Below, piece by piece: positions 1 to 48,623 of a DNA stretch of 48,623 nt. Under the pieces are notes generated by a model that made no database searches, had not been told where the DNA came from, and saw only the letters and a program-made list of their open reading frames with translations. Where the stretch lies: the IMG/VR virus record IMGVR_UViG_3300020576_004942; one strand, written 5' to 3'. The position numbers and the translations under genes were made by a program. Source of the stretch: a virus. Positions within the stretch are counted from its first letter, which is position 1. Every line of letters starts with the position of its first letter.

Positions 1-443
1 TTCCGTATAATGGGTGAAGAGGTCCGGTTCTGGACAAACTCATTCTTAATCTAATCTCTTTACTTAACTTTTTCCCGTAGTTTCCGTTATTTTTACCACG
101 ATTAGCCAATCCTATTTTTCTCCTCGTCTCAGGAGTCATATCTACTTTTCCAGCAACAAAAGATTGATTGTAACACTTTTGTTTTTCGGTTCTTGCGATA
201 TTAAGATATTTTTGCTCAGTTAATAAAAGTTTTTCTTGGGATACGTTCTCTACAATAACCCACTCAAAATTATTCTTTCCGTATTTGTTCCATGCCTTTT
301 GAAGATGGTCATTAAAATGTTGATTGCGTTCTAAATCAAATCGGTGGTCGTTCCAGCGCCGGCCACAAATATTATTAGAACTTCCAATATAATAATTGTT
401 GTTGATTTTATTGATTATTTTGTAGATTCCGCTTATTTTCATA
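1..443 (-). pseudogene. GIY-YIG homing endonuclease gene, 3' end beyond window edge, apparently frameshifted in an A5/T5 run (plus 297-301)
   Basis: Minus-strand translation from ATG at 441-443 gives MKISGIYKIINKINNNYYIGSSNNICGRRWNDHRFDLERNQHFNDHL, which carries the GIY-YIG motifs and resembles the I-TevI N-terminus. The I-TevI-like continuation LQKAWNKYGKNNFEWVIVENV and NUMOD3-like repeats (TPETRRKIGLANRGK, GKKLSKEIRLRMSLSR) sit in the neighbouring frame and run stop-free to position 1. The original frame hits TAA about 10 codons past the T5 run. Confidence 0.6.
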
Positions 444-611
444 GTATTTTTTCAATGCTTCTTTTCGTTTTTGATCTGCGTTTTTCCAGTAATATCGCAT
501 TTGTCTCTCACGTCGAGCGATTAACTGCTCGTCTTTTGTTTTGTAAATAAGTTTTCTTCCCATGTACATAAATATCAGTTAAAAGTAGAAAAGAAGTAGA
601 AAAGATTAGTA

Positions 612-1049
612 TTGACATTCTTATATAGTGTGAGATACTGTACAAAGATGAACATCAAATTTGAGTGTTTTTGTGGACAACCAATAGAAGTCAATTCAAG
701 TTCGGAAGGACAGGAATTTCGTTGTCCTTATTGTGGAACTAAATTGGTTGTTCCTAGAATATCATCGTCTTTGTTTCCTCAGAATACTATTCATCCACCA
801 GTGTCAACTATAAATCAAGACCCTCCAAAAAAAGTAAAAGTTTTCTTACGACGGGATTTCGATGTCGGGTATTTATTGCTTTTGATTGGGCTAATTGTTA
901 TAGTTGGAAGTTTGGTTATGGAAACTTCTATTGAGACATCGTTTGGTAGTGTCAATAATCTTGGCCTGATGGCAGACCGGCAGAATGGATTAATTGTCGG
1001 ATTCGGGTCAATGGTCGTTGGATTATTGATGATAAATAACAAAAAATGA
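612..1049 (+). CDS. small membrane protein with N-terminal zinc-ribbon (CxC..CxxC) and C-terminal TM helices
   Basis: The ORF track gives 145 aa. It has an FECFCG...CPYCG motif and a hydrophobic stretch YLLLLIGLIVIVGSLV. Confidence 0.45.
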   Translation: MTFLYSVRYCTKMNIKFECFCGQPIEVNSSSEGQEFRCPYCGTKLVVPRISSSLFPQNTIHPPVSTINQDPPKKVKVFLRRDFDVGYLLLLIGLIVIVGSLVMETSIETSFGSVNNLGLMADRQNGLIVGFGSMVVGLLMINNKK

Positions 1050-1070
1050 AATATTTTCAACGAAAAATTT

Positions 1071-1208
1071 ATGAAAAATGTTAGAGTTTTAAATACTATC
1101 GTTGGTGTATTTTTTACGGTAACATTGATATGTTCAGTACTCCTTGAGTTACCGGATATCGGTTTAATATCATTTATAGGATTGTTGTTTGCTTATTTTT
1201 ATGACTGA
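1071..1208 (+). CDS. possible 45-aa single-pass membrane peptide
   Basis: Read by eye as ATG..TGA, 46 codons, with a hydrophobic core VGVFFTVTLICSVLL. It falls below the ORF-track length cutoff. Confidence 0.25.
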   Translation: MKNVRVLNTIVGVFFTVTLICSVLLELPDIGLISFIGLLFAYFYD

Positions 1209-1230
1209 TTAAATCAGAAAATTATAATTT

Positions 1231-1422
1231 ATGAAAAACTTTCTAATCGTAACGGCTTTAATTTTAGTCACGTTTGGGTTTGGGTTTGGTTGTTGGAAAT
1301 TGGAAAGGTGGACAAATTACAAATTTAGTTACCAATCACAGGTACAATCAGAATTACAACCACTAAAAGACAGAATTTCTGAACTGGAAAAGCGGGTTTA
1401 CCAACTGGAGAATTCAAAATGA
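1231..1422 (+). CDS. small TM + coiled-coil protein
   Basis: 63-aa ORF with N-terminal hydrophobic helix. Its stop overlaps the next start (ATGA). Confidence 0.4.
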   Translation: MKNFLIVTALILVTFGFGFGCWKLERWTNYKFSYQSQVQSELQPLKDRISELEKRVYQLENSK

Positions 1423-1607
1423 AACAACCAAAAATTACCGAATATCGCATTATTGAGGGTCACATCCATAACCTCGTCCCCACGATCAACCGCGCAATCA
1501 ATGAAGGTTGGCACCCTTTGGGCGCGCCATTTTTAAACGATTCGGTTGACCGGCTGACCGCCCAAGCGATGGTCAAATACGAAAAAGAGGAACCGGAAAA
1601 AGAATGA
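1419..1607 (+). CDS. small DUF1737-like protein (GWHPLGAPF motif), paralog 1
   Basis: 62 aa. It is a tandem paralog of 1604..1792, with shared motifs GW+P+GAPF and an EKEEPEKE C-terminus. Confidence 0.5.
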   Translation: MKQPKITEYRIIEGHIHNLVPTINRAINEGWHPLGAPFLNDSVDRLTAQAMVKYEKEEPEKE

Positions 1608-1792
1608 ATAAACCGAAAATTATAGGGTATTTTACTGCCTCCGGAACGTTGGAAGACATAGATAAAACCGTAAACCAAGCGCTGAAGGATGGTTGGCGCC
1701 CTTGGGGCGCCCCCTTTCTAATACCATCCCGTGATTACTTTATTGTTCAAGCCCTTGTTAAATGCGAAAAAGAGGAACCGGAAAAAGAATGA
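1604..1792 (+). CDS. small DUF1737-like protein, paralog 2
   Basis: 62 aa. It aligns with 1419..1607 along its full length, so this is a tandem duplication. Confidence 0.5.
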   Translation: MNKPKIIGYFTASGTLEDIDKTVNQALKDGWRPWGAPFLIPSRDYFIVQALVKCEKEEPEKE

Positions 1793-2127
1793 AAAAAATC
1801 TTACTATTTTTAGTCTTTACCATTTTGTTCTCCGTTACGATCCGGTCTGTTCAATCGGGTTCAGTAACCTTGGCGTGGGATGCCAGTCCAGATGCCAGCG
1901 TGACGGGCTATCGCATCTATTATGGTGTTGCCAGTAAAAACTACACCAATTCGGTTACGATTGGTAATGTTACGAACGTAACCCTTGTCGCATTGCGTCC
2001 CGGAGTCACCTACTGGTTCGCAGCCACGGCCGTCGATGGTTCAGGTCTTGAATCTGATTTCAGCAATGAGATTTCGTATCACATGCCTTTTCTCAATCCA
2101 ACCTTACTTAATGTCAGTCACCGATAA
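1789..2127 (+). CDS. secreted fibronectin type III-like domain protein
   Basis: ATG at 1789 (MKKILLFLVFTILFSV signal peptide) overlaps the upstream stop. The FN3 pattern is SVTLAWDASPDASVTGYRIYY...LRPGVTYWFAATAVDGSGLESDFS. Confidence 0.55.
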   Translation: MKKILLFLVFTILFSVTIRSVQSGSVTLAWDASPDASVTGYRIYYGVASKNYTNSVTIGNVTNVTLVALRPGVTYWFAATAVDGSGLESDFSNEISYHMPFLNPTLLNVSHR

Positions 2128-2166
2128 TGGTTGACAAAATTTAAAACCCTGATAGTATATTAAATA

Positions 2167-2763
2167 ATGAATAACGAATCAATTCCAGTTTACATCGCCC
2201 TTGATGCCGAAATGGGTGGTATCGATCTCAAGTACAGTCTTCTTCAGGTATATTTGGCCGTATTGGATAATAATCTGATGCTGTTGGATGATCTGAAGTT
2301 AGAACTGAAGCCGGATGATGGCGTCTATATCGTGTCCGGCGGAGGTATGGCCGTCAATAAAATTGATCTGGCCAAGCACGATCAAATCGCCGTTACTTAT
2401 TCCGCAGGGCGTTCATTGTTGGGAGAATTTCTCCGCCGCACCACGAAGGCAAGTCAATACAAACTTCGCGCGCTCGGCCACAATGTCAGCGGCGACATTC
2501 GGTTTGTATGGGACAAGATTTATCGCCGGGAAAAATGGGAATCTTATGTCTCCTATCGTCAGGTGGATACCGCAACCATTTGTCAATTCTTAAAAGATAA
2601 AGGTTCAATTCCCGCTTCCGTTGATGGGCCCGAAGGCGTGAGCGGCAGCCTGATGTCCCTGGTTCGCTATTTTGGAATCCCTTATCAGGAAGACAATCTC
2701 CACGACGCTAAAGTTGACACGCTACTGACCGTAGAAGTGTACAAAAAAATGTTACGGCTCTGA
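2167..2763 (+). CDS. DEDDh-type 3'-5' exonuclease (DnaQ/RNase T-like)
   Basis: Exo I is ALDAEMGG (DxE), Exo II is GHNVSGDIRFVWD, and Exo III is HDAKVD (HxAxxD). Confidence 0.55.
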   Translation: MNNESIPVYIALDAEMGGIDLKYSLLQVYLAVLDNNLMLLDDLKLELKPDDGVYIVSGGGMAVNKIDLAKHDQIAVTYSAGRSLLGEFLRRTTKASQYKLRALGHNVSGDIRFVWDKIYRREKWESYVSYRQVDTATICQFLKDKGSIPASVDGPEGVSGSLMSLVRYFGIPYQEDNLHDAKVDTLLTVEVYKKMLRL

Positions 2764-2786
2764 CCGTTAAACAGACCCCACCCAGA

Positions 2787-2816
2787 CCCCTCCCCTCAAA
2801 AGGAGGGGTTTTTCTT
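2787..2816 (+). terminator. rho-independent terminator
   Basis: Stem CCCCTCC (2787-2793) pairs with GGAGGGG (2802-2808), followed by TTTTT. Confidence 0.65.
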
Positions 2817-2909
2817 GCGAATGTATAATAATTTGTAATTTGGTTAGTTTTGGTGTATACTTACACCTGTAGAGGACGTATTTCAATCAACAAATAATCA
2901 AGGAATTTT

Positions 2910-3260
2910 ATGATAGGCAAAGCAATTTATTATGGCCCCGGCGGCCACGGCGGCGGTGGTAAAGATGATAAGGATGACAAAAGAGGTAAACCTGAGAAAG
3001 ATACAAAAAAATATACCGTTACGGTATATGTTTATTCTGGCGGTGGTTATAACGATCCCGCAATGGCCACGGCATTACCCTCTTTTGTAGTTGAGGTTCG
3101 TGTGCGTCCCCGGGAATACTTTTCGGAAGCGGATATAGACAAGATGAATCAGAACATCATTGATAATGGTTTCATTTACATTGACCCGAAAACAAAAATT
3201 CGGACAAGTTATCCACCGAATCGCATCTCCCACATTGAATCTGAGCCGGGAGTTAATTAA
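2910..3260 (+). CDS. hypothetical protein with Gly-rich/Lys-Asp-rich N-terminus
   Basis: 116-aa ORF with an AAGGAA SD 8 nt upstream and a GPGGHGGGGKDDKDDKRGK region. Confidence 0.45.
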   Translation: MIGKAIYYGPGGHGGGGKDDKDDKRGKPEKDTKKYTVTVYVYSGGGYNDPAMATALPSFVVEVRVRPREYFSEADIDKMNQNIIDNGFIYIDPKTKIRTSYPPNRISHIESEPGVN

Positions 3261-3265
3261 AAATT

Positions 3266-3604
3266 ATGTTTGCCACCTCCAATTTTGAACAAATAAACCA
3301 ACAAACCTCTGTGGAATCCAAAACAGCGGCTAATCAGATTTGTGAATGTTTGGAAGACCTTGGGTTTACTAGGGAAGAACCGATCAGTAAACGGGAATTA
3401 GAACGGTTAATCTCTGGAATTATCCAGAGTCATCAGGGCAAATTACCGGTGGTGATTGAGGGTGGTCAGCCCGGAATAGATTTGGAACAGATAGAATTTG
3501 TTGAAACGCCAACTGATGTCGTTCAAAAAGCAATCGATGAACTCACCGGTCAGGGTTATAAATGTTCTTGTGGGTGTGGTTTTATCATTTGCGCAGAGGA
3601 ATAA
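3266..3604 (+). CDS. hypothetical protein
   Basis: 112-aa ORF, collinear, with a C-terminal CSCGCG motif. Confidence 0.4.
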   Translation: MFATSNFEQINQQTSVESKTAANQICECLEDLGFTREEPISKRELERLISGIIQSHQGKLPVVIEGGQPGIDLEQIEFVETPTDVVQKAIDELTGQGYKCSCGCGFIICAEE

Positions 3605-3607
3605 GTT

Positions 3608-4297
3608 ATGAATAAGTTGCTAGATGATTATCTTTGTAAGAAATATCCCAAAATCTTTGCGGACCGCAAAAAACCAATGAACCAGACAGCAATGTGTTGG
3701 GGCTTTGATTGTGAAGATGGTTGGTTTTTGTTGATTGATGGGTTGTGCGCCGCGATTCAGTCTCACGTTGACAATGCCCCCTGGAAACCGGAAAAATCAT
3801 TACGCAATTGGTTTGGGAATTTGTGGAATAAAACCGTGGGGAATTGGGTGCTTTATCCCGCCGCCAATAAATTTTTGAAATATGACAATTATCAAAAAGT
3901 TTCTTCACTCTGTTCCTATACCACACGATACGTTCCTGCGCCCATCCCTCAGGTGGTGGCAAGACAGGTCAAAGAGAAGTTTGGCTCCTTGCGGTTTTAT
4001 GTCAGCGGCAGTGATGATACGGTAGATGGAATCATCCGGCTGGCGGAAGTAATGTCCGTGCGTATCTGTGAAAAGTGTGGCGCATTGAATGAGTTAGTCA
4101 CCCTGGCCGGTCAAGGTTGGATACAAACCACTTGCTCCGCATGTACCCAGAATAAAAACCGAAAGAATCACGAAGAAAATTTGGATCCCGAATTGATCAA
4201 TATTTTCAAACAAATACGGCAGGAGAAAGTTTTGACGCGGCGGGAAAAAACGGCCCAAGTATTGAAACAAATTGAAGAAATTAAAAATTACAAATAA
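3608..4297 (+). CDS. hypothetical protein with C-terminal zinc ribbon
   Basis: 229 aa with CEKCG...CSAC near the C-terminus. Confidence 0.45.
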   Translation: MNKLLDDYLCKKYPKIFADRKKPMNQTAMCWGFDCEDGWFLLIDGLCAAIQSHVDNAPWKPEKSLRNWFGNLWNKTVGNWVLYPAANKFLKYDNYQKVSSLCSYTTRYVPAPIPQVVARQVKEKFGSLRFYVSGSDDTVDGIIRLAEVMSVRICEKCGALNELVTLAGQGWIQTTCSACTQNKNRKNHEENLDPELINIFKQIRQEKVLTRREKTAQVLKQIEEIKNYK

Positions 4298-4303
4298 ACC
4301 ACC

Positions 4304-4834
4304 ATGTCCACGATTTTTCTGTCTGAACTTGTTGTGAAGAAAGATAAAAGTAGAAAAAAAGCGTTCGGGATCGTCGCTTATTTGCGCGACCCATTGCGCA
4401 TTCTCCTTGCGCATCCTGGAGGCCCCGAACACACTCACCTTAATCGTGGTTATTGGTCTATCCCCAAAGGCGGAGAACATAATGACACGGGGTGGCAAGC
4501 GGCCGTCCGGGAATTTAAGGAAGAAACCAATCTTGATTTACCCCCAGGGGCAAAGGAGAAAAACTCTCTATACCTGGAAACCATCACGCAGCGCAGTGGT
4601 AAAATAGTTACGGCGTGGGGAGTGGAAATGGAAAACGATGATATTTCCAATTTTAAAAGCAATCTATTTAAAATGGTTTGGCCGCCTGCGCCCAATGGGA
4701 CAGAACAACATTTCCCTGAAATGGATGAAGTGAGGTGGTTTACTTACCAACAGGCCACACGTTATATTCGTTATAGCCAACTGCCTTTTCTTGTCCGTTT
4801 AAAACATCAAATTTATGACCAATCAACCCATTAA
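4304..4834 (+). CDS. Nudix hydrolase
   Basis: The Nudix box variant GGEHNDTGWQAAVREFKEETNL has the REuxEE core. Confidence 0.55.
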   Translation: MSTIFLSELVVKKDKSRKKAFGIVAYLRDPLRILLAHPGGPEHTHLNRGYWSIPKGGEHNDTGWQAAVREFKEETNLDLPPGAKEKNSLYLETITQRSGKIVTAWGVEMENDDISNFKSNLFKMVWPPAPNGTEQHFPEMDEVRWFTYQQATRYIRYSQLPFLVRLKHQIYDQSTH

Positions 4835-5081
4835 AAAAGAAGCCAACGAACAGGATTGGCTCAATTCCATCCGGCAAGTGTTTACTTGGGCTAAAAAACA
4901 AAAACCATCGCAGATTGCGCAGAGTGAAATCGAATCCTTGCTGCTGGGTTTGCGCGGTCAAACGACTAATCCGCTTTATCCGAAACAACTCACCCCGGCG
5001 GGCAAAAAAGCGGAACAGATGCTTCAAGGTTATTTAGATGTTATGAAGACGAAAAAGAAACGGTTCTTGCCCATAAAATAA
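4815..5081 (+). CDS. hypothetical basic protein
   Basis: 88-aa ORF overlapping the upstream end in another frame. Confidence 0.35.
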   Translation: MTNQPIKKEANEQDWLNSIRQVFTWAKKQKPSQIAQSEIESLLLGLRGQTTNPLYPKQLTPAGKKAEQMLQGYLDVMKTKKKRFLPIK

Positions 5082-5084
5082 GGC

Positions 5085-5112
5085 TTGACTTTTTATATAT
5101 TCGTGAGATAAT
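5085..5112 (+). promoter_or_regulatory. sigma70-like promoter (motif family) with inverted repeat around -10
   Basis: TTGACT (5085-5090), 16-nt spacer, then TGAGATAAT. The inverted repeat CGTGAG (5102-5107) / CTCACG (5116-5121) brackets the -10. ATG follows at 5122, giving a near-leaderless transcript. Confidence 0.5.
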
Positions 5113-5121
5113 GTACTCACG

Positions 5122-5526
5122 ATGAAGATTAAATCAATTGACCGCACAACGGCTCGGCAAATCTCCGCCGACATTAACACCGCAATTCAATCCGTGGCTA
5201 CCAAGTATGGTATTTCCTTAAAAGATAAGGGCTGCCGCTTCAGTGCCACTAATGCTACCTTCAAAATTGAAGCGGCTTTGATTGGGGCAGGCGGCGTAGT
5301 TGTTTCCCGTGAAAGAGATGATTATAAACTTTATGGTTTCATGTACAACCTCAACCCCTCTTGGTTGGACAAATCATTTAATCACGGCTCAGACGCATTT
5401 ACAATAATTGGCCTATCCACTCGCAAGCGGAAGAATCCGGTTCTAGCCAAGAGCGCCAAAAACGGTAAAACCTACATTTTCCCGGCTAACCTGGTCAAGA
5501 CCTTGATGGAAGCAGAGAATAAGTGA
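5122..5526 (+). CDS. hypothetical protein
   Basis: 134-aa ORF directly downstream of the promoter. Confidence 0.5.
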   Translation: MKIKSIDRTTARQISADINTAIQSVATKYGISLKDKGCRFSATNATFKIEAALIGAGGVVVSRERDDYKLYGFMYNLNPSWLDKSFNHGSDAFTIIGLSTRKRKNPVLAKSAKNGKTYIFPANLVKTLMEAENK

Positions 5527-5527
5527 T

Positions 5528-5686
5528 ATGACAATGACATACGAAGAATGGAAACAAAAGCGGGCGGCTAATAAACAGGTAGGCGACTACCTTGAAAAAG
5601 CCCGACAAGCCAAGTTTGCGGAAGAACAGTCCAAAGAATCGGTATTTACAAGGCCGGTGAAATCAATCGTGGATGTTGATAACTAA
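5528..5686 (+). CDS. possible small protein (52 aa)
   Basis: ATG overlaps the upstream stop (TGATATG) and the ORF fills the gap to the next gene exactly. It is below the track cutoff. Confidence 0.3.
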   Translation: MTMTYEEWKQKRAANKQVGDYLEKARQAKFAEEQSKESVFTRPVKSIVDVDN

Positions 5687-5917
5687 ATGAAAATTATCGC
5701 CGAGTTGGATGGGTTCGAAACCGAAGCCTTATTTGATATTATTGAACGGGAAATTATCAAGAATAGAGAGGAAGCAAGACTGAGCCATTTGGCAAAAGAA
5801 ATTTCCGACTCACGACTTGACTGGCACTTGGGCCACGCTGAGTTCCTCTCCGGCATCAAAACCAAACTGCTTAACGAACACACAAAAGCAACCCAGTATT
5901 TAAAAAGAAAAAATTAA
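5687..5917 (+). CDS. hypothetical protein
   Basis: 76-aa acidic ORF. Confidence 0.4.
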   Translation: MKIIAELDGFETEALFDIIEREIIKNREEARLSHLAKEISDSRLDWHLGHAEFLSGIKTKLLNEHTKATQYLKRKN

Positions 5918-5920
5918 ATT

Positions 5921-6166
5921 ATGAAAATTAAACTATTAACCCTAATATCCATCTGTGGAATGCTCGTTGGTTGCGCCGGTAATAATCCAGTGGCTTGTCA
6001 GAGTGAAGTCGCCAAAGAGTTTCCGGAAGGAGAAATCCAAGGCATTCCTGGCTGCAATTATAAATTCCTGGTTCGGGATACCAACAGCAGCATTTGGTAT
6101 GTTGAGAATCTGAACCTGAACGATTCGAAAATCAGTGGAAAAGTCCTCCTTTTTAAAGGAAAATAA
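5921..6166 (+). CDS. lipoprotein
   Basis: Signal peptide plus lipobox, MKIKLLTLISICGMLVGC. Confidence 0.55.
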   Translation: MKIKLLTLISICGMLVGCAGNNPVACQSEVAKEFPEGEIQGIPGCNYKFLVRDTNSSIWYVENLNLNDSKISGKVLLFKGK

Positions 6167-6174
6167 ATAAAGGC

Positions 6175-6202
6175 TTGACTTGTTATAAAATGCCTGTATA
6201 AT
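6175..6202 (+). promoter_or_regulatory. sigma70-like promoter
   Basis: TTGACT (6175-6180), 16 nt, TGTATAAT (6195-6202). It shares the AATAAGGCTTGACT upstream context with the 5085 promoter. Confidence 0.5.
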
Positions 6203-6226
6203 GTACCCATAATCAAAAAACGCTAA

Positions 6227-8683
6227 ATGATACCTATCCAATCAGCCGACCGGGTCGTCACCCAAAATTCCAATGTTGGTCGTTCGATGAACTACCGACT
6301 GGACGCACGCAATCTTCGCCACATCGTCACGATGTTGCGGGATAGTGTTTATTCCAACAAAATTCTCGCGGTTATTCGTGAGTATTCAACCAATGCGCTT
6401 GATGCGCATACTGCCGCTGAGGAAGCGGGTATGATCGGCCGGAGGACACTTCCGATTGAAGTTCACCTCCCCACCAAATTTTCATCCGAATTGCGCATCC
6501 GCGACTTCGGCCTTGGGCTCACTGAACAGGAGATTGAAGAAATTTATATCAGTCTGGGTGAATCAACCAAACGCCAAAGCAATAAATTCGTCGGTTCACT
6601 TGGGTTCGGTAGTAAAAGCGCCTTCGCCTATGGTGATCGTTTCGTCATTACCTCTTGGAATTCAGGTCGCAAGGTGGTTTACGACAATGTTCTGGACGAC
6701 AATGTTCCGGAAGGTGCGCGCTGCGACATTATGGCTTCTGCGCCTTGTGCCCCGGACGAATCCGGCATTGAAATCTGTATCCCCATCAAACAACACGAAA
6801 TTTCTGAGTGTAAGCAAATTGCGCTCAATTTTTTCAAATATTGGACGACGTTTCCCACGTTGACGGGGGCAGACGCAGTTGAAATCAGTGAGGCCCTGGC
6901 GTTCAAAAAGAACAAGTCTATTTTCTCCGGCGAGAACTGGATCATCTATCCCACGACTAATAGTTACGGTTCGTCCAACAACAAGGGCATTGCGTTGATG
7001 GGCGATGTTCCCTATTCGTTGGACTGGGAATTAATCAAACGCAAACTGGTCACGGCGGGAACCATTAATTCCACCACCGCAGTTTTGTTCAATTTCATTC
7101 AGGCTAACAATGCCATTCTTACCTTTGATATTGGCCAATTGGAATTCTCCGTGTCCCGGGAATCCCTCCAATACACCGACTTTACTTGTCAGGCCATTTT
7201 TAAACGGGTAGAAACGATCCTCACCAGCATTCAGAAAATTATTGAAAAAGTCATTGCCGAAGCGGATACGATTTGGGAAGCCAAACGCCTATACGGGGTT
7301 ATTTTCAATTGTGGTTATGAATTGGGTGGAGAAAAGAGTGAATTCGGCGGCGAACTGCGTTTGCTTGAACCATATTTCAAGGGCCGGTTGAAGTGGAAAA
7401 ACATCTTGGTGGACAGTCAGTCATTTTCGGGAGTTCATAACTGGGAAGTGGATAAGGGTAAGACGGGAACCACTACTGACTCCTATCGGACTTACGACGA
7501 AAACTACCACGGAATTATGACTACTTTCCACGATGATCGTGGCAAGTTGCGTCAGGGATCACGTCGTTACCGCCGGCGCCGCAGTTATTATAGTGCGGAA
7601 GGCGTCATCACGCCTTCGAAGACCTCCGTGGTGTTGATTAACGACCTGGACAAGCCGCATGGATTTTTGACCATTGTGCGTTACCTTGTTCAACGGGGTG
7701 ACAGCTCAGCCATTAAACGGGTATACGCTTTGAAATTTGGTAAATCCGAAGTCAAGGACGCATTCTATAAAGAATATAATTTTGATACCGTCCCGGTTAC
7801 GTATGCTTCAGCCTTGTTGGAAACGGCTAAGAAATGGTATGCGACGATCAAGCCCTCTGCCACCCGCAACGGAGGCGCTCCGACTGGACCTTTGCCCGTT
7901 CGTTCTTTTTCTCGGGATGTCAATGGTAACAAGAAATTTACCAACCGACACTGGTCCAAACGGGATATTCTACTCAAGGAACTTAAAAAGGTGACTTATT
8001 ATGTTCCGGTGGACGGCGACTCAATCTTGACGGGCCGAGCGAATCGGTCCATCATTGAACCGTATCATTTCACGGAACATATCGTGGCGCTGGATAATCA
8101 CACCGATTGGTTCAAGGACATCGACGTAATTTATGGTATTCTACCCCGCACGGTAAAATCTAAATGGTTTACGGCCGCAGCCAAGGCCGGGCGCTTTATC
8201 AATCTATTCGATTATCTGAATAAGCAAGTATCAGCCATTGATCTAGCCAATCTTGCGGAAGCCCGGGCATATAAAGAATACACAAACCGCGTTTCAGGTT
8301 ATGTCGTGGATACTTTCATCATCAGTAAGGATTTTGCGACAAAATTACTCCCAAATTTGAAATTTAAGGACGGAGTTATTTATCCACTATGTCAGGCCTT
8401 TGCCGCTAGCCATTCGCAATTGCTTCCGGTGGATACGACCATTCAACAGCTGGGTTTTGTTATTACTATTCCTCCGGAAACCAAGGCAAAGACGGATTAT
8501 CGGGCTTTAGCCAAGGCCGCGAACACGGAATATCCGCTTATGAATTTGATTGGTGTTCACGTTTTCAATCGGAGTAGCACTCTGGACTCTAAGATGATTC
8601 AGGAAATAGCCCATTACATTAATCTGGTTGACGCTGACAAGGGATGTAAAAAGAAAATCTCCGTCGTTGACAAGGCTATTTAA
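6227..8683 (+). CDS. rIIA: GHKL (histidine kinase-like/Bergerat fold) ATPase domain protein, rIIA-like
   Basis: N-box EYSTNALDA (ExxxNAxDA), G1 box RDFGLGL (DxGxG) and G2 box GSLGFGSKSAF (GxxGxG) sit in the first 140 aa of an 818-aa protein. The size and the downstream partner gene match the phage rIIA/rIIB arrangement. Confidence 0.5.
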   Translation: MIPIQSADRVVTQNSNVGRSMNYRLDARNLRHIVTMLRDSVYSNKILAVIREYSTNALDAHTAAEEAGMIGRRTLPIEVHLPTKFSSELRIRDFGLGLTEQEIEEIYISLGESTKRQSNKFVGSLGFGSKSAFAYGDRFVITSWNSGRKVVYDNVLDDNVPEGARCDIMASAPCAPDESGIEICIPIKQHEISECKQIALNFFKYWTTFPTLTGADAVEISEALAFKKNKSIFSGENWIIYPTTNSYGSSNNKGIALMGDVPYSLDWELIKRKLVTAGTINSTTAVLFNFIQANNAILTFDIGQLEFSVSRESLQYTDFTCQAIFKRVETILTSIQKIIEKVIAEADTIWEAKRLYGVIFNCGYELGGEKSEFGGELRLLEPYFKGRLKWKNILVDSQSFSGVHNWEVDKGKTGTTTDSYRTYDENYHGIMTTFHDDRGKLRQGSRRYRRRRSYYSAEGVITPSKTSVVLINDLDKPHGFLTIVRYLVQRGDSSAIKRVYALKFGKSEVKDAFYKEYNFDTVPVTYASALLETAKKWYATIKPSATRNGGAPTGPLPVRSFSRDVNGNKKFTNRHWSKRDILLKELKKVTYYVPVDGDSILTGRANRSIIEPYHFTEHIVALDNHTDWFKDIDVIYGILPRTVKSKWFTAAAKAGRFINLFDYLNKQVSAIDLANLAEARAYKEYTNRVSGYVVDTFIISKDFATKLLPNLKFKDGVIYPLCQAFAASHSQLLPVDTTIQQLGFVITIPPETKAKTDYRALAKAANTEYPLMNLIGVHVFNRSSTLDSKMIQEIAHYINLVDADKGCKKKISVVDKAI

Positions 8684-8731
8684 AGCTGGTACAATTAAAC
8701 ACACAACTGGTAAAACAACAAAAAACATACA

Positions 8732-9877
8732 ATGAGCAAATTAGCCATATCCCAAACTCCAACTACCATCACGGTCGTTGATCAAACCACCGCAAAGGTT
8801 TACACCATCACCAATTCTCAACCCAACTGGAGTAAAGTTGTGGAAGCTATTCGTGAGGAAGATAATGACGATGAAATTCTTCAAACCATTTCAGTCAAGG
8901 CTGCCGTCGAAAACTTTTCGCCCAACGGTTCCATTACCGTTTTTGGTAACGATGTCAAATACAAGGGCTTCGCTTTGGCAGGTCTGGATGTCGATCATTT
9001 GCTGGAAGCAATTCGCACCGGCAACAAGCGCCAGGCCAAGGCCCTGACCTCATTCCTGGAAAACAAGCAGGCCAACCCCTCCTATAAGGCCGTGGGTATG
9101 ATGTATAAGTTCCGCCAGGACAAGGGAATGCCCTTGACTGACGACGGACACTTCCTGGCCTACAAAGGCGTGCTCAAGGATTATTGGTCGCGCAATGCCA
9201 ATAAAACCACCATTGTCCTTCACGGCCAGACCAATGAAAATGGTCAAATCCTCAATCGTATTGGCGATTATATTGAAGTTGACCGCAAGTGCGTCGAAGA
9301 TGATCCCGCCAAATCCTGTGGTCCTGGTCTCCACGCTGGTTCGCTGGAATACGCAACTGGCTGGGGTGAACGGGTCATCATCGTCAAAATCCATCCGAAG
9401 GATGTCGTCAGTGTTCCGGATCACGAAGACAATAAGATGCGTGTCTGTGCGTATACCGTTGTCGGTGAGTGTGAAGGACGCATGAGCGAACACTTCGCCA
9501 AGGAATTGGACAATGATGTTGAATCGGAACCGGAGGGTGAATCCGAAGTATATTGTTCGGAGTGTGAGGAACTTGTTGATCCCGACGCCGAATTCTGCGA
9601 TAATTGTGGCGCTGAAGTTATTCCGGATGATGCGGACTCCGACCACGAATGTGAATGTGGTCACTCCACTTGTAAATCAGTGGTTGATGCGCCAGAGAAG
9701 GCCACTTTTAACAGCAAATATCATTACGACACCGGCTATCAGCGTGGTGTCCGGGAAGGTACATCCAAGGTCGCACGTCGGTATTACGAAGGCGACGAAT
9801 TGAAGCACACCAACGGGACGGCTGATTACATTTCCGGTTACAATGCCGGTTACAAATCCGCTCGTTACGGAAAATAA
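8732..9877 (+). CDS. acidic protein with C-terminal Cys-rich zinc-ribbon; possible rIIB-like partner
   Basis: 381 aa with CSECEEL...CDNCG and CECGHSTC motifs. The rIIB assignment rests on position only. Confidence 0.45.
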   Translation: MSKLAISQTPTTITVVDQTTAKVYTITNSQPNWSKVVEAIREEDNDDEILQTISVKAAVENFSPNGSITVFGNDVKYKGFALAGLDVDHLLEAIRTGNKRQAKALTSFLENKQANPSYKAVGMMYKFRQDKGMPLTDDGHFLAYKGVLKDYWSRNANKTTIVLHGQTNENGQILNRIGDYIEVDRKCVEDDPAKSCGPGLHAGSLEYATGWGERVIIVKIHPKDVVSVPDHEDNKMRVCAYTVVGECEGRMSEHFAKELDNDVESEPEGESEVYCSECEELVDPDAEFCDNCGAEVIPDDADSDHECECGHSTCKSVVDAPEKATFNSKYHYDTGYQRGVREGTSKVARRYYEGDELKHTNGTADYISGYNAGYKSARYGK

Positions 9878-9942
9878 TTTCTCCACTAAACACAAAATAG
9901 CGTTCTAGCGTTCCCGCTATATGTAGGAGAATCGGGGAGTGG

Positions 9943-10449
9943 ATGACCTTTAACGGAAGTCCACTCCTTTTTATTACAATGAATAATCTACTTGTTAAAT
10001 TTAACGGCGAACAGACGCCGGCTTTTTTAAAACGAATTGCCGGGCGGAAGGTTTGTGACGTTACCCGGCATAAGTTTATGAAAACGATGCCGATGTTGGA
10101 AACAAAAATGCCATTTGTTCAATGGCGTGGGACGACTGAAACTGAATTTTTTGCCGTGACTTTTTACGGGGGAATTGTTACATTGGACATTAATGAACGG
10201 GAATTGTTATTGGGGCGGGAAGAAAATGTTTTAGTGGTCGCCGTGGTTAAAAGTCTAGTGGCGCTAAACAAAGCGTCCAAGACCAAAGACCAATTCACGA
10301 AAAAACTCCAACTAAACATTGAATATATCAATGCGCAATACTTGAAAGACGTTGAAACCCTAACCTTCAAGGATATAATGCGTATCGTTAAATGGAAATT
10401 CGTATCCCGTAAAGTAAAAGAGAATGACTTCGGGTTTGAAGATCAATAA
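9943..10449 (+). CDS. hypothetical protein
   Basis: 168-aa ORF. Confidence 0.45.
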   Translation: MTFNGSPLLFITMNNLLVKFNGEQTPAFLKRIAGRKVCDVTRHKFMKTMPMLETKMPFVQWRGTTETEFFAVTFYGGIVTLDINERELLLGREENVLVVAVVKSLVALNKASKTKDQFTKKLQLNIEYINAQYLKDVETLTFKDIMRIVKWKFVSRKVKENDFGFEDQ

Positions 10450-10455
10450 GACACT

Positions 10456-11511
10456 ATGAGTACAGCTTCAATTCAAAAAATTTATAACATTCAGAAACAC
10501 CCCAATGCCGATTCATTGTCCGTCGCCAAGGTATTGGGTTGGCAGGTGGTATTTAACCACACGCAACACACCTACAAAGAAAACGATCTGGTCGTGTATG
10601 TGGAAATCGACTCTCTCTTGCCCGACAAGCCTGAGTTTGAATTCTTACGTAAACTCAACTTCCGAATCAAGGCAGTCACATTGAGGGGCGTAGAAAGCGC
10701 AGGTATTATATTTCCGCTGACCATCCTTGGTACTCCGGTTTTACACCCAATGACTTTTGAGGCAGTGGGTTTTAATCAGAATAAAGACGAAGCGCTTAAA
10801 TTTGAAGGCCTTGGTCAAGATGTCTCTGAGTGCATCGGCGCATCCCATTATACAAAGCCGGTTCCGGTGGAAATGGCCGGTGAAGCCTATGGTGGTCTCC
10901 CCGGTTTTCTGAAGATGACTGATGAAAAAAATTTACGTAGTTTTCCTGATACAATTAAAGCTCTAAAAGAGCAACCTTATTACATAACCCGAAAAGACGA
11001 TGGCACTAGCGCCACCTATTTCATCAATAATGGTGAGTTTGGCGTTTGTAGCCGCAATGTCCATCTCAAACCCAGTATTACCAATTTATTCTGGCGCCTG
11101 GCCGAAAAATATCAAATTGAAAAAGCGTTGCGGGAATTTTTCCCCAATCGTGATGTGGCTATTCAAGGCGAAATTGTTGGGCCGAACATCAATGGCAACC
11201 ATCTGGGTCTGAAAGAAGCCGAGCTTCACATTTTTAATGTGTGGTATATCAATGAACGGATGTATGGGAATATGGATTGCCTGTTAGATTTTTCCATCGC
11301 CACTAAAATTCCATTGGTGGAAACCCTTGAACTGGGCACCGCATTCAAATATGACTTGGACCAATTGATCCAAGTTGCCAACAAGCAAAAATATCCGAAT
11401 GCGTCTCCCGCTGAAGGGATTGTGATTCGTTCACAAAATCCCCTCCCCTGTTTACTCTTGGGCGGTTGGTGGTCAGGCAAGATAATCAATGAGAATTGGA
11501 AGGAAGAATGA
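10456..11511 (+). CDS. ATP-dependent RNA ligase with N-terminal OB/tRNA-binding-like domain (Rnl5/DraRnl-like architecture)
   Basis: Nucleotidyltransferase motif I is ITRKDDGTS (KxDG) and motif IV is PAEGIVIRS (EGxV). The N-terminal IQKHPNADSLSVAKVLGW resembles the HPNADKL motif of the Myf/EMAPII tRNA-binding fold. Confidence 0.6.
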   Translation: MSTASIQKIYNIQKHPNADSLSVAKVLGWQVVFNHTQHTYKENDLVVYVEIDSLLPDKPEFEFLRKLNFRIKAVTLRGVESAGIIFPLTILGTPVLHPMTFEAVGFNQNKDEALKFEGLGQDVSECIGASHYTKPVPVEMAGEAYGGLPGFLKMTDEKNLRSFPDTIKALKEQPYYITRKDDGTSATYFINNGEFGVCSRNVHLKPSITNLFWRLAEKYQIEKALREFFPNRDVAIQGEIVGPNINGNHLGLKEAELHIFNVWYINERMYGNMDCLLDFSIATKIPLVETLELGTAFKYDLDQLIQVANKQKYPNASPAEGIVIRSQNPLPCLLLGGWWSGKIINENWKEE

Positions 11512-11894
11512 AACACTATAATATTTTTCTTGATGACGAGCGTATGCCAATTGATGCGCCGATTGAATTGCCGCCATTGGTTTGGACTATAATCCGTTCC
11601 TATGACGAATTTACTAAAACGATAACTAACAATGGTTTACCACAAGTCATATCGTTTGATCACGATATGGACGTAACCGCATACCAGGAATATCATCGTA
11701 TGTGGCAAGGTGACCGGGTTATCAATTACTCCAATATAAAAGAAAAAACGGGCTATCATTGCGCACAATGGTTGGTTGAGTATTGTCGAAAGCATAAACA
11801 ACCGTTACCCGCTTATTACATTCATTCCTACAATGACATTGGACGTGAGAACATTGCGAAAATTCTTCAGATATACGAACACCAAACCTTATGA
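11508..11894 (+). CDS. hypothetical protein (FLDDER / ISFDHDMD motifs)
   Basis: ATG at 11508 has an AGGAAG SD and overlaps the ligase stop (ATGA). Confidence 0.45.
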   Translation: MKHYNIFLDDERMPIDAPIELPPLVWTIIRSYDEFTKTITNNGLPQVISFDHDMDVTAYQEYHRMWQGDRVINYSNIKEKTGYHCAQWLVEYCRKHKQPLPAYYIHSYNDIGRENIAKILQIYEHQTL

Positions 11895-11907
11895 TGAGTG
11901 ATTAAAA

Positions 11908-12090
11908 ATGAAAATAAATAGAAAAAAATTGTACAGGTTGTACATGACGGAAGTCTCCGAAATTGCGGAACAATGTGATTGGAAAACTGCTTTCGGGCCG
12001 GAAGAAATTGTTGCGATGATTGCGACAATTCTTGAAGAACATCCAGAGTTATATGAAGCCCTACCGAAAAAGAATTCAAGTTCCCGTTGA
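11908..12090 (+). CDS. hypothetical small protein
   Basis: 60-aa ORF. Its 3' end overlaps the next ORF in another frame. Confidence 0.3.
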   Translation: MKINRKKLYRLYMTEVSEIAEQCDWKTAFGPEEIVAMIATILEEHPELYEALPKKNSSSR

Positions 12091-12451
12091 CCCGATTCTG
12101 ATAAATGTAGACGGGCAATTGTTACCCGAAGCCAGGCTTCAGAATTTTTACACCAAATCCGGAACCTTGGTAGCTAAGGCCTATCGCCGGGTGGTGATTG
12201 GTAAACGTGGGCCTTATATGGAATTTCATATCCAAGATATATCGTGGAGTGATTTTTATGTGCCGAAAGAAATGGAATATCGTTTGGAAAATAAAGTCGT
12301 ATATTACGATGAATGGCGTTCCATCGACCCCGCCAATGTAAAACTCTACTTTCAGAAAAGGACAGTGGCTTACGCGGATTATAAACCCAATATGTGTTAC
12401 ATATCTCCCTTTGACTTGTATACTGAAGCGATGACGCCGGTAATTTTATGA
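12053..12451 (+). CDS. hypothetical protein
   Basis: First ATG in frame is at 12053 (MKPYRKR..). The track ORF begins at an alternative start at 12020. Confidence 0.4.
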   Translation: MKPYRKRIQVPVDPILINVDGQLLPEARLQNFYTKSGTLVAKAYRRVVIGKRGPYMEFHIQDISWSDFYVPKEMEYRLENKVVYYDEWRSIDPANVKLYFQKRTVAYADYKPNMCYISPFDLYTEAMTPVIL

Positions 12452-12551
12452 GTAATGGTAAAGGTAAAGGCCCCGTTAAAGGTTACAATTGGAAAAAGTG
12501 GTTCAAAAACTACGATTCCATTTTTAAAAAATCTCGCAAAAGAAAATCGTC

Positions 12552-12580
12552 TTGACTTCTTTTAATTCGTAATGTACAAT
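12552..12580 (+). promoter_or_regulatory. sigma70-like promoter
   Basis: TTGACT (12552-57), 17 nt, TACAAT (12575-80). ATG follows at 12591. Confidence 0.5.
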
Positions 12581-12590
12581 GCCCTTCATA

Positions 12591-12896
12591 ATGAAGCCAG
12601 ACCAACCAGGAATATGGGAATGGTTCGATGAGGACGGTGCGAAGCGTCTTGTCGAAGTGTTCAATGTAATGGATAAATGCCCGAACGCGGCCCCATATCT
12701 GCGAGTTTATTGGTGGGGTGGTTATTACAATATCAATGATGAACACGACCCGGAAGCTCCGGAATACGATCATCATATGAAAGCCGAATGGCCAGATCGG
12801 TGGGGGTCCCGAATCGGAGATAATAATAGTTTACCGGAAAATCAGTTATACCTTATGCCCACTGAAGCGGAGTTGGTAAAAATCCGTGAAGAATAA
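12591..12896 (+). CDS. hypothetical protein
   Basis: The track ORF starts at 12579 inside the -10 box. The next ATG at 12591 (MKPDQPG) is the more plausible start. Confidence 0.45.
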   Translation: MKPDQPGIWEWFDEDGAKRLVEVFNVMDKCPNAAPYLRVYWWGGYYNINDEHDPEAPEYDHHMKAEWPDRWGSRIGDNNSLPENQLYLMPTEAELVKIREE

Positions 12897-12934
12897 GTTT
12901 CCCAAAACCAACCACAAAACAAAAACAAAATAGT

Positions 12935-13774
12935 ATGAATGAGTTAGAACTAAAACGCAAACGCATAGAAACCATCGTTAAGATCGCTGGGGTAATCGGA
13001 ATTACTCTGATTCTTGGCCCACTTTATCTTGTCATTTTACACGGGATCGGGGCATTATTCGCTCTTGCCATCGCCGGAGTGATTGGCGTAACCTTTGTTA
13101 ATTTCCTCCCGCTGTTTGCCGCTCAGCTTGCGGTGTGGAAACTGAAATCATTCAAAGCGTTAGCTGCCGCGAATCCGATTGAAATTTTTGAGAAGCGTTA
13201 TGCGGAGAAGAAAGAAATCCTGCTAAAGCAACGGGAAAACATCAAACAACGGATTGCCATCGCATCAAAGATTTATCAACAAATTGCCAGTTTTGAAACC
13301 CAATTCAACAAACCCTCACCCCGCCGCGACCAATATTCAAAATTGAACCAACTGGTCGAAGCTAGTAAAGCCAAGTATCAAACCGCTCAGATTGGTTTGG
13401 TGAATTATGGCAAACTCATTGAGGAAAAACGGGCGGATTGGGAAATTGCTCAGTCCGTCGCTGAAGGTAATAAATTGGCCAATGTCGGGGAAGATTTCCT
13501 CAGTCAATTAATGGAAGACACTGCCCTCAATACCATTCAGAACGGGCTCAATGTCGCATTTGCGGAATTGGACGCCGCAGTAATGGATGAAAATATCCAA
13601 AAAGTATTGAACGGTCAAGTCACGGTTAGTTCAAGTGCCCCCGTCATTGATACGCCCAAAACCAAGCAACTCTCCGCGCCCACCGACCTGGATTTTGATT
13701 TTGAAGGTCCAACGGATGCGGTTGAAGCAGAAGTTGTGCCAGTGAAGAAAAGTCGGGTCGCCTACGCTGAATAA
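12935..13774 (+). CDS. membrane protein with two N-terminal TM helices and long coiled-coil
   Basis: 279 aa. Hydrophobic segments run between residues 17-60, followed by a heptad-rich region. Confidence 0.5.
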   Translation: MNELELKRKRIETIVKIAGVIGITLILGPLYLVILHGIGALFALAIAGVIGVTFVNFLPLFAAQLAVWKLKSFKALAAANPIEIFEKRYAEKKEILLKQRENIKQRIAIASKIYQQIASFETQFNKPSPRRDQYSKLNQLVEASKAKYQTAQIGLVNYGKLIEEKRADWEIAQSVAEGNKLANVGEDFLSQLMEDTALNTIQNGLNVAFAELDAAVMDENIQKVLNGQVTVSSSAPVIDTPKTKQLSAPTDLDFDFEGPTDAVEAEVVPVKKSRVAYAE

Positions 13775-13789
13775 CCCATTAATAAATTT

Positions 13790-13915
13790 ATGAAATTTCG
13801 TATCATCGCAACCACAATTATAGTTGTAGTAGTTATCACTTTGGCCATTTTGTTCGCTCCACGGGCAACGAACATTGACGACGCTAGTGAGCCCACCATT
13901 GAACAGAACCAATAA
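13790..13915 (+). CDS. possible 41-aa single-pass membrane peptide
   Basis: MKFRIIATTIIVVVVITLAILFAP, read by eye, fills the gap between two genes. Confidence 0.3.
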   Translation: MKFRIIATTIIVVVVITLAILFAPRATNIDDASEPTIEQNQ

Positions 13916-13936
13916 TTAGTAATCGACAAACATAGT

Positions 13937-15019
13937 ATGAAAAACAAATCCCTAATCGTAATCGGTCTGACATGCCTTATGGCCCTGTCATCCCCGGCGC
14001 AAACCAACACTCCTCTTTTCATCAAGGGGAATATGAACATCAAATACAATACGCGACAATCGCCTCCTGGAACAAAAGGCATTCAAGATGAGTATGATAT
14101 CAATCTCAGCGTGGCGAACAGCATCTTGTTCCACGGTAAGATCACTGACCGGCCTCAGATTATTGACGGCTGGATCAACAAGACCGTGGTTCAACCCCGT
14201 TCGTTGAAATATGATGTGGCTTGTGACATTATGAATCCGAAGAACCCGGCCCAAGTCAAGAAGAATGTCAGTAAGTTGTCTGGGTTTGTTAACATCGCCT
14301 CTTCGGGAGAATATAACTATAGCGGCGGTCTGGGCTTCAATGTCTTGGATCGGCTGGCTGGCTCCGATAGTAAGTTCAGTGGGGTTGCCGCCGGAAAACC
14401 ACTCATTCGCCCTGCGAATTGGTTGGAAACACTCCAGCGCCAAACGGTAAACATTACACGCACGGTTAATGGTAAGACAATGACCGTCGCATTGAAGAAA
14501 TATGATAAGATGGAATTCCGTTCCTTAGTGCTCGCTGCGGGCCCTATTCCCCTTTACTCCGACGCGACGGTGAACGGAGAAATGTTGTATGATTATGACA
14601 AGAACACTTGGTTTTTCAATAACATAAACATCAATTATTCAACCACGGCGGCAAGCGGTGAGAATATAATTAAAAGCGACCGCATCACCGGAACAATCCG
14701 TTGGGTGGAAGATGAAAATCGTAAGGCGAATGGTAAGGGCGAATATCAGTTCGATGTCCGTGTCAATGAACCACTGACCAGTGAAAGCGCAGCTTTCGCC
14801 GCTGCGACTACGGCAGATGAGTCCGCGTTCTTTTCAAGTGATGTATCGGCTCCAGGCCTGTCGGGAACAATGAAGTATCAGGACACCCTAAAGGGCGAAA
14901 CCACCGTGGCTTCCGTCGTAACGATTGACCTTGTGGGAAATAACATTACCAAGCAGCAATTGATGATTCTCAATAAAATCATCATCTTCGTATCGGTCAT
15001 CCCGATGAACGCTGATTAA
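13937..15019 (+). CDS. secreted protein (signal peptide, cleavage region SSPAQTNT)
   Basis: 360 aa with MKNKSLIVIGLTCLMALSSPAQ. Confidence 0.55.
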   Translation: MKNKSLIVIGLTCLMALSSPAQTNTPLFIKGNMNIKYNTRQSPPGTKGIQDEYDINLSVANSILFHGKITDRPQIIDGWINKTVVQPRSLKYDVACDIMNPKNPAQVKKNVSKLSGFVNIASSGEYNYSGGLGFNVLDRLAGSDSKFSGVAAGKPLIRPANWLETLQRQTVNITRTVNGKTMTVALKKYDKMEFRSLVLAAGPIPLYSDATVNGEMLYDYDKNTWFFNNININYSTTAASGENIIKSDRITGTIRWVEDENRKANGKGEYQFDVRVNEPLTSESAAFAAATTADESAFFSSDVSAPGLSGTMKYQDTLKGETTVASVVTIDLVGNNITKQQLMILNKIIIFVSVIPMNAD

Positions 15020-15047
15020 TCCTGATTAACGATTTAATTAAAAACAT

Positions 15048-15584
15048 ATGACATCATTATTATCAACGGTATTAGCCTTTTTCGTGTTCCCCGCCGCGGG
15101 GTTCTTCCTTGGTCTTTTGGCGCTTTCGGTGGTTTACACCATCGCGACCGAAACCGATTCGCATGGCATTGCCATTTTCTCAACCGTTCTCGCGATTGCC
15201 CTGTATTGGGCGACTATTTCCGTCGCCGTGGCCGCATGGCATCTATTATTGATTGGGATTTTAGTATATCTAGTATTAGGCGGCGTTTGGTCGGTATATC
15301 GTTGGTTGAATTATTGTCGGAAGTTCATCCAAGAGCATCCTTATACTATCACCGTAGAAGAATATTCATCAGGTCGCCGGGTCTTACTGACGGAGGAACA
15401 ATATTACAAAAGTGAATTGCTACCTAGTAAAAATCGTTCCCGGCTCATCGGTTGGGTCGCATACTGGCCGTGGAGTTTGGTCTGGAACATCACCGGGGAT
15501 CTCTTGACCACGGTTTATAATCTGTTGGTTGACATCTATAAAAGAACCGCTGAGCGGGTCATCCGACAGAGTTTGCGTAATTAA
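15048..15584 (+). CDS. polytopic inner-membrane protein
   Basis: 178 aa with 3-4 hydrophobic helices. Confidence 0.5.
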   Translation: MTSLLSTVLAFFVFPAAGFFLGLLALSVVYTIATETDSHGIAIFSTVLAIALYWATISVAVAAWHLLLIGILVYLVLGGVWSVYRWLNYCRKFIQEHPYTITVEEYSSGRRVLLTEEQYYKSELLPSKNRSRLIGWVAYWPWSLVWNITGDLLTTVYNLLVDIYKRTAERVIRQSLRN

Positions 15585-15587
15585 AAT

Positions 15588-16112
15588 ATGAAAAAAACCA
15601 TACACACACTGGCGCTACTGACTTTGGTAGCGGCTACTAACGCCCAGACCAACACCCTTTCAATTACCAATGCGGAAGCAACGGGAAAAGAATATGGTGG
15701 TTATGAATTGACCTTCGGCGGCGGAGGTACTTCCATCAATGGGGCAAATGCCCTAGGATTGGATGTCTCCCTCTCTACCAATCCGTTCAAGGCCCGACCG
15801 GAGATTTGGCTTGGTCTGGCTCAAGGCCTGTATTGGGAACCAACCTTTGCGGGATCAACCGATCTATTTGTTGACTGGTCGCAGAACATTTGGAAAGAAA
15901 AGCTCTATCTGAATGTGGGTTGGAGTGGAGGCGCCGTTTATGATAATGCGGATTGTTCTCCGACCGTTTGGCGCACGGGACCTGAGGCCACCGTACAGTA
16001 TTACACTTCGGGTAACGCATTCATTTATGCGGGAGTGAACTATGATGTTTATCAGAGTGATAAGCAGGAAGGGAACTGGCGGTATTCCTTCGGCATCGGC
16101 TTCACCTTCTAA
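15588..16112 (+). CDS. outer-membrane beta-barrel protein (OmpX/OmpW-like small barrel)
   Basis: Signal peptide ending TNAQTNT, amphipathic beta-strand pattern, and a C-terminal ...SFGIGFTF ending in Phe. Confidence 0.5.
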   Translation: MKKTIHTLALLTLVAATNAQTNTLSITNAEATGKEYGGYELTFGGGGTSINGANALGLDVSLSTNPFKARPEIWLGLAQGLYWEPTFAGSTDLFVDWSQNIWKEKLYLNVGWSGGAVYDNADCSPTVWRTGPEATVQYYTSGNAFIYAGVNYDVYQSDKQEGNWRYSFGIGFTF

Positions 16113-16127
16113 ATAAGAATTAGATCA

Positions 16128-16159
16128 GGACCGGAGGTTAAACCCTCCGGTCTTTTTTT
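16128..16159 (+). terminator. rho-independent terminator
   Basis: GACCGGAGG (16129-37) pairs with CCTCCGGTC (16144-52), followed by T7. Confidence 0.7.
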
Positions 16160-16178
16160 ATGACAACAAAAGTTTTCG

Positions 16179-16206
16179 TTGACATCTCCCGTTTTTCTGA
16201 TATACT
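16179..16206 (+). promoter_or_regulatory. sigma70-like promoter followed by ~90-nt leader
   Basis: TTGACA (16179-84), 16 nt, TATACT (16201-06). Confidence 0.4.
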
Positions 16207-16297
16207 TATTCCTGTAACTGAGAAGTCTGTGATGCAAGATACGATTTCAAAGTGTTAGTCAACCTAAACCTTAGATACAAGATAAAGGCAAAAGTTT

Positions 16298-17257
16298 ATG
16301 AAAATTAAGAGTACCCCTCCCGCTGATGTGGGAATTATCGTCGGACGTTTTCAAGTTCCGGCCCTCCACGAAGCTCACGTCGAACTAATTCAAACCGTCG
16401 TTGACCGCCATAAAAAGGTCATTATGTTCCTGGGTCTTTCCCCCGTCAAGACGACCAAGAACAACCCTTTAGATTACCAGGCGCGCAAGCAAATGGTGCT
16501 GGACAAATTTCCCCATATCAACGTCCTGTACATCAAGGATCAGAAAGAAGATGATGTCTGGTCGAAGAATTTGGACAGTCAGATTACCGATTTAGTCGGC
16601 CCTAACCAAACCGTCGTGCTCTACGGCGGCCGGGACGCATTCATTCCCCACTACACCGGAAGATTTCCCACACTGGAACTGGAACCTAAACGGGTCGCGT
16701 CGGGCAGTGAAATTCGCAAAGAAGTAGGTAATGCCACCAAGGGCACTGCCGATTTCCGACGTGGCGTCATCTGGGCCGTGGAAAACCAATACCCCACTTT
16801 TCATCCGACCTGTGATGTTTGTATCATTAATACCGCCAAGAACGAAATCCTCCTTGGTAAGAAACCCGGCGAAAAGGAATATCGCTTCCCCGGCGGCTTT
16901 GCCGACCCGGAGGGTGACAAGTCGATGGAGCAAACCGTGCGGCGTGAAGTGATGGAAGAATGCCCCGGAATGGAAGTGTCGGACCCGCAATACATCGGCA
17001 GCGCAATGGTTGACGACTGGCGTTACAAGGATGAAGTCAACAAGATTATGACGATGTTTTATATGGTGGAAATGGTCTATGGTGCGCCCAAGGCCGGCGA
17101 CGATCTGGCCGAAGTCCGTTGGTTTAGTATCTGTGAATTGATTCGGGACGAAATCCCGTTGGTAAAAAATCACAGGATGCTCCGGGAGATGGTTTTGAAA
17201 AATAAACGCTTCGTCGAATTGACGAGCGGTTCGATTGTGGACGCGGATTCGGTCTAA
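16298..17257 (+). CDS. nadM: bifunctional NMN adenylyltransferase / Nudix ADP-ribose pyrophosphatase (NadM-Nudix, NatV-like)
   Basis: The N-terminal nucleotidyltransferase has VGIIVGRFQVPALHEAH. The C-terminal Nudix box is GGFADPEGDKSMEQTVRREVMEECPG. Confidence 0.7.
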   Translation: MKIKSTPPADVGIIVGRFQVPALHEAHVELIQTVVDRHKKVIMFLGLSPVKTTKNNPLDYQARKQMVLDKFPHINVLYIKDQKEDDVWSKNLDSQITDLVGPNQTVVLYGGRDAFIPHYTGRFPTLELEPKRVASGSEIRKEVGNATKGTADFRRGVIWAVENQYPTFHPTCDVCIINTAKNEILLGKKPGEKEYRFPGGFADPEGDKSMEQTVRREVMEECPGMEVSDPQYIGSAMVDDWRYKDEVNKIMTMFYMVEMVYGAPKAGDDLAEVRWFSICELIRDEIPLVKNHRMLREMVLKNKRFVELTSGSIVDADSV

Positions 17258-17280
17258 TCACTAATAGAAAGTAAAATAAA

Positions 17281-26074: not shown

Positions 26075-27310
26075 ATGCCGCTACAAATTTCAACCCTGAC
26101 TGAATTACAGGAACGGCAACGGGTGGTCCCTTATCTATTCTCACCGGCTAACAATGAGATTTACACTCCGGTTGTGTTGGTGCGGAATATGATTGACAAA
26201 TTACCACCCATAGTATGGAGAAACCCAACATTAAAATTTGTTGATCCGACGTGTAAATCTGGTATATTCCTACTGGAAATTGTATTTCGATTATGGGTTG
26301 GTTTAAAGAAATGGGAACCGGATGATAAAAAACGGCTCACTCATATTTTAAAGAATATGGTGTATGGTTACGCCATTTCAAAAACGGCTGCGCTCATTAC
26401 ACGAAAATTATTGTATAATGACTGTAAGCATGAGGGAAACATTTCGGAGAAACTATTTATCGATGAGACAGGAATTAGTATGAAATTTGATGTAATTGTG
26501 GGCAATCCACCGTATCAGAAACAAGTGGGTCCTAAAAAAACTGAGCCGATGTGGCATAAGTTTGTGGAGAAGTCGTTTGATTATCTTAATGCTGGTGGAC
26601 ATCTATGTTTGGTTCATCCTCCTGGCTGGAGGGAAGCGGAGGGGAGATACAAAAAAACCGGAGAGTTAATGTTATCAAAAAACATTAATCATTTGGAAAT
26701 GTATAGTAAAGCAGAAGGCGTAAAAACTTTTAGTGCTAGTATCCCCTACGATTGGTATGTTATTAAAAATGTGGATAACACGGGGAAAACCTCGGTTAAG
26801 TTCCAGGACGGAACATCAAAAGTTTTAGATTTACGAAAGTTGCCGTTTATCCCGAACGGCGCATTTGACCAGATACAATCGCTGTTGGCAAAGCCGGGAG
26901 AGGAACGGGTTGAAATCTTATGGAACTGCGAATATCATACACAGCAACTTGATTGGATGTCTCCGAAAAAGACAACCAAGTTTAAGTATCCAATTGTCTA
27001 TACCATTCATAATGGAGATAAAGTAAATTTGTGGTATAGTTCTGAAAAGAAAGGTCATTTCGGGACTCCAAAAGTCATTTGGAGCAATGGCGGTATAACG
27101 ATGGGAACTATCGTTGACGATACGGGAAAATATGGGCTGTCTCAATTCGCTTATGCGATTATGGATAAAGTAGAAAATCTTGAAAATATCAAGAAAGCGA
27201 TGACTTCGGACAAATTCAAAAAAATGATTACTGAATCAACTAACGACGCTTCTATCAATCGTCGGGTGTTAGCATTGTTCCGAAAAGATTTCTGGAAAGA
27301 GTTTGTATGA
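26075..27310 (+). CDS. gamma-class N6-adenine DNA methyltransferase (TaqI/Eco57I-like)
   Basis: Motif X is TPVVLVRNMI, motif I is VDPTCKSGIFLLE, and motif IV is DVIVGNPPY. Confidence 0.65.
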   Translation: MPLQISTLTELQERQRVVPYLFSPANNEIYTPVVLVRNMIDKLPPIVWRNPTLKFVDPTCKSGIFLLEIVFRLWVGLKKWEPDDKKRLTHILKNMVYGYAISKTAALITRKLLYNDCKHEGNISEKLFIDETGISMKFDVIVGNPPYQKQVGPKKTEPMWHKFVEKSFDYLNAGGHLCLVHPPGWREAEGRYKKTGELMLSKNINHLEMYSKAEGVKTFSASIPYDWYVIKNVDNTGKTSVKFQDGTSKVLDLRKLPFIPNGAFDQIQSLLAKPGEERVEILWNCEYHTQQLDWMSPKKTTKFKYPIVYTIHNGDKVNLWYSSEKKGHFGTPKVIWSNGGITMGTIVDDTGKYGLSQFAYAIMDKVENLENIKKAMTSDKFKKMITESTNDASINRRVLALFRKDFWKEFV

Positions 27311-27783
27311 TCGTAGTCTCAATTATAATATCTATATTATCCCTGATAGTATCTCTAACATCCCTATGTATAGGATTATACAACAGATTAACGATCTCTA
27401 ATAATTTAAAAATAAAATCATATTTATCTCAAATAAAAACTCATTTTTGTGAAATTGATAATATAAACTATGGTAGGATTGTAATGAAAGATTGCCATTG
27501 CGATTCTCTTAAAGATTTTGACAGACTGCGTTGCGTCGGTTCACAAATTTATTCGGAATCATCTAAAGAAGTGCGAGCATACCTAGACGATCTAACATCA
27601 GAATTAAATGATTTTTGTAATAAAATGAGAAATACCACAGGGGCATTCCAATGGGATTGTAGCAAAATTAAAAAACTCGTCTGTGATATAGAAAAAGAAA
27701 TTTTAATGGAAGATGAAATATCCGATGGTATCCGTTCCGGAATAAAAAAACTCATTAAAAATCTTTACTATGACGGAAAATAA
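27307..27783 (+). CDS. N-terminally anchored membrane protein, Cys-rich, in AT-rich island
   Basis: TM helix IVVSIIISILSLIVSLTSLCIGL. Local GC is visibly lower than the flanks. Confidence 0.45.
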   Translation: MIVVSIIISILSLIVSLTSLCIGLYNRLTISNNLKIKSYLSQIKTHFCEIDNINYGRIVMKDCHCDSLKDFDRLRCVGSQIYSESSKEVRAYLDDLTSELNDFCNKMRNTTGAFQWDCSKIKKLVCDIEKEILMEDEISDGIRSGIKKLIKNLYYDGK

Positions 27784-28294
27784 ACGGAAACACACCCCCG
27801 AAAAGATCAAGCAGAACGGTGAGGTATTCACACCAGAACCTCTAGTCAATCAAATGCTCGATAAACTCCCGCAAGGAGAGCTATTAGATCCTCTGAAAAT
27901 AATCGGTGATATAAGTGGTTGCGGTAATGGCAATTTCCTATTCAACATTTTGGAACGGAGAATAGCTGCTGGTATTTCGCATAAAAATGCTCTCCAGACA
28001 TTATATGGCGTGGACATAGACGAAACCAATGTCTTTGAGTGTAAACAACGCCTTGCGTTAGGTAGTCGGGATACGAATATCTGGAAAATACTAGATCGCA
28101 ACATCATTTGTGCGGATGCGCTGAACAAGAGTCATCCCGGTTGGAGAAAAGTTGGTTATATGTGGGACCCGTTGGGTAATCCCGCAGAACATTTCAAACT
28201 CGAAAATATAAAAGACCTGCCATTTGTCAAACGCTCCAGACCGAAGAAAAAGCCGGTGGTGGTTGAAGACTCTCCATTTTCAACAAAAGCTTGA
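27770..28294 (+). CDS. truncated/degenerate N6-adenine methyltransferase-like protein (motifs X, I, II only; no NPPY)
   Basis: GEVFTPEPLVNQMLDKL, IGDISGCGNGNFL and LYGVDIDE, with no catalytic NPPY. Confidence 0.5.
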   Translation: MTENKRKHTPEKIKQNGEVFTPEPLVNQMLDKLPQGELLDPLKIIGDISGCGNGNFLFNILERRIAAGISHKNALQTLYGVDIDETNVFECKQRLALGSRDTNIWKILDRNIICADALNKSHPGWRKVGYMWDPLGNPAEHFKLENIKDLPFVKRSRPKKKPVVVEDSPFSTKA

Positions 28295-28319
28295 CATTTT
28301 ATAAAAGTGTGAGATAATG
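28291..28319 (+). promoter_or_regulatory. sigma70-like promoter (TTGACATTTTATAAAAGT core)
   Basis: TTGACA (28291-96), 16 nt, GATAAT (28313-18). ATG at 28328. Confidence 0.5.
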
Positions 28320-28327
28320 TCCCTGTT

Positions 28328-28654
28328 ATGACACTTAAAGCCGCACTGGCTAAACAAAAACAGGCCGGGGTCGATTCCGTGGTAATCAAACGGAAAAACA
28401 AATTTTATTACTCCGAAATCAATCACGGCAGCGAATATACAGCTATTTTAGTTGCTCGGGCCCTGGGTGGAGAAGTCGTTTGTCGCTATGTTGACAAGAA
28501 ACATTCTTACCAACCAGCTTCCGCTCCAGGGTATGATGATCCCGATAACTATTTCTGTTGGCACAAAATACCGTATGGTAATGGCAAGTGTTGTACGGCT
28601 TGTGGTGGCTTGATTAAAACTGAACAATCTGTCCGTATTGAAACCAAAAAATGA
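28328..28654 (+). CDS. hypothetical protein with C-terminal CxxC..CxxC
   Basis: 108 aa. Confidence 0.45.
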   Translation: MTLKAALAKQKQAGVDSVVIKRKNKFYYSEINHGSEYTAILVARALGGEVVCRYVDKKHSYQPASAPGYDDPDNYFCWHKIPYGNGKCCTACGGLIKTEQSVRIETKK

Positions 28655-28959
28655 AAATTCCCCAGTGTATTATTGATAATTTGGATTATTACGCCAATAA
28701 GGAAAATCCCTGGCGCATCAAATGGCGTGGTAAATTTCTGACGGTCCAGAGTAAAAAGTCTGCGTGGAAAACGGAGGCTGCGGCCCGGAGCGCATTGCGC
28801 AATCATCTGAATTATGGAAGTAATCCCTATTTTCTGGCCTTGGAAAATGGATTGGATAGAAATTATTGTCAGTTGGATGGTTACACCAAAATTTTCGTTG
28901 CCAACCTTATAAAAGAGTTCGAAGCTGCCGGCGACATTCAATTTGTGGAGGAAAAATGA
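28651..28959 (+). CDS. hypothetical protein
   Basis: 102 aa. Confidence 0.45.
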   Translation: MKIPQCIIDNLDYYANKENPWRIKWRGKFLTVQSKKSAWKTEAAARSALRNHLNYGSNPYFLALENGLDRNYCQLDGYTKIFVANLIKEFEAAGDIQFVEEK

Positions 28960-29381
28960 ATTATAAATTTTTAGCCTGGTGTGTTTTTTGGTTTGGGGTG
29001 TGTCTGACCTACACCATCCTTTCTTTTGGTCAATTTTGGACCTGTCTTTTTTACTTATTCACCACCATCATCCAAGCCTTCGGAATATATGTGGCTATTT
29101 ACTGGGATTGGAAACCGGCCGCCAAAAAGGTTAAACGGATCAAGGAATCAGCGATTATGTTTGAAGGCAAAATGTACACGGGTAAACGCCATCATAATTG
29201 TATTGCGACCATCGTTAAAGAGACAGGTAAACGTGTCGGCGCGAAATGGCCGCAGGGGTTTGTCACGGAAGATGGTGAATTTGTAGATCGGGTGAAAGGC
29301 GGCAAGATAGCGTTGGCAGCGGGACAGATTAAAGAGTTGAAATACCACCGGCGGGAAATGTTTAGTGAAGATTTGTATTAA
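28956..29381 (+). CDS. membrane-anchored hypothetical protein
   Basis: ATG at 28956 (MNYKFLAWCVFWFGV..) overlaps the upstream stop. Two TM helices follow. Confidence 0.45.
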   Translation: MNYKFLAWCVFWFGVCLTYTILSFGQFWTCLFYLFTTIIQAFGIYVAIYWDWKPAAKKVKRIKESAIMFEGKMYTGKRHHNCIATIVKETGKRVGAKWPQGFVTEDGEFVDRVKGGKIALAAGQIKELKYHRREMFSEDLY

Positions 29382-29383
29382 AA

Positions 29384-29677
29384 ATGAAACTATATCAATT
29401 ACCAGATAAAAAGTACATCGCCTTAGACGCATTAATTCATCTGGGTGACCCTTTTTTTAATGAAAACAGCGGTTACTATGAAAATATGACTTGTGAGGCC
29501 ACTTTCGCATTGATCGAAAAACCAATAACAATTTGTTTAGCCGTCAGACCAGAGAATCTATTATTCAAGCCATTATCCAATAAAATAAAAAAAGCAAATC
29601 TTGCTACATTTAAGCGTGGTAATAAAGAATTGGCTAAACTGATACAAGCTTGGAGAGAAACCCAATTTAAACAATGA
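29384..29677 (+). CDS. hypothetical protein
   Basis: 97 aa. Confidence 0.4.
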   Translation: MKLYQLPDKKYIALDALIHLGDPFFNENSGYYENMTCEATFALIEKPITICLAVRPENLLFKPLSNKIKKANLATFKRGNKELAKLIQAWRETQFKQ

Positions 29678-29789
29678 AAACTCATTCGGATAAGAAATTA
29701 TTCGTGTCTATTGGGCCGAGTGAGATTTACTCCAATCTGGCTCTGTTGATATTTTACACGCCCTATTGGCGTTAAACAAACTGCGGCAA

Positions 29790-29960
29790 ATGAACCACCT
29801 TGATTTTAAAGGCGCCTCCCATCTGCGCATGGAACGTTACGCCAAGCAGGCATATCGGGACACCAAACTCCCCGGGCTAGTTCGTGCGTTCCTACGGGAT
29901 TGTATTGAAAACGAATTCAAAATTGATGTTGACCCACGGCGGAAATATTGTAATTTATGA
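29790..29960 (+). CDS. hypothetical small protein
   Basis: First ATG in the track ORF (29766 is TTG). Confidence 0.3.
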   Translation: MNHLDFKGASHLRMERYAKQAYRDTKLPGLVRAFLRDCIENEFKIDVDPRRKYCNL

Positions 29961-30292
29961 AAAAATTGAAATGTTGGATAGCTCAAGGTACGGGTTTGTT
30001 TTTTGACATTATATCGGATGCCGATGTCGTTGTGCTTCCGTTCCTTTTCGTGGCGTTGACATTTAGTGTTGGCTATTTCCTTTATAAAGAAACATTTGGA
30101 AAAGCTGCGATTGAAGCTGCGATTGAAGCTACCCGGCCTAAAAATTTGGTGTCAATCGAAGAAACCGGTAACCAATACGAAATAGTGGTGGTCGATCACT
30201 GCCAATACATAAAAAATTTCACCACCCACGGTTGGTATATTCTTGCTCATAAAGGAAATTGTACTAACTCCATTCACATCTACAACAAGTAA
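29957..30292 (+). CDS. small membrane protein
   Basis: 111 aa with TM helix VVLPFLFVALTFSVGYFLY. Confidence 0.4.
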   Translation: MKKLKCWIAQGTGLFFDIISDADVVVLPFLFVALTFSVGYFLYKETFGKAAIEAAIEATRPKNLVSIEETGNQYEIVVVDHCQYIKNFTTHGWYILAHKGNCTNSIHIYNK

Positions 30293-30295
30293 TTT

Positions 30296-30535
30296 ATGAA
30301 AATAAAGTATGGTAAAGGTACAACAAAGTATGGTCCAGGCATTGATATTGAATTGGATGGTGATGAAGTCGCAATCGCAATTGACGCATATCTGGTCTCC
30401 CACCGGGTTTACATTAATGGCCCACGAACAATAAGAGTAAACGGCGAATTATGTCAGCTGGGTGAAGTTTATATTGACCCATCGGGTTTCGTCATCACTC
30501 CGGCTGGAAAAAAAATGGATGGTGGAATTATATGA
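30296..30535 (+). CDS. hypothetical protein
   Basis: 79 aa. Confidence 0.4.
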   Translation: MKIKYGKGTTKYGPGIDIELDGDEVAIAIDAYLVSHRVYINGPRTIRVNGELCQLGEVYIDPSGFVITPAGKKMDGGII

Positions 30536-30702
30536 AAATCCCAAATGTAGTTATTTTAGCCGTCCGCCAATATCTCAACCAAAAACAAGATGAGTTGGAA
30601 TCGTACATTGGACCGTATGGTATTCCCAACGCAGAAGAATCCTCTGCGATGAAAAAAGAAATTGCGGAATTGGAGCAATTTTTAGAAGCTAATGATTCAT
30701 AA
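30532..30702 (+). CDS. possible small protein (56 aa)
   Basis: ATGA-coupled and read by eye. It is below the track cutoff. Confidence 0.3.
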   Translation: MKIPNVVILAVRQYLNQKQDELESYIGPYGIPNAEESSAMKKEIAELEQFLEANDS

Positions 30703-30719
30703 TCAGCGTCTGAAATTAT

Positions 30720-30899
30720 ATGAAAAAACCAAAACAGAAAATTGCCAAGACGAATCAATCGATTTGCCCTGTCTGTGGGGAGTTGGTTGGTATAAAGGCA
30801 AATGGCCTGTATTATTGTATGGCTGGATACCCGAAAGGTAGTGCGTTATCGTGGGGTTGTGGTTGGTCGGGATTGTCAGCTGAATTGAAATACTTATGA
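30720..30899 (+). CDS. small zinc-ribbon protein (59 aa)
   Basis: CPVCG...C..G...WGCGW, read by eye. Confidence 0.3.
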   Translation: MKKPKQKIAKTNQSICPVCGELVGIKANGLYYCMAGYPKGSALSWGCGWSGLSAELKYL

Positions 30900-31183
30900 A
30901 ATTTGAAAAGACCTGTACCGTATCTTGTTGTAAGTTCTCCCATTCCGCACCCAATTCATATCAAGTATTAAAAAAACTAATGGGTCACATTAGACGTAAA
31001 CATCCTGATATTGTTAAATACTTAAATGAACGTGGGCGTGGGTTGGCAACCCGGAATAATGGTTATGGTTATTACGACGACATAAAATCCAATAATAGTG
31101 GCTGGCATAGGGCCGGCCCATCATACAGAGAAACCTGGCGAATGAACGCATTGAGGGAAATGGTGGAAGGTCGATATTCCTGA
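30896..31183 (+). CDS. Cys/His-rich small protein with C2H2-like spacing
   Basis: CTVSCCKF...LMGHIRRKH. Confidence 0.4.
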   Translation: MKFEKTCTVSCCKFSHSAPNSYQVLKKLMGHIRRKHPDIVKYLNERGRGLATRNNGYGYYDDIKSNNSGWHRAGPSYRETWRMNALREMVEGRYS

Positions 31184-31211
31184 TTGACATTTTATAAAAG
31201 TCGTGTACAAT
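31184..31211 (+). promoter_or_regulatory. sigma70-like promoter (TTGACATTTTATAAAAGT core)
   Basis: TTGACA (31184-89), 16 nt, TACAAT (31206-11). Confidence 0.5.
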
Positions 31212-31228
31212 ATAATCATACTTAAAAT

Positions 31229-31435
31229 ATGATTATAACCTTATACGTCAACCATCACGTTCTTGATGATTTGGATCGTGGCGCTGCCGCATCCGCTAGA
31301 CTCATAAAATACCCCGAACTGGACGAAGACGTTGCCGTATTGATTAATACCAAAAAATGGAAAGTCCGATTTGTTCCAGTGTGTACCAAGGAAAACCCCA
31401 CCAAGTGGGAGTCCGCAATAATTTACAAATACTGA
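31229..31435 (+). CDS. hypothetical protein
   Basis: 68 aa. Confidence 0.4.
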   Translation: MIITLYVNHHVLDDLDRGAAASARLIKYPELDEDVAVLINTKKWKVRFVPVCTKENPTKWESAIIYKY

Positions 31436-31436
31436 T

Positions 31437-31727
31437 ATGAGCCCCCGAGAACAATTACAGGAAGAGGTATATTACTGGCTTGAATCCCGGAGTCAGAGTA
31501 AGTTTACCGCACCTTATGGAATCATTTCCAGCCTTGACAACATCAAAAATGGCAAGGGCAAAGTGCGGACAATCACCTTCGGCATCGCTCGGTCGTTGGA
31601 TGCGACGATTTTTATCTATTCGTTGAAGGACATTCGTCTCACTGCGGCCGGACCCTTATCCTATAAATTGGATGGGGTGAGCTGTAAGAGCAAGGAAGAG
31701 TTGCTGGGGATTTTGGAAAATTTATGA
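31437..31727 (+). CDS. hypothetical protein
   Basis: 96 aa. Confidence 0.4.
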   Translation: MSPREQLQEEVYYWLESRSQSKFTAPYGIISSLDNIKNGKGKVRTITFGIARSLDATIFIYSLKDIRLTAAGPLSYKLDGVSCKSKEELLGILENL

Positions 31728-31999
31728 ACACGATTAATAACGCAATTGATTATGTCAATCGGCACGGATTGGATGCCAGTCGTTGCCATTTAATCATCGG
31801 CACACTCACTGATGGCCGGCGTGTGTATTTCACCGATAAGCCCGGCGCCGTGCGTTGGATAGTTGATCGTGATTTTGAAAGAGACGGCGGTATATTTTCA
31901 AATTTTACTCTAGCGCAGGTCGCTTTGGCGCAATACCGTGTCCTGTATAAGGATTGTGATGCGAACATTGACGATATTAGGATTGACCCATTGTTATGA
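31724..31999 (+). CDS. hypothetical protein
   Basis: 91 aa. Confidence 0.4.
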   Translation: MNTINNAIDYVNRHGLDASRCHLIIGTLTDGRRVYFTDKPGAVRWIVDRDFERDGGIFSNFTLAQVALAQYRVLYKDCDANIDDIRIDPLL

Positions 32000-32145
32000 A
32001 AAAGTACAAAGTAATTGCGTGGATGGTGTTAATCATCAGCACGTTCACTATCGTCCCGTTAATCGTGTTGCTTATTGAAGCAATGCGAATGGAACATTTC
32101 GACGAATCCATTCTGGGATCGGTGGTTCACGGAATTAAATATTAA
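31996..32145 (+). CDS. possible 49-aa membrane peptide
   Basis: ATGA-coupled, with a hydrophobic core, read by eye. Confidence 0.3.
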   Translation: MKKYKVIAWMVLIISTFTIVPLIVLLIEAMRMEHFDESILGSVVHGIKY

Positions 32146-32146
32146 T

Positions 32147-32317
32147 ATGAAAGTTAAAGTAAAAAGAAGCAAGGTGAAAAAGATCAATTCTCCCTATACT
32201 CAGGCGGAATTAAACCGAATACTCTGGCAGGCCGATGCTTCCTGTATCCACGAATTGGATGAGAATTGTTGGAGTGGAATTAGATGTAAAAAATGTAATG
32301 GTTGGTTTTGCTATTGA
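32147..32317 (+). CDS. small basic Cys-rich protein
   Basis: ATG at 32147, same frame as track ORF 32075..32317, with a C-terminal CxxC. Confidence 0.35.
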   Translation: MKVKVKRSKVKKINSPYTQAELNRILWQADASCIHELDENCWSGIRCKKCNGWFCY

Positions 32318-32318
32318 T

Positions 32319-32537
32319 ATGAAATATAAACTTAGATCCCGAACGGTTACGGCTGTCCAGTGGAAGGGTTGGCCCCACAAGATTAAACATATTAAGGAAC
32401 ACGCCGTTTATCCCCAACTTGCGATGGGTCCTTTTGGGCAGGAAGTATATGAAGGTGATTGGATAGTCAACGATCACGGTGAAATCGTAGTGATGAATGA
32501 TGGAGAATTTAACGACCTTTACGAAAAAATCAAATGA
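32319..32537 (+). CDS. hypothetical protein
   Basis: First ATG (MKYKLRS) of track ORF 32235..32537. Confidence 0.4.
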   Translation: MKYKLRSRTVTAVQWKGWPHKIKHIKEHAVYPQLAMGPFGQEVYEGDWIVNDHGEIVVMNDGEFNDLYEKIK

Positions 32538-32842
32538 AAACTAAACCACTATCTCCCGCCGAAGTCGAAACGCTCGGACCGGATATTCCAGATGTAGTTA
32601 TTGCGGTGGTCAACGAATTGCTCAGGAGAAAATATCGGAGCAAGGGCGCAACGATTATATTACAGAGTGAAATCTTGAATGAAATTCGTAAGCGTGAATC
32701 AAAGATAGACATCAAGAATTTACTGGAACAAAACGGATTGGATTTTGAACCGCTATTTCAAAAAGAGGGTTGGGTTGTCATTTATGATAAACCTGGTTAC
32801 GGTGAGGATTACGAACCGCGTTTTAGCTTTAACAAAAAATGA
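32534..32842 (+). CDS. hypothetical protein
   Basis: 102 aa. Confidence 0.4.
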   Translation: MKTKPLSPAEVETLGPDIPDVVIAVVNELLRRKYRSKGATIILQSEILNEIRKRESKIDIKNLLEQNGLDFEPLFQKEGWVVIYDKPGYGEDYEPRFSFNKK

Positions 32843-33162
32843 AAAATTTTAAACAAGCCACTGAGGATGTTGCTCAGATGAAAGAAGTCATCAGCCAACT
32901 GGAACACGATGCGCATTTGACAACGATGATTTACCACTACGGTAAAGCTGCGTTTGATCGTGGCCATACTTGGAAAGAAGTCAAAAAGGTCAAACGCCAC
33001 GAATTCAACCACTATTGGGTCCGTCGACGATATGATCGATACAACTGGAACTGGCCCGCCGTATTGTGTGAGTGGACAAAAAACGGTTGGGTAAACTTGG
33101 GCCACGGACACCTGGATCCAGCCATTGCCACCCAAGCAACCGTTGAAGTGTGGACACATTAA
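32839..33162 (+). CDS. hypothetical protein
   Basis: 107 aa. Confidence 0.4.
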   Translation: MKNFKQATEDVAQMKEVISQLEHDAHLTTMIYHYGKAAFDRGHTWKEVKKVKRHEFNHYWVRRRYDRYNWNWPAVLCEWTKNGWVNLGHGHLDPAIATQATVEVWTH

Positions 33163-33165
33163 ATT

Positions 33166-33339
33166 ATGGAACCATTTATTAAAAATCCAAAATTTCAAAA
33201 GATGGGCGGCACCAAAGCTGCTTATCAAGATATGCTTAAGAAAGACAAGAAGGCTTGGGCCGAGCGTAAACGAGCGACCCGGCGGACGAAACGCCGTATT
33301 GACAAACGAAACCTACCGAAGAGCCTTGACGAAATATAA
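33166..33339 (+). CDS. possible small basic protein (57 aa)
   Basis: Read by eye. Its 3' end contains the next promoter's -35. Confidence 0.3.
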   Translation: MEPFIKNPKFQKMGGTKAAYQDMLKKDKKAWAERKRATRRTKRRIDKRNLPKSLDEI

Positions 33340-33354
33340 ATTGTCGTGTACAAT
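33326..33354 (+). promoter_or_regulatory. sigma70-like promoter
   Basis: TTGACG (33326-31), 17 nt, TACAAT (33349-54). ATG at 33361. Confidence 0.45.
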
Positions 33355-33360
33355 TCTCTT

Positions 33361-33567
33361 ATGATGAATAGAGATGAATATCGCCAGTTGATTAAAACCA
33401 CCTTTGTTGGTAAAGGTTGGGAATATTATTGGCAGCATATCAATTTTCCGGAATTGGTTAAGAGTGTAGCGGTTGAGTGTTTTTATTATAATGATCTGAC
33501 ATCGCCTCTGGCCGTGGAAACTCACCGGCGCATTAAACAATTAAGAGACATTGGCGAAACTGACTGA
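33361..33567 (+). CDS. hypothetical protein
   Basis: The track start 33346 is a GTG inside the -10. The ATG at 33361 is preferred. Confidence 0.4.
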   Translation: MMNRDEYRQLIKTTFVGKGWEYYWQHINFPELVKSVAVECFYYNDLTSPLAVETHRRIKQLRDIGETD

Positions 33568-33570
33568 AAT

Positions 33571-34014
33571 ATGAGTAAGATTATCAATTTTTTAAAAGGT
33601 CTGGATACCGACACCAAAGGGCGAAAGTTGGAGCAAATTATCGCCTGGTCCGATGCGGAGCTGGAAGAAAGCCACGATACGATTCAATGGCTTTTCCCTC
33701 TGAATGCGAGTAGTGCGTATAACATTGCTGCGCCGGTTTTGACGGACGCCGATATTGTGATTATGAAAACCGACGTTGCGGTCCAAGCAGGTATCTTGAA
33801 AGCATATGACCGATTCACCAAATTTTACAACAATCCTCAGTGGCTTACTCCACACAATCACAACTATTTGCGATTGACACGGATTCTTAAATGCCTTGGT
33901 CTGGCTGGTTTGGAAAAGGAAAAAGCCGTTCTGAAAAAGGTCTTGAACACTATCTATCAAAAATATGGTCCGGTCATTGGCCCGGTAACCAAGCGGTTTT
34001 GGGAGGAAGCCTAA
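33571..34014 (+). CDS. hypothetical protein
   Basis: 147 aa. Confidence 0.45.
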   Translation: MSKIINFLKGLDTDTKGRKLEQIIAWSDAELEESHDTIQWLFPLNASSAYNIAAPVLTDADIVIMKTDVAVQAGILKAYDRFTKFYNNPQWLTPHNHNYLRLTRILKCLGLAGLEKEKAVLKKVLNTIYQKYGPVIGPVTKRFWEEA

Positions 34015-34017
34015 TCT

Positions 34018-34293
34018 ATGAAACTAACACCCTCTGTAAATAAAACCGCAAAAGGCAGTTGGAATAATTTTAACTCTGATATATTTGATCAATTTGTAAA
34101 AGATTTTAAACCGGATTTTGTAGATATTGCCGATGATTTGAGTTGGTATAACTGCGAAGATACTGCGGTATTTACCATGCCTTTTGAAATAGATTGGGGT
34201 GTGGTCAACGCATTTAATGATTTGATTGCCGATGAGTTTGATTTTATCAACCTTGGCGAAAATAAGGCTCTTATCCGTTTGTGGTGGGACTAA
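34018..34293 (+). CDS. hypothetical acidic protein
   Basis: 91 aa. Confidence 0.4.
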   Translation: MKLTPSVNKTAKGSWNNFNSDIFDQFVKDFKPDFVDIADDLSWYNCEDTAVFTMPFEIDWGVVNAFNDLIADEFDFINLGENKALIRLWWD

Positions 34294-34296
34294 TCT

Positions 34297-34674
34297 ATGA
34301 AACTATTCATTCCCGCAATTGGGACAAAAATAAAACTAACTCTGGATTGGACTTTTACCGTTCATCCGGAATATCGCAATCACGATTTATATGAGTTAGC
34401 CGCCCAAAAAGAAATCGATGATTACTTATGGGACGGAAGTTCCCACCCCGCGATCCAGTTTACCATTCCCGCCGGCGTCACGTTATCCGTGGATCGGATT
34501 TATATCAAAAAACCTTCTCCCGACTACAATTCTGTCACTTTTCGGATTCCAAAAAAATGTTTAGGTAATCCGCCTCATATGAAATGTTTGGGTAATCCGC
34601 CCCATTTGACGGGACTACGCTTTTGGGTCAAGTTGGATGATGCGAATAAAATCGAAGGTGATATTATACCTTGA
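34297..34674 (+). CDS. hypothetical protein containing 9-codon in-frame tandem duplication
   Basis: 125 aa with the repeat KCLGNPPHM / KCLGNPPHL. Confidence 0.4.
   Translation: MKLFIPAIGTKIKLTLDWTFTVHPEYRNHDLYELAAQKEIDDYLWDGSSHPAIQFTIPAGVTLSVDRIYIKKPSPDYNSVTFRIPKKCLGNPPHMKCLGNPPHLTGLRFWVKLDDANKIEGDIIP
34555..34608 (+). repeat. 27-bp imperfect tandem duplication, in frame
   Basis: AAATGTTTAGGTAATCCGCCTCATATG followed by AAATGTTTGGGTAATCCGCCCCATTTG. Confidence 0.8.
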
Positions 34675-34706
34675 CTTATTCTAAATCCTCTGATACCATT
34701 CATCCT

Positions 34707-35321
34707 ATGAAAATGCGCATTGGCTTTGTCAGTAATTCAAGTTCTTCCAGTTTTTTGATCGGGTTGAAAAATAAACCCAAGACTAAAACTGAACTACGCA
34801 CCCTTATGTTTGGGGACATGGATGGTGAAGTCAGCATTTACGATTTGGAAATGTCTATTCCCGAAGTCGTTGAGCGTGTCTTTTCCGATTTACGGGACGT
34901 GAAACCCCTCACCGAAGCTGAAGTTTTAAAGGAAATCAGCAATTCCTATTTTCCGGGTTATCCCGAAGACAAATTCTCAGGCAACGCCTCCCAAGATTTG
35001 GAGAAGGAATTTATCAATCTTTTCAATGCCTCCCTAAAACCTGGGCAGAAACCCATCAATTCATTTTGCGATGACGCTGCGAAAACGCATCCGGAGTATG
35101 AGGAATTTTCACGGAAGCGTCAGGCTTTATTTCAAGTTGAATACGAACAGCGAGAAATTGAAATTCAGCTGGCTGCGAGAAAACACTTTGAGTCATTAAA
35201 GAAACAATTCGAAGGCCTTGAAGTTTATGCGTTGGAATATTCCGACAACAACGGCGAAAGCGTATTGGAACACGGCGGGATTTTCGAAGCCTTGCCCCAC
35301 GCCGTCCTCTCTCACCATTAA
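34707..35321 (+). CDS. N-terminal-tag family protein 1 (MKMRIGFVSNSSSSSF + unique acidic C-terminal domain)
   Basis: ATG at 34707 inside track ORF 34671..35321. It carries the conserved 16-aa N-terminal tag. Confidence 0.5.
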   Translation: MKMRIGFVSNSSSSSFLIGLKNKPKTKTELRTLMFGDMDGEVSIYDLEMSIPEVVERVFSDLRDVKPLTEAEVLKEISNSYFPGYPEDKFSGNASQDLEKEFINLFNASLKPGQKPINSFCDDAAKTHPEYEEFSRKRQALFQVEYEQREIEIQLAARKHFESLKKQFEGLEVYALEYSDNNGESVLEHGGIFEALPHAVLSHH

Positions 35322-35333
35322 AAGGAAAATAAT

Positions 35334-35543
35334 ATGCCCGTGTGTGGACCATCCGACCGTAAAGATGACGCTGATAAGGCGTTCAAGGAAATTGCGAAGC
35401 TATTATGTACAAAATACGGCGTGACCGACTTGACCCAGGAAGAAACTTTTGGGTTTTTTAGAAAGGAATTCAATGACCATCGGCAAAAGCTCCTCACCGA
35501 ACTGCGGGAAGTTTTTCAATGGGATTCCTTTAACTCATTCTGA
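35334..35543 (+). CDS. hypothetical protein (untagged)
   Basis: 69 aa. Confidence 0.4.
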   Translation: MPVCGPSDRKDDADKAFKEIAKLLCTKYGVTDLTQEETFGFFRKEFNDHRQKLLTELREVFQWDSFNSF

Positions 35544-35546
35544 ATT

Positions 35547-35693
35547 ATGAAAATGCTCATAGAATTTTATCTGGATGGTTATGAGACCGAAAAGGAAATG
35601 AAGGCGGCTTGTATTGAATATGTTGAAGAACAATTGAATATGTCCGCATCTTCGATCAAAGTTCTTTGGGTGGAGAAAGTCACGGGGGAATAA
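35547..35693 (+). CDS. possible small acidic protein (48 aa)
   Basis: Read by eye and gap-filling. Confidence 0.3.
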   Translation: MKMLIEFYLDGYETEKEMKAACIEYVEEQLNMSASSIKVLWVEKVTGE

Positions 35694-35694
35694 T

Positions 35695-35952
35695 ATGAAG
35701 TATCGTACAGGCTTTGTCAGCAATAGCAGTTCATCCAGTTTTATCTGTAAGGCAAAGGATTTAACCGATGAACAAATACTTAAACTTCTGAATTATCAGA
35801 ATAGTGAAGATAACACGGACGGTTGGAGTGTTTATCACAATGCGGTAACCGGCGAAGTTCATGGCTTTACCTCAATGGATAATTGCGCAATTAGTGAATG
35901 GGGCCGTCAGGAAATGGAAATCTATTCCAAACTAACCTTTGAGGATTATTGA
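35695..35952 (+). CDS. N-terminal-tag family protein 2 (MKYRTGFVSNSSSSSF...)
   Basis: GGGGGAA SD. The tag is followed by a unique 69-aa C-terminal region. Confidence 0.5.
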   Translation: MKYRTGFVSNSSSSSFICKAKDLTDEQILKLLNYQNSEDNTDGWSVYHNAVTGEVHGFTSMDNCAISEWGRQEMEIYSKLTFEDY

Positions 35953-35953
35953 T

Positions 35954-36418
35954 ATGATTAATAAATGGATATTCGTGATTGACACCGATGCGTATGCGGG
36001 TAATTTTGAGCGTGACTTATGCGCATATATCACCGGCGTTATTGGGGAGTGTGAGGTGGGGGATGAATTTGCGGCGCTCTATCGAAAAGAAACCGGCGAC
36101 GGCGACGGCGTATGGGATGGTCAGTTTGTTGATTACGTTGAACAACGTGAAGAATATGGTTGCGCAAGGCCCTGTAGTTGTTGGCCTAGCCCCAAACAAA
36201 AAGGCGCCGAGCATAACAATTCCGTGGCGATTTTCTTTAACAAAAAACCAACTTCCAAACTGATCGCCTTGATGAAAGAGCGTGCCGGTAAATTTGCCGA
36301 AGCAAAACGGAAGATTGCGGAGGAAGAAGATTTGTCTTGGGATAAAAATTTTAAGTTGACCATTCACGGCTTTCGCTTGGTCCAAGAAAAAACCACAACC
36401 GAAGAGGAAAATGTATGA
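35954..36418 (+). CDS. hypothetical protein (untagged)
   Basis: ATG at 35954 (MINKWIFVIDTDAY). Confidence 0.4.
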   Translation: MINKWIFVIDTDAYAGNFERDLCAYITGVIGECEVGDEFAALYRKETGDGDGVWDGQFVDYVEQREEYGCARPCSCWPSPKQKGAEHNNSVAIFFNKKPTSKLIALMKERAGKFAEAKRKIAEEEDLSWDKNFKLTIHGFRLVQEKTTTEEENV

Positions 36419-36726
36419 AAATAAGAAGCGGGTTCGTATCAAATAGTTCAAGTTCCAGTTTTTGTATTATGGGTGTCGTGTCCGACAATGAGACCATTGA
36501 TAAATTGGAAAGTAAATGGGAAGAAATGAATAAGTTGGGGCTAACGACCCAGAGCGGAATTTCCGAATATTATGAAGAAGTATTGCTCGGCGCCTCTGTT
36601 AGCAGACTGCGGGAGGATGAAACTCCGGCCCAGTTTAAACAGCGCATCGTCGCGGGTTTTAAAACCCTGGACGTGGAAATTAAAGTGGAAGACCTCAGCT
36701 GGTGTGTTGACGGCGGCCACGATTGA
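36415..36726 (+). CDS. N-terminal-tag family protein 3 (MKIRSGFVSNSSSSSF...)
   Basis: GAGGAAA SD plus the tag. Confidence 0.5.
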   Translation: MKIRSGFVSNSSSSSFCIMGVVSDNETIDKLESKWEEMNKLGLTTQSGISEYYEEVLLGASVSRLREDETPAQFKQRIVAGFKTLDVEIKVEDLSWCVDGGHD

Positions 36727-36737
36727 CGGTTAAACTT

Positions 36738-37334
36738 ATGAAAATTAGAACAGGCTTTGTCAGTAATTCCAGCAGCAGTTCCTTCGTGGTCCAACGCCGG
36801 GAGTTTAGTTTTGCCAAGATGGGGGAGGTAGTTTTACTTACACCCGAACAAGAAAATAAACTGGCGGAGTTTGGCTTTAAACGGGGCTATGTTTTTAGCC
36901 CATATGAAGTTCCGGCTAATAAAAAAGCTTGTTTGGCTATGGAAAAGGAATTCCAGAAACGGTCTATCCGTAAATTGACGGCGAAGGATTATGCGAATGG
37001 GAAGAAATTTGGACGCACCCGCAAGGAAGTTGAAGCGGATGCTAAAAATGGCCGCGAGCATTACGCGTGGGTATATGATGTAACCTGTAATCAAGACGAT
37101 ATTATCCAATTCCTATTGGAAAACGAAATTCCTTTTCACGCTAATGTCCATTACGACCACGAAACCTACATCTATATGGCCAAGGCGGACATCTTGGTTA
37201 TTGCGCAGAACTACGGCAATAAGTTTATGATGTATGATAGTATGATTCGGGAAGGGAAAGTGCCGGATGATGAATTGGGTAAGCCGGTTAAATTCGTTAA
37301 AGCGTCAGAGTATTTAAAGACCTTATCATTATGA
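36738..37334 (+). CDS. N-terminal-tag family protein 4 (MKIRTGFVSNSSSSSF...)
   Basis: ATG at 36738 within track ORF 36723..37334. Confidence 0.5.
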   Translation: MKIRTGFVSNSSSSSFVVQRREFSFAKMGEVVLLTPEQENKLAEFGFKRGYVFSPYEVPANKKACLAMEKEFQKRSIRKLTAKDYANGKKFGRTRKEVEADAKNGREHYAWVYDVTCNQDDIIQFLLENEIPFHANVHYDHETYIYMAKADILVIAQNYGNKFMMYDSMIREGKVPDDELGKPVKFVKASEYLKTLSL

Positions 37335-37648
37335 AAATTAGAACAGGATTCGTAAGTAATAGTTCCAGCAGTTCCTTCGTCATCGTCGCATCGCAGAAAG
37401 CCATCGATAGTGCGATGGCTACCCTTGACGATCAGGGTCAAGAACTGATTAAACACTATGTCGTGCGCCGAGCCAAAAAGACCAAGATCAATGGCGGGGA
37501 AGTTTTAATTGCGCATGGAGAAATTCAATCGGAGGAATTTGGTTATGACATCTATACGGATGACGATGACTACGAAAAGCCTCAGGAGGATTGGAATAAA
37601 TTTGTGGCAGAGGTTGGTAAGAACGGCGGCTTTACAGATGAATCATAA
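37331..37648 (+). CDS. N-terminal-tag family protein 5 (MKIRTGFVSNSSSSSF...)
   Basis: 105 aa. Confidence 0.5.
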   Translation: MKIRTGFVSNSSSSSFVIVASQKAIDSAMATLDDQGQELIKHYVVRRAKKTKINGGEVLIAHGEIQSEEFGYDIYTDDDDYEKPQEDWNKFVAEVGKNGGFTDES

Positions 37649-37650
37649 TT

Positions 37651-37845
37651 ATGAATAATAAAATTGAGTGGTGGGGCTACTTACACAGCAACGGGACAAT
37701 TCAAACCAAACGTTGGTTCGGTGATGTCCGGGATTATACAGAGGATTGTGAAAATAATCCATTTGTTATCTGTGTATGTCCGCCGTTCCAAGCAGAATCC
37801 CAGGAAGAAGCAACAAAAATTATTACGGAACGTTTACTAAAATGA
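37651..37845 (+). CDS. hypothetical protein (untagged)
   Basis: 64 aa. Confidence 0.35.
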   Translation: MNNKIEWWGYLHSNGTIQTKRWFGDVRDYTEDCENNPFVICVCPPFQAESQEEATKIITERLLK

Positions 37846-38423
37846 AAATTCGCACAGGATTCGTCAGCAACTCCAGCAGTAGCTCCTTCATTGTGAAACA
37901 GGGTGGTCCATTTGACTGCCCCATTGAAGTTGCGCATCATATGCTTATGGAGCGTGGTTGGCCTAATGACCGTGAGGTACTAGAAAACCTCATTCAGTTC
38001 ACGATTAGTGGTAAAATTAATGCCACGACCAATCTTCATTTTCGTTCAACCAATTACGATACCTTTATCTATCACAAGAAAGATGGACTGGGAATTTATA
38101 CCTCCAATAACATCACCTGGAAATTTCCACCCGGCGTAGATTTTGATCCGGAAGACGAAGGTTATTCTCAGAGCGAACACATAACTTTCACCAGCCTAGA
38201 ATCAGGCATAATTGGTCAACGCTTGTCGAATGAGACCGCCGATGACATCCTTGTCCAAACCGGAATAAATGTTGGTTCGGTGACTTATTGTAAAAAATGT
38301 TATACGAATGCTTGGTTGGAATATAAAGGCGCCGATTCACTTGTTACCTGCCCCATCTGCGAACATAGTTCATTTATCCGCCGTTACTCAGGACGCGGCA
38401 AGGATAAATGGGAAGTGCTTTAA
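37845..38423 (+). CDS. N-terminal-tag family protein 6 (MKIRTGFVSNSSSSSF...) with C-terminal zinc ribbon
   Basis: ATG at 37845 within track ORF 37776..38423. C-terminal CKKC...CPIC. Confidence 0.5.
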   Translation, partial: KIRTGFVSNSSSSSFIVKQGGPFDCPIEVAHHMLMERGWPNDREVLENLIQFTISGKINATTNLHFRSTNYDTFIYHKKDGLGIYTSNNITWKFPPGVDFDPEDEGYSQSEHITFTSLESGIIGQRLSNETADDILVQTGINVGSVTYCKKCYTNAWLEYKGADSLVTCPICEHSSFIRRYSGRGKDKWEVL

Positions 38424-38432
38424 CTTTCCTCT

Positions 38433-38459
38433 TGACATTTTATACAAGTGTGAGATAAT
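38433..38459 (+). promoter_or_regulatory. sigma70-like promoter (TTGACATTTTATACAAGT core)
   Basis: TTGACA (38433-38), 15-16 nt, GATAAT (38454-59). ATG at 38471. Confidence 0.5.
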
Positions 38460-38470
38460 GTCCGTAGATT

Positions 38471-38764
38471 ATGGAATACACCGTTAAAGTAATTACCGTG
38501 GATGAATTTAAAGCCTTGGTAGTAAAATACCTGCTCCACGACTGGCGAGATTACGAAAAACAAGACATCATTGAAACCTTGTTAAGTGACGGTTTTATGA
38601 AATTTGATGTCGAAAATCTTGGGAAATTTATGGAGTCTATGAAATGTAAAGTGTGGATGGCTCCGGTGGCCGTGGACGTTGGTGACTCAATGTTTTACTG
38701 GTTGGCCTCTGGTTCCAGTGCGATTCTTGTAAATAAAAAAGTAGTTGAACCGAAATTTGATTAA
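38471..38764 (+). CDS. hypothetical protein
   Basis: 97 aa. Confidence 0.45.
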   Translation: MEYTVKVITVDEFKALVVKYLLHDWRDYEKQDIIETLLSDGFMKFDVENLGKFMESMKCKVWMAPVAVDVGDSMFYWLASGSSAILVNKKVVEPKFD

Positions 38765-38765
38765 T

Positions 38766-38900
38766 ATGGGAGAATTAATATTTAAACCATTTTGTTTAGT
38801 CGTTGCGGCGGTTACGCTCGGCTCTGCCACCAATTGGAAATTCGGTTTTTGTCTATTTTTTATGGGATTATTCAGTTTGGATGGAAAACTTTTGCGGTAA
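38766..38900 (+). CDS. possible 44-aa membrane peptide
   Basis: Read by eye, with a hydrophobic core. Confidence 0.3.
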   Translation: MGELIFKPFCLVVAAVTLGSATNWKFGFCLFFMGLFSLDGKLLR

Positions 38901-38919
38901 CGGATTAACAAAATAACTA

Positions 38920-39993
38920 ATGAACAATAAAGCAAAATTAATGGTCAACGACCGCTTCAAAATCTTCCGGAGTGAAGATTACAATTATAATTTCGACTTG
39001 CTTTCCGGGACATTCATGCGTTGGGGGCGGACGCAGGAAGATGACCCGACGTGGAGTCCATTTGGTCCGGAAATTGCCGATATTGAAATTTCATCGGGGG
39101 CTGGATGCCCTATGTCATGTAATATGTGTTATAAGGGAAACCAAAAAGGAAATTCAGCGGAGAATATGTCTCTTGAAAATTTCAAATTCATTTTTGAAAA
39201 ATTTCCTAAATATGACGGAAATTTCTTTCTCTGTCAGGTCGCATTGGGGATAACAAGCATCGCTTCAATGCCTGACTTTTTCCCGATCTGCGAATATCTC
39301 CGGAGTAATAAAGTTATACCAAACGTTACCATTAACGGCGCCGATCCGATAACCGATGGTGAGTTGAAAAAATTAATATCGTTGATGGGCGCTATGGCAA
39401 TATCACTCAACAAGACCAATTTTGAGGCAGGATTAAACCTCATCCACAGATTCATTTCAGGTGGAGCAAAACAGATAAATGTACATTACGTTGTAAGTAG
39501 ACAAAGCGAAAAGTTTGCTTATACTCTTTGTGACGCATTCCAAAATGACGAACGTTTAAAAGGATTGAACGCGATTGTATTTTTGAGTTTGAAACCCAAG
39601 GAACGTGGGCAATTTTTGGATATTCTTCCAGAAGATGATTTTAAAAAACTAATTCGGCATTGCCTATCTAATGGCATTAGGTTTGGTGCGGACTCGTGTA
39701 GCGCTCATAAAGTTATCGGTAGTTTTGATTCCAATCAACATAAAATGTATGACCATTTGATAGAACCATGCGAAGCTTCGAAATTTAGTTTCTATTTTAA
39801 CAATGAGGGTAAACACTATCCCTGTTCGTTTTTGGAGGGGGAAAATAGAGACATCTGGAAAGATGGAATAGACCTGACCAAAATAACCGATTTCGTAAAA
39901 GAGGTGTGGAATAATACGTCGGTGGCAAAATTTCGTGATGATGTGACGACCAGCAATAAAAATGGCAATAATTGTTGTCATTATAAGATCTAA
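38920..39993 (+). CDS. radical SAM enzyme (CxxxCxxC) with C-terminal Cys-rich auxiliary region
   Basis: GCPMSCNMCY is the C-x3-C-x2-C motif. Further cysteines occur at CSAH, CEAS, CSF and NCCHYKI. Confidence 0.6.
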   Translation: MNNKAKLMVNDRFKIFRSEDYNYNFDLLSGTFMRWGRTQEDDPTWSPFGPEIADIEISSGAGCPMSCNMCYKGNQKGNSAENMSLENFKFIFEKFPKYDGNFFLCQVALGITSIASMPDFFPICEYLRSNKVIPNVTINGADPITDGELKKLISLMGAMAISLNKTNFEAGLNLIHRFISGGAKQINVHYVVSRQSEKFAYTLCDAFQNDERLKGLNAIVFLSLKPKERGQFLDILPEDDFKKLIRHCLSNGIRFGADSCSAHKVIGSFDSNQHKMYDHLIEPCEASKFSFYFNNEGKHYPCSFLEGENRDIWKDGIDLTKITDFVKEVWNNTSVAKFRDDVTTSNKNGNNCCHYKI

Positions 39994-40007
39994 TATATGT
40001 AGAAAAC

Positions 40008-40036
40008 ACTCCAGTCGATATATTTATTACTGGAGG
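40008..40036 (+). promoter_or_regulatory. hairpin sequestering the Shine-Dalgarno of the homing endonuclease gene
   Basis: ACTCCAGT (40008-15) pairs with ACTGGAG (40029-35), with GGAGG at 40032-36, 5 nt before the ATG at 40041. Confidence 0.4.
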
Positions 40037-40040
40037 TATT

Positions 40041-40793
40041 ATGATTATTTACAAAGCAACTAACAAAACAAACGGAAAAATTTATATTGGAAAAACAATT
40101 AATTTGGAGAAAAGAAAAAAGGGGCATTTACGGGACTCTAAACGACCACGAACAAGATTTCATGCGGCCATAAAATGCTATGGGATAGACGGGTTTATAT
40201 GGGACATAATAAAAGAATGTGTTCCCGAACAATCCGATATAGAAGAAAGAAATTTCATTTCCTTGTATAATTCAATGGATGAGAGTGTGGGATATAATCA
40301 AACCGAAGGTGGCGGCGGAGGAAACACCTGGGAAGGAAACACTCACAAGGAAGAAACAAGCCGAAGATTAAGCAATTCTATTGGAAATTCGATATTACAT
40401 AAAAAAGCGCACCAATCTCCTGAATATATAAAATTGATAACTAGAATTAATAGAAAAAAAGCAAAAGATTCCACAATCTGTAAAAAGATAAGTGATGCTT
40501 TAAAAGGAAAATTGTTTTCGGAATCTCATAAAAAAAATTTGTCAATAGGATCGATGGGGAAAATTCTAACCGAAGAACATAGAAAAAATATTGGCGAGGC
40601 AACAAGAATTAGAATGTCTGTGAAAGAAAATAGAAAACGAATAAGCGACTCTTTAAAAGGTCGTGTGAGCCCAATGAAGGGGAGAAAAATGTCAAAAGAA
40701 TCTCGCCAAAAAATGAGCGATTCTCACAATAAACGAAATCAAATGAAACGTGAGTGTCCATTGTATCCGGAAATTCGGGTGGAAAATACATGA
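40041..40793 (+). CDS. GIY-YIG homing endonuclease (Seg-like, with NUMOD3 repeats)
   Basis: IIYKATNKTNGKIYIGKTINLEKRKKGH, plus repeated H-x-K-N-IS-x-x-LKG motifs. Confidence 0.75.
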   Translation: MIIYKATNKTNGKIYIGKTINLEKRKKGHLRDSKRPRTRFHAAIKCYGIDGFIWDIIKECVPEQSDIEERNFISLYNSMDESVGYNQTEGGGGGNTWEGNTHKEETSRRLSNSIGNSILHKKAHQSPEYIKLITRINRKKAKDSTICKKISDALKGKLFSESHKKNLSIGSMGKILTEEHRKNIGEATRIRMSVKENRKRISDSLKGRVSPMKGRKMSKESRQKMSDSHNKRNQMKRECPLYPEIRVENT

Positions 40794-41041
40794 AAACTCC
40801 CATTCAATTGTATTTTATCCCGTGGGCAGTATATGACAATTACAAAGAAATGTTTCAGGCCGGTAATCGGGACGGTTTGACCCCCACACGTTTAACGTTT
40901 TGGGCGCATTACATTGTCGCGGGGGATGACCGGATTCTTAAAAAGATTAGAACGGATGAATTTGCTCATGGTCAAGCCTTGACAAAAAGTGAATTGGCAA
41001 TGCTCATTCGTTACTTTGATGGGTTAGTTATGGTAAAATGA
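40790..41041 (+). CDS. hypothetical protein
   Basis: ATG at 40790 overlaps the HEG stop. Confidence 0.4.
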   Translation: MKTPIQLYFIPWAVYDNYKEMFQAGNRDGLTPTRLTFWAHYIVAGDDRILKKIRTDEFAHGQALTKSELAMLIRYFDGLVMVK

Positions 41042-41042
41042 T

Positions 41043-41414
41043 ATGAAAACCGCATTTATTAGTGGACATTTAGATTTGACGGAAGACGAATTTAGAGAGC
41101 ACTATATAACAAAAATTAGTCTGGCCCTAGTCTCTTATCATAAATTTGTTATCGGAGACGCCCGCGGCGCAGACCTGATGGCTCAGATGTATTTGAATAA
41201 CATCCTGTGTTATGCGGGTGATATGACGATATATCATATGTTTGAAAAACCCCGAAATAACATTGGGGATTTTCCGACTCAGGGCGGTTTTAAATCCGAT
41301 GAAGAACGGGACGCAGCGATGACTGCCGCAAGTGATTATGACATCGCCTGGATAAGGCCGGGCAGAGAAAAGTCCGGCACTGCCAAAAACCTTGAAAGGC
41401 GTAAGCTTACTTAA
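41043..41414 (+). CDS. hypothetical protein, possible SLOG/LOG-like Rossmann domain (VIGDARGAD motif)
   Basis: 123 aa. The family assignment is weak. Confidence 0.35.
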   Translation: MKTAFISGHLDLTEDEFREHYITKISLALVSYHKFVIGDARGADLMAQMYLNNILCYAGDMTIYHMFEKPRNNIGDFPTQGGFKSDEERDAAMTAASDYDIAWIRPGREKSGTAKNLERRKLT

Positions 41415-41423
41415 AATTTTGAT

Positions 41424-41612
41424 ATGAAACGTATTGGTCACTTCTTGAAAAAGTGGTTGTATTGTTCGTGGGTCCATCGGCGGGAGGTTTGTTACCCGAC
41501 CGTATGGGGCCAGGAAACTGCGAAGCAAATGGGCATCCCCTATCGTCCGCACGCATGGCATTGTTCAAAATGTCATCCGTGTAATGAGGGCTTCGACGAA
41601 TTATGGAAATAA
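41424..41612 (+). CDS. small Cys-rich protein
   Basis: 62 aa. Confidence 0.35.
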   Translation: MKRIGHFLKKWLYCSWVHRREVCYPTVWGQETAKQMGIPYRPHAWHCSKCHPCNEGFDELWK

Positions 41613-41854
41613 TTGAAACAATAAAAACCACGGTTGATACCGATCTACTTCGTAAGATTCTGAAAAAACATGCGGCGGCAAAGGAAATGCCGAAGTTTAA
41701 TCGGTGGTTAAAACGCCTTGAGGAAGATGGGACTTTATTTCTCCGTAAGCGTTGTCGTATGACAATCGACGATTACCAATCTGTTCAATTTTCACGCTTT
41801 GAAACCTTTGTAAATATGGCGACCACAAAAAAACACCTTACTTGTAAAATATGA
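41603..41854 (+). CDS. hypothetical protein
   Basis: 83 aa. Confidence 0.4.
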   Translation: MEIIETIKTTVDTDLLRKILKKHAAAKEMPKFNRWLKRLEEDGTLFLRKRCRMTIDDYQSVQFSRFETFVNMATTKKHLTCKI

Positions 41855-42198
41855 GAACTCCACTCAATATTATCAGTTATCGGTTAATGACTTTTAGTCT
41901 GACGCTGTTGCTATTAGCCGCCATCTATCATTTAGCCATTTGTCCCATCGATCAACCAAAACCATTGGTATTATTTCCTACGATTACCCTTCAGACCAAT
42001 CTCAATTACGCCGTGGGGCAGCCTCAGGTTGGGGATCAGGTCTTAATTATGAAAAAATATGTGGGGGTTGTGACGGCGACCAATGAACTGAATTACCATT
42101 GTAGTGTTTTGTATTTGAATGTGAAAGCAGGCCGTGGAACTCCGGTGTTGGGCCGGTTCCCTTATACGGTCTTACAGAGAATTCAAATCAACGACTGA
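41851..42198 (+). CDS. signal-anchored/secreted hypothetical protein
   Basis: N-terminal hydrophobic FSLTLLLLAAIYHLAIC. Confidence 0.4.
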   Translation: MRTPLNIISYRLMTFSLTLLLLAAIYHLAICPIDQPKPLVLFPTITLQTNLNYAVGQPQVGDQVLIMKKYVGVVTATNELNYHCSVLYLNVKAGRGTPVLGRFPYTVLQRIQIND

Positions 42199-42628
42199 CC
42201 CGCACGGTTTGCCCCTCCACAAAAACCACAAGCCGATCATTCTTGTAGCGCCAGGTAACAAAATCCTCAGTGACAAAAATCGCTACGGGTGGGCCCTGAT
42301 TAAGCCAAACATCTTTATAATCCATGCCCTCTTGCGCCGGGCCGGCCGTGACATTGTATTCCGTCAACACACTGGGAAAAGGTATGTCCAATACTTTACA
42401 AAATTCACGGTAGGAGTTAATGGATTTATCCTTGCCCACCACGATAACTGGTTGCGCCGTGGTTTGTTCCAGACTGCGGATGACCCGGGCCTGTTCCTTG
42501 GGCGTTAAGACGCCGTGGTAATTCAATGCGGCGGTTGAACTTGGTGTTTTATCCAAAAACAATGTGCCCCTGTGGGGTGCGCACGCAGTTAAACTCAAGG
42601 TGATAATTAAAAGAATAGTGTGTCTCAT
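42188..42628 (-). CDS. lipoprotein (lipobox LSLTAC)
   Basis: Minus-strand 146 aa. It is the last gene of a GC-richer 4-gene minus-strand operon. Confidence 0.5.
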   Translation of the reverse strand: MRHTILLIITLSLTACAPHRGTLFLDKTPSSTAALNYHGVLTPKEQARVIRSLEQTTAQPVIVVGKDKSINSYREFCKVLDIPFPSVLTEYNVTAGPAQEGMDYKDVWLNQGPPVAIFVTEDFVTWRYKNDRLVVFVEGQTVRVSR

Positions 42629-42846
42629 AACCCATAAGTATCGGACTCCCCATAGGTTAATTCATACAATGACTTGGTATTCTTCAGAAGTTTGTCCGCT
42701 TGATCTAGAGTAACCGTGAAATAAGCACAGGTGGGGCAGACGGTGACTTCGTTCAGCACCATCAGCGTTTTGCCCCGATACAATTGTTCCACCAACCGTT
42801 TCTCCGTTTTAAACCCCTCCGTCCGGTCACAACGTAAGCAGATCAT
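42625..42846 (-). CDS. YgiT-type (MqsA N-terminal-like) zinc-finger protein
   Basis: MICLRCDRTEG...VLNEVTVCPTCAYFTV. Confidence 0.45.
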   Translation of the reverse strand: MICLRCDRTEGFKTEKRLVEQLYRGKTLMVLNEVTVCPTCAYFTVTLDQADKLLKNTKSLYELTYGESDTYGL

Positions 42847-43049
42847 AGGTCGTTTTCTTTTATTAAAAGGGCCAGAGCCCGGACTTCCACGCCGAGCCGG
42901 CCCTGTAATTCCTTCAAATTATTAAGAGCCTGTTCCCGCGCTTTAAGATCCCGGGCTAAGTGAAATTCACGGATGGTTTTATGACATTCCGTCTCCAACC
43001 AGTCCGCCATCTGTTGATGACCCGTTAATATTTCTTCATTATTCATCAT
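42843..43049 (-). CDS. hypothetical protein
   Basis: 68 aa, with 4-nt overlaps to its neighbours. Confidence 0.4.
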   Translation of the reverse strand: MMNNEEILTGHQQMADWLETECHKTIREFHLARDLKAREQALNNLKELQGRLGVEVRALALLIKENDL

Positions 43050-43531
43050 ACTTCAATTAACACCCGGCTCCATTTTGGCCCATGCGCCACAAGCCGATTA
43101 AATTTGACGCCCACTATTTGTTTGTTCCGTTTGGTCCGGCTTGATATTCCTTCCAAGGAAAGCCACATTGGAGAGCCAACTAACATCTTTTGTTTTAAAC
43201 GTTTCTCTGTCCGTAAATGGGCCTGAATTAAAACCGTCGCATATTCTTGGATAGGAGTTTTACCTTTGACATAAGAACTACTTGGCCGCCAGTCGGGTAT
43301 TCTCACGGTCATAGAAAAGATGGTCGTGCCATAGCCATGTCCAAAACCGCCAGTTCCATATTCCGGTAGAAGAAAAAAAGGTTCGGTTGAACGTGCTTGA
43401 TGTACACATCTCAACCAAAAATTATCCGACGCAGCTTGAATTGTATTAGCCACGCCATCAAAATTTTCGGTTAGCAGCCATTCCGGTGGAATAGCCACGT
43501 CCATTTTCCACATTACTAGTTCCATCCGCAT
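43046..43531 (-). CDS. hypothetical protein
   Basis: 161 aa. It is the first gene of the minus-strand operon. Confidence 0.45.
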   Translation of the reverse strand: MRMELVMWKMDVAIPPEWLLTENFDGVANTIQAASDNFWLRCVHQARSTEPFFLLPEYGTGGFGHGYGTTIFSMTVRIPDWRPSSSYVKGKTPIQEYATVLIQAHLRTEKRLKQKMLVGSPMWLSLEGISSRTKRNKQIVGVKFNRLVAHGPKWSRVLIEV

Positions 43532-43555
43532 AGGCTATATTATCTACCCCTTACC

Positions 43556-43614
43556 GTCAATTTATTATAGCCTACCCCGTGGGGAGGGGTACTGCCGCGC
43601 TATAATAAGTTGAC
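43556..43614. promoter_or_regulatory. 59-bp nested palindrome in divergent intergenic region (bidirectional regulatory element)
   Basis: GTCAATTTATTATAGC (43556-71) and GCTATAATAAGTTGAC (43599-614) form a 16-bp inverted repeat with one mismatch. The inner hairpin is TACCCC..GGGGTA (43573-91). The right arm supplies the TTGAC -35 of the promoter for 43645. Confidence 0.45.
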
Positions 43615-43637
43615 TCTCCACCCACCCGTGGTACATT
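43610..43637 (+). promoter_or_regulatory. sigma70-like promoter
   Basis: TTGACT (43610-15), 16 nt, TACATT (43632-37). ATG at 43645. Confidence 0.4.
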
Positions 43638-43644
43638 ATCTTAT

Positions 43645-48623: not shown

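Follow-up and report, generated by a model that had tools for sequence, protein, structure and literature searches.

What holds a near-identical peptide at the start of six otherwise dissimilar proteins encoded side by side in a viral genome? The window, by which we mean the whole 48,623-nucleotide stretch analyzed here (IMG/VR record IMGVR_UViG_3300020576_004942), contains six plus-strand genes that open with MK[IYM]R[TSI]GFVSNSSSSSF (Table 1). Its six-frame translation contains the exact 11-mer GFVSNSSSSSF at six places and no others, each five residues past an ATG. The first-pass annotation, made by a model from the sequence, had described this 16-residue tag and offered three explanations for it: a capsid-targeting sequence like that of T4 internal proteins, a loading peptide for a vault-like shell, or a leader recognized by a radical SAM enzyme encoded after the array. 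From gene neighborhood, phyletic pattern and enzyme class, we consider that the tag is probably the recognition and modification site of the adjoining radical SAM enzyme.

Table 1. Features in and around the tagged array, by position in the window
Feature	Position	Strand	Product (aa)	Description
Tagged gene 1 ("family A")	34707..35321	+	204	N-terminus MKMRIGFVSNSSSSSF
Untagged ORF	35334..35543	+	69	
Untagged ORF	35547..35693	+	48	
Tagged gene 2	35695..35952	+	85	MKYRTGFVSNSSSSSF; body of "MDNF/C" type
Untagged ORF	35954..36418	+	154	phrog_23621
Tagged gene 3	36415..36726	+	103	MKIRSGFVSNSSSSSF; C-terminus WCVDGGHD
Tagged gene 4	36738..37334	+	198	MKIRTGFVSNSSSSSF; body cluster of 9
Tagged gene 5	37331..37648	+	105	Acidic; N-terminus MKIRTGFVSNSSSSSF; singleton body cluster
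Untagged ORF	37651..37845	+	64	
Tagged gene 6	37842..38423	+	193	MKIRTGFVSNSSSSSF; C-terminal CxxC...CxxC zinc ribbon; body cluster of 14
Near-consensus sigma-70-type promoter	38432..38459	+		TTGACA, 16 nt, TG-n-GATAAT; 11/12 matches; consensus match only
97-aa ORF	38471..38764	+	97	Between array and radical SAM gene
Radical SAM enzyme	38920..39993	+	357	CPMSCNMCY = CxxxCxxC; proposed partner/maturase of the six tagged proteins

The tag is under protein-level selection, as had been concluded from its differing codons. Across the 16 tag codons of the six copies, mean pairwise identity is 64% for DNA versus 92.5% for protein, 131 of 240 codon pairs differ synonymously versus 18 non-synonymously, and the 48 nt directly 3' of the tag codons are only 29% identical. 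The bodies that follow are as divergent as first described: they do not align to one another, each lands in a different cluster when 571 tagged bodies are grouped, and none of the 15 profile-profile comparisons between them exceeds a probability of 3.7%. Several have relatives elsewhere: tagged gene 1 matches the PHROG family phrog_7397 over its full length (E 7e-15), with the C-terminal motifs YSDNNGE, LEHG and SHH-COOH kept in homologs; the body cluster of tagged gene 2 has 53 members among other phages' tagged proteins; and tagged gene 4 has a tagged ortholog at another locus (L068; 32% identity over 172 aa). The general reading of the first-pass annotation, in which selection keeps an N-terminal recognition signal at the head of hypervariable bodies, holds, as do its zinc ribbon, its acidic protein and its interleaved untagged ORFs. 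Two details change. The sixth gene starts at the ATG at 37842, which overlaps the preceding stop (ATGA), and not at 37845; and of the reported length range of 85–216 aa the lower end stands, while the values of 215–216 came from upstream alternative starts, giving a true range of 85–204 aa. The start of tagged gene 5 likewise overlaps the stop of tagged gene 4.

The tag proved widespread when sought in other genomes, a search that the earlier reading had proposed. A tag-only profile matched 22,096 protein clusters in 1.84 billion, with the family motif M-K-h-R-x-G-F-V-S-N-S-S-S-S-S-F-h-h, and no Pfam model covers it. A Met lies exactly 6 residues upstream of the motif in 722 of 761 occurrences, none being internal, and the match falls at residues 1–30 in nearly all of the best 150 of the 22,096 profile matches; copies that look internal come from read-through fusing two tagged genes. 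The tag is strictly N-terminal and very widespread, and its bearers, small proteins of phages and bacteria, form a huge uncharacterized family with at least 176 body clusters, most of them lacking homology to one another. The tag also varies in concert within lineages: all four tags at one locus (L226) read FVANSSSSSF and all three at another (L286) read LVSNSSSSSF. The fraction of identical cores within loci is 0.576 versus 0.450 ± 0.021 after shuffling, a value reached in 0 of 2000 shuffles; such concerted change fits copies that all coevolve with one partner, and the signal could come in part from within-lineage duplication.

A candidate for that partner emerges from gene neighborhoods, in which the tag is linked to one enzyme family in phages and bacteria. 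When 80 viral loci were retrieved using the enzyme alone, 65 had one or more tagged genes within 10 kb. The largest of these arrays has 13 members, the 261 tagged genes in total all share the enzyme's strand, and a looser motif recovers at least two more such loci. Clustering of every plus-strand ORF of 74 non-identical enzyme loci returned tagged proteins as the only recurrent neighbors (62 loci), the next family being present at 9–11. In the reciprocal direction, of the stretches fetched by the tag DNA pattern alone, 44 of the 119 viral ones and 49 of the 93 from genomes also contained the enzyme; at a median distance of ~390–470 nt, it is usually the adjacent gene. Roughly half of the tag-fetched stretches lack the enzyme, which is weak counter-evidence because most of those are shorter than 10 kb. 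Among 50,697 isolate phage records the enzyme occurs in 172 and one tagged family in 174, with the same genus counts, a match that could reflect the shared ancestry of three related genera. Tagged genes, among them those for ORF116c and ORF121c, lie ~20 kb from the enzyme in Slopekvirus and RB43, and 1.8 kb upstream of it in Vibrio phage D479.

The bacterial cases are more compact. Veillonella, Lachnospiraceae, Sulfuricurvum, Verrucomicrobia and Agrobacterium pAt each have one tagged gene (131–139 aa), the 3' end of which abuts or overlaps the start of a co-oriented, homologous radical SAM/SPASM gene. The pair lies downstream of an Avs2-like STAND NTPase, within a defense operon of 4–6 genes. 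Of the three mechanisms first offered, the leader for a radical SAM enzyme is the sole one with comparative-genomic support, in the form of these co-oriented operons and of the mutual conserved neighbors in phages. The operons also recall that of KpAvs2, in which an Avs2-like NTPase is likewise combined with a radical SAM protein, Avap1, and an accessory protein, Avap2, and about 5% of Avs2 homologs have such accessory genes (Bechon et al. 2024, PMC11564622). Set beside the published description, the tag operons differ in carrying other effector domains (trypsin-like, SMEK) and an MBL-fold gene, and in having 4–6 genes. Avap2 was defined by an HHpred match to DUF6375 (PF19902), and the conserved N-terminal motif and phage homologs go unmentioned in that report (PMC11564622); by HMMER, neither the bacterial tagged protein nor its neighboring small protein matches PF19902.

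The enzyme itself belongs to phrog_7293 (E 1e-74) and shares 27–29% identity, along almost its entire length, with the radical SAM/SPASM proteins encoded directly after tagged genes in bacteria (pairwise E 3e-24 and 3e-28). Those homologs match Pfam Radical_SAM and SPASM. The C-terminal half of the window enzyme is SPASM/twitch-like and truncated relative to theirs, with Cys residues invariant in the alignment. Its nearest solved relatives by profile search are SuiB (E 2e-15), SkfB (6e-9), PqqE (2e-8) and anSME (3e-4), and in NCBIfam it matches many peptide maturases weakly, below the cutoff of every curated family. Because it has no Pfam match and a truncated SPASM half, its type of activity is uncertain. 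We also considered glycyl-radical enzymes, whose RVxG[FYW] fingerprint is superficially similar to R4-x-G6-F7 of the tag, and their activases; the window enzyme has a faint NrdG match (E 0.004). The spacing in the tag is off by one, the Agrobacterium protein and P0252 have Asp in place of G6, and NCBIfam and the profile search place the enzyme in the SPASM group rather than with the PflA/NrdG activases.

Since tagged genes are almost always found beside this radical SAM enzyme, the tag is most likely its docking and modification site. Residues 1–12, exposed and flexible, would dock into the enzyme and be modified post-translationally by radical chemistry on side-chain or backbone C-H bonds in the Phe/Ser/Asn stretch, candidate reactions being cross-linking, Ser oxidation to an aldehyde, or epimerization. 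Residues 13–20 would anchor the tag as the first β-strand of each body, a single enzyme may mature all six paralogs in a "one maturase, many substrates" scheme that applies RiPP-like logic to folded proteins, and the variable bodies might carry differing activities. We infer the enzyme's action on the tag, its chemistry and its biological role.

Known leader-guided radical SAM/SPASM maturases of RiPPs and proteins (SuiB–streptide, SkfB, PqqE–PqqA, MftC, anSME–sulfatase), to which the window enzyme is homologous by profile, offer the closest comparison, since here too the enzyme adjoins co-oriented genes that share N-terminal sequence and vary in the remainder. The likeness has limits: the presumed substrates are folded proteins of 80–280 aa instead of short precursor peptides, the conserved part, placed at the very start of the protein, is also where modification is most likely to occur, and the system is mainly viral and lacks a protease or exporter. 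Prochlorosins, in which one ProcM serves ~30 ProcA peptides, provide a parallel for one maturase gene beside up to 13 genes with a common recognition sequence. Three-residue cyclophane (triceptide) SPASM enzymes act on aromatic-x-X motifs such as FxS, and F7-V8-S9 of the tag fits that pattern. Both parallels are resemblances only; the XyeB, GrrM and FxsB families are not among the best 25 NCBIfam matches of the bacterial enzyme. In both of these comparisons, the substrates here differ in being proteins.

The same linkage would also be expected if the tag docked the enzyme unmodified, with the bodies recruiting varied targets to it (host or phage proteins, nucleic acids or metabolites) or regulating it. 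The bodies are diverse and each has conserved orthologs in other phages, as specificity modules should, and Avap1 of KpAvs2, with a pocket that is not viperin-like, is required against some phages only, being needed against T2 and not SECphi18 (PMC11564622). Yet SuiB, SkfB, PqqE and anSME all modify the peptide that they bind, ten consecutive near-invariant residues including a Ser run exceed the usual needs of docking, and no target is known, so that we regard an unmodified docking tag as unlikely.

A structural role for the tag deserves weighing because residues 13–20 lie in the folded core and a subset of the families shares C-terminal motifs; the tag may be partly structural. Taken as the whole explanation, the tag would either supply a minimal core common to the proteins with its first strand and a polar loop, or act as a polar-zipper strand, rich in Ser and Asn, that joins the paralogs as homo- or hetero-oligomers, with the radical SAM gene linked for some other reason. 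In two independent confident AlphaFold models, one of them of tagged gene 1 (mean pLDDT 93.8), residues 13–20 form the first β-strand of the body. Family A, a bacterial family and one phage family share a β/S-D-x-D-G-E/β module with C-terminal His/Trp/Tyr, and invariant Asp, Glu and His residues give family A an enzyme-like character. C-terminal GG-aromatic/His endings, of which WCVDGGHD in tagged gene 3 is an example, are enriched ten-fold (13% versus 1.3% of control ORFs). Against this, residues 1–12, the most conserved, are not confidently placed in the fold (residues 1–10 have a mean pLDDT of 51 in tagged gene 1 and 49 in the other model), the C-terminal motif is missing from two of the six window proteins, and the six bodies, like most of the 176 clusters, lack homology. 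A conserved folded domain shared by all six, which the first-pass annotation had named as counting against its reading, is borne out in part by the strand at residues 13–20 of the two models; profile-profile comparison and body clustering found no domain common to the six. PDB and BFVD searches with the tagged gene 1 model gave no fold match, neither confident model has a known fold, and no known fold with such a motif was found. A purely structural tag also fails to explain why the motif is strictly N-terminal and why it is linked to the enzyme, and we find such a role quite improbable.

The two remaining proposals of the first-pass annotation fared poorly. T4 IPI, IPII, IPIII and Alt carry a short conserved N-terminal capsid targeting sequence on polymorphic small proteins, a pattern that the array resembles, and rIIA/rIIB and RNA ligase mark the window as a T4-like early region. 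That the tagged proteins are packed into the prohead and later ejected into the host is nonetheless very hard to credit: the tag lacks acidic residues and any protease-type cleavage site, no head or scaffold gene recurs next to tagged genes, the linkage is instead to a radical SAM enzyme, and bacterial STAND operons, chromosomal or plasmid-borne, carry the tag on single genes in the absence of capsid genes. Equally remote is a loading peptide for the MVP-like shell protein at 20397–22955, whose MVP_shoulder (E 7e-18) and Vault_3 domains are genuine, because MVP-like genes were found at only 4 of the ~290 tag or enzyme loci (L019, L026, L274 and L138), far fewer than the 44 of 119 and 49 of 93 loci fetched with the tag that have the enzyme. 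In Slopekvirus and RB43, which appear to lack an MVP-like gene, the large protein encoded between the two tagged genes is unrelated to the shell protein, and the tag-bearing bacterial operons have no such gene.

Returning to the tag as a modification site, a role in phage–host conflict is plausible because the bacterial pair resides in Avs2-like STAND operons and because an early accessory region houses the phage array. Plausibly, the phage proteins serve counter-defense or mimic the host module.

The untagged ORFs among the tagged genes are of uncertain membership in the tag–enzyme system. Tagged gene 2 sits inside the span of untagged ORFs at 35334–36418, none of which has homologs beside the enzyme at other loci except the 69-aa ORF (at L289), and the 97-aa ORF has no family match and is not kept in other cassettes. 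Promoter-like sites in the region total no more than in shuffled sequence; the near-consensus one listed in Table 1 falls between the array and the 97-aa ORF and radical SAM gene.

The most economical reading of our sequence comparisons and structure models is that the 16-residue peptide MK[IYM]R[TSI]GFVSNSSSSSF, with which six proteins of the window begin (the tag), may be a docking and modification site for the radical SAM enzyme encoded downstream of them, such that a single enzyme would mature six paralogues. We favor this reading because of the class of the enzyme, its adjacency to the tagged genes, the strict N-terminal position of the tag, the predicted exposure of its residues 1-12, and the way in which tags vary in concert within genomes.

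Tagged array of the window and the associated radical SAM gene
Feature	Coordinates	Strand	Description
Tagged gene 1	34707-35321	+	204 aa, starts with MK[IYM]R[TSI]GFVSNSSSSSF
Tagged gene 2	35695-35952	+	85 aa, starts with the tag
Tagged gene 3	36415-36726	+	103 aa, starts with the tag
Tagged gene 4	36738-37334	+	198 aa, starts with the tag
Tagged gene 5	37331-37648	+	105 aa, starts with the tag
Tagged gene 6	37842-38423	+	193 aa, starts with the tag
Radical SAM enzyme	38920-39993	+	CxxxCxxC, as CPMSCNMCY; phrog_7293

The array described in the first-pass annotation was verified, with all six ORFs on the + strand and one correction: the sixth gene starts not at 37845 but at the ATG at 37842, which overlaps the stop codon of the preceding ORF. 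In a six-frame translation of the window, the exact 11-mer GFVSNSSSSSF occurs six times, each copy five residues past an ATG, and nowhere besides the array. Intergenic gaps in this tightly packed array range from -4 to +47 nt, and the untagged small ORFs reported amid it number four; neither these nor a 97-aa ORF showed conservation at other loci. Over its 16 codons the tag is 92.5% identical among the six copies as protein and 64% identical as DNA, and 131 of 240 codon pairs differ synonymously versus 18 non-synonymously. Thus, as had been proposed from its differing codons, the peptide is kept by selection at the protein level. The 48 nt directly 3' of the tag are 29% identical among the copies, and the remaining parts of the proteins (the bodies) diverge as fully as first described, with no alignment to one another and hhalign probabilities of at most 3.7% in all 15 pairs when profiles were built from each protein's own orthologues. 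None of the six proteins scored above cut-off against Pfam, NCBIfam, or PADLOC models, and the only family match, PHROG phrog_7397 (function unknown), was made through the tag. Shortly upstream of the array (33571-34014, +) is a gene for a 147-aa protein with an OGFr_N domain (opioid-growth-factor-receptor N-terminal-like; Pfam, E 1e-16), and the product of the gene directly before the first tagged gene (34297-34674, +) contains a short tandem duplication, KKCLGNPPHMKCLGNPPHL.

The tag recurs well beyond the window. A degenerate tag DNA pattern retrieved more than 119 stretches from viral contigs, often with copies in arrays of 2-6, and 93 stretches from prokaryotic one-genome-per-species assemblies. 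Furthermore, a tag-only profile built on residues 1-30 of the six window proteins matched 22,096 representative proteins (clusters at 50% identity) among 1.84 billion (E ≤0.001), and nearly all of the best 150 of these aligned at their own residues 1-30. Across all fetched DNA, a sample partly chosen by the motif itself, 722 of 761 motif occurrences have a Met exactly six residues upstream, none of the 761 is internal, and the consensus is M1 K2 (I) R4 x G6 F7 V8 S9 N10 S11 S12 S13 S14 S15 F16 h h. Other phages encode tagged orthologues of all six window proteins. The 571 distinct tagged bodies fell into 176 sequence clusters for which no one common domain was found, hhalign joining few clusters and no window protein. 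No Pfam or NCBIfam model exceeded its cut-off for the six proteins, the bacterial tagged family described below, or 150 diverse representatives, among which the isolated Pfam matches were to RecJ_OB and GHMP_kinases_C (one member each). A full-text literature search found no description of the tag motif or of the phage cassette.

The association with the enzyme is apparent from either partner. With the enzyme as the sole query against viral contigs, one or more tagged genes lie inside 10 kb at 65 of the 80 best loci; these 65 loci hold 261 tagged genes, every one encoded on the same strand as the enzyme and up to 13 to an array, and a looser motif recovers further enzyme loci whose tags all share a lineage-specific variant. 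Clustering every + strand ORF of 74 non-identical enzyme loci yielded tagged proteins as the only recurrent neighbors (62 of 74 loci, the next family reaching 9-11) and no further conserved cassette gene. Among the tag-fetched matches listed, for which short flanks (≤10 kb) of each genome were covered, 44 of 119 viral stretches and 49 of 93 genome stretches contain the enzyme, at a median distance of roughly 390-470 nt. The candidate substrate genes are adjacent to the enzyme gene, co-oriented with it, and united by a conserved common sequence, and in bacteria the gene ends abut or overlap. Of 50,697 isolated-phage records, 172 carry the enzyme (Slopekvirus, RB16/RB43, Karamvirus-type phages, and Vibrio phage D479) and 174 carry one tagged family with genus counts equal to the enzyme's, a phyletic match that is weaker evidence than the metagenomic neighborhoods because these phage genera are related. 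RB43 carries tagged genes ORF116c and ORF121c about 20 kb from its enzyme, ORF169c, and phage D479 has one tagged gene 1.8 kb upstream of the enzyme. At the variable tag positions, within-genome likeness is 0.576, compared with 0.450 ± 0.021 at random, and 0 of 2000 shuffles reached the observed value; for example, all four tags of locus L226 read FVANSSSSSF and all three of locus L286 read LVSNSSSSSF. Such concerted variation is what co-evolution of all copies with a single partner would produce. In Slopekvirus (L120, 4001-8371) and RB43 (L297, RB43 68445-72844), a conserved protein of about 738 aa (RB43 ORF119c) is encoded between the two tagged genes.

The earlier placement of a radical SAM gene downstream of the array was borne out. 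Its CPMSCNMCY sequence aligns with the cluster motif of bacterial homologues, which match Pfam Radical_SAM, Pfam SPASM, and TIGR04085; the window enzyme has no Pfam match. Identity to the bacterial enzymes is 27-29% over almost the full length (pairwise E 3e-24 and 3e-28), with 39 invariant positions in common that include a distinctive N-terminal segment. The SPASM half of the window enzyme is truncated, having aligned cysteines C260, C284, and C302 and a terminal CC in its C-terminal half, without the CxxCx5Cx3C block. Among solved structures, profile comparison places the window enzyme closest to SuiB (which makes the Lys-Trp cross-link of streptide), SkfB, PqqE, and anSME, and the bacterial homologues match many peptide-maturase models weakly, none above cut-off. 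Directly 3' of the radical SAM gene is a gene for a GIY-YIG group I intron-type homing endonuclease (40041-40793, +; TIGR01453, E 6e-20), and a homing endonuclease likewise abuts the radical SAM gene of Vibrio phage D479 (L302, 8103-8831). The linkage between tag and enzyme would also be expected of an adaptor arrangement in which the tag serves as a docking peptide for the enzyme and the bodies recruit targets to it, a possibility we regard as unlikely.

Structure predictions divide the tag into two parts. Family A, comprising tagged protein 1 and hundreds of homologues that keep the tag, a YSDNDGE motif, LEHG, and His as the final residue, matched no PDB sequence by profile. In its AlphaFold model (pLDDT 93.8), strand 1 of the sheet is made up of residues 13-20 (SSSF plus hydrophobics), and mean pLDDT is 51 over residues 1-10, where conservation is highest; an independent model of the bacterial tagged family (pLDDT 85.9) has the same strand at 13-20 and a value of 49 for residues 1-10. 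The Asp, Glu, and His residues conserved in family A, together with its terminal His, hint at a site for a metal or ligand beside the tag. From this strand and the low pLDDT of residues 1-10, the tag as modeled is half anchor (strand 1) and half exposed peptide. The first-pass annotation had held that a folded domain common to all six proteins would speak against a recognition signal; no such domain was found, but residues 13-20 of the tag do belong to strand 1. A C-terminal G-[GAT]-x-[WYHFR] ending is found in 13% of tagged proteins versus 1.3% of control ORFs, and an S-D-x-D-G-E-like loop in 8.8% versus 0.65%, these C-terminal features being common to a minority of tagged families. A purely structural or assembly role for the tag would fit the strand and the C-terminal motifs, yet it leaves unexplained the N-terminal requirement, the low model confidence of the conserved residues, and the linkage to the enzyme, and we consider it distinctly improbable.

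If the tag is instead docked and modified by the enzyme, the invariant K2 and R4 could act in recognition, and the reaction zone would likely be F7-V8-S9-N10-S11-S12, with a cross-link, conversion of Ser to formylglycine, and epimerization as candidate reactions. The F-x-S of the tag fits the aromatic-x-X motif of three-residue cyclophane enzymes; Ser-to-formylglycine conversion and epimerization would be alternative chemistries. A glycyl-radical site is unlikely because Gly6, although 96% conserved, is replaced by Asp in some members (Agrobacterium locus L295 and database protein P0252), and because the enzyme is SPASM-type, not of the PflA/NrdG type; the spacing is also R-x-G-F, not R-V-x-G-[FYW]. 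Likenesses to the TIR betaA-strand (FISxSxxD), the PP-loop (SGGxDS), the LMW-phosphatase P-loop, DHH motifs, a pyruvoyl or intein-like self-cleavage site, and an N-glycosylation sequon were considered and set aside: none had supporting matches, and the bodies are too diverse for them.

The pairing extends to bacteria. Our genome scan recovered a single-copy tagged family of 131-139 aa (MKIRNGFVTNSSSTSF...GW-COOH) in Veillonella parvula, Acetatifactor, Lachnobacterium, Sulfuricurvum, Verrucomicrobia, Terriglobales, and the Agrobacterium plasmid pAt. Wherever flanks were available (L137, L177, L149, L176, L121, L298-L301, and L295), the operon order is constant. An MBL-fold gene (Avs1a/LmuA-like) comes first in some; an Avs2-like STAND NTPase, whose N-terminus is trypsin-like or SMEK, is followed by an uncharacterized protein of roughly 135 aa, then by the tagged gene (about 137 aa) and the radical SAM/SPASM gene, and often by an M1E1E6-like protein of about 310 aa. 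The radical SAM/SPASM gene is present in every operon, its start abutting or overlapping the stop of the tagged gene, and the pair is embedded in these operons inside defense or mobile islands. Matches of the STAND NTPase to Avs2 models (PADLOC, E 1e-17 and 1e-15; NCBIfam, 5e-10) are all far under curated cut-offs. The operon looks like an undescribed or only partly described defense system, possibly of the KpAvs2/Avap type, and these operons may be relatives of the KpAvs2 operon, which is the nearest described system and the only related one found in the literature. That operon consists of Avs2, Avap1, a radical SAM protein of unknown function required against T2 and not against SECphi18, and Avap2, which is DUF6375-like by HHpred and binds Avs2 (Bechon et al. 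2024, PMC11564622). A conserved N-terminal motif and phage homologues receive no mention in the KpAvs2 paper (PMC11564622), and the effector domains of the tagged operons differ from the Mrr nuclease of KpAvs2. Under HMMER, which is less sensitive than the HHpred used in PMC11564622, PF19902 (DUF6375) was unmatched by the tagged proteins, the neighboring small proteins, and 150 diverse tagged proteins.

The bacterial operons also bear on two packaging ideas from the first-pass annotation. Capsid targeting of the T4 type can be largely dismissed: the tag lacks the prohead-protease site (hydrophobic-x-Glu), with no Glu or Asp at its conserved positions, it occurs in STAND operons both chromosomal and on the Agrobacterium plasmid, and it has no linkage to head genes. 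Just as improbable is that the tag loads cargo into a vault-like shell, since an MVP-like gene lies near tags or enzyme in just 4 of about 290 loci (flanks ≤10 kb), although one such protein, with MVP_shoulder and Vault_3 domains, is encoded in the window. A link to MVP through the 738-aa protein between Slopekvirus tagged genes was also rejected, as that protein has no similarity to the MVP-like protein. The latter (20397-22955, +) is an 852-aa major-vault-protein-like protein (Pfam MVP_shoulder, E 7e-18, plus Vault_3) with homologues of 32-46% identity in three viral loci (L019, L026, L274) and a Promethearchaeota MAG contig (L138).

Gene context makes a role in phage-host conflict plausible: the bacterial pair resides in Avs2-like STAND operons, and the phage array shares an early accessory region with rIIA/B, methyltransferases, and an NAD-salvage pair. 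The window as a whole is early/accessory DNA of a T4-like phage, in which rIIA (6227-8683), rIIB (8732-9877), and an RNA ligase (10456-11511) occupy 6227-11511 (+). The NAD-salvage pair (16298-18702, +) comprises an NMNAT/Nudix-like gene (16298-17257), similar to one in RB43, and a nicotinamide phosphoribosyltransferase gene (17281-18702; PHROG E 7e-149). At 23866-27310 (+), the gene for an Eco57I/N6-type DNA methyltransferase (411 aa) comes after that for a T5orf172/ResIII helicase-like protein (735 aa).

Our broadest proposal, which we offer tentatively as a real possibility short of a probable one, is that large phages have a protein-level analog of RiPP systems, in which one radical SAM enzyme modifies a universal 16-residue N-terminal tag on polymorphic small folded effectors, a pair used by, or mimicked from, Avs2-type STAND operons. 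In that case the products of the array would act in counter-defense or immune mimicry and would rely on radical chemistry for their activity or stability. The modification could be a cross-link, an aldehyde, or an epimerized residue, and there would be 2-13 tagged effectors per genome and over 22,000 sequence clusters in all. RiPPs already provide examples of a radical SAM/SPASM maturase whose several substrates have a recognition sequence in common; new here are the diverse folded proteins as candidate substrates, the tag at the extreme N-terminus, the viral setting and very large scale, and the mirror module in STAND immunity.

If the tag is a radical SAM modification site, it would mark one of the largest unrecognized post-translational modification systems in viruses, covering thousands of protein families without a Pfam model. 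It would also account for what the radical SAM accessory genes of Avs2-type defense operons do, tie a phage gene cassette to a bacterial immune module, and provide a short, genetically encodable tag for enzyme-directed protein modification. The system is directly testable in cultivable carriers, including RB43, RB16, Klebsiella Slopekviruses, and Cronobacter/Enterobacter Karamviruses. Whatever the chemistry, the tag plus this enzyme is a useful annotation rule for many hypothetical phage proteins.

Four database proteins with two tags (P0241, P0245, P0246, and P0252) are read-through fusions of adjacent tagged genes, each internal tag preceded by M or V; these fusions suggest stop-codon-recoded phages or gene-calling errors in the source data. 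A 178-kb contig assigned to 'Flagellimonas marina' (L130, NZ_JBHSCL010000010.1) carries tagged genes near-identical to those of Klebsiella Slopekviruses and, being of Slopekvirus size, is probably a contaminating phage genome within a bacterial assembly. A protein identical to tagged protein 1 is also encoded on a 125.5-kb JGI contig.
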